Origin: an uncultured Candidatus Saccharibacteria bacterium
Lineage (GTDB): Bacteria; Patescibacteriota; Minisyncoccia; Phycocordibacterales; Phycocordibacteraceae
Assembly (NCBI GenBank): GCA_964371445.1
Contig: CAYJLK010000002.1
Location: 43,718 to 107,717, forward strand
Direction of reading: 5' to 3'
Length of the DNA: 64,000 nt
In this document: positions 1-64,000 of the stretch, piece by piece
Layout: each line of letters starts with the position of its first letter
How positions within the stretch are numbered: the stretch's first letter is position 1
Notes under the pieces: generated by a model
Told to the model about the DNA's origin: nothing
Database searches by the model: none
What the model saw: the letters and a program-made list of their open reading frames with translations, nothing else
Program-made: the position numbers and the translations under genes

Positions 1-1011
1 GGCAACGCGGTGAGGCTCAAAGGTAACCGCGGTATAGAAATAGGTGAAGAGTACTACGAAGAAGAAGTAGACCGCGCCATACTGCCACGGATTGGAGAGG
101 AAGGCGGTATACCAAAGCGCCGCGCTTGCCGCAAATGAAATCTGGAATGCTCCAAGCGCTGAGAGCACCATCTGCGGCAAGAGCAGGAGCGAGAGCGCGA
201 AGATGATAGGGATCACGCCCGCCTGCAGGAGGCGGATCGGGAGATAGGTCGCTGCGCCTTGAGAAAGCGCCGCGCCGCGCACCGCACGCGCATAGGCGAT
301 CGGGATCGATCGCTCGGCATCGGAGACGACCACGACCGCATAGATCAGCGCGAGGGCGAGAAGCGTGAATGCGAGATATGCGGGGATATTTGCTGCGGTG
401 GATGCGAAAATCGTCTGTCCCACGCTTGCGGGCACGCTCGAGAGGATACCCGCGAGAATGATCAAGCTCACCCCGTTGCCGATGCCGAATTCGGTCACGA
501 GCTCGCCGAGCCACATAAGGAGCATGGAGCCCGCGGCGACAATCGCGATGTTCGCGATAAGCGCCACCGAGCTCAGATGCGAAATAACGCCCTGACCTTC
601 AAGCAGGAACAGGAATGCGACGCCCTGCAATATCGCGATGGGGATCGTGAAGAGGCGGCTCCAATTAATGAATTTCGCCCGACCGGCCTCCCCTTCCTCA
701 AAATAGGCCTGCTTCACCTGCGGAAAGATGACGGTGCCGAGTTGCATGATGATCGATGCGGTGATGTAGGGGCCGACGCCGAGCATCATGATCGAGAGAC
801 TGGAGAGTCCGCCGCCCGAAAAGATATTCAAAAGGCCGAAGAATTGATTATTTGCAAAAAAAGCGGCAAGCGCGGCGCGGTCAACACCCGGGATCGGGAT
901 TGACGCGAGAAGACGGAAGAGTACCAGCGCGCCGACGAGGAAGAGGATACGGAAACGTATTTCGGAATCGCCGAAGGCAAGCTTGAGTTTGTGAAAAAAA
1001 GAATTAATCAT
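1..1011 (-). CDS. secY: preprotein translocase SecY, N-terminal part; gene continues beyond window start
   Basis: Minus-strand frame from 1011 reads MINSFFHKLKLAFGDSEIRFRILFLVGALVLFRLLASIPIPGVD, a typical SecY N-terminus. The start overlaps the L15 stop, as usual for the spc operon. No in-window stop, so absent from the ORF track. Confidence 0.85.
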   Translation of the reverse strand, partial: MINSFFHKLKLAFGDSEIRFRILFLVGALVLFRLLASIPIPGVDRAALAAFFANNQFFGLLNIFSGGGLSSLSIMMLGVGPYITASIIMQLGTVIFPQVKQAYFEEGEAGRAKFINWSRLFTIPIAILQGVAFLFLLEGQGVISHLSSVALIANIAIVAAGSMLLMWLGELVTEFGIGNGVSLIILAGILSSVPASVGQTIFASTAANIPAYLAFTLLALALIYAVVVVSDAERSIPIAYARAVRGAALSQGAATYLPIRLLQAGVIPIIFALSLLLLPQMVLSALGAFQISFAASAALWYTAFLSNPWQYGAVYFFFVVLFTYFYTAVTFEPHRVA

Positions 1012-1456
1012 GGATAGTCCCGCCGGCCTTCGTGATTGCGGCGAGTGCCGGAGCAGAGAGCGTGCATCCTTTGACGACGAGCGCCTTGGTAATCTCTCCG
1101 GTTCCGAGGATCTTCACCACCGGCGCGCGACCCTTGGCGCGACGGACGAGTCCGCGTGCGAGAAGCGAGGCGGGAGACACGGTCTCACCGGCCTTGTAGT
1201 TCAGGTCGAGTGCGGAGAGGTTCACCGCGGAGAGCGCGATGCGATTCGTCCGGACGCTTCGCGCGCGGTTCTTGCCGTGGCCGCGGCGCTTTGGGAGCTT
1301 CTTGATAAGGTCGCGGACTTCCGGACGGATCTTGTGCCCGGCGCGGGCGGTCTGCCCCTTGCCGCCGCGCCCGGAAGTCTTGCCGCGTTTGCCGCCGCGC
1401 CCGACCGGCGGGTTTTTCTTATTCTTCGTTCGCGGAGAAAATGAGTGGAGTTGCAT
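1004..1456 (-). CDS. rplO: 50S ribosomal protein L15
   Basis: 150 aa with a Gly/Arg/Lys-rich N-term (GRGGKRGKTSGRGGKG) typical of L15. Position is between S5 and secY. Confidence 0.9.
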   Translation of the reverse strand: MQLHSFSPRTKNKKNPPVGRGGKRGKTSGRGGKGQTARAGHKIRPEVRDLIKKLPKRRGHGKNRARSVRTNRIALSAVNLSALDLNYKAGETVSPASLLARGLVRRAKGRAPVVKILGTGEITKALVVKGCTLSAPALAAITKAGGTIHD

Positions 1457-1466
1457 ACGGAAATGA

Positions 1467-2093
1467 TTACGCGGTGCGTAATTTCTTGAGGGCGGCGACC
1501 GTCGCGCGCGCCATCGTGAGTTTATTCTTGGAACGGCTATGGATCTTGGTCACCACATCGGTCACGCCCGCAAGATCGAGTACTGTGCGCACCGCCGAAC
1601 CGGCGACGAGACCGCGACCTTTTGAAGGGATGATTTCAACCGTAGATGAAGAGTACTTCATGGACACTTGGTGCGGAATAGAACCTGAAGCCGTGCGAGG
1701 TACGGTAAAGAGATGTTTCTTCGCATCGCGCGTCGCCTTATCAATCGCGAGCGCCGTATCGACACCTTTTCCAAGGCCGACACCGACGCGGCCCTTCTTG
1801 TCGCCAATGACGACAACGAGACTGAAGTTGAAGCGGCGACCGCCCGCCATAACGCGCGCCACGCGGCGGGCATCAATCGTGACTTGTTCGAACTCGCCGC
1901 GCTCGCGCGGCGGGCGACCGCCGCGGCCGCCAGCGCGCGGTGCGCGACCGCGCATCGTGCTGCGACCACCAGTGCGCGAAGCAACGGGAGTCGACACAAC
2001 CTCAGCAGGAGTCGTCTCCGCCACAGTCTCGACAACCGCCTCTGGTGCGGCTTCAACTTCCTGTATGATTTCTGGTTCCATCGGAGTTGTCAT
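1467..2093 (-). CDS. rpsE: 30S ribosomal protein S5
   Basis: 208 aa with S5 motifs (VVVIGDKKGRVGVGLGK, GSGIPHQV) and an acidic/Ala-rich N-terminal extension. Only 10 nt separate it from L15, leaving no room for L30. Confidence 0.9.
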   Translation of the reverse strand: MTTPMEPEIIQEVEAAPEAVVETVAETTPAEVVSTPVASRTGGRSTMRGRAPRAGGRGGRPPRERGEFEQVTIDARRVARVMAGGRRFNFSLVVVIGDKKGRVGVGLGKGVDTALAIDKATRDAKKHLFTVPRTASGSIPHQVSMKYSSSTVEIIPSKGRGLVAGSAVRTVLDLAGVTDVVTKIHSRSKNKLTMARATVAALKKLRTA

Positions 2094-2098
2094 AAGTA

Positions 2099-2449
2099 TT
2101 AAAAAGCGAGACCGCCCTCCCGTGCCGCGTCCGCAAGCACCTTGACTTGTCCGCCGTAACGAAAGCCTCCACGATCGAAGACAACCGTCGTGATGCCTGC
2201 GGCCACAGCCTTCTTCGCGATAGCAGAACCGACTGACGCCGCCTGCACCGACTGAGAGCCCTTAAATTCGCGGCCGTGCGATGCGACGAGTGTCTTCCCT
2301 ACCGTATCGTCGATAAGTTGTGCCGAGACGAACCGATTGCTTCGGTAGACGGCGAGTCGCGGCCGCGCCGCAGTACCCGAGATCGTCGCGCGCACGCGCG
2401 CATGGCGGCGCTTGCGGAGTTCACTCGTGCTGGTAGGTTTGTGGTTCAT
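2099..2449 (-). CDS. rplR: 50S ribosomal protein L18
   Basis: 116 aa with typical L18 sequence ([18 protein letters not shown]...[21 protein letters not shown]). Confidence 0.9.
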
Positions 2450-2455
2450 ATGAGA

Positions 2456-2986
2456 TTAGACGGCCTTCTTGCCCTGCTTACGGCGGATGACCTCGCCCTC
2501 GTAGCGAATACCCTTCCCGAGGTACGGCTCCGGCGGCTTCACGCGACGAATGTTCGCGGCGAACTGTCCGACTGATTCCTTATTGACGCTCTCGAGCTTC
2601 ATAGTGTTCTTCTCTGACGTCGCCGTGATATCTTCTGGTATCGAAAGCGGCACTGTGTGTGAAAAGCCGACCGTGAGAACGACCTCCTTTCCTTTTACCT
2701 CCATCTTGTAGCCGACGCCATCAAGAATAAGTTTCTTCATATACGGCGTCTCGACACCCTGAACCATATTCTTCACATGCGAGGCGAAGGTGCCGGTGAG
2801 CGCCTTTGCGAGACGTGAACGATCCTTGGGCGTGACCATCACGCCTTCCGGGCTGACGACGATCTCAACCGACGGATGCACGCGCTTCGTGAGCGTCCCT
2901 TTCGTCCCTTTCACCGTGAGCACGCCGCCCGACACGGAGACATCGGTCTTTCCTACTGAAATTGGCTTTTTTGCGAGGCGGGACAT
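2456..2986 (-). CDS. rplF: 50S ribosomal protein L6
   Basis: 176 aa starting MSRLAKKPISV...GKGIRYEGEVIRRKQGK; operon position. Confidence 0.9.
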   Translation of the reverse strand: MSRLAKKPISVGKTDVSVSGGVLTVKGTKGTLTKRVHPSVEIVVSPEGVMVTPKDRSRLAKALTGTFASHVKNMVQGVETPYMKKLILDGVGYKMEVKGKEVVLTVGFSHTVPLSIPEDITATSEKNTMKLESVNKESVGQFAANIRRVKPPEPYLGKGIRYEGEVIRRKQGKKAV

Positions 2987-3015
2987 ACGTGAATTATGTA
3001 GTGAGTGTCGTCGAG

Positions 3016-3420
3016 TTACCAGATTTCGAAAAGATTCTCGCCGCCGGTGCGATTCTTCCGCGCCTCGGTGTCTGAGATGACGCCGAGCGAAGAAGAGATG
3101 AGGCGCGCGCCCGTGCCTCCCTTTACCTTGTGCGCATCGGTGTGCGGCACATAGAGCCGGCGGCCCGGCTTGCTGATGCGCTTCACGCCGCGTAGTCGCG
3201 CGACGCCGCGTTCGTCGTAGGCAAGGCTGACCACGATTTCTTTTTTTACCTCGCTCTCTCCCTTCGCCTTCGCTTCAACCCGCGTTATGAAACCGAGATC
3301 CTTAAGCTTCTGCGCGATGGAGAGCAGGTGCTCCGAGTACGGTACCGATACCTCGGCCTTTTTGATGGCTGCGGCATTCTGCAGACGGATAATGAAATCG
3401 CCGACGCGGTCAGTTACCAT
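3016..3420 (-). CDS. rpsH: 30S ribosomal protein S8
   Basis: Trimmed to the internal Met ([17 protein letters not shown]...) at 3420, which overlaps the S14 stop by 7 nt. The ORF-track upstream extension would otherwise overlap S14. Confidence 0.85.
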
Positions 3421-3683
3421 GATGCTTTCTTTACGCCGGGGATCTTCCCCTCCCGCGCGAGCTCGCGGAACTGGATCCGAGAGAGACCGAAAACGCGCAT
3501 ATAGCCGCGAGAGCGGCCGGTAATCGCGCAACGGTTCTTGAGCCGGACCGGCGAGGAGTTCTTTGGGAGCTTCTGCAGGCCTTCAGAATCACCGGCCAAC
3601 TTCAAAGCAGCACGCTTGACCGCGTACTTCTTGACTAGTTTTACCTTTTTGGCATACCGCGCCAGTTGTGATTTCTTAGCCAT
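3414..3683 (-). CDS. rpsN: 30S ribosomal protein S14
   Basis: 89 aa, [20 protein letters not shown]...; operon position between L5 and S8. Confidence 0.85.
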
Positions 3684-3722
3684 GAGAAAAAATAAAGCTC
3701 CGAAGAGCGTATACGTACGATA

Positions 3723-4280
3723 TCACTTGGATACCTTAGAGTCAACGATGAGCGGGAAACCGAGGTGACGGAAGAAGGCCTCGGCCTCGGCCTTCGTTTT
3801 AGCGGTCGTGACGACGGTAATGGCGAGACCAAAGACGTCTTTGAGATCCTCATCGGAGGTTTCGGGGAATATCGTGTTTTCCTTGATGCCCACCGTCATA
3901 TTCCCCATATCGTCGATCGCCGTCGCCTTGAGTCCGCGGAAGTCGCGGGTGCGCGGGAGCGCGATATGGATAAGCTTGTCGAGAAAATCGTACATCCGCG
4001 TCCCCCTAAGGGTGACTTGGAGGCCGACCGTGTCGCCCTCGCGCACTTTAAAGGAGGCAATGGAGAGCTTCGCGGCGCGCGGAGCTGCCTTCTGCCCCGT
4101 GATCTTGGCGAGCCGATCGGAGATGAGCTCGATCTGCTTCTTGTCGCGCTTCTTCCCGACACCGGAGGAGACGATGACCTTCTCTACGCGCGGACCCTGC
4201 ATCGGGCTCGTGTAGCCGAAGAGTTCCGCGAGCGCGAGGTAGGCAGACTGTTGACGCTGTTTGGTAATAGACATATGCAA
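3723..4280 (-). CDS. rplE: 50S ribosomal protein L5
   Basis: 185 aa with L5 motifs (GVGKKRDKKQIELISDRLAKITGQKA, IALPRTRDFRG). Confidence 0.9.
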   Translation of the reverse strand: MHMSITKQRQQSAYLALAELFGYTSPMQGPRVEKVIVSSGVGKKRDKKQIELISDRLAKITGQKAAPRAAKLSIASFKVREGDTVGLQVTLRGTRMYDFLDKLIHIALPRTRDFRGLKATAIDDMGNMTVGIKENTIFPETSDEDLKDVFGLAITVVTTAKTKAEAEAFFRHLGFPLIVDSKVSK

Positions 4281-4547
4281 TTATTTACTCTTGCTCTTGA
4301 CCGGCGCATCGAGTGCGGACACAATCTTCCCCGACGACACGATCTGTACGTTCGATGCGTCGATCGCCCGCGGACGCTCGATGATACGACCGACCTTACC
4401 GGCACTACCTTTCATATGGCGCTTATAGAGTGCGACGCCTTCGACGACGACCGTATTCTCGCGCGGGAACGCGCGCACAACAACGCCGGACGTGCCTTTG
4501 TCCTTGCCGGCGATTACTTTGACCTTGTCTCCTTTTTTAACATGCAT
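4281..4547 (-). CDS. rplX: 50S ribosomal protein L24
   Basis: Trimmed to the internal Met MHVKKGDKVKVIAGKDKG... (KOW motif). The longer ORF-track start would overlap L14. Confidence 0.85.
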   Translation of the reverse strand: MHVKKGDKVKVIAGKDKGTSGVVVRAFPRENTVVVEGVALYKRHMKGSAGKVGRIIERPRAIDASNVQIVSSGKIVSALDAPVKSKSK

Positions 4548-4557
4548 AGATAATGTA

Positions 4558-4935
4558 TTACACGACTTCTGGCGCAAGCGACACGATATTGTGCCAGCCT
4601 CGCTCGGAGAGTTCGCGCGGCACCGGACCGAAGATGCGGTTCCCTTTCGGACCCATCTCCTTACCCTGCTTCTCGATGAGCACGACCGCATTCTCGTCAA
4701 AACGGATATACGAGCCGTCCTTGCGACCAAAGGGCTTCACTTGCCGCACAACGACCGCACGGAAGATGTCCTTCTTCTTCACGGCCTTTCTCGGCGCGGC
4801 GGTCTGGATGGACACGACGACCACGTCCCCGATGCCCGCATAACGGCGCTTGCTGCCGCCGAGCACTTTGAAGATTCTCGCGACTTGTCCGCCGGAGTTG
4901 TCCGCTACTGTAACGATGGATTGAGGTTGCAACAT
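4558..4935 (-). CDS. rplN: 50S ribosomal protein L14
   Basis: 125 aa, MLQPQSIVTVADNSGGQVARIFKVLGGSKRRYAGIGD... matches L14. Confidence 0.92.
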   Translation of the reverse strand: MLQPQSIVTVADNSGGQVARIFKVLGGSKRRYAGIGDVVVVSIQTAAPRKAVKKKDIFRAVVVRQVKPFGRKDGSYIRFDENAVVLIEKQGKEMGPKGNRIFGPVPRELSERGWHNIVSLAPEVV

Positions 4936-4936
4936 A

Positions 4937-5206
4937 TTAGTTTTTCTCCGCCGAGACGGTCTTCGTCGGATCGATAGCGAAACGCTTCAGTTTCGAGATC
5001 GGGCGGGTCGCGACGATCGTCACCGTGTCTCCCACCTGCACCGTATTCCCCGGATCGTGTGCGAGATACTTCTTCGAGCGCACAAAATACTTCTTGTACT
5101 TTGCGTTCTTCACATACCGATCGACCTTGACCGTGGCTGTGTCCTTCATTGCCGTCTTTACGACGACGCCGACGAATGATTGGGGACGAATGATTTTTGT
5201 TTCCAT
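4937..5206 (-). CDS. rpsQ: 30S ribosomal protein S17
   Basis: 89 aa with the typical S17 core (GVVVKTAMKDTATVKVDRYVKNAKYKKY). Confidence 0.9.
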   Translation of the reverse strand: METKIIRPQSFVGVVVKTAMKDTATVKVDRYVKNAKYKKYFVRSKKYLAHDPGNTVQVGDTVTIVATRPISKLKRFAIDPTKTVSAEKN

Positions 5207-5211
5207 ATGAT

Positions 5212-5418
5212 TTATGCGGTCGCGACCTTACGAGAGCGCGCGTGTTGTTCTGTGAGCACACGAGCGATGTTCTTGCGAAGTTTCCTCGGCGCATTCGACT
5301 CTTTCGCGCGCGCGCCAGCGGCCGAAAAGCGCTCCGTGCGAAGTTCAGCGCGCGTATCGGTCAGGATCTTCATAAGCTCCTGGTCAGTCTTGGTCGTCAT
5401 GTGTTCTTTTTTTGTCAT
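5212..5418 (-). CDS. rpmC: 50S ribosomal protein L29
   Basis: 68 aa, KTDQELMKILTDTRAELRTERFSAAGARAKESN; position between L16 and S17. Confidence 0.85.
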   Translation of the reverse strand: MTKKEHMTTKTDQELMKILTDTRAELRTERFSAAGARAKESNAPRKLRKNIARVLTEQHARSRKVATA

Positions 5419-5441
5419 ACAAGTAGGGGAAAAGCAATGAA

Positions 5442-5864
5442 TTAGTGGCGCGTGACAATCGTCGTCTTGACCGGCAATTTCATGCCCGCTTGCCGCATGT
5501 GTGCGCGCGCGACAGTTTCGGGAACGCCGTCCATCTCGAAAAGAATCCTTCCGGGGCGCACCTGAAAGACGTAGTGCTTCGGATCGCCCTTACCGCTGCC
5601 CATGCCCACTTCCGCAGGCTTCGCCGTCACCGGACGATCCGGGAAAATGCGGATCCAGAGCTTGCCGGTCTTCGCGGTGGCGCGCGTCAGCACCTTGCGT
5701 GCCGCCTCGATCTGATTGCTCGTGATGCGCGCAGGCGTGAGCGCCTTCAGCCCGAACGAGCCGAAGGCAATCGTGACCCCGCGCGTATCGGGACGATGCA
5801 GGTTCTTCTCGGAGAGACGTTGGGTCTGCCACTTGCGGTGTTTTACTTTTTTAGGAAACAACAT
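5442..5864 (-). CDS. rplP: 50S ribosomal protein L16
   Basis: 140 aa, [42 protein letters not shown]... Confidence 0.9.
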
Positions 5865-5873
5865 ACTGAAATA

Positions 5874-6602
5874 TTAGCCCTGCCTGCCGTCAGGGAGGCG
5901 CGGGGCGCTTTCCGGCATCGCTACCCTCGTCTTCTTATCCTGGTACACGTTGCCGCGATAGATCCAGACCTTGATGCCGATAACGCCGTACGGCAGATAC
6001 GCCTGCTCATGGGCGAAATCAATATCGGCACGGAATGTCTGAAGCGGAATGCGACCTTTCTTCAACTCCTCCTTGCGGCTCATCTCGGCGCCGCCAAGAC
6101 GACCCGACAGCGCGATGCGTACGCCTTCGACCTCGCGTACGGCGATGACCTTCTCGATCGTCTGCTTCAGCACGCGGCGAAACGGCATGCGCTTCTCCAG
6201 GCCCTCGGCAATCATGAAAGCGACAACTGCGGCATCCGTCTCCGGCTGGCGCACTTCGACAATGTCGAATTTCACCAGTTTACCGGCTGGGAGGGCGTGT
6301 CCAGAAGCCTTACGGACGACATCGGTCAGTTCGGTGCGCAGCTTGGTTGCATTCTCGCCGGAACGACCTATCACGAGACCCGGGCGGGCAGTCGAGAGGA
6401 TAACGCGCAGCTCGTTCGCCGAGCGCTCGATCTCGATGCCGCTCGTGTAGGTGCCGCGCAAACGCTTGCTGAGGAAGCGGCGAATCATCTCATCAACCTT
6501 GATGTTCTCGCGGTAGCTCTTCTTGTCGGTCGTGAACCAACGGCTCTTCCAATCTCGGATGATGCCGAGGCGATGAGCGTAAGGATGTACGGTGTGTGTC
6601 AT
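5874..6602 (-). CDS. rpsC: 30S ribosomal protein S3
   Basis: 242 aa with a KH domain (GIIRDWKSRWF) and a Pro-rich C-terminal tail. Confidence 0.9.
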   Translation of the reverse strand: MTHTVHPYAHRLGIIRDWKSRWFTTDKKSYRENIKVDEMIRRFLSKRLRGTYTSGIEIERSANELRVILSTARPGLVIGRSGENATKLRTELTDVVRKASGHALPAGKLVKFDIVEVRQPETDAAVVAFMIAEGLEKRMPFRRVLKQTIEKVIAVREVEGVRIALSGRLGGAEMSRKEELKKGRIPLQTFRADIDFAHEQAYLPYGVIGIKVWIYRGNVYQDKKTRVAMPESAPRLPDGRQG

Positions 6603-6608
6603 ATAAAT

Positions 6609-6929
6609 TTATGCGAGAGTCACCTTCACCCGACTCTTGCGCCGGCGGATGGCCGAAGCGCGACCGAATGCGCGCGGCATATACTTCTTCAGCATGCCGG
6701 CGCTCTCGACGATGATCGACTGCACCGTAAGCGTCTCGACATTCTGACCCTGACCTTCTGCATTTGCGGCAGCGCTCTTGATGAGTTTCGCGATAGGCTC
6801 TGCGGCGCGGCGCGGCAAAAACTCGAGCGCAGCGAGCGCATCCTTCACCTTCTTTCCTTTCATGAGGTCAGCCACAAGGCGGACCTTGCGGGGCGTCTGA
6901 TTATAGCTCTCGAGGATTGCGCGTGCCAT
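6609..6929 (-). CDS. rplV: 50S ribosomal protein L22
   Basis: 106 aa, MARAILESYNQTPRKVRLVADLMKGKKVKDALAALEF... Confidence 0.9.
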   Translation of the reverse strand: MARAILESYNQTPRKVRLVADLMKGKKVKDALAALEFLPRRAAEPIAKLIKSAAANAEGQGQNVETLTVQSIIVESAGMLKKYMPRAFGRASAIRRRKSRVKVTLA

Positions 6930-6932
6930 ATA

Positions 6933-7280
6933 TTATTTCTTAGCCGCCGGCGCCGGAGATTCCTTCGCCGATTTCGCAGAAGCAATTTCCGCCTGCTGCT
7001 TCTTCATCTCCATATCCTTCTGCATCTTGCCGCCGTGGCGGAGGAATTTCTTTGTCGGCGAGAACTCACCGAGGCGATGTCCTACCATTTCCTCGGAAAC
7101 GAGAACTTCGAGGTGGGACTTCCCGTTATGGACGCCCAGAGTAAAACCGATCATTTCCGGGCTTATCTGGCTCCGGCGCGCCCACGTGTTTATCACCCCG
7201 GCCGTTGCTGGTTTCTTATCGACGAGCTTCTTCAGGAGCTTTGCATCCACGAAGGGCCCTTTCTTAAGTGAGCGTGCCAT
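6933..7280 (-). CDS. rpsS: 30S ribosomal protein S19 with Lys/Ala-rich C-terminal extension
   Basis: 115 aa versus about 92 typical. S19 core ([29 protein letters not shown]) followed by a [23 protein letters not shown] tail. Confidence 0.9.
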
Positions 7281-7344
7281 AAGTAATTAAAAACCCGCGT
7301 GGCGGGATATCCCCAAGATACAGCAATTGTAGGTCATGGTCAAA

Positions 7345-8193
7345 TTAACCCTTACGCTTCTTGCCGACCTTGCGGCGGGAGACGATAAAGACGTTTGAGT
7401 ACTTCTTCGGCGTGCGGGTCTTCTGACCCTTGCCGGTGGGCTTGCCCCACTTGCTCTTCGCCCTGCGGAGCCCGCGCCCCTGCTTACCTTCGCCGCCGCC
7501 ATGCGGATGATCGACCGGATTCATCGCGGTGCCGCGCACCGTCGGGCGGATGCCCATCCAGCGCGAACGGCCGGCCTTTCCGATGACGACGAGATTGTAT
7601 TCTTCGTTGCCGACCGCGCCGATAGACGCCCACGAGAGGTCAGAGACCTTACGGATCTCGGTCGACGGGAGCTTTATCTGCGCATAGCCCGCATCGTGTG
7701 CGACCACCTCGGCATAGTTGCCGGCAGAGCGGACGAGGGAGGCACCCGAAAGCGGAGAAATCTCAATGTTGTAGACGAAGGTGCCGACGGGGATCTTGCC
7801 CAAGGGGAGACGATTGCCCGCGATGAGCGGCGCATTTTCGGAAACGACGAAGGCCGATCCGACTTTAACCTCCTTCGGGAGAATGACGTAGCGGCGCGCG
7901 CCATCGGCATAGAGCGCGAGCCCGATGAAGGCGCTGCGGAACGGGTCGTATTCGACCGTCTCGATTACCGCCGGAATATCCTTCTTATCGTACTTGAAAT
8001 CGACATCGCGGAACCGCTTCTTATGACCACCTCCCTGGTGGCGCGTCGTGATACGGCCGAATGCGTTCCTGCCGCCCTGACTTCCCTTCTTCTTCAGAAG
8101 GGGCTTGTGCGGCGCATGACCTGAAAGAAGCTCCTTGAACGGGAGGGTGGTCATGTGGCGGCGACTCTTGGATGTGGGCTTGTAGGTTTTCAT
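7345..8193 (-). CDS. rplB: 50S ribosomal protein L2
   Basis: 282 aa with L2 motifs (HPHGGGEGK, MNPVDHPHGGGEGK). Confidence 0.92.
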   Translation of the reverse strand: MKTYKPTSKSRRHMTTLPFKELLSGHAPHKPLLKKKGSQGGRNAFGRITTRHQGGGHKKRFRDVDFKYDKKDIPAVIETVEYDPFRSAFIGLALYADGARRYVILPKEVKVGSAFVVSENAPLIAGNRLPLGKIPVGTFVYNIEISPLSGASLVRSAGNYAEVVAHDAGYAQIKLPSTEIRKVSDLSWASIGAVGNEEYNLVVIGKAGRSRWMGIRPTVRGTAMNPVDHPHGGGEGKQGRGLRRAKSKWGKPTGKGQKTRTPKKYSNVFIVSRRKVGKKRKG

Positions 8194-8199
8194 AATAGT

Positions 8200-8571
8200 T
8201 TATGCGAACTGGATACTGTCCCCGGCATTCAGGTAGACATAGGCCTTCGAGCGCGCAGCGCGCGTGCCGGTACCGCGCTTGGTACGCATCATCTTTCGCT
8301 TCGCAGGGAGATGCACGATACGAATCTTGCGCGGGGCCACGTTGTAAATCTCCTTGATGGCGGATGCGATCGAGGCTTTCGTCGCGCGCGGAGTGATCTC
8401 AAAGGCATACACGCCCTTCTCGGTAGCGATGAGCGCCTTTTCAGAGAACCACGGTGCGCGAATAATCTCGTGGGCTACTCCGCTCTCTAGCTTCGCCGTG
8501 CGGGCGCGGCGCTTCACGACGACCTTTGCCTTCTTCTCTTTCTTAGTCTTGCTGGTGCCAAAAAGTGCCAT
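8200..8571 (-). CDS. rplW: 50S ribosomal protein L23 with Lys-rich N-terminal extension
   Basis: 123 aa. The N-term MALFGTSKTKKEKKAKVVVKRRARTAK precedes the L23 core (VIRAPWFSEKA...KIRIVHLPAKRK). Confidence 0.85.
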   Translation of the reverse strand: MALFGTSKTKKEKKAKVVVKRRARTAKLESGVAHEIIRAPWFSEKALIATEKGVYAFEITPRATKASIASAIKEIYNVAPRKIRIVHLPAKRKMMRTKRGTGTRAARSKAYVYLNAGDSIQFA

Positions 8572-8577
8572 GATAAT

Positions 8578-9285
8578 TTATTTAGCTTTCGCGCGGGCGA
8601 GAAGCGCCTTAAACGCCTCCTCCGGCTTCTCGATGATGAGATACTTGTGCGCCATTACATCGACCGGATTCAGGTTGCGCAACTCTTCGGTCATCATGTT
8701 GCCGAAGTTGCTGAAGCTCTTTATCACGTTCGCGTCATAGGCAGCCATCGCGAGAAGCGCAGCATTCTTCGACTTCGTCGCGAGCTTTTCCGCACCCGCG
8801 CCCTTCGCGAGACCGACAATTGCCGCCTTGGCTGCCCTGGTCTTCGGCGCTGAAAAAGCAAACGAGTCGACGAGGATAATCTCGCCGTCCTTGGCCTTCC
8901 GAGAAAGGACCGAGAGGAGCGCGCCGATGCGCATCTTGCGATTGATCTTCTCGCTGTAATTTCGCTCGCTGCGCGGACCAAACGTGATACCGCCGTGGCG
9001 CCAGATCGGCGAGCGGGTCGAGCTATGGCGCGCCTGGCCGGTGCCCTTTTGTTTCCACGGCTTCTTGCCGCCACCCGAGACTTCGGAGCGGTCCTTGGTA
9101 TGGGCACGATTCTGGCGCAGGTTCGCCTGCATCGCAGTCGTGACCTGGTGGACAAGATCGACACGCCACGGTTGGCCGAACAGGCTCTCGGGAAGCGCCA
9201 TGACACCGACTTTTTCGCCGGCCATAGAGAATATCGGTGCCTCAATCGGCACGTATTCTTTTTTCATTTTTTTAGTGACAGTCAT
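8578..9285 (-). CDS. rplD: 50S ribosomal protein L4
   Basis: Trimmed to the internal Met (MTVTKKMKKEYVPIEAPIFSMAGEKVGVMALPESLFG...) so that it does not overlap L3. L4 motifs present (GGGKKPWKQKGTGQARHSS). Confidence 0.85.
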   Translation of the reverse strand: MTVTKKMKKEYVPIEAPIFSMAGEKVGVMALPESLFGQPWRVDLVHQVTTAMQANLRQNRAHTKDRSEVSGGGKKPWKQKGTGQARHSSTRSPIWRHGGITFGPRSERNYSEKINRKMRIGALLSVLSRKAKDGEIILVDSFAFSAPKTRAAKAAIVGLAKGAGAEKLATKSKNAALLAMAAYDANVIKSFSNFGNMMTEELRNLNPVDVMAHKYLIIEKPEEAFKALLARAKAK

Positions 9286-9295
9286 GGTATTCAAA

Positions 9296-9910
9296 TTACG
9301 CAGAGACGACCTCGAGCAGGGTGCCGCGACGACCCGGTACGGCGCCGCTGACGATAATCTCGCCGGCCTTCGCGTCAACCGCGAGAACCTTGAGGTTCGT
9401 CACCGTCACGCGGTCGCTCCCCATGCGGCCAGCCATGCGGATGCCCTTGGCGACGCGACCGCCCGCGCGACCGCCGCTGCCTCCAATCGACCCCGGAGAG
9501 CGCTCGGTGTGCTTCTGCCCGTGAGAACGCGGACCGCCATGGAAGCCGTGGCGCTTCACGACACCGGCGAAGCCCTTGCCCTTCGTGAGACCAGAGACGC
9601 GCACGACATCGCCGACGGCGAAGATAGCGGCATCGATGATGGAACCGACTTCAGCCGATGTGTCTGCGCGGAATTCGCGAATTGCTTCGAAGCCCTTGCC
9701 CTTCGTGTGGCCCAAAACCGCCTTAGAGATATTCTTCGTGCGGCGTTCGCCCATGCCGACCTGAATAGCCGCGTAGGCATCCTTGCCCTCCTTCGTCTTG
9801 ACCTGCGTCACCGTGACCGGGTCGGTCAACAGAATAGTCCCCGCATAGGCGCGACCGTCCGTCCCGAAGATACGGGTCATTTTTTCTTTCTTGGCGAGGA
9901 TGAATTTCAT
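9296..9910 (-). CDS. rplC: 50S ribosomal protein L3
   Basis: 204 aa, MKFILAKKEKMTRIFGTDGRAYAGTILL..., GHTKGKGFEAI. Confidence 0.9.
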   Translation of the reverse strand: MKFILAKKEKMTRIFGTDGRAYAGTILLTDPVTVTQVKTKEGKDAYAAIQVGMGERRTKNISKAVLGHTKGKGFEAIREFRADTSAEVGSIIDAAIFAVGDVVRVSGLTKGKGFAGVVKRHGFHGGPRSHGQKHTERSPGSIGGSGGRAGGRVAKGIRMAGRMGSDRVTVTNLKVLAVDAKAGEIIVSGAVPGRRGTLLEVVSA

Positions 9911-10030
9911 TTTTTAAAGCAAAACGCGCGGATAGCAGACGCTCCGCGCGTTCTGCCATAGGTCCCTCGCACATTTCTCGGGACTTAGCGTTAGGGGCAC
10001 TCTACCCTACCGCTGCAAAAGATGCAAATC

Positions 10031-10546
10031 TTACTCCCTTCTGTCTCTTAGTTTGTTTCCCATATCTTTTCGAGCAATCTCAATCTGTTCTGGGGTGACG
10101 CGAAGCTCGCCCTTCACCTCTTCTGCTCCTGTCCTACGCATTTCTTCCTCAACGATACCTCGTGACTTCGTGTATGCTTCTTCACTCTGTTCCTTCTCCA
10201 TCTCTGCGCCCGAGGAGAAAAGCTTTGCCTCTTTCTTTAAAGCTTTTGCATTCAGAGCAGCACCCATTCCTGTGAAAATACCTCCAGCACCAGCTAAGGG
10301 GTTGCCGGTGAGGGTTGCCGCAACTCCAAGTGAAGTCGCGACGGCTGAAATTCCAAGTGAAGCCTTAGCCATGGTTCTCTTCTTTTTTGCGTCTATTTCC
10401 ATCTCCTTGCTATCTTCTGCACGCATGTCTCCAACATGAGCCGCCGTGACAAATTCTCTTCGCTTCTCTCTCGGAACGAATGGCTCGTCCTTTCTGTTTG
10501 GTATTTTTTCCATGCCCATGAGTATACCACCGGCAAAAACACACAA
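10031..10546 (-). CDS. hypothetical protein inserted between rpsJ and rplC
   Basis: 171 aa with a Gly/Ala-rich hydrophobic segment (ASLGISAVATSLGVAATLTGNPLAGAGGIFTGMGAAL) flanked by charged Lys/Glu-rich regions. No recognisable family. Local GC is visibly lower than the flanking ribosomal genes. Confidence 0.5.
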   Translation of the reverse strand: MCVFAGGILMGMEKIPNRKDEPFVPREKRREFVTAAHVGDMRAEDSKEMEIDAKKKRTMAKASLGISAVATSLGVAATLTGNPLAGAGGIFTGMGAALNAKALKKEAKLFSSGAEMEKEQSEEAYTKSRGIVEEEMRRTGAEEVKGELRVTPEQIEIARKDMGNKLRDRRE

Positions 10547-10641
10547 CCGCCCTTATGGGCGGTTGTGTTCCGCGGAGCCACGCCCGCTTATTGTTTAAGT
10601 TAGGACAGACTCGCAGCTTTTTGTGTTTTCTTGGTCGTCGC

Positions 10642-11058
10642 TTAAACCATTTTCACATCTATCGTGACGCCGCTTGGGAGATTGAGGTTCGTGAGGGCCT
10701 CGATTACCTTCGGGGAGGGGTTCATGATGTCGATGAGGCGCTTATGGACGCGCATCTCGAACTGCTCTCTCGCGTCCTTATGGACGAAGGTCGAGCGGTT
10801 GACTGTCCAACGCTTGATCTCGGTCGGAAGCGGCACAGGTCCGACGACCGTCGCGTCGAAACGCGCTGCGGTGTCCATAATCTGCTTTACCGAGAGATCG
10901 AGAATCTTGTGCTCATAGGCACGGACGCGGATGCGGAGCTTGTGCTCCACCGGGACCACTGCGGCTACCTTCTTCGCGGCGCGCTTGCCCTCCGTAGCTT
11001 TCGCGGAGGAGGACTTCGGAGCGGCCTTCGCTTTCGGTTTTGCTGTCGCTGTTGCCAT
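10642..11058 (-). CDS. rpsJ: 30S ribosomal protein S10 with Lys/Ala-rich N-terminal extension
   Basis: 138 aa versus about 102 typical. About 35 aa of KPKAKAAPKSSSAKATEGKRAAKK precede the S10 core (KLRIRVRAYEHKILDLSVKQIMD...). Confidence 0.9.
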   Translation of the reverse strand: MATATAKPKAKAAPKSSSAKATEGKRAAKKVAAVVPVEHKLRIRVRAYEHKILDLSVKQIMDTAARFDATVVGPVPLPTEIKRWTVNRSTFVHKDAREQFEMRVHKRLIDIMNPSPKVIEALTNLNLPSGVTIDVKMV

Positions 11059-11080
11059 ATGAGTAATAATCCAGCCTGGC

Positions 11081-12280
<1,200 letters not shown>

Positions 12281-12442
12281 ATCGGTTAATTTATTCTGTT
12301 AAATCACGAATAATTCCGACGTGAGTCGGAACAAACTCCTAAGCTTGCCGACTCACAAAAGCAGACAAGCCAAAGAGCGACGCCAAGATGCGTTACCTAT
12401 GAATGTACCCGAGCCCGCCTAAAAGTGCAAGAGTTTGGAAAA

Positions 12443-12470
12443 GAAAAAAGCGGAAGGGTTCCCTCCGCTT
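12443..12470 (-). terminator. rho-independent terminator for the minus-strand gene at 12495-12860
   Basis: Hairpin agcggaaggg-ttc-cctccgct preceded on the + strand by aaaaaa, which is the U-run on the minus strand. Confidence 0.5.
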
Positions 12471-12494
12471 TGTGGCGCCTCTGGCGCCGGTGCT

Positions 12495-12860
12495 TCATGC
12501 TTTTTTTGCCTCTTCCTTGGCTTTCGGCTTGACGGCTTCGGCCTTTGCCGGCTTCGCGTCGGCGGGCTTGGCGTCTTTTGCCTTCTTGACCTTCTTGGCC
12601 TTTTTCGCCTTCTTGTCTTTCTTGACTTCTTTCTTGTCGACCTTGGCGACCGCAGTCTTGGCGACGGCCTGGGACTTGTCGGCCTTGGCTGCAGCGAGCG
12701 TCGGCGCCGGCGTTGGCGGCTTGACGGTCACGGCCTTGACGGTGGCGGTCTGGGTCTTACCGTCCTGGGCGGCGGCGGCCGGCAGGGCGAGGGCGGAAGC
12801 TATGGCGATGGACGAAAGGAACAATAATGTGCGTTTCACTTGAACCTCCTTTGGGAACAC
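12495..12860 (-). CDS. small secreted Lys/Ala-rich low-complexity protein (histone H1-like tail composition)
   Basis: 121 aa. Signal peptide MFPKEVQVKRTLLFLSSIAIASALALPAAAAQ, then KKAKKAKKVKKAKDAKPADAKPAKAEAVKPKAKEEAKKA. Confidence 0.55.
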   Translation of the reverse strand: MFPKEVQVKRTLLFLSSIAIASALALPAAAAQDGKTQTATVKAVTVKPPTPAPTLAAAKADKSQAVAKTAVAKVDKKEVKKDKKAKKAKKVKKAKDAKPADAKPAKAEAVKPKAKEEAKKA

Positions 12861-12984
12861 CCAACAATTATGGGTACCCCGGATACTACACCTCTTTTGT
12901 TCCTTGTAAAGGACCCTTCGAACACAGCGGCCGCCCCCCCGGGCGGCCGCTGTGTGTGCATAAGGATATGCTAGTCTTTATGTT

Positions 12985-13167
12985 ATGGAGATATTGATTG
13001 GCTTGGTTCTGGCGATTTTAGGAATTCCGCTCTTAGTATTTGGGATTCTGATGTTTATTAAATCGGACGGTTGGCTCTTTTTCACTAAAGCACTATTAGT
13101 AATCCTCATTGGTCTCTTGTTATCCACGACATCCTTTGTATTTCTGAGCGACGGGTTTGGGTTTTGA
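12985..13167 (+). CDS. tiny two-TM membrane protein
   Basis: 60 aa, almost entirely hydrophobic (ILIGLVLAILGIPLLVFGILMF ... ALLVILIGLLLSTTSFVFL). Lies in an AT-rich patch. Confidence 0.4.
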   Translation: MEILIGLVLAILGIPLLVFGILMFIKSDGWLFFTKALLVILIGLLLSTTSFVFLSDGFGF

Positions 13168-13191
13168 TGGAATTTCTTACTTACTACTTAA

Positions 13192-13491
13192 ATGAATACT
13201 GAAATTCGTAATGCCATAATTAAGTTGTTCGACAAACATGCGAGTCGTTCTCAAGATTGGTTAGTGTCGGAGATTCGTGATTTGGGGTTAGTCGATACAG
13301 ATGGTAGAGAAGTTGTCCGAACAATAGGGTTGATGGAAGATGCGGGAGAATTGCAGAAATTAGATATAGGGGTTTATCGACTTACTCTCAAAGCGATAGA
13401 AGCAGAGGCTCCTTGGTTACAAAAATGCAAAAATTATATAATCAAGAATTGGCTCGCTTTAGTGGCACTGATTATCGCCCTATTTAAGTAA
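13192..13491 (+). CDS. hypothetical small protein with C-terminal TM anchor
   Basis: 99 aa ending NWLALVALIIALFK; AT-rich; no recognisable domain. Confidence 0.45.
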   Translation: MNTEIRNAIIKLFDKHASRSQDWLVSEIRDLGLVDTDGREVVRTIGLMEDAGELQKLDIGVYRLTLKAIEAEAPWLQKCKNYIIKNWLALVALIIALFK

Positions 13492-13509
13492 CGCGGTTTT
13501 TGAAGCCTT

Positions 13510-15657
13510 TTATTTGCGCGATGCGATGATGTCGTCCGCGACGTTCTTCGGGACCGTATCATAATGATCGAACTCCATCGTCATCGAGCCACGGCCTTCG
13601 GTCATCGAGCGAAGCGTGGTGGTGTAGCCGAACATTTCAGAAAGCGGGACCTTCGCGTGGACTACCTTGTTCATGCCGCGCTCTTCCATACCTTCTATCT
13701 GAGCGCGCTTGCCGGAGAGATTGCCGGTGATGTCGCCCATGAACTGATCCGGCACGATGACTTCGACGCGCATGATCGGTTCGAGGATGACCGGCTTCGC
13801 CTTCTGTGCCGCTTCCTTAAACGCCATCGAAGCCGCAATCTTGAAGGCGATTTCCGACGAGTCGACATCGTGGTAACTGCCGTCGTAGAGGTCGACTGAG
13901 ACGTCGACCATCGGGAAGCCGGCGAGGAAGCCGCGCGACATCGCTTCGCGGAGCCCCTTCTCCACTGGTGTGATGAACTCCTGAGGAATGACACCGCCCT
14001 TGATGTTGTTGATGAATTCGAAATGATCCTCGCGCATGACGTTCTTTGCAACCTTCTTCTCCGGATCCACCGGTTCCATCTTTTTCATGCGGATCTTCAC
14101 ATGACCATACTGGCCGCGGCCGCCGGTCTGCTTGATGTACTTCCCTTCCGCCTCCGAAGATCCGAGAATCGTCTCGCGATACGCCACTTGCGGCTTTCCT
14201 ACATCGGCAACAACGTTGAACTCGCGCTTCATACGGTCGACGAGAATTTCCAAATGCAGTTCGCCCATGCCTGAGATGATGGTCTCGTTCGTCTCTTCAT
14301 CAGTCTTGATGCGGAAGGTCGGGTCCTCATCCGAGAGCTTGCGTAGCGCAACACCCATCTTCTCCTGATCGGCCTTGGTCTTGGGCTCGATGCGAAGCGA
14401 TACCACCGGCTCGGGGAACTTGATCTCCTCGAGCATGATCGGATTCGCTTCATCGCAGAGCGTGTGCGACGTTTTCGTATCTTTGAGGCCGACGGCGGCG
14501 GCAATCTCGCCCGTGAACACCTGGGAGACTTCTTCGCGCTTATCGGCCTGGAGCCGGACGATGCGGCTAATGCGCTCTTTAGAGCCTGTCGTCGAGTTAT
14601 AGACGTACGAGCCGGCGGTGAGCGTGCCCGAATACACACGGAAGAAGGTCAGCGCGCCGACGAACGGGTCGGTCTGGAGCTTGAAGGCGAGCGCGCAGAA
14701 CGGCTCGTCGTCGTTTGCATGGCGTTCGATCGGCTCACCGGTCTTCGGGTTCGTGCCGGTGGCGGGCGGGAGGTCGAGCGGAGACGGGAGATAGTCGACG
14801 ACGGCGTCGAGCACGAGCTGGACGCCTTTGTTCTTAAGCGCCGAGCCCGTGTATACCGGGAAGACTTCGTTTGCGATGACCGCCTTGCGTAATATATTTT
14901 TCAATTCATCCACGCTCGGCTCTGTGCCCTCGAGGTACGCGCCCATCGCGGCATCATCGTTCTCGACGATGCGTTCGACGAGCTCGGCACGATACTTCTT
15001 CGCGTCTTCGAGAAGATTCGCCGGTATGTCCCCTTCGATGACATCCTCACCCATATTCCCCGAAAAGGTATATGCCTTCATCGTGAGCAGGTCGACGCAC
15101 CCTTCATGTGCGGACTCTTCGCCGATAGGGATCTGCATGCGAATAGCCTTCGGCGAGAGCCGATCGAGGATGCTCGCGTAGGAACGCTCGAAGGATGCTC
15201 CCGTGCGATCGAGCTTGTTGATGAAGCAGACACGCGGCACCTGAGCCTCGTCGGCATAACGCCAGTTGGTCTCGGACTGCGGCTCCACGCCCGCGACACC
15301 GTCGAAGACGACGATAGCACCGTCAAGCACGCGCATCGAGCGCTTCACTTCAGCAGTGAAATCGATATGTCCCGGCGTGTCGATAACATTGAAACGGAAT
15401 TTCTTCGCCGTATCCTTCTTGTCCTTCTCGCCCGTCTTCGTCCAGAAACAGGTGATAGCGGCGGCGGTGATGGTGATGCCGCGTTCGCGCTCCTGTTCCA
15501 TCCAGTCGGTGGTCGTCTCGCCCTCATGCACCTCGCCGATCTTGTGCTGAGAACCCGTATAGAAAAGGACGCGCTCGCTGGTGGTCGTCTTCCCCGCGTC
15601 AATGTGCGCGATGATGCCGAAATTGCGTACTTTCTCGAGCGGATAGTCTCTGTTCAT
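13510..15657 (-). CDS. fusA: elongation factor G
   Basis: Trimmed to [26 protein letters not shown] (ATG at 15657). Full EF-G domain set through the C-terminus. Confidence 0.93.
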
Positions 15658-15786
15658 AAAATGGGTAAAAAATAAAAGCGCCGTGGCGTTATTGCTAAGA
15701 CTACTACCAAACGAGCTGAGTGACAAATGCGTGTCTGCACATATTTGTCCGAAGCGAGTGCAGGGAGGAAGCTCGGCTCTGCGAGC

Positions 15787-16251
15787 TTACCAAGCGAAAT
15801 GGGCAAAGGCCTTGTTCGCGTCCGCCATGCGGTGCATCTCATCCTTCTTCTTGATCGCGTCGCCTTCGTTCTTGGCGGCGAGGAGAAGTTCGGCGGCGAG
15901 CTTCTCGGCCATCGGCTTCCCTTTCTTCGCGCGCGCAGCGCCGATGAGCCAGCGGAAGGAGAGCGCCAGGCGGCGGGACTGCGGGACTTCACGTGGCACC
16001 TGGTAGTTGGCGCCGCCGACGCGGCGGGAACGCACTTCCATAAGCGGCGAGACGTTGCGAAGCGCGGATTCAAACGTCTCAAGCGGGTTTGCACCGCCCT
16101 TCTCTATCTCAGCGAGAGCGCCATAGACAACAGCGCGTGCCGTATCCTTCTTCCCGCTCCACATAACGGCATTGATGAAACGAGTCAGCGTCTCAGAACC
16201 GTACTTGAGGTCCGGTCGCCAGGTGCGCTTTTTCTTTAACGGACGTCTCAT
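15787..16251 (-). CDS. rpsG: 30S ribosomal protein S7
   Basis: Trimmed to MRRPLKKKRTWRPDLKYGSETLTRFINAVMWSGKK.... The start overlaps the S12 stop. Confidence 0.9.
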   Translation of the reverse strand: MRRPLKKKRTWRPDLKYGSETLTRFINAVMWSGKKDTARAVVYGALAEIEKGGANPLETFESALRNVSPLMEVRSRRVGGANYQVPREVPQSRRLALSFRWLIGAARAKKGKPMAEKLAAELLLAAKNEGDAIKKKDEMHRMADANKAFAHFAW

Positions 16252-16252
16252 A

Positions 16253-16660
16253 TTACTTCGGGCGCTTCGCACCGTAACGCGAACGCGAACGACGGCGCTT
16301 CTCGATGCCGCTCGTGTCGAGCTTGCCGCGTATAATGGTGTACTGCACGCCGATATCCTTCACGCGGCCGCCGCGAAGCATCACCACCGAGTGTTCCTGG
16401 AGGTTGTGCCCTTCGCCGGGGATGTAGGCCGTAACTTCCATCCCGTTCGTGAGGCGGACACGGGCGATCTTGCGGATAGCGGAGTTCGGCTTTCTCGGGG
16501 TCTTCGTCGTCACCTTGGTGCAGACGCCGCGCTTGAAGGGAGAGGGATAGAACGTCGGACGATTCGAGAGTGCATTAAAACCGCGAGCAAGCGCCGGCTT
16601 GCTCGTCTTCGACGATTTCGACTTGCGGCCCTTCTTGGAGAGCTGATTGATGGTAGACAT
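16253..16660 (-). CDS. rpsL: 30S ribosomal protein S12
   Basis: Trimmed to [17 protein letters not shown]... (ATG at 16660). The ORF-track upstream extension is Arg/Pro-rich read-through. Confidence 0.9.
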
Positions 16661-16730
16661 GTATTTGAAAACCCGCGAACGCGGGATAGAGGCACTATAT
16701 ATAATAGTGCGACAGAACGCAACTCCGACG

Positions 16731-17525
16731 CTAGTGGTCAATAGGTTCGCGGTATGGATCAACGCTATAGGGTTTGGCCGGAGCGGGGGGCTCTGCGGGA
16801 GTCGAAGGGACGGTCTTCGGCGAAGCCGATGATTCGACTTTGGGAACGACCACGAAAGGGGCGCGGGCTCCGGCGGGGATAGGGCGCGGCTGAATCGGCG
16901 CGGCTTTCGGAATGTGAGGTTCGACCTTGGGTAATATGGGCGAAGGTCGAACCTCGGGGACCGCGACCGATGGCATCGCACCTGGAAGATTCGCCTGCGG
17001 CGCAGGAGGCATTGACGCCTGCTTAAACTCGATATGCGGCTCTTCATGGTCCTCGAGCATCCTGTTATTCGGCGTCATCGTGACGGCGGCCAGCACATCT
17101 CGCAGAGCGGGTCGTTTGCTCACTCCAGCGGGAATCTTATTTTCCAAATGAAAATGGCTCGGAGGCTGCACAGCCGGCTGAGGCGCATTCCCCATACCAT
17201 TCTTCCTCTCTTCTTCCTGCAGCGGAACAAAAATCTGACTATTCACGTCCCGCACGATACCGTTAATAACTTGTTGGCCGAGTTGAGCTTCATCGGTGAG
17301 CACTTTAATGAATTCGTCGGGGTTCTCGATGCCCATCAGGAGCAGCATAATCTCCCGCTCGAGCACTCCCGCCTGATCGATGCGGAGCGCGTACTTCGCC
17401 ATCAATCCCCGCGCGACCACCGTATACTTCCCTTGTACAAGGTACGCGCGTATCACCGGCGGCAAGGTCTGCATCACCTGCTTGATGCTTTCTTCGAGTG
17501 TCAGTTCCGATTGGTCTTGGTTCAT
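16731..17525 (-). CDS. hypothetical protein with a structured N-domain and Pro-rich C-terminal tail
   Basis: 264 aa. The C-term [46 protein letters not shown] is Pro-rich. Co-oriented with and 7 nt downstream of the 720-aa gene, 70 nt upstream of rpsL. Confidence 0.55.
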
Positions 17526-17532
17526 AGTTTAA

Positions 17533-19695
17533 TTAGTGCGCGCCTTCGGGCTTCGGCGGCTCCTCTTTCTTTTCCTCTACTGGTTTCTCGCTTCCAGATT
17601 TCTCTTCAACATCTTCCAGTTCTTTCGCCATTTTTTTCGCTGCATCGAGGAACTTATCTTTGGTCGGTTTTTCTTTCAAAGATTCCTTAATCTTCCGTGC
17701 CGCAGCTGAGCTATCGGGGCCGTAGGTGATAAAGGTCACCGGATTAAGCGGGATGCTAATACCCTCAGCATAGGCAGTCTTGCTCGCCTTTATTGCACCA
17801 CTCAACCTGTCTTTTGGAGCTTTTTCTGCCGCCTCGTTCGCCTTCTTTGCACTAGTTTCTGCGACTGCAGCAGCTTCGAGGTCTTTTGCGGCCGCACCAA
17901 GTTTCGAAGTCACTGTAGCAAAGTTCGTCTTAACCAATTCGAGATTCTGTTGTGCCGCCCGAAGAGCAGAACCGACACTCGAGGGTCGCCCAGCGGTTCT
18001 ATCGGCCTTGTCTATAGCTGAAAGTCGTGCAACTTCGGCTTCGTTCCGTCTCATCACCACCTCCGCAGCGTCATACTCTTGCCGCGTCTTATTCTTTAAT
18101 CCCTCGGCTGTTCCTTTCGCCCTTGTCGCATCTTCGAGCGTCTTTTTCGCTTGCGCAATGCTTGTCAACTCAGACGAAGTCTCTCGGTGAGCGTCTTTGT
18201 GGGCAGTTTCAATATACTTCGCTTCCTCTTCATGCGCCTTGATGTTCTTGTTGCGGGCTTCTACGAAACCTCCCTTCTGCGCCTCTCCAGCTTCAATGCC
18301 GCCGCCGGGGAACTTCTTCAGCGCACCCGACCCGCGTATATCAAAGCTCCCTGTTGCAACATGATCGAGAGTTCCTGTCATCACGCGGCCTGTGAGCGCG
18401 TTTACCTTGTTGAACGTCTTGCTCTGCCTCAATCCACGAGAAGCAAAATATGCGCCTCGTCCGAGAGTCCGGTTCACTCCCCACGCGGTGGCACCGAAGG
18501 TGAGCGCCCCGGCGCTCTTCGACGCCCAGCCGGCGCCGGCGGCAGAGAGCTTCTTCGAGAAGAGGACGACGGCGAGCAGGAGCCCCATCGCGACGAAGAA
18601 GGAGAGCATCATGCTCGCGAAGCCGGCGAAGTTCCCTGACACGTAACCAAGCCAATTCGAGGAACAGGAAGTGTTCGTGGAACCCGCAGACGGTTGACAG
18701 AGGCCGGTGAGAAAATTGACGTCCGTGATGACGGCGAGCGCGATATAGAGCGTGAGGAGCAGGACGGGCGCAGTGATGGTCTGCTCGGCGAGCTCGCTCC
18801 ACCACTTCTTCGCCTGAGCTTCGAGCTTGGGCACGGCGAGCCCCGCGAAGCCGACCGGCGAGAGAATGATGAGGAAGATGAGCACAACAAACCGCGCAAT
18901 AAGAATGAAGGCGAGCGAGAACATCACGAACGCGGTGATGATAAAGAGCAGGATGCCCATGAAGCCGATGATCCAGGAATTCCCGGCCTTGAATACCGAT
19001 GTGTTCGTCCTTACATCATAAAGAGTCTGGAGTCCGAGCTGACCCATGATCTTGTTGCTGATCCCCTCACTTGAGGGAGACATGCTGTTCATGTCTTGAG
19101 GGGTCGGTAGCTTGCCGCCGTTAATCTGCGTATAGAATTGTGTCGCGAAGAGGTTGCCAGTGTCGATAATTGCTTCAGATATAAAAAGGGAAAAATTGAG
19201 GAAGACTGCGGCGATGAGCATCATGGGGATCATCTTCTTCCCCCATCCGTAGAGGTCGTAATTGATGATTGTCGCGATGCCGGCGAAGAGGAAGCCGAAG
19301 ATGAGCATGATGTTCCCGATGTCGCGAAGGATGCGCCAGGTGACACCAATGGCGGAGAGGTTATTCACATAGTCCCCCATCGTGACGACGGTGTAGTAGA
19401 CCGCGTAGTTGAGGGTGACGGCCGCGACGCCGACGAGCCACGCGAAGAGGCTCATGATCCAGATCATCACCTGGCTGAACCCTTCGCTGTTGTCGGGGTT
19501 CTTCGGCAAGTCGGTTGCTGTCTTTGCGGCTTCTGCGAATCCGCTGACTGCGGCCTGATTAGCTTGTTGTTCAGTAAGGGGGCTGTCGACCAGGGCTTCG
19601 AACTGCGCATGCGCGGCGGGCGCTAATGCGCCCGCCGTCATGACGAGCGAGAGAGCGGCGAATGAAATAAGAAAGAAATGTCGCATATCAGCCAC
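17533..19695 (-). CDS. polytopic membrane protein, VirB6/TrbL-like architecture: signal peptide, about 6 TM helices, long coiled-coil C-terminal domain
   Basis: 720 aa. N-term signal MADMRHFFLISFAALSLVMTAGALAPAAHAQ, multiple hydrophobic helices over aa 70-420, then about 250 aa Lys/Glu/Ala-rich coiled coil (KNIKAHEEEAKYIETAHKDAHRE...). The family call rests on architecture only. Confidence 0.6.
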   Translation of the reverse strand: MADMRHFFLISFAALSLVMTAGALAPAAHAQFEALVDSPLTEQQANQAAVSGFAEAAKTATDLPKNPDNSEGFSQVMIWIMSLFAWLVGVAAVTLNYAVYYTVVTMGDYVNNLSAIGVTWRILRDIGNIMLIFGFLFAGIATIINYDLYGWGKKMIPMMLIAAVFLNFSLFISEAIIDTGNLFATQFYTQINGGKLPTPQDMNSMSPSSEGISNKIMGQLGLQTLYDVRTNTSVFKAGNSWIIGFMGILLFIITAFVMFSLAFILIARFVVLIFLIILSPVGFAGLAVPKLEAQAKKWWSELAEQTITAPVLLLTLYIALAVITDVNFLTGLCQPSAGSTNTSCSSNWLGYVSGNFAGFASMMLSFFVAMGLLLAVVLFSKKLSAAGAGWASKSAGALTFGATAWGVNRTLGRGAYFASRGLRQSKTFNKVNALTGRVMTGTLDHVATGSFDIRGSGALKKFPGGGIEAGEAQKGGFVEARNKNIKAHEEEAKYIETAHKDAHRETSSELTSIAQAKKTLEDATRAKGTAEGLKNKTRQEYDAAEVVMRRNEAEVARLSAIDKADRTAGRPSSVGSALRAAQQNLELVKTNFATVTSKLGAAAKDLEAAAVAETSAKKANEAAEKAPKDRLSGAIKASKTAYAEGISIPLNPVTFITYGPDSSAAARKIKESLKEKPTKDKFLDAAKKMAKELEDVEEKSGSEKPVEEKKEEPPKPEGAH

Positions 19696-21475
19696 CGGTA
19701 GCCTGAACTACATATAAGGATGAGTTTGGATTACAGACCGTCGTCTTGAGTGCCGCCGCATTCGTCGTGATGAGAATCATCCGATCAAGGATCGACCCTC
19801 CTGAGACAGTGAGGGAGCCCGCCGGAGCGGCATCGGCAATCCCAAACGCCTCCGCCTCTTGCTGAGCGTTCCCGACATCCGTCATAGTTGGCGCCATTGC
19901 CTGGAGCGCCTGCACATCGGCAATATATGCATCTCCCTTCGGATCGACACCCGAGTTCAATTCGGCTTGGACCTTCTGCACCGCCGCACGTGCAGCGGCG
20001 ATAATCACATCTGCTGCCGCCGCTTGTGAGAAGACCGAGGCGATCTCGCCCGTAGACGCGAGCGCCGCCTTCGCCGTCACCGCCTGCGCCCGCGCAGCAT
20101 CGATAAAGACGGTGTGGACGCTGTTCAAGTCTGTCCCCGACCAGAGTCGATTGCCGAATTCGTCAACCGCATTTAGCGCATCGCGTGCGGCAGTATCGGC
20201 GGCGGCAGTGCAGTAGTTCGCGAGAGAGACGACGCTCGTCGAAGCAGTCTCTGCCGATGTCTGTAACGAGTTCCACGCCGATTCATACTGCGTGATGCGG
20301 CTTGTCAGATCAGAACCGGATATCGGAGAACTTGCGGCGGTCTGATAAATAGAAGCGTTCGAGGCTCCGAGAGAACCCGACGCCCTCTCATATTCCATAA
20401 GCCGGGAGGTCGAGTTCGACCCGGCAGGTTGGTCGATGCCGAAGAGTCCTCCTGACTCCGAACCACCGAGAATCTCTACCGCGAAATTCACGGTCTTCAT
20501 GACCGTTGCGATATTTCCCAAGATGCTATTAATCTCGGGACCGACGTTGCCCATGCGCGTGATGATGTCCTGCTGGCCGCCGAGTATTTTATTAAGGGTT
20601 CCCACGATGACCGAACCAGGGGTCTTGATGGTGCCCTGCGTGCCGTCCTTGTTGGTGCAAGGGTCTCCGGGATTGACGCCCTCCATCGCCGTACCGTCAT
20701 TATCTTCGGTAGTGGTCTGGTCGCTGGCGCCGCACCATGAGGCGAAGCCCTGGCCCCAGCTCAATTCTGCGAGGCGCGCGCCGGTGGCGCCGCCGACGCC
20801 TGGTCCGACGAGATCCCCGAGCTTGCTCTGCGCGGCCGGATAGAGCGTATAGGGATTATTCTCCGTCCGCGTCGTGAGGGCGAACCATGCGGCTATGCCG
20901 CCTTGCGACCAATTCCCCGTGAGAAAACTCGGTCGGTACGAGGGCGTCGAGGCGGCGAGCGTATTCATATTTTCTGCCCAGAAGCCGGCGAGACTCGTCT
21001 TGGCGAGATAGTTGGTGCGGAGCGAAGAGGCAATCGAAGAGGCGAATGGCGAATTCGAATTCCGCCCGAATTGGTCGAAGAATCCGAGCGCCCGCGCATC
21101 TCCCACCGTCTGCAGAGACTTCTGCACATCCACTACAAATTGCGGAATGCCGGTGCCGTTTGCCTTGCCGATGACGAAATTTATAATGCCGGCAGTGAGC
21201 ATCTTCATCAGGTTCCCCGAGAGGACAAAGGCGAGCGGCTGGAGCACATAGGCATTGATCTGTTGGGCAGTCGTCGCCCACGCAGTGGTGGCAGTATTTA
21301 CCGAGGTGAGCGTGCTCTTAAGCGCGGTGATGGTACTCTGAAACAGATTCTTCCCGACCTCTACGACCGCGTACTGTGCATGCACTCTCTGCGGTAAAAC
21401 AAGAAATGCCGAAGGCGCGATGAGTGTGACCGTGAGGAGTATTGCGAGTGCAGAAGAGAAGAAGCGCGGCATCAT
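19688..21475 (-). CDS. secreted Ser/Thr/Ala-rich protein
   Basis: 595 aa with a signal peptide (MMPRFFSSALAILLTVTLIAPSAFLVLPQRVHAQ). No known domain. Overlaps neighbours by 8 and 4 nt, which points to an operon. Confidence 0.7.
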   Translation of the reverse strand: MMPRFFSSALAILLTVTLIAPSAFLVLPQRVHAQYAVVEVGKNLFQSTITALKSTLTSVNTATTAWATTAQQINAYVLQPLAFVLSGNLMKMLTAGIINFVIGKANGTGIPQFVVDVQKSLQTVGDARALGFFDQFGRNSNSPFASSIASSLRTNYLAKTSLAGFWAENMNTLAASTPSYRPSFLTGNWSQGGIAAWFALTTRTENNPYTLYPAAQSKLGDLVGPGVGGATGARLAELSWGQGFASWCGASDQTTTEDNDGTAMEGVNPGDPCTNKDGTQGTIKTPGSVIVGTLNKILGGQQDIITRMGNVGPEINSILGNIATVMKTVNFAVEILGGSESGGLFGIDQPAGSNSTSRLMEYERASGSLGASNASIYQTAASSPISGSDLTSRITQYESAWNSLQTSAETASTSVVSLANYCTAAADTAARDALNAVDEFGNRLWSGTDLNSVHTVFIDAARAQAVTAKAALASTGEIASVFSQAAAADVIIAAARAAVQKVQAELNSGVDPKGDAYIADVQALQAMAPTMTDVGNAQQEAEAFGIADAAPAGSLTVSGGSILDRMILITTNAAALKTTVCNPNSSLYVVQATGG

Positions 21476-22491
21476 GGTTTTGTGGGCGTGATGTCCGCGA
21501 TGAGGTTCACGAACGAGGCTCCCGGCGTCTTATCGGGGAGCGTGACGCCCGCCGCCGCATATATCCTACCGATATTCGTGAATGCCGTTCCGAGTGCGAT
21601 TACCGCCCTTGGATACTGATCGAGCGCGAGCATCGTCGCGAGCGGATCGGTATCGGCACGCGTGAAATCGGTCGCTATCTGGCTCATGCGCATGAGTGCA
21701 TTGACCAGCGTGAGCGCATCGGCGGCGAGCTCCTTGGGCACCGGCAACACGGCGAGACCGACCGCAGAATCCCGATACGCCTTCGCTATCGAAGCGATGT
21801 GCGGATATGCCGTAGTATCGCCGTTGAGGAGAGCACTCTTCAGATAATTAATCTCGCTCGTCGTCGCATTACTCGTATTCTTCAGGAGTACCGCTTCAGC
21901 GCTCACCGCAAATGTCTTGAGCGCATCGGCACCGAAGCCAGAAACCGCAAGGTCTTTTGCGGATCGGTAATCGGGGGCGATGGCGATGGTCGACTTGAGC
22001 GATTCGAGAGCCTGACCGGAGATGGCAACCATCTCGCTTTCAGACAGATTCGCCCCGCCCTTCGCTTCCTTCGCCGCCAGATAGATCGTGAAGAAATTTC
22101 TCGCGAAGGCGGCAGTCAAGGTCCCTTCTGCGGGCGGCGGCGGGAGCGAGCCGTCGAGGCTCATAGGAGAGGAGGAGGCCGTGACGGCAATATCGGCAAT
22201 CGCTTTCGGTACGATCAGACCCTTGGTGACAGCGGCGCCGTCGGTCATGCCGAGACGGAACGTATCGGTCATATGCGAATCGGTCCCGTAGAGCGCCTCT
22301 TCCCAATCAGGGAGACCGTCGCCGTCGGTATCTCGTGTCGCGATCGCTTGGAGAAGCTCTGTTTCAGTAGAAGCCTGAGCGGTCGAAGGAGACTCGACGC
22401 TCTTCGCGAGCATATAGGCGCCAATGACCAAAACCGCTGAGAAGAGCGATGCGGCTACGATTCGCCAATGTGGAAGCAGTCTTTCCCCCAT
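21472..22491 (-). CDS. N-terminally anchored extracytoplasmic protein with a DTDGDGLPDWEE Ca-binding-like motif
   Basis: 339 aa with one N-terminal TM (IVAASLFSAVLVIGAYML). Carries a thrombospondin-type-3 / DxDxDG-like motif. Confidence 0.7.
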   Translation of the reverse strand: MGERLLPHWRIVAASLFSAVLVIGAYMLAKSVESPSTAQASTETELLQAIATRDTDGDGLPDWEEALYGTDSHMTDTFRLGMTDGAAVTKGLIVPKAIADIAVTASSSPMSLDGSLPPPPAEGTLTAAFARNFFTIYLAAKEAKGGANLSESEMVAISGQALESLKSTIAIAPDYRSAKDLAVSGFGADALKTFAVSAEAVLLKNTSNATTSEINYLKSALLNGDTTAYPHIASIAKAYRDSAVGLAVLPVPKELAADALTLVNALMRMSQIATDFTRADTDPLATMLALDQYPRAVIALGTAFTNIGRIYAAAGVTLPDKTPGASFVNLIADITPTKP

Positions 22492-22575
22492 AGTATCGCT
22501 TTAAAGTATAGCAGTCGTGCCGGAGAGAGATAGTGTCTGTATAGGTATAAAGGTGCACTACGGCACCGGCGCATG

Positions 22576-23346
22576 TCAGACGTTCGCCAGAGTGAGCCAG
22601 TCGGAAAGGGAGAGGTCCTCGGCGCGCGCCTTTTCCGGGATATTCCCCTGCGACAGACCTGCTTCTGCAAGATTCTTCCGCACGAATTTCCGCTTGTGGG
22701 CGAACCCGGCGTGCAGAAGCACGAAAAATATCTCTTCTTGAGCCTTTGACGCGAAGCGCCGACGCGAGATACCGCGGATAGAAAGCACTGCCGAGTCTAC
22801 CTTCGGTGCGGGCAGAAATGCGCCGCGCTTGACCGTGAATTCGTATGTCGGTTCGCCATACGCCTTCACCGAGAGCGAGAGGATGCTTTCTTTCTTCGAA
22901 CGGGTGATACGCTCGGCGACTTCTTTCTGCACGAGGAGCGTCATTGCGCTCGGCTGGTTCGATGTCTCGAGGAACATGCGAAATATTTCTCCTGTCAGGT
23001 AGTACGGGATGTTCGCGACAAGCGCGTATCCTTTCGGGAGCGAAGAAATGTCGAACGTGCGGATGTCACCGTGCAGCAACTCTAATCTCCCCCTCGCGCG
23101 CTCATCTGCGAAGTCGCTCTCTAATGTTTCAAAAAGTCCCTGGTCTGCCTCAAGCGCGATCACCTTTCGCGATAGCTTCAAGAGCTCGCGCGTGAGCATC
23201 CCCGTTCCGGGCCCTATCTCGAACACAACTGCGTCCGGAGAGAGGCCCGCGACAAGCGCGATGCGCTCGGCAATGCGCGCATGCATCAGGAAATTTTGTC
23301 CGAGCGATTTTCTCGCCTTGAACGCCGTTGAAGGGTTAGCCCGCAT
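22576..23346 (-). CDS. rsmA: 16S rRNA (adenine1518/1519-N6)-dimethyltransferase
   Basis: 256 aa with an SAM-binding FEIGPGTGMLT motif and KsgA/Dim1 family sequence. Confidence 0.88.
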   Translation of the reverse strand: MRANPSTAFKARKSLGQNFLMHARIAERIALVAGLSPDAVVFEIGPGTGMLTRELLKLSRKVIALEADQGLFETLESDFADERARGRLELLHGDIRTFDISSLPKGYALVANIPYYLTGEIFRMFLETSNQPSAMTLLVQKEVAERITRSKKESILSLSVKAYGEPTYEFTVKRGAFLPAPKVDSAVLSIRGISRRRFASKAQEEIFFVLLHAGFAHKRKFVRKNLAEAGLSQGNIPEKARAEDLSLSDWLTLANV

Positions 23347-23365
23347 GAGTGTATACTTTCATTGT

Positions 23366-23689
23366 ATGGAAAAACATCATCTTACGCCAGACAACTTCGA
23401 CCGTGAAGGAGGAGTCCGCCACATCTTGCGTTACGAGCACAGTTTTGGGCATGATGATCTCGAGCGAGCAAAGGAGGTAGTGCTTAAAGGCATCGAACAC
23501 ATCGAGAACAAGACAAAAACAACTTCCGGTATGGGCGCTCACCATTTCGATATCGCAATGAAGTATTTCAAAGAGAACCCCGAAGGCAAAGTTGAGTGGA
23601 AGAAAATTCCGGAACACCAGCGCCCGCATGTTGAAGCGGCTCTCAAACGACACTTCGGCATTTCTGAACCGGAACAAGAGGCCGCCTAA
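23366..23689 (+). CDS. hypothetical small protein
   Basis: Trimmed to MEKHHLTPDNFDREGG... (107 aa). The upstream part of the ORF-track call is antisense to ksgA. Opposite strand to its neighbours. Confidence 0.4.
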   Translation: MEKHHLTPDNFDREGGVRHILRYEHSFGHDDLERAKEVVLKGIEHIENKTKTTSGMGAHHFDIAMKYFKENPEGKVEWKKIPEHQRPHVEAALKRHFGISEPEQEAA

Positions 23690-25644
23690 GCCTCGATGAT
23701 CTCCTCTCCGTTGGTCTCGTCATAGCACATCAGCGCCCCATCGATATCGGCAAGAAAGGATGACGGTTCTGCATACGTATCGCTCCCATAAATTTTACGA
23801 ATGCGCGCGAGCGTGAGAAAGAGACGATTCTGTGCGCGTGTCATCGCGACATAGAAGAGTCGCCGTTCCTCTTCTTCATCACGGTCATTCTCGCCGCCCA
23901 TACCTTGGTGCGGGAACAGACCTTCCTCCATGCCGCTCACGAAAACCGTATCGAATTCAAGACCTTTTGCCGCATGAACGGTCATGAGAGTGACACCCGT
24001 TTTCTCCCCCTGATCGAGCTCGTCCTGATCGCTCGCTAGGGCCGCTTCGGCCAGATATGCCGCGATACCCTCCTTCCCGGGGGTCATATCGTGCCGTGTC
24101 GCGACCGAGGCGAGCTCTTCGACGTTCTGGAATCGCTCGCGATCTTCTTCACTTCCCTCGTCGTAGAGTACGCGGCGCATGCCGCTCTTCTCCACGACGA
24201 GCTTCACAAATGCCGACGGTGCGAGTGCGGCGGCCGCGCGAGCGAGTTCGTCGATGACTCTTTCAAACGCTTCAACTTTCGCGAGTTCTCCGGCACGAAG
24301 AGCGGAACGCTGCCCTGCGGCGAGCTTCCCGAGCGTCACCTTGCCGATCCCGCGCGCCGGCGCGGCGGCCGCGCGCAATTTATCGACTTCGCGCGAAGGA
24401 TCTATCGCGAGCCGCATCCACGCGAGCGCATCTTTCACCTCCTTGCGCGCGAAGAATCGCGTACCCAAGAGCTTGTATGGTACGCCCGCATGCAGCAGAC
24501 CCTCCTCGAGCGCGCGCGATTGGAAATTCGTGCGGAAGAGTATCGCGATTGCTTCGGGCTTCACACCATCGTGCATCAGCTCGCGCACCTTGTGCGCGAT
24601 CCAACTCGCCTCATCCTCGGCGCTTCGCGCGATATGCACTGTTATCGGCTCGCCCTTCGCGCGCTCGGTCGTCGAATATTTCTCTTTGCGATTTTTATTC
24701 TTCTCGATCACTGCATTCGCCGCATCCACCAGATTTTTCGTCGAACGGTAATTGCGTTCGAGAATAATCGTCTGCGATTCCGGATATTCTTTATCGAACT
24801 CAAGCAGATTTTCTATCGTCGCGCCGCGCCAGGTGTAGATGGTCTGGTCGATATCGCCCACGACAAACAGATTCCGATGCTTCGCCGCGAGCATGTTCGC
24901 GAGCCGGCCTTGGAGCGCGTTCGTATCCTGATACTCATCGATATGGATATAGCGCCAGCGATCCTGTGCGAGCGCGCGGATGTCCGCATGTTCTTCGAGG
25001 AGCCGAACCGGAAGCGCGATAAGGTCGTCAAAGTCGAGCGCCTTTTCAGAGGCGAGCGCCTTCTCGTAGCGCAACCACGCTTCCGCGGTAATGCGCCCCC
25101 CGAAGCCGCCGCGTGCATACTTTTCATAGAACTCGCTCGCACGAAGCCCTTCGCTCTTCGCACGCGAGATCCGGCCCAAGATGGCGCGAGGCGAGAACTC
25201 CTTTGCGGTCACATCGAGCGCCTTGAGCGCCGCCGCTATCGCCTTTTCAGAATCGTCGCGGTCATACACGCTGAAGAAGCGCGGGACACCGATCGCTTTC
25301 CCGTAACTTTCCAAAAGCTCGCGTCCGAGGCCGTGGAAGGTCGCGACAAACGGGACGCCGGCGTCCGCACCGAGCATCGCCCGCACCCGTTCGCGCATCT
25401 CCCGGGCGGCCTTGTTGGTAAACGTAACGGCCAAAATCTCATTGGCGGGCACCCCCTCGCGGATAAGGTGGTAGATACGGGTGGTGAGCACACGCGTTTT
25501 CCCGCTCCCCGCACCGGCGAGGACCGACAGAGGGCCGTGGAGAGCGAGTACAGCTCGCCGTTGAGCCTCGTTTAAGCCTTCGAGATATTTCACTTTCCAA
25601 ATATACCCCAAAACCCGCTCTCCACAGGTATCCGGGGGCTTCAT
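23686..25644 (-). CDS. uvrD: ATP-dependent DNA helicase UvrD/PcrA family
   Basis: 652 aa with AGAGSGKT Walker A and TFHGLGRELL, typical superfamily-1 helicase. True start may be a few codons inside. Confidence 0.9.
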   Translation of the reverse strand: MKPPDTCGERVLGYIWKVKYLEGLNEAQRRAVLALHGPLSVLAGAGSGKTRVLTTRIYHLIREGVPANEILAVTFTNKAAREMRERVRAMLGADAGVPFVATFHGLGRELLESYGKAIGVPRFFSVYDRDDSEKAIAAALKALDVTAKEFSPRAILGRISRAKSEGLRASEFYEKYARGGFGGRITAEAWLRYEKALASEKALDFDDLIALPVRLLEEHADIRALAQDRWRYIHIDEYQDTNALQGRLANMLAAKHRNLFVVGDIDQTIYTWRGATIENLLEFDKEYPESQTIILERNYRSTKNLVDAANAVIEKNKNRKEKYSTTERAKGEPITVHIARSAEDEASWIAHKVRELMHDGVKPEAIAILFRTNFQSRALEEGLLHAGVPYKLLGTRFFARKEVKDALAWMRLAIDPSREVDKLRAAAAPARGIGKVTLGKLAAGQRSALRAGELAKVEAFERVIDELARAAAALAPSAFVKLVVEKSGMRRVLYDEGSEEDRERFQNVEELASVATRHDMTPGKEGIAAYLAEAALASDQDELDQGEKTGVTLMTVHAAKGLEFDTVFVSGMEEGLFPHQGMGGENDRDEEEERRLFYVAMTRAQNRLFLTLARIRKIYGSDTYAEPSSFLADIDGALMCYDETNGEEIIEA

Positions 25645-25819
25645 TGACTACCAGTCTCACTCGGCTATACTCCCTGTATCGCTGATATGGAAGTACGCAA
25701 GGAATGGCTTATGTAAGCCATTTTTGTATTAAAGACCGACCATCTGGACCCCCTGTTTCCCTATTACATTCAACTCTACATTCTTCATACTCGGACTCGC
25801 GGCCATTTTCTCTACCGCA

Positions 25820-26833
25820 GTGTTCCTGCCAGATCGCGTGAACGCCTTCTGGCCGTTTTCTACAAATGCGGATGCCGCCATCGGCACCTTCATGCCGGGA
25901 TCTTCGACGCCAGCGCTCCAAGCGTCCGTCAATATTGATCCGAATCCGAACAAAGGTCTCGGCGACAACATTCAGACAACCGGGGGTCGGGCGCTCCTCG
26001 CAAGCGCCGGTCCTTCCGGCACTATCGCGGACGTCGCGGGCGCAACGGCTCCCGACCACATTTCGGTATACGTCGTCCGTCGGGGCGACACGCTCTCCGA
26101 TATCGCAACCATGTTCGGGGTCTCGGTAAATACCATCATTTGGGCGAACAACCTCTCCGGCGTACGGGATGTCCATCCGGGCGACACTCTTATCATCCTG
26201 CCGATTTCCGGCGTCGAGCGCACCATCGTAAAGGGCGATACGCTCAAATCTATTGCGAAAAAGTACGGCGCCGATGCAAACGAAATAGCTCAGTACAACG
26301 GTCTTGATCCTGCAGAGCCGCTTGCTATCGGTTCAACGGTCATTATCCCCGGCGGCGAAGTCGCTCCGGCGGCTTCAGTCGCCCCCAAGGGCTCCGCTCC
26401 GCGCAAGATTAAGAGCGAACCGTACCTCGGCGGAAGCGGCTCCGCCCAACCCGGTTACTACACGAATCCCGTGCCGGGCAGCATCTTTACCCAGGGTATC
26501 CACGGATGGAACGGCATCGACTTCGGTGCGGCGCGCGGCACACCGATCCATGCCGCGGCGGCCGGTACGGTCATCATCGCGCGCAATAACGGCGGGTGGA
26601 ACGGCGCCTACGGGAACTATGTCGTTATCACGCACGATAACGGCACCCAGACGCTCTACTCACACATGCGGAGCGCCATCGTGTCTCCAGGACAGTTCGT
26701 CTCGTCGGGCCAGGTTATCGGCTATGTCGGATCAACCGGTCTCTCGACCGGTCCGCACCTCCACTTTGAAGTCCGCGGTGCCGCCAACCCTTTCCGTACG
26801 TGCTCAGTCGGTAGCGTCTGTGCTCCGCAATGA
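25820..26833 (+). CDS. LysM-domain M23 family metallopeptidase
   Basis: Two LysM repeats (GDTLSDIATMFGVSVNTIIWANNL, GDTLKSIAKKYGADANEIAQYNGL) plus an M23 core (HGWNGIDFGAARGTPIHAAAAGTV...GSTGLSTGPHLHFEVRG). GTG start; the in-frame upstream sequence encodes a hydrophobic segment. Confidence 0.85.
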   Translation: MFLPDRVNAFWPFSTNADAAIGTFMPGSSTPALQASVNIDPNPNKGLGDNIQTTGGRALLASAGPSGTIADVAGATAPDHISVYVVRRGDTLSDIATMFGVSVNTIIWANNLSGVRDVHPGDTLIILPISGVERTIVKGDTLKSIAKKYGADANEIAQYNGLDPAEPLAIGSTVIIPGGEVAPAASVAPKGSAPRKIKSEPYLGGSGSAQPGYYTNPVPGSIFTQGIHGWNGIDFGAARGTPIHAAAAGTVIIARNNGGWNGAYGNYVVITHDNGTQTLYSHMRSAIVSPGQFVSSGQVIGYVGSTGLSTGPHLHFEVRGAANPFRTCSVGSVCAPQ

Positions 26834-26890
26834 AATAGAGGAAGAAAATCCCGCGGCGCCAGAGGCGCCGCGGGTGTTTTAATTTTTCAA

Positions 26891-28471
26891 TCATTCGAAT
26901 CCAAAGAGGCCGCGGGGGCGATACTGCAAAGCTTCGTGTACAAAGGAGGGAGTCACGGTATCGGCGCCCGCAAGGTCGGCAATCGTGCGCGCCACCCGCA
27001 TCGTGCGGTGGTAGGAGCGCGGTGAGAGATGCAGGCGCGCGGCAGACTGAGTGAGCGTCTCTTTTGCGGCAGTGGTGAAGCCGCTCTTCTCATCGAGTTC
27101 GCGCCCGGTGAGAGCACCGTTCGTCGCTCCCCGCTTCCCGGTGCGGCGCTCGACGCGCGTGCGCGCCGCGACGACACGCTTGCGCACTTCTTCAGAAGGT
27201 TCGCCGTCTGAAAGTTTAGCGAGTGTGTCGTGCGGGACAAGCGGCACTTCAATCCAGAGATCCAAGCGGTCAACGATTGGCCGGCTGATGCGGCGCGCCT
27301 GTTTCGCCGCGGCGCGAAGCGCGACGCGAGAGTCGTCAGAGAGCGTATCCGCCGGATTCATCGCCGCGACAATCATGCAGTCAGCCGGGAACGTGACGGT
27401 CGCGCGAGCGCGCGAGACGGTCACGATGCGGTCTTCAAGCGGCTGGCGAAGCGCCTCAAGCGTCCGCGAGTCGAACTCCGGGAACTCGTCGAGAAAAAGA
27501 ACTCCCTTGTGCGCAAGCGTCACTTCACCCGCCTTCGGGAAGGCGCCGCCGCCCACGATGGCGACATGCGATATCGAGTGATGCGGCGCGCGAAAGGGCG
27601 GCCAATAGACCGCCTCGCTTTCGGTGAGGAGTCCGGCCGTCGAGTGTATCGCCGTCACTTCGAGCATATCGTCGTCAGTAAGTGGCGGGAGAATCCCCGA
27701 GAGAGCGCGGGCAAGCATCGTCTTGCCGGTGCCGGGCGGTCCATAGAAGACGATGTTGTGCCGGCCAGCGGCCGCGATCTCGAGCGCGCGCTTCGCGCTC
27801 TCCTGCCCTTTCACATCTGCGAGATCGAGCGCGGGCGGCGGCGGTGCGGTGCGGCGGTCGCGCACGAGCTTTGGCAAAGGCTTCACTCCTTTTAAATGTT
27901 CGATGAGTTCAGAGAGCGACTTCGGCGCATACACGGTCATACCCTCGGCAAGTAGCGCCTCGCGAGCATTCCCTGGTGGTACGAAAATGGTCTTTGTCCC
28001 ATGGCGCTTCGCGGCGAGCACCTGCGGGAGCACACCCTTCACCGCTCGAAGCGTGCCGTCGAGAGAGAGCTCGCCAATCAAGAGCATCTCGTCTTCAGGA
28101 GGGCGGAGGTCGCCCGCGGCGATGAGATAGGCGAGAGCGAGGGAAAGGTCGTAGTGCGAACCTTCTTTTTTCAGATCCGCCGGCGAGAGCGAGAGGATGA
28201 TGCGCTTATTCTGTTGCTTCGGAGACTTATAGCCCGAGTGGCGGATAGCGGCCGAGACGCGGTCGCGTGCCTCGTCGACCGCTTTATCAGCGAGACCGAC
28301 GACGGCGAAATTATGTAAGCCGCGCGTGAGGTCAGCCTCCACGCTCACGAGTTCAGCGCCAGAACCGACCGGCTGTGCGGCGAGCGTCTTGGCGTAACCG
28401 GCTTTCGGTAATGGAGCTTTCTTTGTCGAGCGAACCGTTGCAGGATCCGATCGAGCGACAGCCATGGGCAA
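26891..28471 (-). CDS. comM: Mg-chelatase-like AAA ATPase YifB/ComM
   Basis: 526 aa with Lon-like N-domain, AAA core ([14 protein letters not shown]) and C-terminal YifB region. Confidence 0.9.
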
Positions 28472-28819
28472 TTATAAATGCTTCACGCAGGTCGTCGCGG
28501 CGGCGTCGGCGCTGAGGCGCGCCTCTCCTATCTCCTCACCGCAGATTTCGCACTTCCCATACTCTTTCTTCTCGATTCTCGAAAGCGCTTCGAGGACCGT
28601 ATCGTATCGCGACTCGAGATCAGCGAGGATGGCGGTATTGCTTTCGCGGCTCATCACGACATCGGCTTGGTCGGCGAGGTCAGACTCGGTGCCCACCTCC
28701 GACGGGACGGCTTCCCAGTCCCCCGGGACGGTCGGATTCTTGCGGCCGACCGTTCCCATCTCCGACTCGAGTCGCGCCTTTTCTTCCTCGAGCTTCTTTC
28801 TAAATTGTTCGGTTTTCAT
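28472..28819 (-). CDS. DksA/TraR-family C4 zinc-finger protein
   Basis: Trimmed to MKTEQFRKKLEEEKARLESE... A coiled coil followed by CEICGEEIG...TTC. 115 aa. Confidence 0.7.
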   Translation of the reverse strand: MKTEQFRKKLEEEKARLESEMGTVGRKNPTVPGDWEAVPSEVGTESDLADQADVVMSRESNTAILADLESRYDTVLEALSRIEKKEYGKCEICGEEIGEARLSADAAATTCVKHL

Positions 28820-28836
28820 GCAGGGATAATAGCAGA

Positions 28837-29943
28837 TTATTGGGTGCGCGAGGTTGCAAGCCGTTTTAGTATCTCGACGAATGCGGCGGTGTCGCGAGCG
28901 ATGACAAGCGTCACCTGATTCCAATACCCATAGAGAAAGACGCTCCGGCCCGACTCGTCGTGATACACACGCACGTCATGATTGGCGATTGTCGTGTCGG
29001 AAAATCCTGCGACAGCCATCGCCTGCGGCACACTCGTCGAGGCGGTCGAACCGGATGCGACCGGATAGGGAGGGAACAGTCTGACGAGACTGCGCGGCAT
29101 TGTTTTTTCCCATGCGAGCATGCCTGAGAAGGTATTACTGTATGACGAAACGGAAAGTATGAAGAAGGGACTTTGACTGCCGCCCGCGTTCACGACCCCC
29201 GCCATACTGCCCTCCGTGTTCACGTTCCGAATCAAGACACTCGGTATCGACAGCGGAAGTGCAGTGAAGACACTTCCGGTCGTACTTGCGATATAGAGGA
29301 GCCGAACGTTGTTCGGAGTAAGGGAACGAGCGACCGACTTCTCGACCGCACTGAGGAGCGCGGAACCGGTGCCCGAGATCTGTTCGCGATCATCGACAAA
29401 GATCGGTGCCTGCACGCTCGGAGCCAACACAACGGGAGCGAGCGCCGTTTGGTACCGAGAATATGCGATGTACGCGCCGGCGGCGCCGGCGATGAGGAGG
29501 ATGCCGCCCGCAATAGAATAGAGCACGTTCGCCCGCGAAGGTCCCTGCGGCGCAGATGAGTGCACGAGCACGGGCGCCGAATCCTGTTCAGCAGCGAGCA
29601 CTGTTGCAGATGACGCATGTTGCTCCTTCATCCTGTCCGAAAAATCACTCGAATACGTCTTGATCGGAGCATTTGCCGGCGCGGGCGGTATGTAAGCCGG
29701 TGCGGCTTTAGGAACAATGGACGGATTCTGGATTGAAACAGGCACCGGTATCGGCGTCGCAGGAGCCGCCACTGGGCGCTCTTCTAGTGTCGGAGCAGTG
29801 AGCGGCACGAGGTCGGGCGCATTACCCTTTTTAAACGTCTCCATGTCGCCCGCGAAGGTGCGGATATATTTCTCCGGTTCCTGCGCACCGGCAGGCGGAG
29901 ATTCTTTGTCTGGCGGAACAGAAGGAGTGCCCTGAGTGTCCAT
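28837..29943 (-). CDS. hypothetical bitopic membrane protein with Pro-rich cytoplasmic N-region
   Basis: 368 aa with a single central TM (VLYSIAGGILLIAGAAGAYIAYS). No family. Confidence 0.6.
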   Translation of the reverse strand: MDTQGTPSVPPDKESPPAGAQEPEKYIRTFAGDMETFKKGNAPDLVPLTAPTLEERPVAAPATPIPVPVSIQNPSIVPKAAPAYIPPAPANAPIKTYSSDFSDRMKEQHASSATVLAAEQDSAPVLVHSSAPQGPSRANVLYSIAGGILLIAGAAGAYIAYSRYQTALAPVVLAPSVQAPIFVDDREQISGTGSALLSAVEKSVARSLTPNNVRLLYIASTTGSVFTALPLSIPSVLIRNVNTEGSMAGVVNAGGSQSPFFILSVSSYSNTFSGMLAWEKTMPRSLVRLFPPYPVASGSTASTSVPQAMAVAGFSDTTIANHDVRVYHDESGRSVFLYGYWNQVTLVIARDTAAFVEILKRLATSRTQ

Positions 29944-29984
29944 TACGCTCTATAATAGCGCATCGCGCACGATGTGTACCGCTG

Positions 29985-30500
29985 TTATGCGCGCGAGGTG
30001 ATGGTGTATTTGCGCGGATCGTCGCACAGATCGGTGAATGCATGCGCCGCTTCCTTCAGTTTGCCCGAAGAAGATTTGCCGAAGGAGATGACCTCTACCT
30101 GACACCCCTCGTTCATGTCCAAGTACTGGATGAGCGGGATGAAATCGCCGTCGCCGGTGACAAGCACGACGGTATCGAGCTTCGGAGCGAGCTTGACCGC
30201 GTCAATCGCGAGCCCGACGTCCCAATCGGCCTTCTTCGCACCATCGGCGAATATCTGAAGGTCTTTCACCTTCGTCTCGATACCCATCTTGGTGAGCGCT
30301 TCGAAGAAGTTTGACTCTTCGCCGCTCTCGGTCGAGATGACGTAGGCGATGGCGCGCACGAGGATGCGGCCGCCCACGGCCTCTTCGAGAACCTTTCCGA
30401 AGTTGACGCGCGCCTTATAGAGATGTTTCGCACTGTGATAGAGATTTTGTGTGTCTATGAATACGCCGACACGCTGAGCGGGATGTTTGATAACTGCCAT
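29985..30500 (-). CDS. NYN-domain (LabA-like, PIN-like) protein
   Basis: VGVFIDTQNLYHSAK ... VLVTGDGDFIPL, a NYN ribonuclease-like fold signature. Confidence 0.8.
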   Translation of the reverse strand: MAVIKHPAQRVGVFIDTQNLYHSAKHLYKARVNFGKVLEEAVGGRILVRAIAYVISTESGEESNFFEALTKMGIETKVKDLQIFADGAKKADWDVGLAIDAVKLAPKLDTVVLVTGDGDFIPLIQYLDMNEGCQVEVISFGKSSSGKLKEAAHAFTDLCDDPRKYTITSRA

Positions 30501-30640
30501 ATAAATTTTCTTATAAAAACAAAATAATAAAACGACTCACTCACCCCATACTACCACCAAACGAGCGAGTAAAAGGAAGATTCCGATATTTCTTTTACGA
30601 ACGAGCGCAGGTGGAAAGCTTTGCTTACCACCCAAAAAAG

Positions 30641-30907
30641 CTATTTCTTGAGACCCAACTTCTTTATCAAAGCGTTGTAACGGCGCTTGTCATTCGTCTC
30701 GAGATAGCGGAGATGCATGCGACGATCGGCAACCATCTGCAAGAGACCGCGACGAGAATGAAAATCCTTCGGGTTTTTCTTCAAATGTTTTGCGAGTTCG
30801 TCGATCTGACGCGAAAGGAGCGCGACCTGTACATCCGGAGAACCGGTGTCAGTGTCGTGCCGGGCGGTGCTTTTCATCACCGCCGCCTTTTTCTTCGTGG
30901 TAAGCAT
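30641..30907 (-). CDS. rpsO: 30S ribosomal protein S15
   Basis: 88 aa, KDFHSRRGLLQMVADRRMHLRYL. Confidence 0.9.
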   Translation of the reverse strand: MLTTKKKAAVMKSTARHDTDTGSPDVQVALLSRQIDELAKHLKKNPKDFHSRRGLLQMVADRRMHLRYLETNDKRRYNALIKKLGLKK

Positions 30908-31001
30908 GAGTAGAGATACCCTACCATATCTTGCCTATTTACGCAAGTGTTATGGAATGCAGCTATTAATATTGTGCGCACATTATTGGTATACTTTCTA
31001 T

Positions 31002-31922
31002 ATGCAAGCTGAGGTCGCCAAGCGCCAGTTTCTTGAATACATTGAGATTGAGCGCGGACGCGCGGTGAAGACTATCGAAAATTATGATAGATACCTCTCC
31101 CGCTACTTCGAGCAGATGCAGATAAAGAGTGTGAGCGACATCACCGAGCAGAATGTGCGCGACTTTCGCCTCTGGCTCAACCGGCAGAAAGGGACGAAGG
31201 CCGACTCGATGAAGCGCCGCACCCAGAACTACTACATGATCGCGCTCCGCGCCTTCCTCAAGTTCCTGCGGAAACGTGATATCGACGCTATTTCCCCGGA
31301 GAAGATAGAGCTCGCCAAGCTCCCCGAGCGCCAACTCGACCTCATCACCTCCGCTGAACTCGAACGACTCATGAAGGCGCCTGGCGAGGCATATGAAAAA
31401 GAGACTGATGAAGATAAGAAGGTCGCCTATCTGCGCGACGCCGCGATACTGGAGATGCTCTTCTCTACCGGTCTGCGCGTGTCTGAACTTTGCTCATTAA
31501 ACTCTGATATTGATCTCACGCGCGACGAGCTCTCGGTGCGCGGCAAGGGCGAGAAGGTGCGAGTCGTCTTCCTCTCCCCCACTGCGAAGGAAGCGGTGCG
31601 TGCGTACCTCAAAGCGCGCAAGGATATGGAGGAGGCGCTCTTCGTCGACGGCCGGCCGAATAAGCTCCACCGCATCATCCCGCGCGATATCCAGCGCCAC
31701 TTAAAGACCTACGTCGCGCGCGCCGGCATCACGAACGTCGTCACGCCCCACACCCTCCGCCACGTCTTCGCCACCGACCTCCTCTCAAATGGCGCCGACA
31801 TCCGCAGTGTCCAACAGCTCCTCGGCCACGCCTCTATCAACACGACCCAGATCTACACCCACATCACCGACTCGCACTTGCGCGAAATCCATAAAAAGTT
31901 CCACGGGAAGTCCCGAAGCTGA
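31002..31922 (+). CDS. xerD: tyrosine recombinase XerC/XerD
   Basis: Trimmed to MQAEVAKRQFLEYIEIERGRAVKTIENYDRYL... Catalytic RHR...Y present (HTLRHVFAT, LLGHASINTTQIYTH). An extended -10 TGgTATACT lies just upstream. Confidence 0.88.
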   Translation: MQAEVAKRQFLEYIEIERGRAVKTIENYDRYLSRYFEQMQIKSVSDITEQNVRDFRLWLNRQKGTKADSMKRRTQNYYMIALRAFLKFLRKRDIDAISPEKIELAKLPERQLDLITSAELERLMKAPGEAYEKETDEDKKVAYLRDAAILEMLFSTGLRVSELCSLNSDIDLTRDELSVRGKGEKVRVVFLSPTAKEAVRAYLKARKDMEEALFVDGRPNKLHRIIPRDIQRHLKTYVARAGITNVVTPHTLRHVFATDLLSNGADIRSVQQLLGHASINTTQIYTHITDSHLREIHKKFHGKSRS

Positions 31923-32065
31923 CGAAGCAGGGAGGCGTGCATGGTCGAGGACGTGTCGGAACGCGACGGCGTGAGACACAGCAAATTTTCAGCCAGAAAA
32001 TTATGCGTGTCCGAGAACAAGCATGCCTGCCGGCGGCGAAGCGACCAGTGGTATACAATACTCAA

Positions 32066-32833
32066 ATGAAACTCGTGTCGTGGAACGTAAACGGCTTGCG
32101 GTCGCTCGCCAAGGAGAGCTACTGGGAATCATTTCTCGCGGGCGTGAAGCCAGATATCTTCTGCCTCCAAGAGACCAAGGCGAATCCGGACCAGCTTTCT
32201 GAAGCGTTCCTCTCCCCTGCCGGGTATTCGGCATTCTTTTCTTCCTGTCAGATTAAGAAGGGCTATAGCGGTGTCGCTCTCTATTCTAAAGTTGAGCCGC
32301 TGAAAGTGATTTACGGCATGGGCATCCCGGAATTCGACCAGGAGGGGCGCCTCATCGGCGCAGAATATGAGGATTTCTGGCTTCTCAATGCTTATTTTCC
32401 CAACGGCGGACAAGGTCCCGAACGTCTAGACTACAAAATGCGCTTCTACGACGCCTTTCTAAAGTTCATCGAGAAACTGCGTAAGGAGAAGCCCGTCATT
32501 TTCTGCGGCGACGTGAACACCGCCCATGAAGAGATAGACTTGGCGAGACCAAAAGAAAATGAAGAGAACACCGGCTTTCTCCCCGAGGAGCGCGCCTGGA
32601 TAGACGAGGTGGTGGCTGCCGGCTACATGGACTCCTTCCGCCACTTCCACCCCAACACCAAGGAGGCGTACAGCTACTGGGATATGTTCACCCGCGCGCG
32701 CGACCGCAATGTCGGCTGGCGCATCGACTACTTCTTCGTCGCAAGCGAGTTTATGAAACACGTGAAGAAAGCCGAGATCCACCCCGACATCTTCGGCTCC
32801 GACCACTGCCCTGTTTCCATCACCATCTCATAA
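32066..32833 (+). CDS. xth: exodeoxyribonuclease III
   Basis: Trimmed to MKLVSWNVNGLRS...; ends SDHCPVSI; Xth/APE1 family. Confidence 0.9.
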   Translation: MKLVSWNVNGLRSLAKESYWESFLAGVKPDIFCLQETKANPDQLSEAFLSPAGYSAFFSSCQIKKGYSGVALYSKVEPLKVIYGMGIPEFDQEGRLIGAEYEDFWLLNAYFPNGGQGPERLDYKMRFYDAFLKFIEKLRKEKPVIFCGDVNTAHEEIDLARPKENEENTGFLPEERAWIDEVVAAGYMDSFRHFHPNTKEAYSYWDMFTRARDRNVGWRIDYFFVASEFMKHVKKAEIHPDIFGSDHCPVSITIS

Positions 32834-32866
32834 AAAACCCGCGAAGACGCGGGACCAGGTTTTTTG
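32833..32866. terminator. bidirectional rho-independent terminator
   Basis: aaaaa-cccgcg-aaga-cgcggg-accaggtttttt: a perfect 6-bp GC stem with an A-run on one side and a T-run on the other. Confidence 0.7.
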
Positions 32867-33353
32867 CTGGACAGGGATGCGGCCTCCGCCACACAATCTA
32901 TATCTCGTTCATTCGGCCCTCGCGGACTCGGGTCTCCTGAACGGCTCCAGTAAAGGACAGTTATCCACAGGGTGTCCTTTACAATGTCCTTTAGTGGACT
33001 AGTATCAACAAAGGAGAGGCGATTGTACATTCTCGTTCTTTCGTCGGCGCTCTGCCTTCCTTGCGAGGTGTCTGCCCACATTCAGGATGATTCCTGACAC
33101 AAGCCCTCCGGCATGATGTTCCTTGTTTTTAGGAAGTGCCAGTACGCAAATATCAGTTGAGATAAAAAGCTACCCACATCTCGATCGTAGGCACCATTTA
33201 ACGCCCCAAGCTCCTACCCCGCCAACGGTCACCAAACTGGGTGGCTTTTTTAATTCAACACTGTTCCACGTGTAACACCCAACCGCACACGCATCGCTTT
33301 TGAATGAAGTCAGACTTCATTCAAAGTGCTGTGGATAAGCAAGCATTTCATAC

Positions 33354-33384
33354 ATTATATATCAAATTGTTCCACGTGGAACAA
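33354..33384 (-). promoter_or_regulatory. promoter-like -35/-10 (minus strand) overlapped by a perfect 18-bp palindrome TTGTTCCACGTGGAACAA
   Basis: On the minus strand, TATAAT (+33354-33359) lies 17 nt from GTTCCA (+33377-33382). The palindrome covers the -35. A near copy GTTCCACGTGTAAC is at 33263-33276. Confidence 0.3.
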
Positions 33385-33399
33385 TACTGGCTGGAATAG

Positions 33400-34866
33400 C
33401 TAGCAGACGTGGTGCTTCGACATTATCTGGCGTACTTCCTCATCCTCTGCCTCTTCCCTCTTCTTTTTCCCTGATTCGCCAAGCTTTTTAAGCTCTTCGT
33501 CTGACAAAGCGAGCAGTTCACTAGTTCTTTTATCCAAATATTCCTCGGTATTCTTAGCAGAATCATCAAGTATTTCCTCAAGAAGTGCGTTTAGGGTCCA
33601 GCCGATACGAGGTCCCGGTTCCACATGAAACTTCTCCATTATGCGTTCTCCGCCGGTCTTCAGCATACCGACTGAGATAGGATCGCGGAGCGCCTGCTCA
33701 ACCATTGCCTTGTACTTACGGAAGCGGAAGGGCTGTTCCTTGGGTCTGCCGGTGCCGATACGGTCGCAGATACGGAGATTTAGAAGGTCCCAGATGTTCT
33801 CCTCGCCGACGTTCTTAATCATCCGACGCACGGCTGAGAGGGTAATCTGCTCGGGATCAGAAAAGAACATGTGCCACCTGACCAGTTTGACCACCTTGTC
33901 GATTGTCTCGCGAGGGAAGTGCAGGTCTTCGAGCGCCTTCTTTGTTACACGTGAACCAACGACCTCGTGGCCGTGGAAGGTCCATTCTCCTTTCTCGTTC
34001 TTTCGGCGAGTCTCCGGCTTAGACACGTCGTGGAAGAGGCCGGCGAGGCGGATATCAAAGTTCCAGTCTTTATCGGCCGCGTGCTGCATAGTGCGCATCA
34101 GGTGCTCAAAGACGTCATAGCTGTGCGCCTGGTTCTGCTCCACACCAATGCCGCGGACGAGATCCGCTGAGATATATTCGAGGATGCCAAGACGCTGTGC
34201 GAGTACGAGGGCGTTCATTGGCTGAGTCGAATTGAGTATTCTCACAAGTTCATCCTTCACTCTTTCACGTGAAACATGGCTTAAATGCTTGCTATTTTCG
34301 CTTATCGCCGCCGCAGTCGTCCCGTCGATGCCGAAATCGAGTTCTGCAACGAGACGTACGGCACGGAGCATACGGAGCGCGTCTTCATTGAGACGTTCCG
34401 ACGCGTTGCCGACGGCTCTAATGAGCTTGTCCTTTATGTCCTTTTGACCGTCGTACGGGTCAATCAAATGTCCTCGAGAGTCTTCAAGTGCGATAGCGTT
34501 GATGGTGAAGTCACGGCGCGCGAGGTCTTCAAGCAGGGAAGCACCGAACTCTACTTTATCTGGTCGGCGCTTATCAGAATATTCTGACTCGGTACGATAG
34601 GGGGTCACTTCGATGATCGCGAGACGAGGGTCCTCTGAATCAGTCTTCACGCCGACCGTTCCATAGTCATTTTCATAAAAAGAATCAGGGAATAGGCCCT
34701 GGATCTGCTCAGGGTGAGCATTTGTGGTGATGTCCCAATCCTTCGGTTCTCGGCCGATAATCAGGTCTCGGACGCAGCCACCGACGAGATACGACTCATA
34801 GCCGGCCTTTCGTAGGACGTCTTCAACTGTTGTAACTTCAGACGGAATACGATACTGCATTTCCAA
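33400..34866 (-). CDS. cca: CCA-adding tRNA nucleotidyltransferase with HD domain
   Basis: 488 aa with the Pol-beta head GGCVRDLIIGREPKDWDITT and a C-terminal HD region. Confidence 0.88.
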   Translation of the reverse strand: MEMQYRIPSEVTTVEDVLRKAGYESYLVGGCVRDLIIGREPKDWDITTNAHPEQIQGLFPDSFYENDYGTVGVKTDSEDPRLAIIEVTPYRTESEYSDKRRPDKVEFGASLLEDLARRDFTINAIALEDSRGHLIDPYDGQKDIKDKLIRAVGNASERLNEDALRMLRAVRLVAELDFGIDGTTAAAISENSKHLSHVSRERVKDELVRILNSTQPMNALVLAQRLGILEYISADLVRGIGVEQNQAHSYDVFEHLMRTMQHAADKDWNFDIRLAGLFHDVSKPETRRKNEKGEWTFHGHEVVGSRVTKKALEDLHFPRETIDKVVKLVRWHMFFSDPEQITLSAVRRMIKNVGEENIWDLLNLRICDRIGTGRPKEQPFRFRKYKAMVEQALRDPISVGMLKTGGERIMEKFHVEPGPRIGWTLNALLEEILDDSAKNTEEYLDKRTSELLALSDEELKKLGESGKKKREEAEDEEVRQIMSKHHVC

Positions 34867-34897
34867 ATCCTATCACAGTGCCGTACACTAAAGACAC

Positions 34898-34969
34898 GCC
34901 CCCGTGGTGAAATGGATATCACTGCTGACTTCGGATCAGCCGTTCCGGGTTCGAATCCTGGCGAGGGCA
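34898..34969 (+). tRNA. tRNA-Arg (anticodon TCG), CCA not encoded
   Basis: Cloverleaf: acceptor GCCCCCG/CGAGGGC (1 mismatch), anticodon loop CTTCGGA with G37, T-arm CCGGG-TTCGAAT-CCTGG. Followed by caagc. Confidence 0.75.
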
Positions 34970-35014
34970 CAAGCACTGGAAAAATAAACAGGTGACGTGT
35001 TATCATGTCGCCAG

Positions 35015-35085
35015 CGCGGGTATGGTTCAATGGTAGAACATCTGGTTGCCAATCAGATGATGGGAGTTCGATTCTCCCTACCCGC
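35015..35085 (+). tRNA. tRNA-Gly (anticodon GCC), CCA not encoded
   Basis: Acceptor GCGGGTA/TACCCGC perfect, anticodon loop TTGCCAA, T-arm GGGAG-TTCGATT-CTCCC. Confidence 0.8.
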
Positions 35086-35096
35086 ACTGAGTAAGG

Positions 35097-35137
35097 CAAA
35101 AAGAGAAAGACCGACATTGCGTCGGTCTTTCTCTTTT
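35097..35137. terminator. strong bidirectional terminator after the tRNA pair
   Basis: aaaaagagaaagaccgac-attg-cgtcggtctttctcttttt: a 15-bp stem flanked by A- and T-runs. Confidence 0.7.
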
Positions 35138-35307
35138 TCGCCGCGCGAAGTGCGGGTATGGGCATTTCCATACACGCACGACCAAAATCGTGATTTCGAA
35201 ACGACTTTGGAGTTGTGTACAAACCTGTGCACACTGGGGATAAAGGACAGCAGACTTTTTAACAAGTCCGTGAAATAGTAAGGAAATGAGCCGTATTTCT
35301 AAAAGCC

Positions 35308-35703
35308 GTGAACATAGCATCTCTCACCAGTAAACAGGTCGGTAACCTAGGAGAGAGCGTCGCTTGCGAGTATCTCAAGCGGCACGGATTCTCGATTGTC
35401 GACCGCAATATCGCGCGAAAAACGGGCGAGCTCGACATCATCGCAAAGAAAGAAAATACGCTCCATTTCGTCGAAGTGAAGACGGTCCTCGTGCACAGAT
35501 TCCCCGACGAAAACGACTCGCACGATGTGTACGATCCCTCGCTCAACTTGCACGAAGCGAAGGTGTACAAGGTCGCCCGCACGGGAGAGTGGTATGTCCT
35601 TGAGAAAGGCTGGGAAGGGGAGTGGCAGGTCGACGGAATCCTCGTGTGGCTCCGCCGCGCTGACGGCATGACCCGCGTCTCCTACCTGCCGCAAATCGTC
35701 TAA
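35308..35703 (+). CDS. YraN/UPF0102 family endonuclease-like protein
   Basis: GESVACEYLKRHGFSIVDRNIARKTGELDIIA is the YraN signature. 131 aa. Confidence 0.75.
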   Translation: MNIASLTSKQVGNLGESVACEYLKRHGFSIVDRNIARKTGELDIIAKKENTLHFVEVKTVLVHRFPDENDSHDVYDPSLNLHEAKVYKVARTGEWYVLEKGWEGEWQVDGILVWLRRADGMTRVSYLPQIV

Positions 35704-35706
35704 TCA

Positions 35707-35777
35707 TCGGGCCGCCGAGAATTGAACTCGGTCTGCCTGCTCCCAAAGCAGGTGTACTACCGGCATACTCCGGCCCG
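35707..35777 (-). tRNA. tRNA-Pro (anticodon TGG), CCA not encoded
   Basis: Minus-strand cloverleaf: acceptor CGGGCCG/CGGCCCG, anticodon stem-loop CCTGC-TTTGGGA-GCAGG with G37, T-arm CCGAG-TTCAATT-CTCGG. Confidence 0.75.
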
Positions 35778-35797
35778 TTGTCCTCATCGTATCAGCT

Positions 35798-36928
35798 TTA
35801 TGGTAAATTCGCAGTCACTATCGCCTCGAGCGTCGGTATTTGGGGCGCGAAGTCGGCGGCGGCCGTCGGAGGCGATTTCGCAAAGAGGAGATCGAGCGCC
35901 TGTCCGGTCACGCCCGCATACGTCGCGCGGATATAGGAGGCAGTGACCGCGTCGAGCGAGCGTGTCTCGGTCGCACCCTCGACAGTGCTCGTCGTGATGG
36001 TAGCGACAAGCATCTCGGATGCGTCGGCGACGCCGCCACCCGAAGATCCTTCCTGCGCCGCCGCCGAACCGCCGAGTGAGAGCACGTCGATCGTATTTGT
36101 CTTAAACGTGAAGACTCCCTTTACCGAACCGAAGACAATGATAGGGAAGAGAGCGGATTGTATTTGGCTCGACTCGAGAAATTGTGCACCGTAGGAGGCG
36201 ATGACCACCGGCGTGCCGGCGGAAGGCGGCGTCTGCGCGAGTGATATGAAAGGGAATTCTGCCGGAAGCGCATCTCTGGTCGCACTCTTCGTGACGGCAA
36301 GAATCGCGAAATCATATTCGCCGGTTCCCGTCGGCGCCGCGAGCGTGAGCACATTTGCATTTTCTGAGAGCCATGCGGAGGGGATGTAGGCCAGCGCCGC
36401 ATCATAGCGGTCGGCGGCCGGACTGCCGGCGCGGATGGTGCAGTCGGCGCCGCGGTCGGCGAGGAGGAAATACTGCGCGATATGCGCATTGGTGAGGATG
36501 AACCCTTTTGCGTCGACGATGACGCCGCTACCGGAGATCGAGTGTAGACCGCTCCCCGCGGGCATATAACAGATGATGTTCACGAGCGCAGCACGAAGCG
36601 TCGAGGCAGCGCGATCAAGCGCTCCAGCATCGGGGACCGGAGCCGAAACGATAACGGGAGTCGGAGCGGGAGTCGGGACTGGCATCGACGCCGCCGGCGA
36701 GACGGTCTTCTCTGGAACAGACGCCTTCTGTTCCGCCGGCGCTAGTTGCGGTAACGTTATATCCGGCAAGACGAGATCGGGCAAGACTAAGAGCGTCGAA
36801 GACGCGGCTTGCAGATTCGTCTCGGCGACACGCACGACGGTCACGCTCCCGGAGAAAGCGACGATGAAGATGCCCAGGATGAGGGCGACGACAATTCCGA
36901 GATAGGGCGCTAGGCGCGACATGTTCAA
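35798..36928 (-). CDS. membrane-anchored trypsin-like serine protease
   Basis: N-terminal TM, a His motif GFILTNAHIA and a Ser motif GSSGGGV. No PDZ domain. Confidence 0.75.
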   Translation of the reverse strand: MNMSRLAPYLGIVVALILGIFIVAFSGSVTVVRVAETNLQAASSTLLVLPDLVLPDITLPQLAPAEQKASVPEKTVSPAASMPVPTPAPTPVIVSAPVPDAGALDRAASTLRAALVNIICYMPAGSGLHSISGSGVIVDAKGFILTNAHIAQYFLLADRGADCTIRAGSPAADRYDAALAYIPSAWLSENANVLTLAAPTGTGEYDFAILAVTKSATRDALPAEFPFISLAQTPPSAGTPVVIASYGAQFLESSQIQSALFPIIVFGSVKGVFTFKTNTIDVLSLGGSAAAQEGSSGGGVADASEMLVATITTSTVEGATETRSLDAVTASYIRATYAGVTGQALDLLFAKSPPTAAADFAPQIPTLEAIVTANLP

Positions 36929-36960
36929 AGGCTAACCCAAAAATGGTATTCTCACCACAC

Positions 36961-37034
36961 GCGGGATTAGTTTAATGGTAGAACATCAGTTTTCCAAACT
37001 GATAGCACCGGTCCGATTCCGGTATCCCGCACCA
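36961..37034 (+). tRNA. tRNA-Gly (anticodon TCC), CCA encoded
   Basis: Acceptor GCGGGAT/ATCCCGC perfect, anticodon loop TTTCCAA, ends ...GCACCA. Confidence 0.8.
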
Positions 37035-37059
37035 ACACAAAGAGGAGTACCATAGAGAG

Positions 37060-38196
37060 ATGGAACCGCTCGCCGCGAGGATACGGCCGACAACACTCGA
37101 CGAGGTGGTGGGGCAGGAGCACCTGGTCGGAGCAGGGAAGCCGCTTCGGGTTGCGGTCGAGAAGCGGCACAAGTTTTCGTTTATCCTCTGGGGTCCGCCC
37201 GGCACGGGGAAGACGACCATCGCACGCATCTATGCGCGCGCCCTTGATGCTGAGCTCTTCGAGCTCTCCGCCGTCTCCGCCGGTAAAGAGGACATTCGCA
37301 AGATAGTTAGCGGTACGCAGGAACAGGGAGCAGAGAAGCCGAAGGTCTTATTTTTAGACGAAATTCATCGGTTCAATAAAGCCCAACAAGATTTTCTTTT
37401 GCCCTATGTGGAGAGCGGCGAGCTCACCCTTATCGGTGCGACAACCGAGAACCCATCGTTCGAGGTTATCGCGCCGCTTCTCTCACGCTGTCGCGTCTTC
37501 GTCTTGGAGCCTCTCTCTGAAGAGGCTCTACGATCAATCGTGAAGCGCACCAAGTTGAAGGTGAAGAAAGACGCGTTTGACTGGCTCTTAGGATACGCAA
37601 ACGGCGATGCGCGCAGAGCGCTCGGGATGCTCGAGGGCGCACAAAGTCTGTATGGAGACATAACTGCCGAGACACTCAACAAAGCGCTCGAGTCGCCGCA
37701 TCTGCGCTACGACAAGAAGGGAGAAGAGCACTACGACACCATCAGTGCGTTTATAAAAAGTATGCGCGCCTCGCAGGCGGACGCGGCGCTCTATTATCTC
37801 GCGCGCATGGTCGAGGCGGGGGAGGACCCGCTCTTTATAGCTCGAAGGATGGTCATATTCGCGAGCGAAGACATCGGGCTCGCTCAGCCGACCGCGCTCG
37901 TGGTCGCCAATGCCGTCTTCCGTGCGTGCGAGACCATCGGCTACCCGGAGTGCGCCATCAACCTCGCCCACGGCGTCGCGTATCTTGCGCAAGCGAAGAA
38001 GAACCGCTCGGCATATGATGCGCTTCGCGCCGCGCAGGCAGACGTGCACGAGCACGGCAACCTCCCGGTGCCCAAGAAGATACGCAATCCCGTGACCAAG
38101 CTGATGAAAGAACTCGACTACGGGAAAGAGTATGAGAAATATGACAATGAGTCGTATCTCCCCGATAAAATAAAGAAAAAGAGATATTTGAAATGA
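37060..38196 (+). CDS. rarA: replication-associated recombination protein A (AAA ATPase)
   Basis: [39 protein letters not shown]; MgsA/RarA family. Confidence 0.9.
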   Translation: MEPLAARIRPTTLDEVVGQEHLVGAGKPLRVAVEKRHKFSFILWGPPGTGKTTIARIYARALDAELFELSAVSAGKEDIRKIVSGTQEQGAEKPKVLFLDEIHRFNKAQQDFLLPYVESGELTLIGATTENPSFEVIAPLLSRCRVFVLEPLSEEALRSIVKRTKLKVKKDAFDWLLGYANGDARRALGMLEGAQSLYGDITAETLNKALESPHLRYDKKGEEHYDTISAFIKSMRASQADAALYYLARMVEAGEDPLFIARRMVIFASEDIGLAQPTALVVANAVFRACETIGYPECAINLAHGVAYLAQAKKNRSAYDALRAAQADVHEHGNLPVPKKIRNPVTKLMKELDYGKEYEKYDNESYLPDKIKKKRYLK

Positions 38197-38235
38197 AAAC
38201 AAACGCGGCGCCTTCCGGCGCCGCGTTTGTTTTCT
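38197..38235. terminator. bidirectional terminator between rarA and hup
   Basis: aaaacaaacgcggcgcc-ttcc-ggcgccgcgtttgtttt, a perfect palindrome. Confidence 0.7.
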
Positions 38236-38246
38236 GCACAAAAACC

Positions 38247-38519
38247 TTATTTCACTGCGTCCTTCAGTGCCTTTGCGGCGCGGAACTTCGCGGTGCGGCT
38301 TGCGGCGATATGAATCGTCTCACCGGTTCGAGGATTCCTACCCTGGCGCGCAGGACGTGCCTTCGTCGCGAAGATACCGAGGCCGGCGATCGATACTTCG
38401 TCGCCTGACTTGAGGCTCTTAACGATAGAATCGATGACGGTCTCGACAGCGCGTTCGGCATCAGCCTTCGTCGAACCGAGAACGCCATGTACCTTGTCGA
38501 CAATGTCTGCTTTGTTCAT
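38247..38519 (-). CDS. hup: DNA-binding protein HU
   Basis: 90 aa, MNKADIVDKV...GFGKF-like arm RNPRTGETIHIAASRTAKF. Confidence 0.9.
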   Translation of the reverse strand: MNKADIVDKVHGVLGSTKADAERAVETVIDSIVKSLKSGDEVSIAGLGIFATKARPARQGRNPRTGETIHIAASRTAKFRAAKALKDAVK

Positions 38520-38643
38520 GAATATCTGCTAGCTGCTAATCCCGCGGCCGAGAGGGGCGGGCATGAGAGAAAGTATAGGAAATGCGCCACATTGCGCAAT
38601 AGGGCTTGACCACCCAGCGTGGATAATGTGAAATCAAGAAAAA

Positions 38644-40173
38644 TCAACGAGCGAACTCAACGACGCGGTTCTCGCGGATGATATTGATCTTGATTTCGCC
38701 CGGATATTTGAGTTCGTCCTGGACGCGCTTCGCAATATCGCGCGCCAGCGTGTGCATCGCTATATCCGAGACCTTGCCCGGGTTCACGAAGACGCGGATC
38801 TCGCGTCCGGCCGCAATCGCATAGACCTTTTCGACACCGGGAAAGGTGGCAGCGAGGCGCTCGAGGTCGCCGAGGCGCTCGAGATAACGATCCACCGTGT
38901 CGCGGCGCGCGCCCGGGCGACCGCCCGAGATGGCGTCGGCTACTTGGACGATGACTGCCTCCGGCGTCTCATACGGATATTCCTCATGGTGCGATTGCAT
39001 CGCGAGAATGATGCGCTTGTCGACGCCAAACTTCTCGAGGATGCGCCGACCTATCTCGACGTGCGTCCCCTGTACCTCATGGTCCACCGCCTTGCCGATA
39101 TCGTGCAGGAGGGCAGCGGTGCGCGCGATAGAGGCGTCGGCGCCAAGCTCAGTTGCGAGCATGCCGGCGATATGCGCCATCTCGATCGAGTGCTGAAGCA
39201 CATTCTGGCCGAAACTGGTGCGGTAGTGGAGGCGACCAAGGAGCGCAGTGAGCTTCGGATCGAGCCCGATAACGCCGGCTTCATATGCAGCGGCTTCGCC
39301 CTTCTGCTTCACAATCTCAGCCACCTCGGCGCGCGTCTTCTCTACGGTTTCTTCAATCTTTGCCGGCTGGATGCGTCCGTCCTGAATAAGCTTCTCGAGC
39401 GCGATCTTCGCAATCGCGCGGCGAAGCGGGTCGAATGAAGAGAGTGTGATGCGATCCGGCGCGTCATCGATGAGCACATCGACGCCGGTCGCGCGTTCAA
39501 ATGCTTTGATATTGCGGCCTTCTTTGCCGATAATTTTTCCCTTCATGTCCTCCGAGGGGAGGGCGACCGAGAGTGACATCACTTCGGCGTTCACGGCGTT
39601 CCCGAGACGGTGAATCGTCGTCGTGAGGATATCGCGCGCCTTGTCTTCGAGGCGTTCTCGCCCATGCGCGGCGAGTTTCTGTAATCGTAAAAGGATCGCC
39701 TCTTCATGAGCGCGCTCTATTTCTGAAAAAAGCTCTTCGCGCGCCGCTGATTCGGAGAGGTGCGCGACCTTGGCGAGCTCCTTCGAACGTTCGAGAGTCA
39801 ATTTCTCCGCCTCGCTCCGCGCGCGAAGCGCCTCAACTTCGCGCTCCCGCACCTCATCTTCTTTTCCATCGAGATCGCGCTGGCGCGAATCGAGGAATTC
39901 CTCACGCGCCGCGATGCGTTCCTCCCTCGCCGAGAGTTTCTCTTCGCGCTCCTCGATCGGCGCGAGGCGTTCGGTCTCGATGACTTCGCCGCGGAACTCC
40001 GCATCGGCGATAATCTTTGCCGCCTGCTCCTTCGCCTGGAGCAGTTTTCGCTTTGTATCGAGCTCGACCGAACCGCGCTGAGCGAGACCGATAAGGACGC
40101 GCAACACGTAGCCGAGCGCGACGCCGCCCACGCCCGAGAGCGCGAGAAGTACCAATATAATGTTGAGTGACAT
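38644..40173 (-). CDS. rny: ribonuclease Y
   Basis: N-terminal TM, coiled coil, KH domain (GKIIGKEGRNIKAFE) and HD domain (LLHDIGKAVDHE). Confidence 0.9.
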   Translation of the reverse strand: MSLNIILVLLALSGVGGVALGYVLRVLIGLAQRGSVELDTKRKLLQAKEQAAKIIADAEFRGEVIETERLAPIEEREEKLSAREERIAAREEFLDSRQRDLDGKEDEVREREVEALRARSEAEKLTLERSKELAKVAHLSESAAREELFSEIERAHEEAILLRLQKLAAHGRERLEDKARDILTTTIHRLGNAVNAEVMSLSVALPSEDMKGKIIGKEGRNIKAFERATGVDVLIDDAPDRITLSSFDPLRRAIAKIALEKLIQDGRIQPAKIEETVEKTRAEVAEIVKQKGEAAAYEAGVIGLDPKLTALLGRLHYRTSFGQNVLQHSIEMAHIAGMLATELGADASIARTAALLHDIGKAVDHEVQGTHVEIGRRILEKFGVDKRIILAMQSHHEEYPYETPEAVIVQVADAISGGRPGARRDTVDRYLERLGDLERLAATFPGVEKVYAIAAGREIRVFVNPGKVSDIAMHTLARDIAKRVQDELKYPGEIKINIIRENRVVEFAR

Positions 40174-40481
40174 ACGCCCGTTTTGTTACGTTTCGCGCCT
40201 GCGCGCGAAGCGGATAAAGTCTAGAAAGGGGAGGGGCGGTGGAGCGGTCAGTAGCAGCCAGTCAGCGGGGCGGTATGCCCGGACACCACTTTTGGCATTA
40301 TTGTGTTCGTGCCAACCGATGCTTTCGTCCTGCGATATCGCCTTTGTTTTCGCGATTCCACGGAACTGCTCTCGGCACAATAACCAAGGCACGATGCCAA
40401 ATGTGGTGTACGGGTATGAGGGGACTCTACCATAAACAAAACGCGCCGACCAAGTCGGCGCGTTTTGTCTCTCTGTGCTCG

Positions 40482-41084
40482 TTAATTAAACACTTTGTCG
40501 ACGAGACCGTACTTCTTGGCTTCGTCAGCAGTCATGAAGAAGTCGCGCTCCACGTCCTTCTCAATCTTCTCCAGTTTCTGCCCGGTGTTCTTGGCGAGTA
40601 TCTTGTTGAGGACCGCGCGGAGCTTCAGTATCTGCTTCGCCGTAATCTCGATATCAGTCGCCTGACCTTCGGCGCCGCCATGCGGCTGATGAATCATCAC
40701 CTCGGCATTCGGGAGGGCGTAGCGCTTGCCTTTCTGGCCCGCCGAGAGGAGGATCGCCGCGCCCGAGGCCGCCATGCCGACGCACACGGTCGAGACATTC
40801 GGCTTCACGTGATTCATCGTGTCTACCATCGCCAAGGTCGCCGTCACCGAGCCGCCCGGCGAGTTGATGTAGAGGGAAATGTCTTTCTTCGGGTCCTCCG
40901 CCTCCAAAAAGAGGAGTTGGGCGATGACGAGATTCGCTACGTCGTCGTCGATCGGTCCGCCGAGAAAGACGATACGCTCCTTGAGGAGTCGCGAGTAGAT
41001 GTCGTAGGCGCGTTCGCCGAACTGGCTCTTCTCGATGACCATCGGGACGAGCATCGAAGCGCGCGGTTGTGTGTATGTGTTCAT
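40482..41084 (-). CDS. clpP: ATP-dependent Clp protease proteolytic subunit
   Basis: Trimmed to [18 protein letters not shown].... Catalytic Ser context [10 protein letters not shown]. Confidence 0.9.
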
Positions 41085-41101
41085 AGTAAAATAATTAGAC
41101 G

Positions 41102-41356
41102 TTACTCCGCGGTTGCTGACTCGGTAAATATTTGATTCTGCGCGATTCGTTCGCCCCATGCGTAGAAGGCGCCGATGATGATCATAAGCACGATGATGAC
41201 AATCGAGATGACTGCCCCCCAGGACTGTGCGGCGGGAGAGGGGACGCCAAGCGGCACTCCCTGGTGCGCCGCAGGCGTTACCGGCACGCCGACCTGCGGA
41301 GTGTTCTCACCGGACGGAAGAAGTTTTTCGGGTTCCATATTATTTTGAGTCGTCAT
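41102..41356 (-). CDS. small C-terminally anchored membrane protein, hypothetical
   Basis: About 84 aa from [11 protein letters not shown] with a C-terminal TM ([23 protein letters not shown]). Confidence 0.4.
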
Positions 41357-41864
41357 ACATCTTCCGCGCTCGTTCAAAGGCTTCCATCGCCTTTGCGGCG
41401 CCCTCGTATCCGTCGATCTTCACTTCGACCGGTTTCCCTTTGAGACTCTTGTACGTCTCGAAGAAATGCACGAACTCCTTGAGCTGATGCTGATTGACGT
41501 CCTGCAGATCCTGTACATCATCCCAACGCCTATCCTCGACCGGCACGGCAATAATCTTCTCATCGGCGTCGCCGCCGTCGATCATATGAAGAATCCCCAC
41601 CGGCCGCGCGACGACGAGGACGCCGACGTCGAGCGGGTAGGTCGTGAGCACGATCACATCAAGCGCGTCGCCGTCGTCCCAGAGGGTCTGCGGCACGAAG
41701 CCGTAATCGAAGGGATAGGCCGCCGCCGAGTAATTGGCGCGGTCGAGCTTGATGAGACCGGTCTTCTTATCGATCTCATACTTGTTATGCGAGTCCTTGG
41801 GGATTTCAATGATGACGTTCATCGCCTCCTTCGTCCCCGGCTCAATGTCGTGCAGTAGGTTCAT
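41340..41864 (-). CDS. ppa: inorganic pyrophosphatase (family I)
   Basis: From Met15 of the ORF (MNLLHDIEPGTKEAMNVIIEIPKDSHNKYEID...) a canonical PPase. 14 in-frame upstream codons (MRAFASFINIISNG) with a GGGAGG SD lie inside the inverted-repeat element. Confidence 0.88.
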   Translation of the reverse strand: MNLLHDIEPGTKEAMNVIIEIPKDSHNKYEIDKKTGLIKLDRANYSAAAYPFDYGFVPQTLWDDGDALDVIVLTTYPLDVGVLVVARPVGILHMIDGGDADEKIIAVPVEDRRWDDVQDLQDVNQHQLKEFVHFFETYKSLKGKPVEVKIDGYEGAAKAMEAFERARKMYDDSK

Positions 41865-41943
41865 CCCGTTAGAAATTATGTTAATAAACGACGCAAACGC
41901 TCGCATACTTCCTCCCGCTCATTTCGGCATTTCTAACGGGATT
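41864..41943. repeat. inverted-repeat element ATCCCGTTAGAAAT-N52-ATTTCTAACGGGAT at the ppa start
   Basis: Seen directly. Arms at 41864-41877 and 41930-41943 (+/-1). On the ppa sense strand the order is TATAAT-8nt-ATGAATCCCGTTAGAAAT-22nt-ATG(M1)...ATTTCTAACGGG-ATG(M15). Confidence 0.6.
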
Positions 41944-41998
41944 CATATTCGTGGATTATAGCGCAGCGCCGACTTTTTCAAAGTCGGCGTTCGGTTTC

Positions 41999-43414
41999 CT
42001 ATTCGTCTTTCGCTTTGTCGCGATCTTCTCCAGCGTCAGCGACGGTCTCGTCGCTTGCAGGGAGCTGGGTCAGTTCCTCTTCAGCCGGGAGCTCGGTCGC
42101 CTGCGGCGCCTCGTCCGTAACAAGCTCCATGCTCTCGGTCGGCATGAGACCGACCGCAATGGCCGGATCCTCTTCAGGCGTGACGGCGACTGTCTCGCCG
42201 TCTGACTCCGCAACTTCGGCGCCGCCGGTTGAAACGATATCGATGTTCCAGCCGGTAAGCTTCGCCGCGAGGCGGACGTTCTGACCGCCCCTACCGATGG
42301 CGAGCGACTGTTCGTCTTCGGCGACCGTCACCGTCGCGCGGTGATCAGCCTCGTCGAGCACGACGTCAAGCGGGGTCGCGGGGGAGAGCGCCTCTTTTAT
42401 GAATGCTGCCGCATCATCATTCCACTCGATGATGTCGATGCGTTCGCCGCCGAGCTCGCTCATGACGGTCGAGACGCGCACACCGCGCTGACCGACGAGA
42501 GAACCGACCGGATCGACGTGCGGATCCTTCGAGGCGAGCGCGATCTTGGTGCGGCTCCCCGGCTCGCGCGCAAGCGCCTTCACTTCTATCGCGCCCGATG
42601 CGAGTTCCGGCGCTTCCATCTCAAACAGCTTCACCACGAACTTCGGATGCGCGCGGGAGAGGCGCAGATATACGCCGCGGAATCCCTCATCAACCGCATA
42701 GAGATAGGCGCGGATGCGCTCGCCCATACGGTACCGCTCGCCCGGAATCTGTTCCTCGTAGGGGATGATGCCGGTGGTGCGGCCGAGGTCGACAAAGATC
42801 GCCCCGCGCTCCATGCGCTGGACGATGCCGCCCACGATCTCGCCCTTTTTCTCGCCGAATTCCTCCATCATGGAGAGTTTTTCGGCCTCGCGCACCTTTT
42901 GGATGACCACCTGCTTGGCGGTCTGCGCCGCGATGCGGCCGAAGTCGTCCTGCGGCTCGAGCGGGAAGATAATTTCTTCATTCACGCTCACCCCGCGCTT
43001 CATCAGCTTCGCGTCGGCGAGCAGAATGTGCTTCTCGGGGTCAAAGCGCGGCAGCTCGCCTTCGGCGAGATGCTCATCGCCCTCATGAAATCCGTGCCCG
43101 TGCTGGTGCTCCTCGGGAATCTCTTCGCCCTCCTCGGGGAAACGCACCGTCGTGTCGTCCACGACGGTCTTTACCTGTTCAAAGGCAATCGTGCCCGTAT
43201 TGAGGTCGAGTTTTGCATGAACGACCTGTCCGCGCTTGCCGTATTCGCGCTTATACGCAGTCGCCATCGCGCTCTCAATCGCCTCGATCATGGTCGCGCG
43301 GCTGATGCCCCGATCTTCGAACTCTCCGAGCACTGCGTTGATGGTCTTTAGGTCAATCATGGTATGGGTTGTGTATGTTGCACTTTTTAAAAAGAAAGCC
43401 CGCAAAGCGGACAT
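41999..43414 (-). CDS. nusA: transcription termination/antitermination factor NusA with acidic C-terminal extension
   Basis: S1 plus two KH domains (GSRTKIALASKDPHVDPVGSLVGQRGVRV). Long Glu/Asp-rich C-term. True start probably MIDLKTINAV at about 43360. Confidence 0.88.
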   Translation of the reverse strand: MSALRAFFLKSATYTTHTMIDLKTINAVLGEFEDRGISRATMIEAIESAMATAYKREYGKRGQVVHAKLDLNTGTIAFEQVKTVVDDTTVRFPEEGEEIPEEHQHGHGFHEGDEHLAEGELPRFDPEKHILLADAKLMKRGVSVNEEIIFPLEPQDDFGRIAAQTAKQVVIQKVREAEKLSMMEEFGEKKGEIVGGIVQRMERGAIFVDLGRTTGIIPYEEQIPGERYRMGERIRAYLYAVDEGFRGVYLRLSRAHPKFVVKLFEMEAPELASGAIEVKALAREPGSRTKIALASKDPHVDPVGSLVGQRGVRVSTVMSELGGERIDIIEWNDDAAAFIKEALSPATPLDVVLDEADHRATVTVAEDEQSLAIGRGGQNVRLAAKLTGWNIDIVSTGGAEVAESDGETVAVTPEEDPAIAVGLMPTESMELVTDEAPQATELPAEEELTQLPASDETVADAGEDRDKAKDE

Positions 43415-43511
43415 TCAGATAGTTGCAAGTATACCAGATACGCTTCGCACGTCAATAATGTGTGCAATGAGCGTTTTGCCCATAGCAGAGCGCGCTATAC
43501 TTATCCGTAAT

Positions 43512-45260
43512 ATGCACGTTTCGGAAGGCGAACTGAAAGAATTCATCACTGATTCTGGCCTTGTCGCCAAGAAAGAGATCGATGCCGCCGACAAAGAAGC
43601 AAAAGCGCGCGGACAATCGCTCGGTGCGGTCCTCGTCTCGCGCGGTTCTCTGACCGAAGACGCGCTCCGGCGCATCCAGGCATACGTGCTCGGCATTCCG
43701 TTCGTCAATCTTAAGGAACATCGCGTTCCCGTCGACGTGCTCGCGCTCATCCCAGAACCGATTGCGCGCACGCACAACATCATCGCGTTTAAGAAGGACG
43801 GCGACTCCCTTGAAGTGGCGATGCTCGACGTCGAAGACCTCGCATCGATCGACTCGGTGCGGAAGAAGACGGGGCTCAAGATCCTTTCGCGGCTGACCGA
43901 CACGGAGAGCATCAAGTATACGCTTCTGCAATACCAGAAGTCGCTGAAGGACGAGTTCGGCGATATCATCTCGACCGAAGCGGGGAAGATCCGCGTCGTA
44001 ACGGAGGGCGGGAAGGAGCTCTCGGGCGACGAACTGAAAAAGATGGCCGAGGATCTGCCGATCGTGCGCATCGTCGACACCCTGCTCCGCCACGCGATCG
44101 TCCAGGGCGCCTCCGACATCCATATCGAACCGATGGAGAGCGAAGTGCTCGTCCGCTATCGCATCGACGGCATTCTCCACGATGCGATGACACTCCCGCG
44201 GCCTGCGGCCGCGGGCATCGTCGCACGCATCAAGGTCTTGTCCAACTTAAAGCTCGATGAGAAGCGCCTCCCCCAGGACGGCCGGTTCAAGATGGAGACT
44301 GAAGCCGATCGAGTATCCTTCCGCGTCTCGATACTCCCGACCTTCTTCGGCGAAAAGACCGTTATGCGCCTTCTGCGCGAGACCGGAGAAGGCTTCACGC
44401 TTGATGTGCTCGGGCTCCACGGCGAGAATATGGAGCGCATCCACCACGCGCTCACGCAAACGACCGGTATCATCCTTGTCTCGGGGCCGACCGGAAGCGG
44501 AAAGACGACGACGCTCTATACGATGCTCGACATTTTGAATCAGCCGGACGTCAATATCTCCACTGTCGAGGATCCAATCGAATACCAGATGAAGCGCGTG
44601 AACCAGACGCAGGTGAATCCGCAGATAGGATTTACCTTCGCGAGCGGACTCCGGTCCCTCGTGCGCCAGGACCCGGACATCATCATGGTCGGCGAGATCC
44701 GCGACAGCGAGACGGCGTCGCTCGCAATCAATGCCGCACTGACCGGTCACCTGGTCCTCTCGACCATCCACACCAACAGCGCCGCGGGCGCCATTCCGCG
44801 GCTTATCGATATGGGCGTCGAACCGTTTCTGTTGGTCTCTACGCTCCGCGTCATCATCGGTCAGCGCCTCGTGCGCAAGCTCTGCGAGGGCAAGGAGCAA
44901 TACTCAATGGACAAGGCGACACGCGGGAAGATCGCGAGCGAAGAAGAGTTCAATGTTGCATTCAAAACGCTTAAGGACGAGAAGCTGGTGAAAGAAGGTT
45001 CCACGCTCGACGACATCGCGTTCTATCGGCCGAAGGAGTCCGCCGAATGCGCCGACGGATACAAGAGCCGCATCGGCATTCATGAAGTGCTCTCAGTCTC
45101 GCCGACCATCCGCGAGATTATGCTGCACTCGAGCACGAGCGGCGCTATCGAGGAGCAGGCGAAGAAAGAAGGCATGCTCACGATGTTTGAAGATGGACTC
45201 TACAAGGCCGCGCGCGGCGTTACCTCAGTCGAAGAAGTGCTCCGCGCCATCACCGAATAA
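43512..45260 (+). CDS. pilB: type IV pilus assembly ATPase PilB/GspE family
   Basis: Trimmed to MHVSEGELKEF.... GspE N-domain, Walker A VSGPTGSGKTTTLYT, and a tetracysteine-like region. Confidence 0.88.
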   Translation: MHVSEGELKEFITDSGLVAKKEIDAADKEAKARGQSLGAVLVSRGSLTEDALRRIQAYVLGIPFVNLKEHRVPVDVLALIPEPIARTHNIIAFKKDGDSLEVAMLDVEDLASIDSVRKKTGLKILSRLTDTESIKYTLLQYQKSLKDEFGDIISTEAGKIRVVTEGGKELSGDELKKMAEDLPIVRIVDTLLRHAIVQGASDIHIEPMESEVLVRYRIDGILHDAMTLPRPAAAGIVARIKVLSNLKLDEKRLPQDGRFKMETEADRVSFRVSILPTFFGEKTVMRLLRETGEGFTLDVLGLHGENMERIHHALTQTTGIILVSGPTGSGKTTTLYTMLDILNQPDVNISTVEDPIEYQMKRVNQTQVNPQIGFTFASGLRSLVRQDPDIIMVGEIRDSETASLAINAALTGHLVLSTIHTNSAAGAIPRLIDMGVEPFLLVSTLRVIIGQRLVRKLCEGKEQYSMDKATRGKIASEEEFNVAFKTLKDEKLVKEGSTLDDIAFYRPKESAECADGYKSRIGIHEVLSVSPTIREIMLHSSTSGAIEEQAKKEGMLTMFEDGLYKAARGVTSVEEVLRAITE

Positions 45261-45336
45261 CTATGCCCCGTATGACAACCTCAATCTTCAAGCGTTTTTC
45301 TAAAGAGGCAACTTATGTAAAGTTGTCATACGGGGT

Positions 45337-46551
45337 ATGAAATTTCGCGTCACTATACGCAAAGAGGGAGTGCCGGATGTCGAGAGCCTCATCGAGGCGC
45401 CGTCACGCTTCGCAGTATACGAACAAGTGCAGAATGATGGCGGGTTCGTCGTCAAACTTTCCGAAGTGGGCCGGGCATCCGCCCTATCAAAGTGGCTTTC
45501 CTACAGCATCGGCACCGGCATAAAGCGCTCCGAGATTATCCGCATGGTGCGGAACCTTTCCGCGATGCTCACCGCCGGGCTCTCGCTGTCGCGCGCGCTC
45601 TCGGTCATCGAACGGCAATCGGGCAACGCGCACCTGAAGGCGATCATCATCGAGCTCTCCGATTCGATAAAGAAAGGATCCTCATTCCATGAGGGATTGA
45701 GCGCTCATCCGAACGTGTTCCCTAAGATACTCGTCGCGATGGTGCGCGCCGGTGAAGAGTCGGGCTCTCTGTCCGATGCGCTTCTCATCGTCGGACTGCA
45801 GATGGAGCGTTCTGAAGAGCTCATACGCAAGATTAAGGGCGCGATGATCTATCCCTCGATTGTTATTTCGACGGTCATTATCGTCGGCATCCTGATGCTC
45901 ATCTATGTTGTCCCGACGCTCACCCACACCTTTAATCAGCTCGGCGTTGAAGTGCCGCTCGCAACCCGCATCATCGTCGGCCTTTCGAACTTCATGGTGG
46001 CTCATATCATCCTTGTCCTCGCGCTACTTATCGCAGGCGTCGTCGGCGGCATCGCCGCGGCGCGTTCGAGGTGGGGGAGCAATCTCATCCTTGCCGGAGC
46101 GCTGTATCTGCCGGTCATCGGGGAGCTCGTGCGAGAAACATACACCGCACGCGCGGCGCGGACGCTTTCGTCGCTCCTCTCTTCGGGCGTACCGGTCCTC
46201 GACGCCCTTTCTATTACGAAGGAGGTTGTGCGCGCAGATGCATTCGCGAACGTGGTTGGAGAAGCGGAAGAGCACGTGAAGAAAGGGGAGCTTCTCTCCG
46301 CGTCATTCGCCGAACACACGCGGCTCTATCCGATCCTGATGAGCGACATGCTCGCCGTCGGAGAAGAGACGGGCAAGGTCGCCGAGATGCTGAAACAGAT
46401 TGCAGAATTTTATGAAGCAGATGTCGCCGCGCAGACGAAGGACCTCTCGACCATCATCGAGCCGGTGCTCATGCTCGTCATCGGCGCCTTCGTCGGCATC
46501 TTCGCCGTCTCAATCATCGCGCCGATCTACTCGCTCTCCTCAGCGTTTTAA
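45337..46551 (+). CDS. pilC: type IV pilus inner-membrane platform protein PilC/GspF family
   Basis: 404 aa with two T2SSF repeats and 3 TM. Confidence 0.88.
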   Translation: MKFRVTIRKEGVPDVESLIEAPSRFAVYEQVQNDGGFVVKLSEVGRASALSKWLSYSIGTGIKRSEIIRMVRNLSAMLTAGLSLSRALSVIERQSGNAHLKAIIIELSDSIKKGSSFHEGLSAHPNVFPKILVAMVRAGEESGSLSDALLIVGLQMERSEELIRKIKGAMIYPSIVISTVIIVGILMLIYVVPTLTHTFNQLGVEVPLATRIIVGLSNFMVAHIILVLALLIAGVVGGIAAARSRWGSNLILAGALYLPVIGELVRETYTARAARTLSSLLSSGVPVLDALSITKEVVRADAFANVVGEAEEHVKKGELLSASFAEHTRLYPILMSDMLAVGEETGKVAEMLKQIAEFYEADVAAQTKDLSTIIEPVLMLVIGAFVGIFAVSIIAPIYSLSSAF

Positions 46552-48318
46552 CTAGCGCGTAATCGCGTAGGTGCCGGGAACCACTGCCCACGAACCGCCC
46601 GGTCCGTTGGAGAAGCTGGCGTTCTGCAATCCGTTCAGGTAATAAATGCTTGCATTATTTTCCAGTTTTAGGAATTTCGCGGTTATTTGGCTTGCCCGGG
46701 CGCCATTATTGACGTCTACCGTGCCGTACGGCGCATACAAAATGACGCCGGCCGCATTATTTGAAAGTTCGATGGCGTTCGGTCCGGTATTCGTACTGAT
46801 GATCATCGGGAAACTATTTGTGCTCCCGTTTCCGTTGATGATGACATTGTTTGAGAGGTCCACAATTCCTCTTGTTGCTGTATCGCCCGTCGCATCCGCA
46901 ATGATAATCGCCCCGGAGCTGCCAGTGCTCGGCGAAACGCCGAGCGTCATATTGTTTGAGAACAGGACGTTCCCGTTCACCCAGACCGGTCCGGAGAGCG
47001 TGAGCGCCGCGCCGTTCGTGACCGTCAGGTTACCGTCAATTTTCTTCGGGCCGAGCGTCACGGCACCCGCCAGCTGATAGGGACCGGCTATCGTGCCTCC
47101 CGCGGCGGCGATCTCTTCCCACTGTGCGATCTGCGCATCGCTGATAGGGAGCGGTACCGGCGCCGCGGGAAGTACGCCGGCGTGGCTTGTCCCCGCGACA
47201 CTACAGCTCGACGTCGTCTGGTAGGACGCATCGCCGCCGATTGTACAGCCTACAAGCGAGGTGGCCCACGCGCTCCCCTCGACCGTTACTCCGGAGATCG
47301 AAGTGGCCAAGCCAGTGACATACACCCTGAAGTTCAGATCGCCGGTAATGCCGCTCCACGTCGGATTCTGCGCATTCCAGTTACTGCTGTGTTTCGCGGA
47401 GCCTCTTGCGTAGCCGCTGCCGCTGTCCAATCCCCAGGTGACGTAGTTGCTCGCGCTGACCGGCACAATCGCGATAATCCAATACGTCTCTTCTGCGGTA
47501 AGAAACGGCGTGTCCTCGAGCGTGACGTCGACAAATCCGTATGTGGTTGTGACGAGCGACGAGGGGATTGTGCCGCTCGCGAGCACCGTCGTCGACGGCT
47601 TTCCGTTGTCGTCGGCAACGACCTTTATGGTGATATCGCCTGGATTTCCCGTCTTTTTCATATGCAGTGTCATTCTCGCGAGAGAAGCACTGACCGACGG
47701 CTTCATTGATTGCGAGACCGCCGCGTGCGCGGAGATATCTCCCACCGAAAAGCCACTGTCCCGCACGATCCACTCCTGATCGGCGACCGCATCGACACCC
47801 ACCGCAACGGTCGCATCGCCGGTAATCGTGCCGCTCCCTGAGATATCGCCGTTCGCGAACACATTTCCTTCAATGCGCGACCCGTTATCCATCGAAACTC
47901 CACCGATGCCGAGTTGCACCCCGTAGCGGAACGACACGAACGATGAATTTATGCTGACCATCGTCTGAATGACTTTTGTCGCGGTCGGATTCGCGCTGTT
48001 CGGCACCGTGCCGGTAACCGTGAGGCGCTTGGTGTTGCCGTCGATGCTTGAGACCGATACGCTGACCGTCCCGTTGCCGAGCGCCGTGTCGCTCTCTCCA
48101 GAATAATTTCCGTTTTGATTCAATTCGTAGACCGCCTTGTCGACCCCCGCTTCTGCGAGCGCGAGCGCTTGTGCGGATGCGAGCGCAAAACGTTCCGCAT
48201 GCACTGCGCTTCCGAAATAGCCGAAGAAACTGGTCATGACACTCATGACGATGGCGCTCGCAACGAGAGCGAGCAGGAGGATGGAACCGCGATTGTGGTG
48301 AAGGAAGCGCGTGGTCAT
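46552..48318 (-). CDS. large PilX-like minor pilin / pilus-associated protein
   Basis: 588 aa. N-terminal hydrophobic segment plus ALALAEAGVDKAVYEL, the PilX_N AEAG motif. The rest is beta-rich and Ser/Thr/Gly/Asn-rich. Confidence 0.65.
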   Translation of the reverse strand: MTTRFLHHNRGSILLLALVASAIVMSVMTSFFGYFGSAVHAERFALASAQALALAEAGVDKAVYELNQNGNYSGESDTALGNGTVSVSVSSIDGNTKRLTVTGTVPNSANPTATKVIQTMVSINSSFVSFRYGVQLGIGGVSMDNGSRIEGNVFANGDISGSGTITGDATVAVGVDAVADQEWIVRDSGFSVGDISAHAAVSQSMKPSVSASLARMTLHMKKTGNPGDITIKVVADDNGKPSTTVLASGTIPSSLVTTTYGFVDVTLEDTPFLTAEETYWIIAIVPVSASNYVTWGLDSGSGYARGSAKHSSNWNAQNPTWSGITGDLNFRVYVTGLATSISGVTVEGSAWATSLVGCTIGGDASYQTTSSCSVAGTSHAGVLPAAPVPLPISDAQIAQWEEIAAAGGTIAGPYQLAGAVTLGPKKIDGNLTVTNGAALTLSGPVWVNGNVLFSNNMTLGVSPSTGSSGAIIIADATGDTATRGIVDLSNNVIINGNGSTNSFPMIISTNTGPNAIELSNNAAGVILYAPYGTVDVNNGARASQITAKFLKLENNASIYYLNGLQNASFSNGPGGSWAVVPGTYAITR

Positions 48319-48863
48319 AGGTTTCGCAGATACAGATGCTCGCGGAGATGCGTCTGCACCGTATCTCCACGAATCAAAGCACTCGTGGTGGCATCGACGG
48401 TGACGCTCGCGACTGCAGGGAAGCTCGCACTATCGTAGGTGAAGCTGAGCGCATCGAGCGCGGATGTCAGCTGTTTCTCCCCCGAGACGCGCGCACTGCC
48501 GGCCGCCGCGTCAGTGAGCCGATAGGCATTCGTACCCGACGCAAAGATACCGATATAGTCATAGGTGTTCGCGATAGTGGCGCCCGATGCATCGATGGCG
48601 GGGAGCTCGAAGACTGCGGTCGTCGTCCCCGACGTATACGCAACGCCGGAAAAGACGTGCGACGCGACGACGTGGTCCGCCTGCAACCCCGCAGTGCGCA
48701 CCGCATCCATAATACTGCTCCCACCGAGCGTGATGCCAATCGATGATTTCTGCAATGAAATAAAATGCCCGTACACGACGGAGAGCTGTGTCACCGCCAG
48801 TATGAGAACGACGAAGAGTGCGACGGTGATGAGTGTCTCGATGAGGGTAAAGCCGCGAGTCAT
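48315..48863 (-). CDS. type IV pilin-like protein (prepilin signal)
   Basis: MTRGFTLIETLITVALFVVLILAV is a class III signal peptide with G-FTLIE. 182 aa. Confidence 0.75.
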   Translation of the reverse strand: MTRGFTLIETLITVALFVVLILAVTQLSVVYGHFISLQKSSIGITLGGSSIMDAVRTAGLQADHVVASHVFSGVAYTSGTTTAVFELPAIDASGATIANTYDYIGIFASGTNAYRLTDAAAGSARVSGEKQLTSALDALSFTYDSASFPAVASVTVDATTSALIRGDTVQTHLREHLYLRNL

Positions 48864-48866
48864 AGA

Positions 48867-49250
48867 TTAGAGGCCTCCCGACTGGGTGAGGAGTGTGGTG
48901 AACGAAACGGCGCGTGTCGACCCGTTCACGCCCTGCCACGAGACGCCGGTCATTACCTGTTTTGTCTTCGTATTCCAGACGGTGACGCTGGTGCTTGCCT
49001 GCCCCTGCGGCAGGGAAGCAAGCCCAGGGTCGAAGAACGGACCGTCTGCGGGAAGGGCGTCGTATCCTCCGGCGCGGAGCTCGTCGAGCTTGCTGTCCGC
49101 TATGCGGAACGCGATATTTTCATACGCGGCGTCGCGCACGCCGCCGACCGCGCCGACGACAAACATCGTAAAAGCGACGGTGAGGCTCATGATAAAGAGT
49201 GCGACGAGCATCTCGATCAGGGTGAATCCTGTTTTTTTGCGTACAGCCAC
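48867..49250 (-). CDS. type IV pilin (candidate major pilin), GTG start
   Basis: Within the longer ORF-track call. (V/M)AVRKKTGFTLIEMLVALFIMSLTVAFTMFVV is a textbook prepilin N-terminus. The start was trimmed to the GTG at 49250 so the gene no longer runs antisense across the tpiA promoter and start. 127 aa. Confidence 0.65.
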   Translation of the reverse strand: MAVRKKTGFTLIEMLVALFIMSLTVAFTMFVVGAVGGVRDAAYENIAFRIADSKLDELRAGGYDALPADGPFFDPGLASLPQGQASTSVTVWNTKTKQVMTGVSWQGVNGSTRAVSFTTLLTQSGGL

Positions 49251-49301
49251 TACAAAAGTATAGCAAGCTCGTCGACAAGTGAATTTGTTATACTTCCTCG
49301 T

Positions 49302-50045
49302 ATGCTTATCGTTGCAAACTGGAAAGCGTATGTCGAAGACGTTAAAAAAGCGAAGAAGCTCTTTTCGACGAGCAAGAGGCTCGCGCGCGTGACCGGCGCT
49401 ACTATCGTGCTCGCACCTCCCGCACCCTTGCTCGGCGCTCTTGCCGTCAACAATAAATCGGCGGTCGCCTTTTCCGCACAAGACATTTCTGCCACTACCG
49501 GAGGCGCCCTGACCGGAGAAGCGACCGCGGGAGCCTACGCCGCGGCAGGCGCGACCTATGTAATCGTCGGGCATTCCGAGCGCCGCGCGATGGGCGATAC
49601 CGACAGCGTCATCGTCGAGAAGCTCGCGCGCACCTTCGCGAACGGGCTTCGACCTATCCTCTGCATCGGCGAGCGCGAACGCGACAGCGAAGGCCGCTAC
49701 CTCTCCTTTCTCCGCGAAGAACTGACCGTCGCGCTTCGAGCGCTCACGCCCAAAGAGCGCGCACAAACCATCATTGCCTACGAGCCTCTGTGGGCTATAG
49801 GCAAAACGGCGGCATTCGCCATCCCGCCAAACGATCTAGCTGAAATGGTGCTCTATATCCGCAAAGTGCTTGCGGAATTCCTTCCGGGAAGAGGTTCTGC
49901 CGGTATTCCCATACTCTACGGAGGCTCAGTCGAGCCGGAGAATATCCGTGCACTTGCAGCCCTCTCGAGCGTCGATGGCTTCCTCGTCGGACATGCCTCG
50001 GTCGATCCCGCGCTCTTCGCGGCGCTCGTCCAACAGCTCGCGTAA
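49302..50045 (+). CDS. tpiA: triosephosphate isomerase
   Basis: Trimmed to MLIVANWKAYVED.... Motifs IVGHSERR and AYEPLWAIGTG-like (AYEPLWAIGKT). Confidence 0.88.
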   Translation: MLIVANWKAYVEDVKKAKKLFSTSKRLARVTGATIVLAPPAPLLGALAVNNKSAVAFSAQDISATTGGALTGEATAGAYAAAGATYVIVGHSERRAMGDTDSVIVEKLARTFANGLRPILCIGERERDSEGRYLSFLREELTVALRALTPKERAQTIIAYEPLWAIGKTAAFAIPPNDLAEMVLYIRKVLAEFLPGRGSAGIPILYGGSVEPENIRALAALSSVDGFLVGHASVDPALFAALVQQLA

Positions 50046-50047
50046 CA

Positions 50048-51223
50048 ATGCGCACCGTCCGCGACATACCGTTTCTCGAAAACATCCCCGTGCTGGTACG
50101 CGCCGCGCTGAACGTCCCCATTGAAAACGGGAAGGTCGCGAATGACTATCGCCTGCGCCGCGCAGTGCCGACGATCCAGTACCTGCGCGAGCGCGGTGCA
50201 AAAGTCGTGCTCATAAGCCACATTGAAGGAGTCGGGCTGCCTACCGGCAGATCGGGGACGGAGACGCTCCGACCGGTCGCGCACGCCCTCGACACACTGC
50301 TCCCGGGCGTCTCATTCTTCGACGAGACGATCGGAGCACCTGCGCGGCAGGCGGTGCGCGAGCTTGCGGCAGGGAAGATACTGGTGCTCGAAAATCTGCG
50401 GCGGCACAAAGGGGAGCGGATGAACGACCGCGCGTTTGCACAGGAGCTCGCGGCGCTTGCCGACGTCTTCGTCGAAGACTCGTTCGACACCTGCCACCGC
50501 GCACACGCCTCGATTGTCGGCGTCCCCGAACTCCTGCCGAGCTATGCCGGACTCCTTCTCGAAGAGGAGGTCCGCGAGCTTTCAAAAGCGCTCGCGCCCG
50601 CACACCCGTCGCTCGCAGTTATCGGCGGAATGAAATTTAATACCAAGGAAGAAGTGCTCGCGACACTTCTTGCAAAATACGACCGCGTCTTCGTCGGTGG
50701 TGCATTAGCGAGCGATTTCCTCCGAGCCTCCGGGCGGGAAGTGGGGAAGTCCTTTGTCTCGAGCGCACACACAGAATCCCTCAAAGGCCTCCTCGCCCAT
50801 CCGAAACTCGTATTGCCCATTGATTCCCTCGTCATACCGGCGAGCGCGGTCGGTACGAAAGACGCGCGAGCGAAGGCGCGCATCGCGCCTCTCGGGGACG
50901 TGCATCCCGACGAGATCATCCTCGACCACGGTCCGCGCACATCCGCCCTTCTCGCCGCTCTCGCGGAGAAAGCAGAGACCGTTCTCTGGAACGGTCCTTT
51001 GGGGAGATATGAGGACGGCTTTAGCGATGCTACTGACGACTTTGCACGCGCCGTCGCGGGCTCAGGCGCGCGCTCAGTCATCGGCGGCGGCGACACCGTT
51101 GCCGCGATAGAGGGTCTCGGTCTCCTCTCACGCTTCTCGTTCGTCTCCACCGGCGGCGGCGCGATGCTCGCCTTCCTCGCACGAGGCACCCTCCCCGGCA
51201 TCGATGCGCTCAAGGCTCACTGA
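50048..51223 (+). CDS. pgk: phosphoglycerate kinase
   Basis: 391 aa, VRAALNVP...KVVLISHIEG..., C-terminal GGGDT and STGGGAMLAFL. Confidence 0.92.
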   Translation: MRTVRDIPFLENIPVLVRAALNVPIENGKVANDYRLRRAVPTIQYLRERGAKVVLISHIEGVGLPTGRSGTETLRPVAHALDTLLPGVSFFDETIGAPARQAVRELAAGKILVLENLRRHKGERMNDRAFAQELAALADVFVEDSFDTCHRAHASIVGVPELLPSYAGLLLEEEVRELSKALAPAHPSLAVIGGMKFNTKEEVLATLLAKYDRVFVGGALASDFLRASGREVGKSFVSSAHTESLKGLLAHPKLVLPIDSLVIPASAVGTKDARAKARIAPLGDVHPDEIILDHGPRTSALLAALAEKAETVLWNGPLGRYEDGFSDATDDFARAVAGSGARSVIGGGDTVAAIEGLGLLSRFSFVSTGGGAMLAFLARGTLPGIDALKAH

Positions 51224-51579
51224 AGCGCCTGACGAATCTTCGCGGCGTTCGTTTCAAAATCGTTCTTATCGCCCTTCGCTCCATCCTCGGGGTAGACCCA
51301 GATGTGCGCGTGAGGCACCTCGTCGCCGATTATTTTTGAAAGTATCCACTCGGTGCCGAATGCTTTCTGTTGCGCCCGCGCAACTTTTCGTACCACTTCA
51401 AAATATTCGCCCACATTCGGCACGTCCCAGACCCAGCGATAGTGCGTCTTGGGAATGACTTGTGCGTGTCCCGGAGATTGCGGGTGAATATCCAGAAACG
51501 CGAGAAAAGCATCGTCTTCATAGACCGTATGCGCCGGTATCTCGCCGCTGACAATTTTGCAAAAAATACAGTTTTCCAT
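51217..51579 (-). CDS. HIT-family (histidine triad) hydrolase
   Basis: Trimmed to MENCIFCKIVSGEIP...; HAHIWV triad. Confidence 0.8.
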   Translation of the reverse strand: MENCIFCKIVSGEIPAHTVYEDDAFLAFLDIHPQSPGHAQVIPKTHYRWVWDVPNVGEYFEVVRKVARAQQKAFGTEWILSKIIGDEVPHAHIWVYPEDGAKGDKNDFETNAAKIRQALQ

Positions 51580-51598
51580 CGCTTGAGTATACAATAGT

Positions 51599-53332
51599 GT
51601 GCACATGTTCCCGCTCCACGACTCGCTTGACGACACCCTGCGCGAAGAACTCGCGCTGCACGACGACTTGACCGCTGCCTTGCTCTCGCGCCGCGGCGTG
51701 ACGACGAAAGAAGGCGCGGAACGATTTTTGAATCCGTCATACGACCTACACGTGCACGATCCGTTCCTGATGACGGATATGCAAAAAGCGGCGGAGCGAT
51801 TTGCACGCGCGATTATTTCGGGAGAAAAAATCGCGGTGTGGAGCGACTACGATTGCGACGGCATCCCGGGCGCAGTGCTCCTGCATGATTTCTTGAAAAA
51901 AGCCGGCGCGAATTTTGAGAATTACATACCTCATAGACACAACGAGGGGTACGGAATGAATATCTCTGGTATCGAAAAATTATCAAAGAGCGGTGTGCAG
52001 CTAATCGTCACGGTTGACTCCGGCATCACCGACACTGAACCGGTCGCGCGCGCGCGGGAGCTCGGCATAGAAGTCATCGTCACCGACCATCACCTTCCGG
52101 GTGAAAAATTGCCCGACGCATTCGCCATTCTGAATCCGAATGCGCGCGCCGACGAAACGTATCCGTATAAAAGTCTCTGTGGCTCCGGTGTCGCGTGGAA
52201 GCTCGTCTGTGCAACACTCGCCGTCGCCCCCAAGCTTCGCGCGAACGTGCCGGAGGGCTGGGAGAAGTGGCTCCTTGATATGGTCGGGCTCGCGACCATC
52301 GCCGACATGGTCCCGCTTACGGGTGAGAACCGCGTGCTCGCCACCTACGGCCTCCGCGTGCTCCGCAAATCGCCGCGTACTGGTTTGCAGAAAATGCTCC
52401 GCGGGATGCGCGTCGAACAACGCGCCGTTACCGAAGACGATGTCGGATTTATGATTGCACCGCGGGTCAACGCGGCGAGCCGCCTCGGCGAAGCACGCGA
52501 CGCATTCCAGCTCTTCACGACAACCGACGAGAGCGAAGCGGACCTGCTCGCGAAGAAACTCGAGAAGTTGAATCGGGAGCGCAAGGCACAGGCGGGCGCC
52601 ATCACGCGCGCGGTGCACACGCGGCTGAAAGAGCGCGGTGAGCCTCGAACCATCATCGCACTCGGCGATCCCGAGTGGCGTCCCGCACTTCTCGGACTCG
52701 TCGCGAATACCATTGCCGACGAATATGAACGGCCGGTATTCCTCTGGGGACGCGAGGGGAACATGAGTCTGAAGGGCTCATTTCGAAGCGGCGGCGGGGC
52801 CAGAATGATGGAGCTCCTAAACGCGACCGAGAACACCTTTGCACAATTCGGCGGACATGCGGCCGCAGGAGGTTTCACTCTCATCGATACGGAAGTGTTT
52901 TTCTTGGAAGATCGACTCGTCGAAGCGTATGCGCGCCTCACCGCCGACGCCGAACAGATTGATCCGCTCGTCGCTCGCGCTGACGCAGTGATCACTCCAG
53001 AAGAAGCGACGCACTCCTTCTTGCAGAAGATTGAACGCCTCGCTCCCTTCGGACAGGGTAACCAAAAACCGGTGTTCTTATTGCGCGATGTGTCTCTGCG
53101 AGAGATTTCACGCTTCGGAAAAGCAGAGGAACACCTCAAATTAAAAATCGCCGTCGATGAGAGTGACAGCAGTATCGACGCAGTCACATTCTTCGTCAAA
53201 GGTGCCATCGCGCGCACGGCGGAGAGACTGTTGCACGATAGCCGCGTGAATCTCCTCGCACACCTCGAGCGCGACACCTTCAGCCGCGGCACTCCCGTCC
53301 GCCTGCGACTTTTAGATATCAGAGTTGTATAG
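51599..53332 (+). CDS. recJ: single-stranded-DNA-specific exonuclease RecJ
   Basis: DHH (SDYDCDGI, VDSGITD, TDHH) and DHHA1 domains. Confidence 0.88.
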   Translation: MHMFPLHDSLDDTLREELALHDDLTAALLSRRGVTTKEGAERFLNPSYDLHVHDPFLMTDMQKAAERFARAIISGEKIAVWSDYDCDGIPGAVLLHDFLKKAGANFENYIPHRHNEGYGMNISGIEKLSKSGVQLIVTVDSGITDTEPVARARELGIEVIVTDHHLPGEKLPDAFAILNPNARADETYPYKSLCGSGVAWKLVCATLAVAPKLRANVPEGWEKWLLDMVGLATIADMVPLTGENRVLATYGLRVLRKSPRTGLQKMLRGMRVEQRAVTEDDVGFMIAPRVNAASRLGEARDAFQLFTTTDESEADLLAKKLEKLNRERKAQAGAITRAVHTRLKERGEPRTIIALGDPEWRPALLGLVANTIADEYERPVFLWGREGNMSLKGSFRSGGGARMMELLNATENTFAQFGGHAAAGGFTLIDTEVFFLEDRLVEAYARLTADAEQIDPLVARADAVITPEEATHSFLQKIERLAPFGQGNQKPVFLLRDVSLREISRFGKAEEHLKLKIAVDESDSSIDAVTFFVKGAIARTAERLLHDSRVNLLAHLERDTFSRGTPVRLRLLDIRVV

Positions 53333-53339
53333 TACCCAC

Positions 53340-53759
53340 ATGAAATTCACCATCCATGCCGACGGGGGAGCACGGGGGAACCCGGGACCAAGCGGTGCAG
53401 GCGCGGTCGTGCGCGACGAGTTCGGCAGTATCGTCGCGAGCGTTTCAAAATTTCTCGGTCACCGCACAAATAATTTCGCCGAGTACGAGGCGGTCATCCT
53501 CGCCTTTGAGGAACTCCTGAAGCTCGTGCCGAGCGCCGAGCGCGAGCTCACCGATGTGACGGTAAAAATGGACAGCGAGCTGGTAGTGAAGCAGATGAAA
53601 AAAGAATACAAAGTGCGGCATCCGGTCCTCAAAGAACAGCAGGCGCGCCTCGCGCAGGTCGCCGGCGCCTTCGGCACGGTGACCTTCATGCACGTCTTCC
53701 GCGAAGAAAATTCCGACGCCGACGCCCTCGCCAACGAAGCGATGGACCGTGGTGCATAA
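53340..53759 (+). CDS. rnhA: ribonuclease HI
   Basis: MKFTIHADGGARGNPGPSGAG...NNFAEYEA...; ATG at 53340 just after the recJ stop. Confidence 0.85.
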   Translation: MKFTIHADGGARGNPGPSGAGAVVRDEFGSIVASVSKFLGHRTNNFAEYEAVILAFEELLKLVPSAERELTDVTVKMDSELVVKQMKKEYKVRHPVLKEQQARLAQVAGAFGTVTFMHVFREENSDADALANEAMDRGA

Positions 53760-54231
53760 TCTTAAGAACATGATTTCTACTTCAACAATGCAAGTTTTGG
53801 TTCCATCACTTTCAGCTCTTGTTGGGGCAGTAATAGGTGCGACTGCGGCTCTTGCGGGTGTACGTTGGCAAATTATTGCCGATCATAAACAAAAACGAGA
53901 TGAACAAATTTTTAACGCTCGTCGTGATGTTTATGCAGAAATAATGAGCATTCTGAATTATTCATTTTTAAAAGGGAAAGATTTAAATGCTGCACTTTCG
54001 GATCCGCATTTTAAAACGCAGGTGTCGATACATATGGGGGACTGTTTCAGCCGGGCGAGACCAATTGCAGGTTTAAGGCTCAGTGAAAAACTCCGTGAAC
54101 TTTATGGGGCGGAGATGCTTTTGTGGAAGCCTGAAAATACCGGTGAAAACACCGAGTTGGATAAAAAACGTGCTGCGCTGGCGAACGAAGTTGAGATCCT
54201 TATTCGTGAAGACCTTGGTATAACGGATTAA
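53749..54231 (+). CDS. hypothetical N-terminally anchored protein in an AT-rich segment
   Basis: 160 aa with a TM (VLVPSLSALVGAVIGATAALAGV). No family. Local GC is markedly lower than the genome. Confidence 0.5.
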   Translation: MVHNLKNMISTSTMQVLVPSLSALVGAVIGATAALAGVRWQIIADHKQKRDEQIFNARRDVYAEIMSILNYSFLKGKDLNAALSDPHFKTQVSIHMGDCFSRARPIAGLRLSEKLRELYGAEMLLWKPENTGENTELDKKRAALANEVEILIREDLGITD

Positions 54232-54256
54232 AATCGTATAGATATTTTCTGCCACG

Positions 54257-55777
54257 ATGAGTGTCTTGATTTCAGTCACTGGAGGGTTTGTGAGCGGGGT
54301 AGGACTCCGCTCGCTTTTTTATTTCGGGTGGGAGCCGGCGGCGTTTGTGATGATACTCGCGGCACTTCTTGGTGCCGCGGCATTTTATAAGCCGCGAGTC
54401 GTGTACACGATGGGTACAGTGTTTTGTTTATTCGTCGCGTTCGGGATGGTGCGCTCAACAGTCGCCGATACGCCGCCGCCCGAGGCGTTTGTGCGCGACC
54501 TGAAGCATCGCGTGTCGTATGAAGCAGTGGTGGTGGGGGACCCGGATGTGCGCGAGAAGAATCAAAGGATTGCGATTCAAGTGGGGGATGTGGGCATGCT
54601 TGCCGTGATGCCGCTCTCGGCTCGCGTAGCGGTCGGCGACCGCGTGCGCGTCTATGGCACGCTTTCCTTGCCGCAAGCGTTTGAGACCGAAAATGGTCGG
54701 ACATTTCGTTATGACAAATATCTCGAGGCGCGCGGTATCCGCTTTCTTATCCAATACGGGACGATATATACACAGGAGCCAGCACTGTGGTATTCGGTTC
54801 CGGCCGCCTTAGCACGCATCAAGCACTCATTTCTCGACGGGCTCAACCGCGCATTGCCGACACCGGACAGCGCGCTCGCGGGCGGCATCGTGATAGGAGG
54901 GAAGCAGGGGCTCGGCACCGAACTCCAAGAGGCATTCACGCGCTCGGGGCTCGTCCAGATCATCGTGCTCTCGGGCTACAACGTGATGATAGTCGCCGAA
55001 TGGGTGATGGCATTCTTCGCGCTCCTTGCGCTCCCGCGCCGTCTCCAATTCTTTGCTGGCGGGGCGGCACTCCTCCTCTTTGTTGGCATCGCCGGCATCT
55101 CCGCCACGGCGGTGCGTGCCGCCATCATGGCGGTCATCGCGCTCTACGCGCGAGCGACCGGGCGCTCCTATGCCGCGAGCCGTGCGCTCCTATTCGCCGT
55201 CCTCCTCATGCTCATATGGAATCCGCTCTATCTCGTCTTTGACCCCGGCTTCGGTCTCTCGGTCGCCGCGACCGCAGGCATCATCTGGCTCGCCCCGATT
55301 ATTGAACGCATGATGGACTTCGTAGGTCCATCATCAGATGAGGGACCTACGAAGTCCCGACATGGGTTCTGGACAAACACAATTGCGACCACGCTCGCCG
55401 CGCAAATCTCGGTACTTCCATTATTGCTCTACAACATCGGACTCTTCTCGCTCGTCGCACTGCCGGCGAATATCCTGGTGAACCCGCTCGTGCCGCTCGC
55501 GATGGCTCTCGCCGCTATTGCGGGAGTCGTCGGCATGACTATCGGACCTTTCATTCCATTTATCACCGCCGTCATCGGCGCCCCCGCCCACCTCCTCATG
55601 CGCTACTTCATCTTTATCGCAGAAAAAAGTTCCGCACTGCCGTATGCGGCATTCAATCTGCCCCTCTTCTCATTTTGGCTCGTCCTCGCCGCGTATGCGG
55701 CGCTCATTTATATAGTCGCGTCGAAGCGCTTCTCGACGACCGACCAGTTCACATTCGCGAAAAAGGCGTCGACATAA
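54257..55777 (+). CDS. comEC: DNA internalisation competence protein ComEC/Rec2 (no C-terminal metallo-beta-lactamase domain)
   Basis: DUF4131-like N-region plus a polytopic competence domain (QIIVLSGYNVMIVAEWV). 506 aa; ends after the TM bundle. Confidence 0.8.
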   Translation: MSVLISVTGGFVSGVGLRSLFYFGWEPAAFVMILAALLGAAAFYKPRVVYTMGTVFCLFVAFGMVRSTVADTPPPEAFVRDLKHRVSYEAVVVGDPDVREKNQRIAIQVGDVGMLAVMPLSARVAVGDRVRVYGTLSLPQAFETENGRTFRYDKYLEARGIRFLIQYGTIYTQEPALWYSVPAALARIKHSFLDGLNRALPTPDSALAGGIVIGGKQGLGTELQEAFTRSGLVQIIVLSGYNVMIVAEWVMAFFALLALPRRLQFFAGGAALLLFVGIAGISATAVRAAIMAVIALYARATGRSYAASRALLFAVLLMLIWNPLYLVFDPGFGLSVAATAGIIWLAPIIERMMDFVGPSSDEGPTKSRHGFWTNTIATTLAAQISVLPLLLYNIGLFSLVALPANILVNPLVPLAMALAAIAGVVGMTIGPFIPFITAVIGAPAHLLMRYFIFIAEKSSALPYAAFNLPLFSFWLVLAAYAALIYIVASKRFSTTDQFTFAKKAST

Positions 55778-56298
55778 TTCTTCTTCTCTGCCGGCACATA
55801 GTCCACCATATACGCGTGCTCCCAGAGGTCGAGCGCGAGCAGGATAGGGAGGCCGGCGAGTGATCCGAGTTCATGGTCGTTCACAAAGACCGTGTGTAAT
55901 GTCTTCCCGATAGGGTCGGCATAGACGACGACCCAGCCGATGCCGCGGCTCTGTGCGACTTCTCGCATGTGCGCCTCGAGTGTTTTCTCTCCGTACTTCT
56001 CGGTTATTGCCTTCGCGAGCGCCCCATCGCCCGTGAGGGAAGTCTGACTTCCTTCAAACTGTTCAAAGTAATATTCGTGGAGGCGCATCCCGTTGAATTC
56101 AAAGGCGAGCCGTCTACGCATCTCGGCTATCGCATATTTCCCACCCTCATCTTCTGTCTGTCCATACGCGGCGATGGTCGCCATGATGAGATTCACATGC
56201 TTCACGTACCCCTCATAGAGGGCGAGGTGCACTTTCACCTGCTTTTCTGAAATCCCCGAGAGAATAGGGAGGTCGAACTGTTTTGCGGTGTAGGTCAT
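55708..56298 (-). CDS. sodA: Fe/Mn superoxide dismutase
   Basis: Trimmed to MTYTAKQFDLP.... Motifs HLALYEGYV, FNGMRLHEYYF, DLWEHAY. Confidence 0.88.
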   Translation of the reverse strand: MTYTAKQFDLPILSGISEKQVKVHLALYEGYVKHVNLIMATIAAYGQTEDEGGKYAIAEMRRRLAFEFNGMRLHEYYFEQFEGSQTSLTGDGALAKAITEKYGEKTLEAHMREVAQSRGIGWVVVYADPIGKTLHTVFVNDHELGSLAGLPILLALDLWEHAYMVDYVPAEKKNYVDAFFANVNWSVVEKRFDATI

Positions 56299-56419
56299 AG
56301 ACCTAAAATGTACCATTCATTTACAAGAACTCCATGTAGACAGCGGATAGAAACTCGTGAAGTCTTTGAACACAAAGACGGGCCCTTCATGAGGGGTCCG
56401 TCTTCAGGAGCGCGCCGTT

Positions 56420-56683
56420 TCATTCCGCTACACTCCCAATTTCCGGGAAAGTGCCGGTAAGGAAGGCGGGGGTGCCGACCATTTCTGCTCTGATGAAAAG
56501 TACCAGGCCGTTTTCTTCATGCCTGCTCACGCCGCCAGCTTTGACGAGTTGTTCGGCGGCCTCCTCAATTTCCGCTTCCGATACCCCTTGGAGATACGTC
56601 TGGAGATCGCGCGGCCGTACGCCTTTCCCGATAGGAAGACACAACCGAACTTTTGCCTGCAGTTCCATTGAGCTTATGTTCAT
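56420..56683 (-). CDS. hypothetical small protein
   Basis: 87 aa; no recognisable family. Confidence 0.45.
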   Translation of the reverse strand: MNISSMELQAKVRLCLPIGKGVRPRDLQTYLQGVSEAEIEEAAEQLVKAGGVSRHEENGLVLFIRAEMVGTPAFLTGTFPEIGSVAE

Positions 56684-56763
56684 GACAGCTCCTTTGTCCG
56701 TGGGAACATTCCCATATATAAAATACCTCGGTACCGGGATGAGTCCACCGCCCGAGGTGGATA

Positions 56764-57006
56764 TTAAATCGCTTTTGCCTTCTTGAGGGCGGCGAAGGCG
56801 CCGTTCTTCTTGATGGTCTTAAGGCCTTTCATGGAGACGTCCACAATAATAGTCTTATTCAGCTCCGCCACATAGATGCGGCGCTTCTGGAGGTTCGCCT
56901 TGCGACGGACCTTGCCGGTCGGATTAAATTGCGTCGCACGGGTACGGTTCGAGTACCGCCCGCCGATCTGGGTGGTCTTGCCGGTGATGTCACATTTTCT
57001 TGCCAT
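56764..57006 (-). CDS. rpmB: 50S ribosomal protein L28
   Basis: MARKCDITGKTTQIGGRYSNRTRATQFNP... Confidence 0.88.
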   Translation of the reverse strand: MARKCDITGKTTQIGGRYSNRTRATQFNPTGKVRRKANLQKRRIYVAELNKTIIVDVSMKGLKTIKKNGAFAALKKAKAI

Positions 57007-57118
57007 AAAATATATTTAGTAGATACCTTGCCATAGGAGGCCTGCCCCGTAGCCAGCCGAGCGAAGCGAGGCTGTGGTACTGGGGCGCATGGTAGCATAG
57101 GTTCGTAAACGAGCAAAC

Positions 57119-57751
57119 ATGGTCACCCTCCTCACGTTCACTATCCTTATCCTTTCCATCATCGTCCACGAGGTGGCGCACGGCTACGCCGCCAACTCGC
57201 TCGGCGATCCGACCGCCCGCCTCGCCGGCCGTCTCACCCTGAATCCCATCCCGCACATCGACCTCATGGGCTCGATCGTCCTCCCCGCCCTGCTGGTCTT
57301 CACAGGGTCCCCGATCATGTTCGGATGGGCGAAGCCGGTACCCTATAATCCTTACAATCTAAAGAATCAGCGCTGGGGCGAATCGCTCGTCGCGGTCGCC
57401 GGAAGCGCGACGAATATCCTCCTTGCGATTATCTTCGGCCTCATCGTGCGATTCGGCGGCTCGCTCGGATTTGATGCGACGGCGCTTTCTCTGGCGGCGA
57501 CTATCGCCTTCATCAACCTCTTCCTCGGCCTCTTCAATCTCATCCCGTTCCCCCCGCTCGACGGCTTTACCGTACTTCGTTCGGTGCTCCCGTGGCACCT
57601 CTCCTCCGGCTTCGCCCGCCTCGAACAGCACGTCCGCGCCGCGGGAGTCATTTCGCTCCTACTCTTCCTCTTCATCTTCTCCTACCTGCTCGCGACTCCT
57701 TTTTTCAACCTCGTCCTCTGGCTTTTCGGGCTCCTCGCGGGGAAAGGGTAG
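57119..57751 (+). CDS. site-2 protease family (M50-like) membrane metalloprotease
   Basis: HEVAHGYAANSLGDPTARLAGRLTLNPIPHIDLMGSIVLP, the COG1994 signature. 210 aa, polytopic. Confidence 0.75.
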   Translation: MVTLLTFTILILSIIVHEVAHGYAANSLGDPTARLAGRLTLNPIPHIDLMGSIVLPALLVFTGSPIMFGWAKPVPYNPYNLKNQRWGESLVAVAGSATNILLAIIFGLIVRFGGSLGFDATALSLAATIAFINLFLGLFNLIPFPPLDGFTVLRSVLPWHLSSGFARLEQHVRAAGVISLLLFLFIFSYLLATPFFNLVLWLFGLLAGKG

Positions 57752-58089
57752 AAGTCTCTGGTACTCAAAAGGGAAGAGGCGACGAATCGCCTCTTGGCTC
57801 AGAGAACGTTTGCCCAACGGGGGCCGTATACGCAAGGAAACAAATGCTCGTACTGTGAGTCACTGATCCGGTGGTTGTTCTCGGAGAAAATAATCGGACA
57901 GAGGCAAATGTGACACGTTTGTTGCTGCCTTTCTTCTTCTTTGTGCGCTTGTGCAATAAGTGCAAGGGTAAAGCCGGCTGACATGTCCATACGCCCTCCT
58001 TTCCGATCTAAAGAGCAGATCGCACACTATAAGCATATACCCACTTCTGACGCGCAACTCCGTTATGCACTACTGCTATACTACGGGGA

Positions 58090-58524
58090 ATGGAATACCA
58101 GGTGCCGCAGTTCATTGAAGTCGAGGACAAGATCATCGGTCCTTTGACCTTGAAACAATTCATCTATATCGCCGGAGCAAGCGGACTCTGCATCGTTTTC
58201 TTCGTCTATTTACCCATCATCGTCGCCCTCCTCCTCGCGGCGCCGGTGGCAGGGCTCGCAGCGGCACTCTCGTTTTATAAGATGAACGGGAAACCGTTCA
58301 TCGAGGTGCTCGAGGCCGGATTCAGTTATTACACGCGGGGGAAACTCTTCCTCTGGAAACATCAGGACCAAAAGGTCCAGGAAGAGAGCGTCGCGGATAC
58401 GGCCGCCGCGGAGATTCCGTCGCCGCGCGCCACGCCGAAGCTCACGCGCGGGAAGCTCTCGGAGCTTGCGTGGTCGCTCGACGTACAGAAGGCGGGCGGC
58501 AATGCCGAGAACAAGAATCCCTGA
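58090..58524 (+). CDS. PrgI-family / VirB3-like small membrane protein of monoderm-type T4SS
   Basis: MEYQVPQFIEVEDKIIGPLTLKQFIYIAG followed by two TM helices. Immediately upstream of the VirB4 N-domain ORF. Confidence 0.6.
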   Translation: MEYQVPQFIEVEDKIIGPLTLKQFIYIAGASGLCIVFFVYLPIIVALLLAAPVAGLAAALSFYKMNGKPFIEVLEAGFSYYTRGKLFLWKHQDQKVQEESVADTAAAEIPSPRATPKLTRGKLSELAWSLDVQKAGGNAENKNP

Positions 58525-58525
58525 T

Positions 58526-59161
58526 ATGGCGGTACCCTCAGCAAGCGCAACCCAGCAGTTCGTTCCGGTGAAGGAGATCCGGAACGGCATCATTATCCTC
58601 AAAGACGGCGGCTACCGCGGCGTGCTTATCTGTTCCTCGATCAACTTCGGACTCAAGTCGGCCGATGAACAGCACGCGATCACGCTCGGCTTCCAGAATT
58701 TCCTCAATACGCTCGACTTCTCGATACAGATTGTTATCAATTCGCGCCGGATGGACCTGCGTCCCTACCTCGCGCTCCTGGGAGAAAAGTCCGCCGAACA
58801 AAAGACAGAGTTGATGCGGATCCAACTTCGCGAGTATATCGAATTCGTCCGCTCCTTCACCGACCAGGCGAATATCATGACGAAATCTTTTTACGTCGTC
58901 GTCTCATACACGCCGCATGTCAGCGCCGCGAGCGCGACCAGCTTCCTGCGGCGCGAGAATGCCGCGGTGAAGAGCGCCGCTGCCGAGACTTCTTTCGAAG
59001 AAGATCGGGCTCAGCTCGAACAAAGGCTCACACTCGTCGCCGCCGGTCTTGCAGGCACCGGCGTTCGCGCGGTCCCGCTCGGTACTGAAGAGGTCATCGA
59101 ACTGTTGTATCGTTCATTTAATCCGGGCGAACTTGAGAACCCTATCAGGCTCGATAATTAA
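58526..59161 (+). CDS. VirB4/TraE-family N-terminal domain as a separate ORF
   Basis: QQFVPVKEIRNGIIILKDGGYRGVLICSSINFGLKSADEQHAITLGFQNFLNTLDFSIQIVINSRR matches the N-terminus of Gram-positive-type VirB4. Ends 4 nt before the ATPase ORF, in a different frame. Confidence 0.7.
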   Translation: MAVPSASATQQFVPVKEIRNGIIILKDGGYRGVLICSSINFGLKSADEQHAITLGFQNFLNTLDFSIQIVINSRRMDLRPYLALLGEKSAEQKTELMRIQLREYIEFVRSFTDQANIMTKSFYVVVSYTPHVSAASATSFLRRENAAVKSAAAETSFEEDRAQLEQRLTLVAAGLAGTGVRAVPLGTEEVIELLYRSFNPGELENPIRLDN

Positions 59162-59165
59162 ACGT

Positions 59166-60992
59166 ATGGCACTCCTCGACTTTCTCAATCGTAAAAAAGA
59201 AGAAGAAGAAGAAGCGCCGGCGGTCATGCCGGTCTTGCCGAGAGACATCTACCGGCAGGGAGCGCTGAGCCTCGTTGACACTATCGCTCCGACGGCGCTG
59301 AAGATCAGCTCGCGCGAGCTCGAACTCGGAGAAAAATTCGTCCGCGCTTTTTACACTATCTCGTATCCTCGTTTCCTCTCCGACAGCTGGTTCTCGCCCA
59401 TCATCAATCTCGACAAAGTGCTTGATGTCTCTCTCTTCATCCACCCGGTAGAGACCGAACAGGCCCTGCGCGGCTTCCAGAAGAAGGTTGCCGAGGTCCA
59501 GAGCCAGATTAACGAGCGCGAAGCGAAGGGATTGGTGCGCGATCCGCTGCTTGATACGGCGTACCAAGATCTCGAGAGCCTGCGCGATAGCCTCCAGCAG
59601 GCGCAGGAAAAGCTCTTCGATGTCGGCCTCTACCTCGCGCTCTACGGCGACACGAAGGAGGAGATCGACCGGACCGAAGGCGATATCCGCGGTATCCTCG
59701 ACGCAAAGCTCGTCTATACGAAGCCGGCGTTGTTCCAACAGGAGCAGGGGTTCCGCTCATGCCTGCCCTTGGGTAGCGACGAGCTCCTCGTCAATTCGAA
59801 GTTGAATTCATCGCCGCTTTCTTCGATATTCCCGTTCGTTTCTTTCGACCTGACGAGCGACCGCGGCATCCTCTACGGCATCAACCGACACAATTCTTCG
59901 CTTATTCTCTTCGACCGCTTCTCGCTCGAGAACTACAATTCCGTCGTGTTTGCAAAGTCCGGTTCCGGCAAAAGCTACGCGACGAAGCTCGAGATCCTGC
60001 GCTCCCTGATGTTCGGCACCGACGTCATCGTCATCGATCCCGAACGCGAATACGAACAGCTCGCCGAAGCGACGGGCGGACGCTCATTCCACATCTCGCT
60101 CTCTTCCGAGCATCATATCAATCCGTTCGATCTCCCGCCGGTCAAGGAAGACGAGGATCCGAAGGATGTCCTGCGCTCCAACATCATCGCGCTTGTCGGA
60201 CTCTTCCGCATCATGCTCTCGGGACTCTCTCCCGAAGAAGACGCGATCATCGACCGCGCCATAAGTGAAACGTACGCGCTCAAAGACATCACCGGCGATT
60301 CCGACTTTACCGGCGCCGAACCGCCGCTGCTCTCCGATTTCGAACAGGTGCTCTCCGGCATGGAGGGAAGCGAATCGCTGGTCGAGCGCCTCTCGAAATA
60401 TACTCGCGGGTCGTGGTCGGGATTCCTTAATCAGCCAACCAACATCGACCTGAAACAGCAGTTCGCCGTCTTCTCGGTGCGCGATATGGAGGACGAGCTG
60501 AAACCAGTCGCGATGTATATCGTCACGCACTACATCTGGAATGCGGTACGGCACGAGATGAAGAAGCGGCTCCTTATCATCGACGAGGCGTGGTGGATGA
60601 TGAAGAGCGACGACACCGCCTCCTTCCTCTACTCGCTTGCGAAGCGCGGAAGAAAATATTATCTGGGCGTCTGTACCATCACGCAGGATGTCGAGGACTT
60701 CTTGAAGAGCCCGTACGGTCGGCCGATCCTTACCAACTCCTCTATCCAGTTATTGTTGAAACAGTCGCCGACGACCATCGACGTGCTCCAACAGACCTTC
60801 AATCTTACCGATGAGGAAAAATATCTTCTGCTCGAGGCTGGCGTCGGGGAAGGGCTCTTCTTTGCAGGATTGAAGCATGTCGCCATCAAGGTCGTCGCGA
60901 GCTATACCGAGGACCAGATTATTACCTCTGATCCTTCCCAGCTGATCGCCATTAAGCAAGAGAAGGATCGGTATGCCGCAGAAAAGAAATAG
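59166..60992 (+). CDS. VirB4/TraE-family conjugative ATPase (central and C-terminal domains)
   Basis: Walker A FAKSGSGKSY, Walker B LLIIDEAWWMM, FYTISYPRFLSDSWFSPIINL region. 609 aa. Confidence 0.85.
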   Translation: MALLDFLNRKKEEEEEAPAVMPVLPRDIYRQGALSLVDTIAPTALKISSRELELGEKFVRAFYTISYPRFLSDSWFSPIINLDKVLDVSLFIHPVETEQALRGFQKKVAEVQSQINEREAKGLVRDPLLDTAYQDLESLRDSLQQAQEKLFDVGLYLALYGDTKEEIDRTEGDIRGILDAKLVYTKPALFQQEQGFRSCLPLGSDELLVNSKLNSSPLSSIFPFVSFDLTSDRGILYGINRHNSSLILFDRFSLENYNSVVFAKSGSGKSYATKLEILRSLMFGTDVIVIDPEREYEQLAEATGGRSFHISLSSEHHINPFDLPPVKEDEDPKDVLRSNIIALVGLFRIMLSGLSPEEDAIIDRAISETYALKDITGDSDFTGAEPPLLSDFEQVLSGMEGSESLVERLSKYTRGSWSGFLNQPTNIDLKQQFAVFSVRDMEDELKPVAMYIVTHYIWNAVRHEMKKRLLIIDEAWWMMKSDDTASFLYSLAKRGRKYYLGVCTITQDVEDFLKSPYGRPILTNSSIQLLLKQSPTTIDVLQQTFNLTDEEKYLLLEAGVGEGLFFAGLKHVAIKVVASYTEDQIITSDPSQLIAIKQEKDRYAAEKK

Positions 60993-61635
60993 CGCCGAGC
61001 CACCGAAGGTGATGACCTGGGGAAAGGCAGCACCGATTCTTGCTGTGTGTGTCATCTTCGACGCGCTGCGCCTCATGTTCGAAATGTTCTGGTTCTTCGG
61101 ACCGGCGATGGCCGCCCTCTACTGCACCGTTAAGGTGAGCGGGGTGGTCGGAACGACCTTGGGAGGATTTGCCTGCGGTGTCGGCGCTACGGTGGCGGGA
61201 ACCCTCGGAGCTCCCGCCATAGAGGTTTTCGGCGTCGTGATGGCGATAGCTGTCGGACTCTTCGGATGGCTCGTCATCGGACTCTGGCTCATGGTAACGA
61301 ACGCGCGCATTTTCAAAGAGAATGCCGCCTGGTTTGCCGGTAGTCTCCTCATAAGCGAGATACCTATTGTCGGTTCGATACCCGCACTTACCATCATCGT
61401 CTGGAAAATGTACCGCACGCAAATCACGCTAGAAAAAGCCGAGATGCAGCGCTATGAACAGGAGCGAGCCGCTGCCGAACGGCAGGAGCGCGAACAACGA
61501 ATCGCCCTCGTACTCCACAACCAATCACTGCAACAAGCGCAGATCGAGCAGGAAGAGGCGGCGGACGATGCGCTCTCTGCCGAAGCCGCAAATGATGATG
61601 AATATATCCCCCAAAAGATGAGAGAGGCGGCGTGA
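60973..61635 (+). CDS. polytopic membrane protein with coiled-coil C-terminal tail (VirB6-like candidate)
   Basis: 4-5 TM helices then QRYEQERAAAERQEREQRIALVLHNQSLQQAQIEQEE. A GAGAAGGA SD precedes the ATG at 60973. Overlaps the VirB4 end. Confidence 0.55.
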   Translation: MPQKRNSAEPPKVMTWGKAAPILAVCVIFDALRLMFEMFWFFGPAMAALYCTVKVSGVVGTTLGGFACGVGATVAGTLGAPAIEVFGVVMAIAVGLFGWLVIGLWLMVTNARIFKENAAWFAGSLLISEIPIVGSIPALTIIVWKMYRTQITLEKAEMQRYEQERAAAERQEREQRIALVLHNQSLQQAQIEQEEAADDALSAEAANDDEYIPQKMREAA

Positions 61636-62663
61636 CCTCTTGCAAGAGGCGCTATACTAGACGCATGCGTTCTGGTCTCCTCACCATTCTCACTGCCGCC
61701 CTCATGCTCCCCGGTATAGCTGCCGCCCAGGTGTTTGCCGACCTGGGAATAAGCGACACCGCGTCCTTCAATCTCTCCGCCATTCCTCAGTACCCGGTGC
61801 CCTACGGCAAGGTGTCCCTCTCCTTCCTTTCAGGTTCTATCGAGCTAACGAGCGCGACCTTGACCGTTTCCGCAAACGGAAAAGACATATACCGAGGCTC
61901 GGTACAGCCGGTCTCTGTCACGCTCGGAAAGGCGGGGAGCGTAACAAATGTGACGGCGATTATATCTGCCGGCGGCGAGAAATACACTCAGACACTCCGC
62001 ATCCAACCCCAAGACGTCGCGCTCATCGCCGAACCGATCTCCTTCGCGCCCCCGCTCTATCCCGGGAAACCGCTCGTACCACTCGACGGGACTGTGCGCG
62101 TCGTCGCTATGGCGAATCTGAAAAATGTCAGCGGAAAGTCGCTCGACCCCGCGACACTCTCCTACGCATGGGTCGTCGACAACATGCAGATCGCAAACTC
62201 CTCGGGCATCGGCAAGACGGCAATCATGGTCGCCTCGCCGCTTCAGTACCGCAGTCGCGATGTTGCGGTCTCGGTCATGAGCGCCGACGGGAGCCACGTC
62301 GGGGGCGCATCGCTCTCGCTCTCGTCCCTCGAGCCTTCGATACGCCTCTATGAAAATGACCCCTTGCTCGGCATTCGTTTCAACCGCGCCCTTTCGGGCG
62401 CATACTCCATCATGAACGCCGAGTCTTCGCTCTATGCCGCTCCATTTTCGCTCCCGACCCAGCGTGGAGCGCCGCTTATCCAGTGGTTCTTAAACGGAGA
62501 ACCAGCACAGACTGGCGGCTCCATAACCCTGCGACCGACGGGAAGCGGGCAGGGGAGCGCCTCGCTCTCGCTCACTGCCTCCTCAGGGGAGTATGCAAAG
62601 GCGACTGCGAACCTCTCCCTCAAGTTCGGTGAAAAACCCGAATTTAATTTCTTCGGATTATGA
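61632..62663 (+). CDS. secreted protein, hypothetical (T4SS-cluster associated)
   Basis: Signal peptide MRSGLLTILTAALMLPGIAAAQ from Met12 (61665), then a Ser/Thr/Ala-rich beta-type domain. The stop TGA overlaps the next ATG (ATGA). Confidence 0.6.
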   Translation: MTSCKRRYTRRMRSGLLTILTAALMLPGIAAAQVFADLGISDTASFNLSAIPQYPVPYGKVSLSFLSGSIELTSATLTVSANGKDIYRGSVQPVSVTLGKAGSVTNVTAIISAGGEKYTQTLRIQPQDVALIAEPISFAPPLYPGKPLVPLDGTVRVVAMANLKNVSGKSLDPATLSYAWVVDNMQIANSSGIGKTAIMVASPLQYRSRDVAVSVMSADGSHVGGASLSLSSLEPSIRLYENDPLLGIRFNRALSGAYSIMNAESSLYAAPFSLPTQRGAPLIQWFLNGEPAQTGGSITLRPTGSGQGSASLSLTASSGEYAKATANLSLKFGEKPEFNFFGL

Positions 62664-62741
62664 ACCCCGTTAGAAATCACGAACAAAATATGAAAGATAA
62701 AAATGTGGCAGGAAGTCGCATGGGTTCTATTTCTAACGGGG
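62660..62741. repeat. second copy of the inverted-repeat element ATGAACCCCGTTAGAAAT-N51-ATTTCTAACGGG-GTG
   Basis: Arms at 62665-62677 and 62729-62740. Same arm sequence, spacing and flanking ATGAA / RTG as the ppa copy. Spacer sequences are unrelated. Confidence 0.6.
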
Positions 62742-63544
62742 TGAAGAAAACGACGCTCATTCTCTCTGTTCTCTCATTTTTCGCGCTCGCCTCGACCGCC
62801 TTTGCACAAGGATTCGTCCCGCTCGCACCGATACCCGGTCTCACCGAGGGCGCGACAGCAGACACGGCTGGTCTCGCGAACTTCTTCAACAACCTCTACA
62901 AATATCTCATCGGTCTCGCTGCTGCGCTCGCTGTCATTGAAATCATCTGGGGCGGACTTGAAATATCGACACAGGATTCGGTGAGCAAGAATAAAGACGG
63001 GAAGGATCGTATCTATCAGGCGATCTTCGGCCTTGTCCTCGTCCTCTCGCCAGTGCTTGTCTTCTCCATCATCAATCCGAGTATTCTGAATCTCTCATTG
63101 AATCTCCAGAAGCTGGATACAGCATCCACAGCACCAAGTCCAGTACCAAGTGGAACGGGAACAGGGGACACAACCACAGCGACTGCAGCTGGATGCTCTG
63201 TGTCACTTAATCAAGGCGTTGTTGGTTGCCCGACTCAAGCAGCAGCTGATGCCTGGGTTAGTTCATGTTCGAACGGCACTGGGCGCGTGTATCTATCAAA
63301 TGAAGCTTCGTTACCTTATGCGGCAACCTGTAACGTCTTGCAACCATTTCGGGGAAACCAAAATTATACTGACAAGACAACGATCCCAGCAGGGCTGTGG
63401 TGTTTCAAGACCGAAGATGCCAACAAGCCCAACACTATTGTTTACACCTGCGGTGCAAGTAAAGACGCCTGCGACACCCTCGCTATGCGTCCTCCTCTAG
63501 GAGGACGTGTCTTCGCCGATTGTGCAAGCCCTCCTCCTAATTAA
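62660..63544 (+). CDS. pilin-like (VirB2/TrbC-like architecture) secreted protein with Cys-rich C-terminal domain
   Basis: Signal peptide, two hydrophobic helices (LANFFNNLYKYLIGLAAALAVIEIIWGG; IFGLVLVLSPVLVFSII), Thr-rich linker, 8 Cys in the last about 110 aa. Start ambiguous among ATG 62660 (coupled), ATG 62720 (AGGAAG SD) and GTG 62741. Confidence 0.55.
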   Translation: MNPVRNHEQNMKDKNVAGSRMGSISNGVKKTTLILSVLSFFALASTAFAQGFVPLAPIPGLTEGATADTAGLANFFNNLYKYLIGLAAALAVIEIIWGGLEISTQDSVSKNKDGKDRIYQAIFGLVLVLSPVLVFSIINPSILNLSLNLQKLDTASTAPSPVPSGTGTGDTTTATAAGCSVSLNQGVVGCPTQAAADAWVSSCSNGTGRVYLSNEASLPYAATCNVLQPFRGNQNYTDKTTIPAGLWCFKTEDANKPNTIVYTCGASKDACDTLAMRPPLGGRVFADCASPPPN

Positions 63545-63546
63545 AT

Positions 63547-64000
63547 ATGCGCCGCTTACTTATCATTGCCGCAGTCGCGATACTCCTCCTCGGGCTTGGA
63601 ATTATCGCGTACTTCTATTTCTTCGCGGGCGGCTCGGCGGGCGTTGAGGTGACTGTGCCGAGTTCAAATGTCAGCCTTCCCTCGGCAGAGCAGGGGACAG
63701 CGCCCGCTACCGGCACAACTGCCGGCGGCGGCGGTACTCAAAACGAACCCACAAATGCGCCGGTAGCAGTCTCCGCGCGGCTGGTGAAGATAAGCGCCGG
63801 ACCGGTCGTGCCGGGAGCAGCCGTGGTAAGCAAGACAAGAAATGCCAGCTCCACGCCCTCCTCGACGTCGCCCGGGACGAGCGACACGACCGTCACCTAC
63901 ATCGAGCGGACAAGCGGTAATGTATTCTCCTATTCCACGAACACAAAAACGTCTACGCGCACCAGCAATAAAACAATTCCGGGCATTCAATCCGCCGCAT
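63547..64000 (+). CDS. N-terminally anchored Ser/Thr/Gly-rich protein, partial (runs off window end)
   Basis: MRRLLIIAAVAILLLGLGIIAYFYFFAGG... with no stop before 64000. Not in the ORF track because it is open-ended. Confidence 0.5.
   Translation, partial: MRRLLIIAAVAILLLGLGIIAYFYFFAGGSAGVEVTVPSSNVSLPSAEQGTAPATGTTAGGGGTQNEPTNAPVAVSARLVKISAGPVVPGAAVVSKTRNASSTPSSTSPGTSDTTVTYIERTSGNVFSYSTNTKTSTRTSNKTIPGIQSAA

Follow-up and report, generated by a model that had tools for sequence, protein, structure and literature searches.

A probable operon boundary with a candidate attenuator-like leader and variable cargo between rpsJ and rplC in Kaiserbacteria-like Patescibacteria

The gene order of the str-S10-spc cluster is a textbook case of conservation, and the cluster widely serves as a contiguous block of phylogenetic markers. 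Why is a further gene found between rpsJ (S10) and rplC (L3) in an uncultivated patescibacterium? The window is the whole stretch of DNA analysed (64,000 nt of contig CAYJLK010000002.1, assembly GCA_964371445.1). On its minus strand, the rpsJ-rplC interval is 731 nt long and includes an ORF of lower GC content. A preliminary description reported a 171-aa ORF with flanking gaps of 95 and 120 nt, which matches the ORF list (10031-10546, minus strand). The ORF was taken either for a lineage-specific ribosome-associated or membrane protein co-expressed with ribosomal proteins, or for a small insertion that splits the operon. The identities proposed for S10 and L3 agree with the family profiles (Pfam, NCBIfam, TIGR03625). 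The junction is delimited by the following features.

10642..11058, minus strand: rpsJ (S10); Pfam PF00338 Ribosomal_S10, 1.8e-33; NCBIfam rpsJ_bact.
10535..10568, minus strand: predicted intrinsic terminator of tuf-rpsJ; terminator scan, inverted repeat I6, fold.
9999..10027, minus strand: predicted rplC promoter; -35 TTGCAT, 17-nt spacer, -10 TAGAGT.
9296..9910, minus strand: rplC (L3); TIGR03625 L3_bact, 1.5e-58.

The reading favoured here, to which a probability of roughly 60% is given as a whole, combines an operon boundary, an attenuator-like leader and an accessory cargo gene encoding a predicted membrane stalk. In Kaiserbacteria-like Patescibacteria, tuf-rpsJ would end at a strong intrinsic terminator, and rplC-rplD-... 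would restart from its own promoter (TTGCAT-N17-TAGAGT) and a structured leader of ~81 nt. Insertions would be tolerated in the few nucleotides that separate the rpsJ terminator from the rplC -35, where related genomes carry unrelated cargo. In the present genome, the cargo would be a gene of 160-162 aa from a small family that evolves fast and is limited to these bacteria.

The rpsJ gene lies downstream of tuf, at a spacing of 22 nt, and encodes an S10 of 138 aa whose translation begins with a Lys/Ala-rich N-terminal extension of 37 aa. Its terminator (hairpin 10541-10568) is made of a perfect GC-rich 12-bp stem, a 4-nt loop and a U-run. An equivalent, sometimes near-identical hairpin is found 3′ of rpsJ in nearly all close relatives; among relatives with an L3 identity of at least 70%, almost all have a strong hairpin after rpsJ. 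TTGCAT-N17-TAGAGT is the sole match to this pattern in the window. Its hexamers keep a fixed spacing in >30 related species while the spacer sequence varies. The gene order of a relative (L002) places rplC at the head of an rplC-rplD-rplW-rplB... unit. The terminator and the rplC promoter/leader are also present in close relatives devoid of the ORF, such as L009, L015, L022 and L023 (gaps of 159-170 nt); the boundary therefore exists independently of the ORF, and the idea that the ORF splits an otherwise intact S10 operon does not hold. Judging from predicted promoter use, the junction would be an operon boundary in the clade and not an intra-operon joint. Promoter and terminator prediction bears out the earlier suggestion that both gaps carry their own signals: the rpsJ terminator and a -10-like hexamer of the ORF on one side, the rplC promoter and a leader with an attenuator-like hairpin on the other.

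The elements of the leader are given below.

9911..9992, minus strand: rplC 5′ leader, ~81 nt; alignment A2, RNAalifold, covariation.
9962..9984, minus strand: leader hairpin P1; covarying stem (helix 1).
9932..9959, minus strand: early hairpin, putative antiterminator; folding of 23 leaders, covariation.
9916..9957, minus strand: predicted leader terminator/attenuator hairpin and UUUUGCUUU; inverted repeat I1, fold, covariation (helix 2).

In the window and in >30 relatives, the leader (~81 nt from the predicted transcription start) separates the predicted rplC promoter from the rplC ATG. Its RNA structures covary: in alignment A2, 93.7% of cells are paired and compensatory changes affect 10 of 18 pairs, none of 500 shuffles being as good and slid controls not exceeding 50%. 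Covariance model R1 finds one match in the window (84.6 bits), and all its strong matches in relatives are directly upstream of rplC. P1 is flanked by conserved ACGCUAAG and CCUAUGGCA; the length of its apex varies, and 4 of the 5 pairs of helix 1 show changes on both sides. The terminator hairpin and its U-tract stop 5 nt short of the rplC AUG (fold of -37.5 kcal/mol, z = -4.3 in the window; compensatory changes in 6/13 pairs of helix 2). In the early hairpin, the apical sequence takes up the 5′ arm of the terminator; the two hairpins are thus mutually exclusive. The early hairpin is predicted in all 23 leaders (-10 to -15 kcal/mol; shuffled controls, -4 to -5), with 96.4% of cells pairing, 3 compensatory pairs and at most 35% in slid controls. 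A pairing of the P1 base (GCU/AGC) in competition with the terminator base was considered and dropped: its columns are invariant, hence covariation speaks neither for it nor against it. None of the 4227 models of Rfam 15 matches the leader at gathering threshold. Permissive scans of the window region and six relatives give chance-level matches to unrelated families (E of at least 0.03), and an extra element of relatives has no Rfam match at gathering or permissive thresholds. No tRNA was found in the 120-nt gap on the rplC side.

By analogy, the rplC leader is most likely a transcription attenuator responsive to a ribosomal protein, with a mode of action similar to that of the E. coli L4/S10 leader but without belonging to its family: the terminator hairpin just ahead of the AUG would be opposed to a mutually exclusive earlier hairpin. 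In E. coli, the S10 leader combines L4-mediated, NusA-dependent transcription attenuation with translational control, i.e. feedback by an operon-encoded ribosomal protein. Leaders of this kind are bound specifically by a ribosomal protein of their own operon, such as L4, often by mimicry of rRNA; the window contains no 23S rRNA of the lineage. Both leaders are 5′ to a unit encoding L3, L4, L23, L2 and beyond, and in both a conserved upstream hairpin is followed by a terminator hairpin close to the start of the first cistron. They differ in position, the present one being upstream of rplC and not of rpsJ because rpsJ is transcribed here with tuf, and in length (~81 nt versus about 170 nt). The leader of the window is also outside the Rfam families and has a conserved alternative hairpin competing with the terminator, a device that the E. 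coli S10 leader is not known to employ. A literature search on CPR ribosomal leaders and S10-operon insertions returned nothing. A candidate L4 leader of Archaeoglobi, for which L4 was proposed as ligand by analogy, is likewise a structured leader directly upstream of rplC-rplD-rplW-rplB (PMC7247131). It is archaeal and of a different RNA family, the leader of the window having no Rfam 15 match. No leader is listed for Patescibacteria/CPR by Eckert & Weinberg 2020 (PMC7247131).

It is doubtful that the hairpin before rplC is a simple terminator of the upstream gene or an unregulated 5′ stabilising stem-loop. Such a role would suit the ORF-carrying genomes, in which the ORF has no other terminator, and also the stability of the hairpin in the 23 leaders (-18 to -34 kcal/mol, far above that of the early hairpin). 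However, the hairpin is downstream of the conserved rplC promoter, hence inside the rplC transcript, and it is kept by relatives in which another terminator immediately precedes the -35. Furthermore, the apical sequence keeps its ability to pair with the 5′ arm, including through compensatory changes; a plain terminator would not require this. Read as an attenuator, the leader is a concrete candidate for ribosomal protein feedback in uncultivated bacteria.

The S10-L3 junction was described as otherwise invariant; it is highly variable across the clade. Over 75 loci, the length of the rpsJ-rplC gap varies between 1 and 2589 nt. Among the 22 closest relatives, it is never <159 nt and reaches at least 520 nt in 16. 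Comparison of related S10 operons finds the ORF in few of them and unrelated genes or short gaps elsewhere. The cargo of relatives, usually unrelated, includes Bac_transf (sugar transferase), NYN, DoxX, PaaX/Cas2-like, DDE transposase, DUF559, ParE and a CarboxypepD_reg surface protein. The ORF itself is carried by one of 80 related genome loci (L013) and is absent from most close relatives; in L009 (87% L3 identity), the same terminator and promoter abut. Members of the ORF family adjoin S10 and/or L3 in the window, L013/L100, L089, L091/92, L093-95 and L097 (at least 6 species), these ORFs being 35-49% identical to one another. More distant members are found in non-ribosomal contexts, beside toxin-antitoxin or membrane-protein genes; one family member adjoins a ParE/YafQ toxin pair (L090) and another a GIY-YIG gene (L088). 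The junction resembles genomic islets between core genes, in which conserved flanks bracket unrelated cargo (toxin-antitoxin, nuclease and transposase genes). It differs from them by its location inside a normally contiguous str-S10-spc cluster, by a cargo of mostly one or two genes and by the lack of an integrase, tRNA or repeat signature. A transposable or integrative insertion was considered and rejected: the interval has no flanking direct repeats and no recombinase gene, and its border inverted repeats are only the two terminator hairpins.

The features of the ORF are the following.

10521..10526, minus strand: -10-like hexamer TATACT, putative ORF promoter; conserved placement in homologous loci.
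10031..10519 (162 aa) or from 10513 (160 aa), minus strand: ORF; homologues, alignment A1, AF2 model.
10247..10363, minus strand: segment coding for residues 53-91, the putative membrane-inserting paddle; composition/hydropathy, AF2, weak LeoBC matches.

The mechanically listed ORF (10031-10546, minus strand, 171 aa) starts at a TTG. This start (TTG 10546) was rejected, as it sits within the stem of the rpsJ terminator and homologues begin with M(G/N)MEK or MEN; the true start is therefore probably ATG 10519 or ATG 10513. The ORF is a real, conserved and lineage-restricted protein-coding gene of a small, fast-evolving family. A phmmer search of 1.84 billion representatives retrieves 21 full-length proteins at E<=1e-3, i.e. 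the cluster representative of the window itself and 20 relatives, the nearest one at E = 5e-23. The 20 homologues are of matching length, show 24-42% identity (alignment A1) and share the motifs FVPxEKQxEF, SRxIVxEGM..GA and TPEQIEIARKEM. A profile search with A1 adds almost no further members, and a metagenome scan with alignment A6 adds 1 new context and 2 duplicates.

That the interval could be a non-coding spacer and the ORF a chance reading frame might be suggested by a word-index search of 5.8 billion proteins, which gave same-species matches only, and by the lack of match in curated families. In Pfam and NCBIfam, no family is above threshold; the matches obtained from Pfam, NCBIfam and PHROGs (DUF6249, SctB, endolysin, tape measure) are sub-threshold and compositional only. 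This reading has practically no probability left: it is already refuted by the diverged full-length homologues retrieved by the exhaustive HMMER search, by their conserved motifs and by a confident AF2 model. In addition, the family-built profile matches a single frame in the window, that of the ORF (3.6e-57). The ORF is thus coding, as the preliminary description had favoured. Copies from the same species differ by one codon and the other homologues are saturated, which leaves no usable dN/dS.

The gene is compositionally foreign, and the lower GC first noticed applies to both measures: GC is 0.487 and GC3 0.448, versus 0.55-0.63 and 0.67-0.77 in the flanking ribosomal protein genes. Most other long ORFs of the window are also above it (about 0.6-0.77 in the GC/GC3 comparison). 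The family has a GC3 of 0.31-0.45 in every host, versus 0.56-0.80 in flanking genes. Low GC3 might alternatively come from expression level or from a Lys/Glu-rich composition and not from horizontal origin. Divergences of the ORF and of L3 are uncorrelated (r = -0.2, 10 pairs, star-like); vertical and horizontal histories are therefore indistinguishable.

The AF2 model of the ORF protein (pLDDT 86.3, pTM 0.70) is a long antiparallel helical hairpin with helices at residues 17-70 and 74-129. Residues 53-91 form its tip: they are uncharged, 64% G/A/S/T, with a central G-N-P turn. D/E/K/R amount to 36% of the whole protein. Composition and hydropathy agree with the Gly/Ala-rich hydrophobic stretch and charged flanks initially noted; the tip is of borderline hydrophobicity for a transmembrane segment, its KD19 peaking at 1.3-2.0 in the family. 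Seven of the 21 family members weakly but colinearly match positions about 442-558 of 601 of the LeoBC profile of PADLOC (E 1e-7 to 1e-4; profile start at about 405-445), with 0/10 in the reversed-sequence control. The protein is plausibly membrane-associated, and the model suggests that it most likely is a stalk that binds to or inserts into membranes, similar to the trunk and paddle of bacterial dynamin-like proteins. In LeoB, a hydrophobic, Gly-rich paddle that binds membrane lies between the middle domain and the GED (PMC4159319). A possible likeness to LeoB/LeoBC and BDLP1 would lie in the shape of the AF2 model, in the colinear profile matches and in a helical hairpin stalk with a Gly-rich hydrophobic tip, which binds membrane in those proteins (PMC4159319). 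The ORF differs from them by its size (160-162 aa), by the lack of GTPase, neck and GED, and by weak scores. Pfam and NCBIfam detect no GTPase family in the 162 aa, which are all helical hairpin. Searches of PDB sequences give only marginal, apparently compositional matches to coiled-coil or low-complexity proteins (best E 0.0013), and dynamins do not stand out in PDB searches by sequence or by fold. The helical-hairpin membrane remodellers PspA/Vipp1/ESCRT-III have no sequence similarity to the ORF and no Gly/Ala-rich uncharged tip, and any long coiled-coil hairpin scores alike. The protein is small and tractable, a predicted helical hairpin with possible membrane binding, and its family is annotated nowhere.

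The ORF would be expressed from its own -10 as a leaderless mRNA. The hexamer TATACT precedes ATG 10513 by 7 nt and ATG 10519 by 1 nt. A TATAAT-like hexamer is found 6-9 nt before the ATG in seven homologous loci (L013, L089, L091, L093, L097, L088, L096), hexamer and spacing being conserved in 8 loci. A gene is called leaderless here if a -10 precedes its start codon by about 6-8 nt, with transcription starting at the A of the ATG. No -35 is recognisable for this -10. An extended -10 (TGn) is present in the window but inconsistent across homologues and was not retained as part of the promoter. No Shine-Dalgarno sequence precedes any ribosomal protein gene examined in the cluster; because of this, the hexamer could alternatively act on read-through transcripts, as an A/U-rich enhancer of translation. 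The stop codon of the ORF ends 3 nt before the rplC -35 in the window (0-3 nt in all syntenic homologues), and no terminator lies between the ORF and the rplC leader. Transcription of the ORF would continue into this leader, where the attenuator would either stop it or let it pass. The co-expression with ribosomal proteins initially proposed could be only partial: a strong terminator precedes the ORF, which apparently has its own -10 and lacks a terminator before the rplC leader.

The role of the ORF appears accessory and not ribosomal. Of the two roles first envisaged, membrane association is plausible (tip, AF2, LeoBC), whereas a core ribosomal or ribosome-associated role is unlikely, because the gene is absent from most close relatives, where unrelated genes replace it, and because distant members are in non-ribosomal contexts. 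A clade-wide ribosomal protein would be more widespread than one of 80 related loci and would match a ribosomal protein family, which the ORF does not. A lineage-specific protein associated with ribosomes or translation, such as a membrane tether held beside rpsJ/rplC by co-regulation, is decidedly unlikely. E. coli YqjD/ElaB are membrane tethers for ribosomes, and a comparable role would fit strongly charged helices with a hydrophobic anchor, the recurrence of the family between or beside rpsJ/rplC in at least 6 species and transcripts that enter the rplC leader. However, the ORF is missing even from L009, unrelated genes hold the same site elsewhere, and the distant members adjoin toxin-antitoxin or membrane-protein genes and not ribosomal protein genes. 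The ORF also lies behind a strong terminator, its codon usage is unlike that of ribosomal protein genes, and Pfam/NCBIfam profile searches show no similarity to DUF883/YqjD or to any ribosomal protein family.

A mobile defence or toxin cargo, i.e. a dynamin-paddle-like or holin-like membrane perturber spreading among Patescibacteria, is unlikely as well. It would agree with a GC3 persistently lower than that of every host and with the LeoBC matches of 7/21 members, none occurring in the reversed control. It would also agree with the neighbourhoods: the hotspot holds ParE toxin, NYN nuclease, DUF559 endonuclease, Cas2-like PaaX and transposase genes in relatives, and members of the family lie beside the toxin pair of L090 and the GIY-YIG gene of L088. 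Against it, the LeoBC match is limited to stalk and paddle, no partner GTPase or antitoxin gene is found at the junction loci, and neither a recombinase nor flanking direct or inverted repeats are present. Moreover, no relatives of the family were found in viral contigs or BFVD, and its PHROGs matches are sporadic and weak.

If the boundary is read as above, a CPR clade would cut str-S10-spc between S10 and L3 and re-initiate transcription with a dedicated leader, at a junction tolerating variable cargo of up to 2.3 kb (the maximum being 2.6 kb when more distant relatives are included). Such a boundary bears on the evolution of ribosomal protein operons, on MAG annotation and on ribosomal protein regulation in reduced genomes without visible Shine-Dalgarno sequences ahead of the ribosomal protein genes of the cluster. 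More tentatively, in a joint proposal that is conceivable but not the likelier outcome, the leader would belong to an undescribed class of attenuators sensing a ribosomal protein (early antiterminator versus terminator), specific to Kaiserbacteria-like CPR. The shift of control from rpsJ to rplC would have made the gap, which would be a recurrent landing site for mobile accessory genes, including a stand-alone dynamin-paddle-like membrane family.

In at least 6 species, members of this one family occupy the same position, always packed exactly between the terminator and the -35, which could reflect a functional tie to the ribosomal protein operon and not neutral parking.

The ribosomal cluster is encoded by the minus strand and reads fusA, tuf, rpsJ, ORF, rplC, rplD, rplW, rplB, rpsS and onward. 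The rpsJ-rplC spacer is exactly 9911-10641.

Genes flanking the spacer.
13510-15657, minus: fusA
11081-12280, minus: tuf
10642-11058, minus: rpsJ (S10; Pfam and NCBIfam)
9296-9910, minus: rplC (L3; Pfam and NCBIfam)

Mechanical calling places the ORF at 10031-10546 with a TTG start (171 aa). This TTG is rejected: it is contained in a terminator stem (10541-10568, 12 bp). Because homologues begin with M(G/N)MEK or MEN, the true start is probably ATG 10519 (162 aa) or ATG 10513 (160 aa). The L3 relatives (up to 88% identity) belong to MAGs labelled Candidatus Kaiserbacteria, Paceibacterota or Patescibacteria, which marks the source as a Kaiserbacteria-like CPR bacterium. The N-terminus of S10 (10948-11058) carries a 37-residue Lys/Ala-rich extension (MATATAKPKAKAAPKSSSAKATEGKRAAKKVAAVVPV...) whose length differs among relatives. 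L30 (rpmD) is missing between rpsE and rplO. In L004, a contig of the same species (ENA ERZ13693048 NODE_1360), the stretch from rpsG to the downstream ORFs (4690-7010) has no fusA call, and short minus-strand ORFs are called in its place. This reflects either strain variation or an artefact of assembly or frameshift.

The preliminary description regarded the rpsJ-rplC junction as otherwise invariant and the ORF as possibly splitting the operon. Both views are contradicted by the related loci (L numbers, retrieved from databases). The gap varies from 1 to 2589 nt across 75 loci. The classical tight joint (<=35 nt) is found in 12 of 39 distant relatives (L3 identity 50-60%); among the 22 closest (>=70%), the gap is never below 159 nt and is at least 520 nt in 16. 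In the shortest-gap relatives (L009, L015, L022, L023; 159-170 nt), the rpsJ terminator abuts the -35 and is followed by the leader and nothing else; the boundary is therefore independent of the ORF. The signals suspected in both gaps of the window were found: a strong terminator downstream of rpsJ on one side, a predicted rplC promoter and leader on the other. In nearly all relatives with L3 identity >=70%, a GC-rich hairpin (8-21 bp) is located no farther than about 100 nt from the rpsJ stop. In more than 30 species, TTGCAT, a 17-nt spacer of varying sequence and TAGAGT or TATAGT are found immediately upstream of rplC; this TTGCAT-N17-TAGAGT-type pattern occurs once in the window (9999-10027; chance expectation 0.05). 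The rpsJ-rplC junction is an operon boundary in the Kaiserbacteria-like clade, with high confidence in its architecture, and this split of the S10 operon is a notable by-product of the analysis.

A promoter-like element of tuf itself (TTGCAC-N17-TACATT, 12402-12430, minus strand), just behind a terminator (12443-12471), is consistent with a separate tuf-rpsJ transcription unit. Its hexamers resemble those of the rplC promoter, and a strongly structured leader of ~120 nt separates it from the tuf ATG. The fusA-tuf junction (12281-13509) is interrupted as well, with local GC down to 0.40.

ORFs of the fusA-tuf junction.
12495-12860, minus: Lys/Ala-rich ORF, 114-121 aa, the only nearby gene with a clear Shine-Dalgarno sequence
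12985-13167, plus: low-GC hydrophobic ORF, 60 aa
13192-13491, plus: low-GC ORF, 99 aa, GC3 0.36

The genes inserted in the rpsJ-rplC gap are mutually unrelated.

Content of the rpsJ-rplC gap at other loci.
L014: CarboxypepD_reg surface protein, 491 aa
L016: bacterial sugar transferase
L017: NYN nuclease and others
L029: DoxX
L045: PaaX/Cas2-like protein
L067: DDE transposase
L083: DUF559 endonuclease
L085: ParE toxin pair
Many other loci: ORFs without family match

The gap is a cargo hotspot: between terminator and promoter, this clade carries alternative cargo genes, of which the ORF is one. The ORF family, recovered in about 12 distinct genomic contexts, is S10- and/or L3-adjacent in six (window, L013/L100, L089, L091/92, L093-95/L101, L097). 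In a seventh context (L102), TTGCAT is kept directly after the stop codon. More distant members are found outside the junction, some with longer leaders: one follows a ParE/YafQ toxin pair (L090), another has a GIY-YIG gene nearby (L088), and others adjoin membrane-protein genes (L098, L099). L019, L037 and L097 share an element in the first ~65 nt after the rpsJ stop. Ahead of the terminator it closes with a repeat of the rpsJ 3′ end (...AATGGTTTAA), and it possibly arose by a small duplication or is a mobile insert. Antisense frames of L096:801-908 and L037:3383-3670 give similar peptides (…PIPESxxxxLxGPIGHxVEPxP…), a likeness suggestive of a nucleotide element conserved within the junction cargo; it has no Rfam match.

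Syntenic ORF homologues start within about 25 nt of the rpsJ terminator. Their ATG is preceded at 7-9 nt by a hexamer, TATAAT or TATACT; for the window ORF this distance is 7 nt, counted to the second ATG. Such spacing is the classical signature of leaderless genes; since the r-protein genes examined in the cluster have no Shine-Dalgarno sequence upstream, it does no more than suggest a leaderless start of the ORF. None is recognisable upstream of any of ~25 r-protein genes (3680-16660), whose starts are preceded by A/U-rich sequence. In syntenic cases, only 0-3 nt separate the ORF stop codon from the -35 of the predicted rplC promoter and no terminator intervenes, so ORF transcripts would enter the rplC leader and either end or read through at the attenuator.

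A word-index search with the ORF protein gave matches from the same species only; the identical protein is found on 23 contigs of a single ENA study. Conservation is borne out by an exhaustive HMMER search (1.84 billion representatives), which gave 21 proteins at E <= 1e-3; one is the cluster representative of the window protein itself, the others are 20 full-length relatives (150-194 aa, aligned end to end, best E 5e-23). In the alignment of the ORF with these relatives (24-42% identity to the window protein), an N-terminal FVPxEKQxEF motif, a central uncharged stretch and SRxIVxEGM..GA and TPEQIEIARKEM motifs are conserved. The family profile matches only the ORF frame in the window (3.6e-57), hence no paralogue there. 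These alignments show the ORF to be a genuine gene, whose small family is without annotation.

Profile searches gave no Pfam or NCBIfam family above threshold. The AlphaFold2 model built with this alignment (pLDDT 86.3, pTM 0.70) consists of a long antiparallel hairpin (helices 17-70 and 74-129), a small beta-hairpin and a C-terminal helix. The hairpin tip is a segment of 30-43 residues that in most members is free of charge and made up to 50-75% of Gly/Ala/Ser/Thr. It has a G-x-P turn at its centre, and the flanking sequence is about 30-36% charged. PHROGs gave sporadic weak matches only; those of the PDB sequence search were marginal and apparently compositional. The only consistent lead came from the PADLOC LeoBC profile, matched colinearly by 7 of 21 members (positions about 442-558 of 601, E 1e-7 to 1e-4) and by none of ten reversed sequences of the same composition. 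In LeoB, a membrane-binding domain is described that separates the middle domain from GED; the paddles of dynamin-like proteins are hydrophobic and rich in glycine (PMC4159319). The likeness concerns stalk and paddle; the ORF family is not a LeoBC family member because it has no GTPase domain. The match may be read as a sign of the working mode, a membrane-binding stalk and paddle. Of the two roles proposed earlier, ribosome-associated or membrane protein, the second is retained: the product is most likely a membrane-binding helical-hairpin protein and unlikely a core ribosomal component. Confidence in its precise function is low.

The lower GC of the ORF noted earlier is confirmed (0.487, neighbours 0.55-0.63), also at GC3 (0.448, neighbours 0.67-0.77; most other long ORFs of the window about 0.6-0.77). 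The family keeps GC 0.45-0.51 and GC3 0.31-0.45 in every host, regardless of the flanking genes (0.56-0.80). No flanking repeats or recombinase are present at the ORF, and viral contigs contain no relatives. In syntenic species, ORF identity (35-49%) and L3 identity (72-83%) are uncorrelated. The family is fast-evolving or mobile, the data being compatible with either. Two other long ORFs of the window, 53749-54231 and 62660-63544, have atypically low GC3 (0.34 and 0.50) and are possibly other foreign or accessory genes.

The predicted rplC leader transcript (~81 nt, 9911-9992) comprises, 5′ to 3′, a conserved ACGCUAAG stretch, a first hairpin (P1) whose apex varies, a second conserved stretch (CCUAUGGCA or CCUCCAGCA) and a long hairpin; the UUUUGCUUU behind it ends 5 nt before the AUG. 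When 23 distinct leaders are aligned with MAFFT, 93.7% of cells are paired, with compensatory changes in 10 of 18 pairs; no shuffle is as good and slid controls reach <=50%. The covariance model built on this alignment has a single match in the window, 9909-10004 (84.6 bits). Strong matches in relatives are all directly upstream of rplC, with weaker ones in more distant Paceibacteria; Rfam 15 gave no family match.

Folding predictions for transcripts that stop short of the terminator 3′ arm give an early hairpin in each of the 23 leaders (-10 to -15 kcal/mol; inner-sequence-shuffled controls -4 to -5 kcal/mol, p <= 0.01 each). Here the terminator apical sequence (GCGUCUGC or GCGAUUGC) is the pairing partner of the 5′ stem base (GGCAGAACGC or AGCAAAUCGC) of the terminator. 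In an independent alignment, 96.4% of its cells are paired (slid controls <=35%), with both-sided changes in three pairs (AU/GC, UA/AU). The full terminator (-18 to -34 kcal/mol) and the early hairpin are mutually exclusive. With moderate confidence, the leader looks like a two-state attenuator of terminator/antiterminator architecture. The most economical reading is co-transcriptional competition between the two structures, whose outcome would be set by a factor binding P1 and its junction. The prime candidate ligand, suggested by the analogous S10 leader of E. coli, is L4; another operon protein may serve instead. Eckert and Weinberg describe an L4-type leader upstream of rplC for Archaeoglobi only, and none for CPR bacteria (PMC7247131). 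This undescribed, well-supported leader is a further notable by-product.

An extra conserved element of about 200 nt lies between the rplC leader and the ATG in L089:696-893, L037:3800-4000 and L043:3826-4000 (RNAalifold: 44 predicted pairs, 10 with compensatory changes among three sequences); it has no Rfam match and is missing from the window. Within the ribosomal cluster, short GC hairpins with U-runs directly upstream of four start codons are possible additional leaders of the attenuator type.

Hairpins upstream of start codons.
16667-16685, minus: before rpsL
15667-15687, minus: before fusA
7289-7306, minus: before rpsS
3687-3708, minus: before rpsN

Follow-up and report, generated by a model that had tools for sequence, protein, structure and literature searches.

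A small AT-rich gene pair, probably of foreign origin, inserted behind fusA in the translation operon of a Patescibacteria genome

We analyzed a window of 64 kb (64,000 nucleotides) in which the S12-S7-fusA-tuf-S10 operon lies on the minus strand. The fusA gene (13510..15726, minus strand) was recognized by the Pfam domains GTP_EFTU, EFG_III, EFG_IV, and EFG_C, and its stop codon occupies positions 13510-13512. Its open reading frame is listed from a TTG at 15726, and public gene calls give a protein of 715 aa that starts near 15657. The encoded EF-G is 90% identical to a Kaiserbacteria (Patescibacteria) EF-G, and we assign the genome to Candidatus Kaiserbacteria. The EF-Tu gene, tuf, likewise assigned with Pfam, is found at 11081..12280 on the same strand, and its promoter and leader cover 12367..12430 (minus strand), with TTGCAC as the -35 element (12425-12430) and TACATT as the -10 element (12402-12407). 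A 27-nt core of the leader (12369-12395) occurs in exactly the same form in the related loci L002, L005, L008, and L011 and is slightly different in L006. The two genes are separated by 1,229 bp, in agreement with the ~1.2 kb given in the first-pass annotation, which had also stated that fusA and tuf are normally adjacent. This is true for the non-CPR loci that we fetched, with spacers of 28-419 bp, but not for Patescibacteria: the spacer had a median length of 802 bp (85-5,059 bp) in 37 Patescibacteria-type loci, and in 14 further loci of this type, no tuf was present within 3-6 kb. A comparison of positions 12200-13600 with Rfam, at the gathering threshold and at E <= 10, gave no credible RNA family, and no tRNA gene is located near the insert site.

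The fusA-proximal part of the spacer clearly differs in composition from its surroundings. The GC content of positions 12961-13491 is 38.2%, compared with a mean of 57.1% (sd 3.9%) for 530-nt segments of the whole 64 kb, and the segment at 12951 represents the minimum of the entire sequence (z = -4.8). This part contains two small open reading frames on the strand opposite to the operon, p60 and p99. Their third-position GC content (GC3) is 0.475 and 0.36, respectively, whereas fusA, tuf, the S10 and L3 genes, and a neighboring K/A-rich gene have values of 0.75-0.76. Thus, the contrast exists at synonymous sites and is not a by-product of the hydrophobic amino acid content. Hydropathy analysis supported the earlier description of both products as membrane-type proteins. 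The 60-aa peptide p60 (12985..13167, plus strand) has two hydrophobic helices, at approximately residues 1-25 and 30-55, which are joined by a KSDGW loop, and the 99-aa protein p99 (13192..13491, plus strand) has a single hydrophobic stretch at its C-terminus. The 24-nt spacer between the two genes (13168..13191, plus strand) is nearly identical in the copy of locus L002, and the leader that extends from an upstream hairpin to the p60 start (12956..12984, plus strand) is also conserved in the alignment. On the other side, sequence and alignment show that only 18 nt (13492..13509) separate the stop codons of the convergent p99 and fusA genes, and the terminator scan detected no terminator between them. 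No promoter for the cassette was found on the plus strand with a promoter scan, and the leader contains no convincing Shine-Dalgarno sequence. We rejected the missing Shine-Dalgarno sequence as a sign of foreignness, as the host genes for tuf, S10, and L3 also lack one.

The absence of a detectable promoter and Shine-Dalgarno sequence would be in line with spurious reading frames, located in an AT-rich non-coding spacer or created by an assembly chimera. The same applies to the observations that public gene callers left p99 uncalled in other assemblies and that some contigs break at the hairpin. However, in 10 loci drawn from 23 contigs of other assemblies, the order tuf, K/A-rich gene, p60, p99, fusA is collinear and the sequence is 99.5-100% identical. 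This layout is no assembly chimera, because both junctions are spanned in the same order in these 10 independent assemblies. The cassette is present in all 10 population contigs, and gene calls on the 23 contigs examined include the exact p60 protein. Furthermore, comparison with the L002 copy gave dN/dS values of 0.25 for p60 (88% amino acid identity, dS of 0.24) and 0.12 for p99, with the differences concentrated at third codon positions, and p99 belongs to a conserved family with a confidently predicted fold (see below). We therefore assign practically no probability to spurious reading frames. Judged by their substitution pattern, p60 and p99 are real genes under purifying selection.

To characterize the products, we searched Pfam, NCBIfam, PHROGs, and PADLOC, which returned no match above noise for either p60 or p99 (E <= 1). 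For p99, an AlphaFold model built from 24 sequences reached a pLDDT of 77.6 overall and of 78-86 over residues 1-60, compared with 69 for a two-sequence input. The model displays an a1-b1-a2-a3-b2-wing-b3 topology, and the protein divides into a winged-helix domain (residues 3-64), two short helices, and a hydrophobic tail anchor (residues 81-99). The top Foldseek matches in the PDB were all winged-helix domains, among them the cullin WHB and the Rpa2 winged helix, with a probability of ~1.0 and an rmsd of 1.8-2.7 A over 60-65 residues, at E-values of only 6e-3 to 0.1. A fold search of BFVD likewise returned generic winged-helix matches only. The weak profile matches all pointed to winged-helix families as well, with AspA (E = 0.012) followed by Fur, MarR, IdeR, and the MCM winged helix, and none of these matches to a single family was significant. 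On the basis of the model, p99 is predicted to consist of a winged-helix domain and a C-terminal membrane anchor. Residues 3-64 superpose to ~2 A on PadR-like AspA, Fur/Zur, MarR, the DNA-binding domain of Rok, and TubR. Unlike these proteins, p99 comprises only ~100 aa and carries a C-terminal membrane anchor, and its DNA binding is a prediction. Winged-helix domains may also bind proteins, as exemplified by the cullin WHB and the Rpa2 winged helix. In p16.7 of phage phi29 and in one-component regulators of the ToxR/CadC type, a single helix anchors a DNA-binding-type domain at the cytoplasmic side of the membrane. In its predicted single-helix tether of a domain of this type, p99 resembles p16.7, ToxR, and CadC. 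The topology is, however, reversed with respect to p16.7, whose anchor is N-terminal, and p99 is devoid of the periplasmic sensor domain of ToxR and CadC.

Approximately 22 full-length relatives of p99 were found among 1.84 billion representatives. A word-indexed protein search gave one further cluster each for p60 and p99, a scan of metagenome contigs for copies yielded a single JGI contig that was already known, and the 2.9 million contigs of IMG/VR contained no match for the p99 pair, for p60, or for a p99 subfamily. The neighborhoods of p99 relatives include a large serine recombinase with an Mrr_cat domain, GIY-YIG genes, and a Phd antitoxin, and one relative is situated in a phage-like array of small open reading frames. 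The p60-p99 pair is kept only in the window and in L002; L099 encodes a solo p99, and the remaining relatives have unrelated neighbors. Pairing with p60 is thus not conserved across the p99 family, which weakens any fixed two-component mechanism. By these sequence comparisons, p99 is a member of a rare, undescribed family of ~100-aa proteins that occur mostly in mobile or defense-like neighborhoods.

The hairpin upstream of p60 (12922..12955) was identified by repeat search and folding. It has a perfect, G+C-rich stem of 15 bp with a CCCC loop, folds with z-scores of -7.3 on the plus and -6.2 on the minus strand, and is one of nine perfect hairpins of at least 10 bp in the 64 kb. Loci L005-L011 contain G+C-rich hairpins 15-30 nt after the fusA stop codon that match it in position and shape. 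The stem core GGCCGCCC is common to the window and L008, and L002 retains the hairpin with compensatory changes in the stem. On the fusA strand, the hairpin tail, TGTTCGAAGGGTCCTTT, is poor in T, and the terminator scan made no call at this site. We read the hairpin as a putative fusA terminator, which the cassette has pushed to a distance of ~560 bp from the stop codon. The interval from fusA to the hairpin contains no genes other than p60 and p99, and no recombinase or integrase is encoded in or near the cassette. Neither direct nor inverted repeats were found at its ends. Even with up to 3 mismatches allowed, the window contained no second copy of the fusA end, and the best local match scored as expected by chance. 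Visual inspection revealed an AT-rich microhomology of 9-10 nt at both ends, ATAAA(A)G(G/A)CT, which we did not consider significant.

The first-pass annotation had mentioned the adjacent K/A-rich gene (12495..12839, minus strand) together with the AT-rich genes, but it is not part of the AT-rich island. The gene starts with a GTG at 12839 behind the Shine-Dalgarno sequence AAAGGAGG and encodes 114 aa, as also called in other assemblies. It has a GC3 of 0.76, lies on the operon strand, and possesses a promoter-like site and a terminator of its own. The former was located by a consensus scan at 12883..12910 (minus strand, TTTACA-16-TAGTAT), and with one such site found versus 1.3 expected, it is weak on its own. 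The latter, detected by the terminator scan at 12447..12471 (minus strand), is an intrinsic terminator composed of an 11-bp stem followed by TTTTTTCTTTT. The signal-like N-terminus that had been noted for the product was confirmed, but the mature part does not consist of pure KKAKKAKK repeats: it opens with ~45 residues rich in T, A, V, and P and contains 31% K and 26% A overall, with a pI of 10.2. No homologue was detected in 80 related loci, and Pfam, NCBIfam, PHROGs, and PADLOC gave no match above noise. We conclude that this is a native gene, unrelated to the cassette, for a secreted polycationic protein. The second variable slot, in which it lies, reaches from the putative fusA terminator to the tuf promoter.

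Other relatives carry different cargo behind fusA. In L007, an MntA/HepT toxin-antitoxin pair is located between 22-nt repeats of the fusA end. The slot of L087/L088 contains a 166-aa gene flanked by a 41-nt repeat of the fusA end, plus a RelB/YafQ module, and in L005, the fusA end is repeated ~60 nt past the real stop codon. What looked like a 55-nt duplication of the fusA end in L090 proved to be a run of Ns filling a scaffold gap. Because related genomes hold other small mobile cassettes at the same spot, the insert in the window is an ordinary small genomic islet of a familiar kind. Integration at the 3' part of a gene is documented for the ICE Tn5253, which uses rbgA (PMC8571831). As with islets at the 3' ends of housekeeping genes (tRNA/tmRNA islands and ICEs), which restore the end of their target gene on insertion, foreign cargo is placed directly behind an essential, conserved gene. 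The cassettes of L007, L087/L088, and L005 share with such elements the flanking repeats of the last fusA codons, and the displaced end keeps the terminator. In contrast to ICEs and islands, the fusA cassettes are tiny (0.55-0.95 kb), lack an integrase, and reside inside the str operon, and the copy in the window has no flanking repeat. Our literature search yielded nothing specific on fusA as an integration site or on fusA-tuf islands in CPR bacteria.

We compared relatives with an EF-G identity of up to 92%. The cassette is absent from L005, L006, L008, and L011, whose EF-G proteins are 80-90% identical to that of the window. The sole other known copy is that of L002-L004 (three samples), which occupies the same slot beside the same hairpin, with the tuf promoter and leader conserved in Kaiserbacteria ~600 bp away. 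Its GC content is similarly low, and it differs from the window cassette by 18% at the nucleotide level, with homology ending at 13496. Across both copies, the GC3 of the cassette genes is 0.36-0.54. Based on the GC3 contrast, the absence from four relatives, and the mobile-type neighbors of p99 relatives, a foreign, horizontal origin of the cassette is the best reading of the sequence data and is supported by them. The original proposal of a recent horizontal acquisition can thus be retained with respect to the foreign origin, for which GC3 contrast and patchiness speak, but not with respect to its recency, given an 82%-identical copy in the same slot of another lineage. A sister genome with the same genes at the same place and with low GC, which had been named as an argument against acquisition, does exist in L002-L004; the patchy distribution nevertheless argues against simple vertical descent.

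Taken as a whole, we consider it reasonably probable that the AT-rich ~0.55 kb is a horizontally acquired p60-p99 cassette. It would have entered the former 3' untranslated end of fusA in antisense orientation, between the stop codon and the conserved, putative terminator hairpin. The fusA-tuf spacer of this clade would represent a variable slot that gathers small, lineage-specific cargo, which in several relatives may have entered by recombination in the last fusA codons, leaving direct repeats of the fusA end. Transcripts of fusA may run on through the cassette as antisense RNA up to the hairpin, and such read-through would hold the cassette down during high transcription of the translation operon. 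The pair itself may derive from such an element and act as a membrane module in conflict or addiction. In this picture, p99 would be anchored at the membrane's inner face, with its winged helix binding DNA or a partner, and p60 would serve as membrane partner or effector of p99.

Acquisition has to be weighed against an ancestral state, in which p60 and p99 were inherited vertically in the Kaiserbacteria clade and lost in several lineages, and the low GC content resulted from selection or local mutation. The shared slot and hairpin of the only other copy, its distance of ~600 bp to the conserved tuf promoter and leader, and the fixation of the cassette in the sampled population are compatible with this scenario. 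Moreover, the dS of p99 between the window and L002 (1.29) equals that of the host fusA between these lineages (1.0-1.3), which is in keeping with long residence by vertical descent. On the other hand, the dS of p60 is five-fold below that of p99 and far under the host values, and a GC3 of 0.36-0.54 would be hard to keep through more than one synonymous substitution per site in a host with a GC3 of ~0.75 unless the genes were freshly imported. In addition, four relatives are devoid of the genes, the tuf leader of L002 resembles that of L006, which has neither p60 nor p99, and p99 relatives occur elsewhere in unrelated, mobile-type contexts. We therefore regard vertical inheritance as rather unlikely.

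The first-pass annotation had likened the pair to holin-like or toxin/addiction modules. A toxin-antitoxin-like module, with p60 as a small membrane-damaging toxin of the GhoT, Hok, or holin type and p99 as a tail-anchored antidote and autoregulator that would bind its own promoter through the winged helix, appears similarly doubtful. GhoT is a two-TM membrane toxin of ~57 aa, and the lengths of 60 and 99 aa resemble those of GhoT and GhoS. Such a module would fit a pair of small neighboring genes, their conserved 24-nt spacer, patchy distribution, and foreign composition, and also the winged helix as a typical DNA-binding fold. As a small two-gene unit, p60-p99 is reminiscent of the type II/V/VII cassettes RelB/YafQ, MntA/HepT, and GhoS/GhoT; the presence of the first two in the same slot of relatives (L087 and L007) lends the idea circumstantial support. 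However, neither sequence nor fold places p60 or p99 in these systems: Pfam, NCBIfam, and PADLOC gave no match to GhoT/OrtT, GhoS, Hok, holins, or toxin-antitoxin families at E <= 1, and the helical p99 with its winged helix differs from the ferredoxin-like GhoS fold. Furthermore, members of the p99 family occur without p60 and beside unrelated genes. The size and two-TM layout of p60 are also those of small, class II holin-like proteins, and together with the p99 relative in a phage-like array, this would suit a prophage remnant for lysis or superinfection exclusion. However, no endolysin, integrase, or structural gene is found nearby, neither PHROGs nor the 2.9 million IMG/VR contigs contain a relative, and p60 lacks the charged C-terminus of typical holins, which makes such a remnant highly improbable. 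A more far-reaching proposal, which we put forward as speculative and give a low probability, is that the last codons of Kaiserbacteria fusA serve as an attachment site for integrase-less mini-cassettes that accumulate in tandem between fusA and tuf, as an integron-like array within the main translation operon. With every insertion, the fusA end would be restored, and older cassettes would move downstream together with the original terminator. The cassettes would comprise toxin-antitoxin pairs, a widespread gene of a 160-aa family, and the p60-p99 pair. The unit in the window would have lost its repeats and, being gated by antisense transcription, would switch on only when transcription of the ribosomal operon falls.

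Compared with these alternatives, the acquired p60-p99 cassette remains our preferred reading. It indicates that, even inside the supposedly untouchable translation operons of CPR bacteria, outliers in composition can be genuine genes under selection, which matters for annotation. It also adds a rare family of ~100-aa winged-helix proteins with a predicted membrane tail anchor and mobile- or defense-type neighborhoods. Finally, the data from the window and its relatives point to repeated landing of tiny cassettes in the stop-codon region of the Kaiserbacteria fusA. If confirmed, this landing site would provide a defined chromosomal position at which gene gain can be studied in organisms that are beyond present genetic manipulation.

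The AT-rich cassette between fusA and tuf differed clearly from its surroundings. The 500-nt bin 13001-13500 had a GC content of 39.2%, the lowest among the 128 bins of the window, and the cassette itself (12961-13491) contained 38.2% GC, which corresponds to z = -4.8 (530-nt windows: mean 57.1%, sd 3.9%). The striking AT-richness relative to the flanks, as claimed in the first-pass annotation, was thus confirmed. GC3 amounted to 0.475 for p60 and 0.36 for p99, as compared to 0.75-0.76 for fusA, tuf, S10, L3, and the K/A-rich gene. Because the contrast sits at synonymous sites, the low GC content is not explained by the hydrophobic residues. Two ORFs opposite to the operon strand had also been proposed, and the ORF list contained both on the plus strand, convergent with fusA: p60 (12985-13167; 60 aa) and p99 (13192-13491; 99 aa). 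Hydropathy analysis showed that p60 has two hydrophobic stretches and p99 just one, at its C-terminus, in agreement with the suggested two-TM peptide and C-tail-anchored protein. In the contig collection, 25 blocks listed the exact p60 protein, and it was present on the 23 contigs read. Ten loci of the same population (L089-L098) were 99.5-100% identical to the window and collinear in the order tuf, K/A-rich gene, p60, p99, and fusA; therefore, an assembly chimera is excluded. A duplication in L090 was only apparent and traced to a scaffold gap. In the public assemblies of this population, p60 and the K/A-rich gene had been annotated by the gene callers but p99 had not, so that a stretch of 343 nt ahead of fusA looked "empty".

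Among 5.8 billion clustered proteins, exactly one other cluster was found for p99 and one for p60, with identities of 76% and 88%, respectively. Both derive from contigs of three other samples (L002-L004), in which p60 and p99 adjoin again with an identical spacer length of 24 nt. Between the two copies, dN/dS was 0.25 for p60 and 0.12 for p99, and third codon positions dominated the differences (6/2/9 for p60 and 18/14/41 for p99). Judged from this comparison, the p60 and p99 ORFs are genes, and the chance that they are spurious is negligible. Neither had a match in Pfam, NCBIfam, PHROGs, or PADLOC. The divergence was unevenly distributed, with a dS of 0.24 for p60 versus 1.29 for p99 and a synonymous difference of 0.21 versus 0.62 (Fisher p = 3e-5). 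The lower divergence on the p60 side could be due to an extra constraint on DNA or RNA or to a more recent exchange. At the nucleotide level, the copies were ~91% identical across leader, p60, and spacer (window 12937-13191, L002 657-909) and ~76% identical in the p99 part (window 13192-13496, L002 910-1214). Both copies retain a 49-aa antisense ORF (12978-13127, minus strand).

The relatives have a G+C-rich hairpin 15-30 nt past the stop codon of fusA. The window contains a perfect 15-bp hairpin at 12922-12955 (folding z of -7.3 and -6.2 for the two strands), one of just nine perfect hairpins of at least 10 bp in the 64 kb. It aligns with the post-fusA hairpins of the relatives, shares the stem core GGCCGCCC with L008, and lies ~560 nt from the fusA stop codon. 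Only 18 nt separate the stop codons of p99 and fusA, and a terminator scan detected no terminator between them. The homology to L002 extends from 12937, inside the hairpin, to 13496, 5 nt past the p99 stop codon, with 81.6% identity, and the hairpin stems of the two copies differ by compensatory changes. The simplest reading is that the cassette separates the fusA stop codon from the original terminator of this gene. From this placement we infer that fusA transcripts would extend, in antisense, across p99 and p60 as far as the hairpin. Whether such read-through produces antisense RNA over the cassette and couples its expression inversely to operon activity we regard as evenly balanced; a scan for promoters found none that would serve the cassette. 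Several short contigs of the same population start at or next to the hairpin (12895, 12904, and 12962).

The translation operon S12-S7-fusA-tuf-S10-L3 occupies the minus strand, and Pfam identified S7 (15787-16272), fusA (13510-15726), tuf (11081-12280), S10 (10642-11058), and L3 (9296-9910). A scan with the EF-G protein against one genome per species placed the host in Candidatus Kaiserbacteria (Patescibacteria/CPR), the closest genomes (L005-L008 and L011) showing 80-90% EF-G identity. Between the hairpin and tuf lies the K/A-rich gene (12495-12839), which is on the operon strand, has a host-like GC3 of 0.76, and carries its own minus-strand signals, namely a promoter-like site (12910-12883), the Shine-Dalgarno sequence AAAGGAGG before the GTG at 12839, and a clean terminator (12471-12447). 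It is a unit separate from the cassette. Its 114-aa product had been described as a signal-peptide protein consisting otherwise of pure KKAKKAKK repeats. The signal-like N-terminus and the K/A-richness hold (mature part with 31% K, 26% A, and a pI of 10.2), but the first 45 mature residues are rich in T/A/V/P. No relative of this protein was encoded in 80 related loci. S10 carries a ~40-residue N-terminal extension rich in K/A/P (MATATAKPKAKAAPKSSSAKATEGKRAAKK...), similar in composition to the K/A-rich tract of the secreted protein. Downstream of the K/A-rich gene is the tuf promoter TTGCAC-17-TACATT, followed by a leader whose 27-nt core is matched exactly in L002, L005, L008, and L011 and with slight differences in L006. 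The promoter and leader occupy 12281-12430 on the minus strand, and the 120-nt leader has a folding z of -4.7. The leader had no match in Rfam. It may regulate tuf in a lineage-specific manner.

The operon contains another atypical insert, an ORF of 162-171 aa between S10 and L3 (10031-10546, minus strand; GC3 0.44), directly after a 12-bp hairpin with a T-tail (10541-10568) that has the ACACA..CCGCCC/GGGCGG..TGTGT design in common with the fusA hairpin. It gave only weak matches (PADLOC LeoBC, 1.9e-5; PHROG endolysin region, 5e-4) and had no relatives in the 80 related loci.

That fusA and tuf are normally adjacent, as the first-pass annotation stated, applies to the non-CPR loci examined (spacer 28-419 bp) but not to Patescibacteria-type loci, in which the spacer had a median of 802 bp (85-5,059 bp; 37 loci) and tuf was absent within 3-6 kb in 14 further loci. 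Thus, a broken fusA-tuf pair is the rule here, and the slot varies throughout the phylum. Among the close relatives, it contains a 216-aa membrane-anchored protein in L008, a DUF805 membrane protein in L011, and a 137-aa ORF in L006. In L007 (8150-8970), a MntA/HepT pair (Pfam E = 4e-14 and 7.5e-21) lies within the 22-nt direct repeat ATCGCGTCCAGAAAGTAAACCA, which comprises the final four fusA codons, the stop codon, and six more bases. L087/L088 carry a 699-bp unit whose only gene encodes 166 aa, bounded by a 41-nt fusA-end repeat (29 nt exact), and a third, partial copy of the fusA end after a RelB/YafQ pair and a 58-aa gene (repeat regions in L087: 47-137, 1028-1105, and 1762-1804). In L005 (8130-8260), a second VAADIIASRK-stop occurs ~60 nt past the real fusA stop, and the real fusA end uses AT-rich synonymous codons. 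At the sequence level, several relatives show the signature of recombination inside the fusA end; no integrase was visible in their short contigs. In L014 (about 11348), a longer fusA 3' fragment is duplicated ~3.2 kb downstream. A family of ~160-aa proteins (P0003-P0077, 75 clusters) with no Pfam or NCBIfam match, mostly from Kaiserbacteria or Parcubacteria to judge from the few that are named, is encoded right behind fusA (L087 1121-1621), after p99 (L002 1245-1616), and between ftsZ and ftsA on the opposite strand (L086 6001-6483), at all three sites within a conserved operon.

The first-pass annotation had regarded the acquisition as recent. The L002 contig ends on the left with the Kaiserbacteria tuf promoter and leader, and therefore represents a second copy that shares both the slot and the adjacent hairpin. 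This copy lies in a wholly low-GC stretch (42%) that also encodes 58-aa and 102-aa ORFs and the ~160-aa family gene. Hence the same genes occur once at the same place with similarly low GC, a pattern that the first-pass annotation had linked to ancestry rather than acquisition. The p99 dS of 1.29 is as large as that of host fusA between these lineages (1.0-1.3) and exceeds that of host tuf (0.7-1.0), so that the acquisition is not demonstrably recent. Vertical descent with losses is nevertheless unlikely: four relatives are devoid of p60 and p99, the leader of L002 is similar to the one in L006, a genome without these genes, and GC3 is still donor-like in both copies although substitutions exceed one per synonymous site. 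The low dS of p60 and the unrelated places occupied by p99 relatives elsewhere also argue against it. We therefore favor a foreign origin. Very probably, the window holds a selected two-gene cassette of foreign composition that occupies, in antisense orientation, the interval from the fusA stop codon to the presumed fusA terminator, in a slot that varies throughout the clade.

A full HMMER scan of 1.84 billion representatives, queried with the two p99 copies, returned 26 matches, ~22 of which were 100-119 aa long and aligned over the full length. The family shares the motifs M-x-D-A-G-E-L, R-L-T-L-K, and A-P and the hydrophobic tail N-W-I-A-I..A-L-I-I-S-L-I-A-L-F-K; in p99 of the window and its two closest relatives, the tail is four residues shorter (NWLALVALIIALFK vs NWIAIAALIISLVALFK). 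AlphaFold (24-sequence alignment, pLDDT 77.6) predicted helix 3-15, strand 18-20, helices 21-31 and 39-50, and strands 54-58 and 61-64, i.e., a winged-helix topology, followed by two short helices and a tail helix (87-98). The top Foldseek matches in the PDB were all winged-helix domains (SSO6202 PBP2, MCM8, cullin WHB, Rok, Rpa2, DpnI, AspA, Fur, and TubR), with probabilities of ~1, an rmsd of ~2 Å over ~64 residues, and E-values of only 6e-3 to 0.1. Weak profile matches were AspA (E = 0.012), then Fur/Zur, MarR, IdeR, and the MCM5 winged helix, and family members matched TrmB, PadR, and HTH_20. We conclude from the model that p99 is probably a winged-helix domain held at the membrane by a C-terminal anchor; given the fold, we infer that it may bind DNA.

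The closest outside relative (L099, 62% identical) occurs alone, flanked by rnhA and recJ, and has a GC3 of 0.41 (flanks 0.52-0.61). The window likewise has an RNase H gene (53325-53759), followed up to 54231 by a 160-aa ORF in another low-GC patch (~42-45% GC at 53700-53900) with no Pfam match and no detectable sequence similarity to the L099 protein. Further members neighbor a large serine recombinase and an Mrr-like gene (L109) or GIY-YIG genes (L105), are part of an array of small ORFs (L108), or adjoin a Phd antitoxin; therefore, the family travels with mobile or defense-type DNA. Their downstream neighbors are related neither to one another nor to p60, which is thus not an obligate partner. 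No relatives were found in IMG/VR.

Tentatively, the pair may form an element-derived conflict or addiction-type membrane module, in which p99 would sit anchored on the inner side of the membrane, its winged helix binding DNA or a partner, and p60 would act as membrane partner or effector. An explicit toxin-antitoxin pair, with p60 as toxin and p99 as antidote, would fit the cargo of the relatives; it failed every membership test run and is doubtful. A holin or prophage remnant is highly improbable. Integron-like accretion of integrase-less mini-cassettes at the Kaiserbacteria fusA stop codon is suggested by the relatives rather than by the window and is improbable for this cassette, for which no second fusA end, no terminal inverted repeats, and no recombinase were found. 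Our literature search yielded no paper in which fusA serves as a target of integration; the closest described analogue is the integration of elements at the 3' part of housekeeping genes, for example, Tn5253 at rbgA (PMC8571831). The feature belongs to the small genomic islets that carry orphan genes at variable loci. As such it is a known kind of thing; the protein family is new.

Follow-up and report, generated by a model that had tools for sequence, protein, structure and literature searches.

Four packed genes for predicted membrane, secreted and cytoplasmic proteins lie directly upstream of rpsL, the first gene of the str operon, in the 64,000-nucleotide stretch of DNA analysed here (the window). 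The question is whether this module is a part of the str operon or of another system. Epibiotic growth of the sole genetically tractable Patescibacterium, a member of the Saccharibacteria, requires T4SS genes; outside the Saccharibacteria, T4SS composition is known only through virB4-centred HMM surveys. In these surveys a minority of genomes have VirB6 (480 homologues), and VirB8 is almost absent. The module is, with good confidence, the VirB6-containing half of a chromosomal T4SS of the type known from ultrasmall CPR/Patescibacteria, with a putative promoter of its own and with rpsL probably transcribed separately.

The ORF calls give four minus-strand genes (339, 595, 720 and 264 aa), followed by a short gap and rpsL:

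22491-21472, minus strand: g339, 339 aa, first gene of the module
21475-19688, minus strand: g595, 595 aa, overlaps g339 by 4 nt
19695-17533, minus strand: g720, 720 aa, GTG start, overlaps g595 by 8 nt as called
17525-16731, minus strand: g264, 264 aa, 7 nt after g720, last gene of the module
16730-16661, minus strand: spacer between g264 and rpsL, 70 nt
16253-16660, minus strand: rpsL (ribosomal protein S12), ATG at 16660; Pfam Ribosom_S12_S23 matched on orthologues

rpsG, fusA and then tuf lie downstream of rpsL. The geometry is that given in the first-pass annotation, with one probable correction. Met-4 of g720 is nearly invariant in the orthologue alignment; translation thus probably begins at the ATG at 19686, and the 8-nt overlap with g595 would become a 1-nt spacer. 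Chance cannot account for the ORF layout, since 80 species-level genomes and about 70 metagenome contigs have orthologues of all four proteins with the gene order preserved. The first place in the module is always held by g339, and g264 begins 2-32 nt after g720 in most loci.

Transcription of the module and of rpsL

Three putative transcription signals were located:

22505-22513, minus strand: putative module promoter, extended -10 TGCTATACT, 13 nt before the g339 ATG
16694-16722, minus strand: putative rpsL promoter, -35 TTGCGT (16722-16717), 17-nt spacer, -10 TATAGT (16699-16694)
16668-16685, minus strand: GC hairpin CCCGC-GTTC-GCGGG (16685-16672) and T-run (16671-16668), between the rpsL -10 and ATG

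Promoters were called by consensus match and conservation; promoter and terminator activity is what we infer. Of 64 orthologous loci, nearly all have TG(C/G)TATACT at a distance of 9-14 nt upstream of the g339 start. With the -10 only 13 nt from the ATG in the window, the leader would be very short or absent. TTGCGT-17-TATAGT has two matches in the window (0.07 expected). In 61 orthologous spacers the promoter is of the sigma70 type, with the consensus TTGCRT-17-TATA(G/T)T; TTGC and the T..TA..T of the -10 are invariant. The hairpin has 5 bp (RNAfold -9 kcal/mol, z -2.3). Across the 61 spacers 84% of cells are paired, the outer pair covaries between GC (31) and AU (22), and none of 500 shuffles reaches the score; longer stem variants are carried by three loci (L030, L064 and L076). 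The hairpin and T-run may act like a terminator on transcripts arriving from upstream, or else form the 5'-terminal stem-loop of the rpsL mRNA. Because the hairpin is placed 3' of the rpsL promoter, it is not a textbook module terminator.

The module could extend the str operon at its 5' side; co-transcription with rpsL-rpsG-fusA would then tie envelope protein output to ribosome synthesis. It is on the same strand as rpsL, at a distance of merely 70 nt. Of the 65 genome loci long enough to show it, 62 keep the adjacency to rpsL, 49 of them with a gap of 154 nt or less, and about 45 metagenome contigs are arranged alike. The hairpin is also short, so some read-through into rpsL is plausible. 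However, the gap is 247-1158 nt at the other 13 adjacent loci, and there the promoter and the hairpin with its T-run stay beside rpsL. The whole neighbourhood of about 15 kb (uvrD, rsmA ... fusA, tuf) is collinear within the clade, and rpsL adjacency may therefore reflect general synteny only. In a related clade, the module is joined to prgI-virB4 and not to rpsL. An extension of the str operon is unlikely on this evidence; since module and rpsL each have a putative promoter of their own, the module is probably a separate unit.

The first-pass annotation had treated the module as fused to the str operon, and considered its co-transcription with rpsL, unless a promoter or terminator were found at 16661-16730. 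The spacer contains a putative sigma70-type promoter and a hairpin/T-run, conserved in 61 spacers, and obligatory co-transcription with rpsL is not supported. The synteny comparison that it proposed shows rpsL adjacency in most loci but not in the related clade, which has prgI-virB4 there instead. The idea of host-interaction genes wired into a ribosomal-protein operon is attractive but unsupported, and is corrected by the analysis of the locus.

The VirB6-like protein and the core T4SS locus

Hydropathy of g720 gives a signal-like N-terminal segment, about seven TM segments (residues 76-379) and a 250-aa Ala/Lys/Glu-rich tail. The protein is thus polytopic (at least five TM helices), as had been predicted with about six. 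Its AF2 model has long helices; the C-terminal 250 aa probably form an antiparallel coiled coil, which is probably cytoplasmic. There are more than 500 homologues, all in Paceibacteria/Kaiserbacteria/Minisyncoccota and all annotated as hypothetical. The genome behind the window is taken to be a CPR (Patescibacteria) genome of the Paceibacteria/Kaiserbacteria type.

Profile searches with the window protein gave no Pfam or NCBIfam match. PF04610 (TrbL) is matched by 11 of 50 orthologues at E <= 0.05 (best E 2.2e-5), every match being below the gathering score (best 24.8 bits, against 25.9). The alignment is nearly full-length; residues 160-377 of orthologue P0066 align to model positions 24-214 of 215. 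TrbL_4 is matched by two of the 50, and TrbL is the only family matched repeatedly. In a Foldseek search with the g720 model, TrwI/VirB6 chains are ranked 2, 3, 11, 12 and 14, with E-values above 0.1, and are the only recurrent membrane-protein matches. Two structure-comparison methods put TrwI/VirB6 first among the membrane proteins matched, and the predicted model agrees with the fold of the solved VirB6 (TrwI of R388).

The core T4SS locus, at 58.1-63.5 kb, is 37 kb from the module in the window:

58090-58524, plus strand: PrgI family (VirB3-like), first gene of the core locus; PF12666 E 3.5e-9, 37.5 bits against a gathering score of 27
58466-59161, plus strand: TrsD-like; weak TraC_F_IV match, resembles the VirB4 N-terminal region
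59049-60992, plus strand: VirB4-type T4SS ATPase; P-loop_TraG E 1.4e-26, AAA_10, DUF87
60973-61635, plus strand: 220-aa membrane protein after virB4; 3 TM segments and a Glu/Gln/Ala-rich tail
61632-62663, plus strand: 343-aa secreted protein; same-place orthologues in L069, L074, L083 and L100
62660-63544, plus strand: VirB2-like T4SS pilin with a long C-terminal extension; T4SS_pilin E 2.3e-8, 34.4 bits against a gathering score of 26.6; also TrbC/VirB2, E 1.2e-5

The TrsD-like gene likely starts at the ATG at 58526, directly after the prgI stop, and virB4 at the ATG at 59166. TrsD of Patescibacteria has been placed between prgI and virB4 (PMC12102498). The chromosomal VirB4 ATPase, PrgI/VirB3 and VirB2-like pilin together are the set that marks an MPF-FATA-like system of Patescibacteria. 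A T4SS coupling protein was not seen in the window.

The 220-aa protein had been suggested to be a VirB6-like paralogue of g720. This was rejected: the BLASTP match has E 0.14 over 20 residues, the hhalign probability is 4.7%, and there are 3 TM segments versus about seven. The gene is a member of the same T4SS, as a conserved gene 3' of virB4; weak orthologues (26-28% identity) hold the same place in L083 and L100. Profile, BLASTP and hhalign comparisons found no VirB6 candidate within the core locus.

The module and the core locus occur in two layouts. In most genomes the module is tens of kb from virB4. In three genomes (L069, L074 and L079), which are one clade in the g339 tree, rsmA-g339-g595-g720-g264 is followed directly by prgI-trsD-virB4-...-pilin. 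Here g264 sits between g720 and prgI, and the order after the module is prgI(VirB3)-trsD-virB4-x-x-virB2 pilin. The same contiguous order is found in four metagenome contigs (L083, L100, L118 and L142); L100 has all ten genes in a row. The VirB4 orthologues that follow trsD in contiguous loci are 85-92% identical. The breakpoint separating the two layouts is exactly 3' of g264. Because the sister clade has the module and the six core genes contiguous, the module is most likely half of one Patescibacteria T4SS cluster, split in the lineage of the window. The place of rsmA beside the contiguous-layout module fits the enrichment of KsgA near virB4 reported for Patescibacteria (PMC12102498).

The recurrent sub-threshold PF04610 matches, the TrwI/VirB6 fold match and the prgI-trsD-virB4 linkage in relatives make g720 a probable extended VirB6/TrbL-like polytopic membrane protein, and so bear out the family assignment made from its architecture. 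It could be argued that the module encodes an envelope or surface complex without a tie to T4SS. The VirB6 likeness of g720 would then be generic to helical polytopic proteins, and its linkage to virB4 coincidental. The want of a significant direct HMM match for g720, the high Foldseek E-values, the lack of T4SS homology in g339, g595 and g264 and the usual distance from virB4 agree with such a complex. However, TrbL and TrwI/VirB6 are what the sequence and structure comparisons return, the core locus is otherwise without a VirB6 candidate, and the contiguous order VirB6-like ... PrgI-(TrsD)-VirB4 parallels prgH-prgI-prgJ of pCF10-type systems. A complex of this kind is considered very unlikely.

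T4SS genes are usually part of mobile elements, and this system is divided between two loci. The module might be what is left of an integrated conjugative element after rearrangement scattered the transfer genes. However, it occupies one and the same chromosomal site, with rsmA on one side and rpsL on the other, in 60+ species; its base composition equals that of its flanks, and the window ORFs that were scanned include neither an integrase nor a relaxase. In Patescibacteria, T4SS are reported to lie on the chromosome, to be vertically conserved and mostly to lack a relaxase (PMC12102498). Such a remnant is the least credible reading, and extremely improbable.

The companion proteins and a proposed machine

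By hydropathy, g339 and g595 each have a single N-terminal hydrophobic segment, and g264 has no TM segment. The DTDGDGLPDWEE motif noticed earlier in g339 is present; it is matched by Pfam TSP3_bac (E 2e-5), as are 35 of 55 g339 orthologues. Profile searches with g339 gave no PDB match and no Pfam match besides TSP3. From its sequence, g339 would be a bitopic surface protein: a membrane anchor at the N-terminus, a single TSP3-type Ca-binding repeat and, at the C-terminus, a conserved domain. A VirB8/PrgL-type protein would combine an N-terminal TM anchor with an NTF2-like domain; in g339 an anchor is present, and TSP3 is the sole sequence match in PDB and Pfam searches.

The g595 protein, encoded right before g720, is predicted to be a Sec-signal secreted, mostly alpha-helical protein. 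Its AF2 model has a pLDDT of 64 and is confident only at residues ~390-590, a helical bundle; Foldseek against PDB with this model was uninformative, and there was no PDB profile match. Membership of VirB5/TraC/TrwJ or of DUF4141 was considered and is not supported: one of 55 orthologues (P0180) matches DUF4141, at 29.4 bits against a gathering score of 30 and over the signal peptide and first ~50 residues only. In Bacteroides conjugative transposons, DUF4141 (TraI) genes adjoin traJ (VirB6-like); in the module, too, a secreted-protein gene is immediately 5' of the VirB6-like gene. However, g595 is about three times longer than TraI, and a VirB5/TraI-like position for it is a lead only, not homology.

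The g264 protein has a conserved N-domain of ~105 aa and, beyond a variable Pro-rich linker, a C-terminal DPYRE that is invariant (D256 P257 Y258 R259 E260). It is predicted to be cytoplasmic, and has no Pfam or PDB match in profile searches. Profile searches, which the first-pass annotation had proposed for all four proteins, were productive for g339 (TSP3_bac) and for g720 orthologues (sub-threshold TrbL); g339, g595 and g264 all belong to orphan families. Profile and Foldseek searches matched none of g339, g595 and g264 to a known T4SS component; conserved linkage is the one basis on which they would count as T4SS parts.

The four genes would form one operon for the membrane and surface half of a chromosomal T4SS akin to monoderm conjugation machinery. 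Transcription would start at the extended -10 before g339, and the tight packing fits translational coupling. g720 would be a channel subunit of the extended VirB6 type. g339 (membrane-anchored, with its Ca-binding repeat) and g595 (secreted, helical) would be extracellular partners, and g264, with its DPYRE peptide, a cytoplasmic one. The machine would be built from both loci; the second would supply PrgI/VirB3, the TrsD-like protein, VirB4, two small envelope proteins and the VirB2-like pilin. rpsL would be transcribed from the promoter within the 70-nt spacer, and the hairpin and T-run after it may stop or lower read-through from the module. By analogy with Saccharibacteria, the T4SS probably serves host interaction and not conjugation.

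VirB8-like and VirB5/adhesin-like homologues are reported to be missing or rare in Patescibacteria. It is a tentative suggestion, somewhat short of an even chance, that g339, g595 and g264 are undescribed T4SS structural parts with VirB8-like and VirB5/adhesin-like roles, that g264 acts through DPYRE as a cytoplasmic adaptor or a secreted substrate, and that the rpsL-adjacent position, kept by most of the clade, might permit low-level read-through and so tie a part of the machine to growth rate.

Comparison with known systems

The gene order of pCF10-type monoderm conjugation systems is prgH (VirB6-like)-prgI (VirB3)-prgJ (VirB4). The contiguous relatives share the order VirB6-like, PrgI, VirB4 ATPase, but have g264 and the TrsD-like gene inserted. 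Gram-positive conjugation systems are not known to have a VirB2-like pilin; here such a pilin is present, and no relaxase or coupling-protein gene was seen at the locus among the ORFs scanned.

The g720 family resembles VirB6/TrbL (PF04610; TrwI of R388, PDB 7O3V/8RT9) in its genomic linkage to VirB3/VirB4. It differs in that its similarity is under the Pfam thresholds, its N-terminus is signal-peptide-like, and no recognisable VirB5 homologue is beside it. A large hydrophilic C-terminal domain is also found in 'extended VirB6' proteins (PMC12857230); in g720 it is a 250-aa Ala/Lys/Glu coiled coil.

The closest likeness is to the T4SS of Patescibacteria, which is MPF-FATA-like (Quinonero-Coronel et al. 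2025, PMC12102498; also Wang et al. 2023, as cited in PMC12102498 and PMC12857230). The phylum is the same, and so is the set of PrgI/VirB3, TrsD, VirB4, VirB6 and VirB2-like pilin; both are chromosomal, with KsgA/rsmA by the cluster, and no relaxase was seen here among the window ORFs scanned. The present system differs in that VirB6 is missed by direct HMM search and its gene is 37 kb from virB4, beyond the +/-20 CDS window of that study. The three conserved orphan genes are absent from the description in PMC12102498, and rpsL adjacency goes unmentioned there. The locus thus places the "missing" VirB6 of a large Kaiserbacteria-type clade beside ksgA/rsmA, usually far from virB4, and provides g339, g595 and g264 as always-linked orphan candidates for the envelope-spanning T4SS parts still to be identified.

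Gene order of the module and the T4SS core

Four tightly packed minus-strand ORFs, named here by protein length in amino acids, are separated from rpsL by a 70-nt spacer; the ORF coordinates confirm both features. The packing described in the first-pass annotation holds, with the probable exception of an 8-nt overlap at the start of g720. Nearly all aligned orthologues have Met-4 of this 720-aa ORF, so translation probably begins at the ATG at 19686; this would replace the overlap with a 1-nt spacer.

Module genes and their immediate surroundings
25820-26833, plus: LysM-LysM-Peptidase_M23 cell-wall hydrolase, divergent, beside uvrD
Upstream of the module: UvrD-type helicase
23346..22576, upstream of the module: rsmA/ksgA (RrnaAD, E 1.3e-42)
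22491..21472, minus: g339, 339-aa ORF
21475..19688, minus: g595, 595-aa ORF
19695..17533, minus: g720, 720-aa ORF
17525..16731, minus: g264, 264-aa ORF
70 nt: g264-rpsL spacer, then rpsL (ATG at 16660), rpsG, fusA and tuf

Core T4SS locus
58090-58524, plus: PrgI/VirB3-like (PF12666, E 3.5e-9)
58466-59161 as listed, likely 58526-59161, plus: TrsD-like (weak TraC_F_IV match; position)
59049-60992 as listed, likely 59166-60992, plus: VirB4 (P-loop_TraG, E 1.4e-26)
60973-61635, plus: 220-aa membrane protein
61632-62663, plus: 343-aa secreted protein
62660-63544, plus: VirB2-like pilin (T4SS_pilin, E 2.3e-8)

As mechanically listed, the trsD-like ORF shares 59 nt with prgI and 113 nt with virB4. 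There are in-frame ATGs at 58526, directly after the prgI stop, and at 59166, 4 nt past the trsD-like stop; these are the likelier starts and would give a tightly packed prgI-trsD-virB4 operon.

The window's proteins were mapped onto 80 species-level genome loci fetched with a g720 profile. Nearly all have the order uvrD-rsmA-(occasional extra gene)-g339-g595-g720-g264-rpsL-rpsG-fusA-tuf. The exceptions are three loci (L069, L074 and L079), in which prgI-trsD-virB4-...-343aa-pilin begins ~20-30 nt after g264; in a midpoint-rooted neighbour-joining tree of g339, these three genomes group together as one clade. Searching metagenomes with this clade as seed extended the sample. All ten module and core genes are consecutive in one contig (L100), the order g720-g264-prgI is found in two more (L118 and L142), and the rpsL-type layout is found in ~45 further contigs. 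Adjacency to rpsL is well conserved, but it gives way to prgI in the contiguous-type loci. Since these relatives join the module directly to the prgI-virB4 core, gene order indicates that the two sets, of four and six genes, make up a single T4SS cluster, which one clade has in one piece and the window's lineage in two. The layouts part company exactly after g264; the four module genes therefore behave as a unit. A contiguous layout with rpsL simply following the pilin gene was also considered; in L100 and L069, what is left of the flank contains no rpsL.

The 220-aa gene had been proposed as a VirB6 paralogue of g720. The comparison does not bear this out: BLASTP gives E 0.14 over 20 residues, hhalign gives a probability of 4.7%, and the protein has three TM segments against about seven. 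Weak orthologues lie at the same place after virB4 in L083 and L100, and by its position it is a conserved T4SS-linked gene.

Other genes of the window include a type IV pilus assembly ATPase (43236-45260, plus; T2SSE, E 6e-126), RecJ (51599-53332, plus) and ComEC (54257-55777, plus). These three lie between the T4SS halves, so a single ~45-kb stretch gathers genes for the pilus, DNA uptake and the T4SS. RNase Y and NusA are also encoded, and four tRNA genes (three plus, one minus) are clustered at 34898-37031 around a trypsin-like protease gene. The position of the LysM-M23 hydrolase beside uvrD is conserved in related loci. M23 and LysM domains are reported in the literature on VirB1-like proteins of Patescibacteria, and by analogy the hydrolase at 25820-26833 may serve the T4SS. 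Several MAGs labelled Candidatus Saccharibacteria (L010, L015, L016, L023, L029 and others) carry the Kaiserbacteria/Paceibacteria-type locus, with S12, S7 and EF-G 90-96% identical to those of the window; these automatic labels look wrong.

Predicted promoters of rpsL and of the module

Both genes are found in 62 genome loci. Between the g264 stop and the rpsL ATG the median distance is ~73 nt; 49 of the loci have 154 nt or less, and the other 13 have 247-1158 nt. An alignment of 61 spacers contains a -35 element with an invariant TTGC (TTGCAT or TTGCGT), a 17-nt spacer and a -10 element TATA(G/T)T. These are followed by a GC hairpin, a T-run, ~10 A/T-rich nucleotides and the rpsL ATG.

Predicted promoter and leader elements
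22513-22505, minus: module extended -10, conserved TG(C/G)TATACT
16722-16717, minus: rpsL -35, TTGCGT (comparative alignment)
16699-16694, minus: rpsL -10, TATAGT (comparative alignment)
16685-16672, minus: GC hairpin (alignment and folding)
16671-16668, minus: T-run, TTTT (comparative alignment)

The rpsL promoter pattern has two matches in the window against 0.07 expected. Folding gives the hairpin -9 kcal/mol (z -2.3); it is paired in 84% of alignment cells, and its outer pair is G-C in 31 sequences and A-U in 22. In the long-gap loci the promoter and hairpin are still directly 5' of rpsL, which assigns them to rpsL. The module has a predicted promoter of its own: a conserved extended -10 lies 9-14 nt 5' of the g339 start in nearly all loci. 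A promoter at this point is required, since an opposite-strand gene separates rsmA from g339 in many relatives. A generic promoter scan, whose rule covers neither TTGCGT nor the extended -10, missed both promoters; comparative alignment revealed them.

The first-pass annotation raised co-transcription of the module with rpsL, and itself counted an rpsL promoter and terminator in the spacer against this. A conserved predicted promoter and a hairpin with T-run are what the spacer contains, and with the module's own predicted promoter they leave co-transcription unsupported. Some read-through from the module into rpsL is possible.

Just 13 nt separate the module -10 hexamer from the g339 ATG (22492-22513, minus), with similar spacing across the clade; because of this, the g339 mRNA should be leaderless or nearly so. 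The predicted rpsL mRNA begins with the conserved GC stem-loop and a U-run, and its ATG lacks a preceding Shine-Dalgarno sequence. Across 60+ species the stem persists through different registers and longer variants; its possible functions include 5' stabilisation, attenuation and blocking of read-through. Four relatives (L021:5980-6116, L033:5411-5555, L050:10914-11063 and L051:10710-10867) carry an extra GC-rich segment of ~70-90 nt, apparently structured, between hairpin and ATG; one example includes CCGAGCGAGCCGAGCGACAAAGCATGTCTTCATGC. Rfam has no match in the window's rpsL leader or in these four longer leaders.

The module proteins

The 720-aa protein has a signal-like segment, ~7 TM segments and a tail of 250 aa rich in Ala, Lys and Glu. 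It has more than 500 homologues, all hypothetical, from Paceibacteria, Kaiserbacteria or Minisyncoccota (CPR/Patescibacteria). The proposed VirB6/TrbL identity is not visible in the window's protein, which matches nothing in direct Pfam or NCBIfam scans; it emerges from the family. When 50 members were scanned individually, TrbL/VirB6 (PF04610) was the sole family matched repeatedly (11 of 50); TrbL_4 was matched by two. The best PF04610 match (E 2.2e-5) reaches 24.8 bits where the cut-off is 25.9, and the match spans model positions 24-214 of 215. The AlphaFold2 model built from the family alignment has a mean pLDDT of 73.5 (TM domain ~75-87, coiled coil >90). In a Foldseek search of the PDB with this model, TrwI/VirB6 chains of the R388 T4SS rank 2, 3, 11, 12 and 14, with probabilities of 0.66-0.97 but E-values of only 0.16-0.76. 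The family profile, searched against PDB sequences, matched nothing beyond coiled-coil noise caused by the C-terminal tail. Family matches and fold together make g720 a probable extended VirB6, divergent and overlooked by HMMs.

For g339, g595 and g264 no recognisable relative was found outside the clade, and when the four module proteins were scanned directly against Pfam and NCBIfam, TSP3 in g339 was the sole match. The assignment of g339, g595 and g264 as T4SS parts draws on ~150 contigs in which the genes strictly co-occur and keep their order. The 339-aa and 595-aa proteins each have the single N-terminal hydrophobic segment reported initially. The DTDGDGLPDWEE motif of g339 is a bacterial TSP3 repeat, present in 35 of 55 orthologues; the family profile has no PDB match and TSP3 alone in Pfam. 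g595 is mostly helical, and its AlphaFold model is poor save for a C-terminal bundle, confident only at residues ~390-590; the PDB family-profile search was empty and Foldseek of the model uninformative. In one g595 orthologue the first ~50 residues, and no more, score just under the DUF4141 threshold. DUF4141 genes adjoin traJ (VirB6-like) in Bacteroides conjugative transposons; a VirB5/TraI-like role for g595 is a positional lead, not evidence of homology. g264 has no TM segment, and its C-terminal half is Pro-rich as described. Orthologues share an N-domain of ~105 aa, a Pro-rich linker that varies and a C-terminal D-P-Y-R-E; the family has neither a Pfam nor a PDB match. Despite the hypervariable linker, D-P-Y-R-E is invariant among the last residues (16731-16760) in 54 orthologues. 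A six-frame translation of the window contains no second copy of this motif, which looks like a docking peptide.

Comparison with described Patescibacteria systems

Patescibacteria widely carry chromosomal, relaxase-poor T4SSs akin to monoderm conjugation machinery, with VirB2-like pilins added (PMC12102498). As summarised in PMC12857230, a T4SS is essential for epibiotic growth of a Saccharibacterium. The window's locus belongs to this described kind. The published survey covered 20 genes on either side of virB4, found just 480 homologues for VirB6 and hardly any for VirB8, and does not mention rpsL (PMC12102498). In Patescibacteria it reports KsgA as enriched no more than 20 genes from virB4; the contiguous layout, with rsmA/ksgA near virB4, fits this. 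Beyond the published description, the locus adds a divergent, probable extended VirB6 that escapes HMM detection, the usual separation of this gene from virB4, and three conserved orphan partners (g339, g595 and g264). g720 resembles the "extended VirB6" of the review (PMC12857230) in its TM core and large hydrophilic C-terminal domain.
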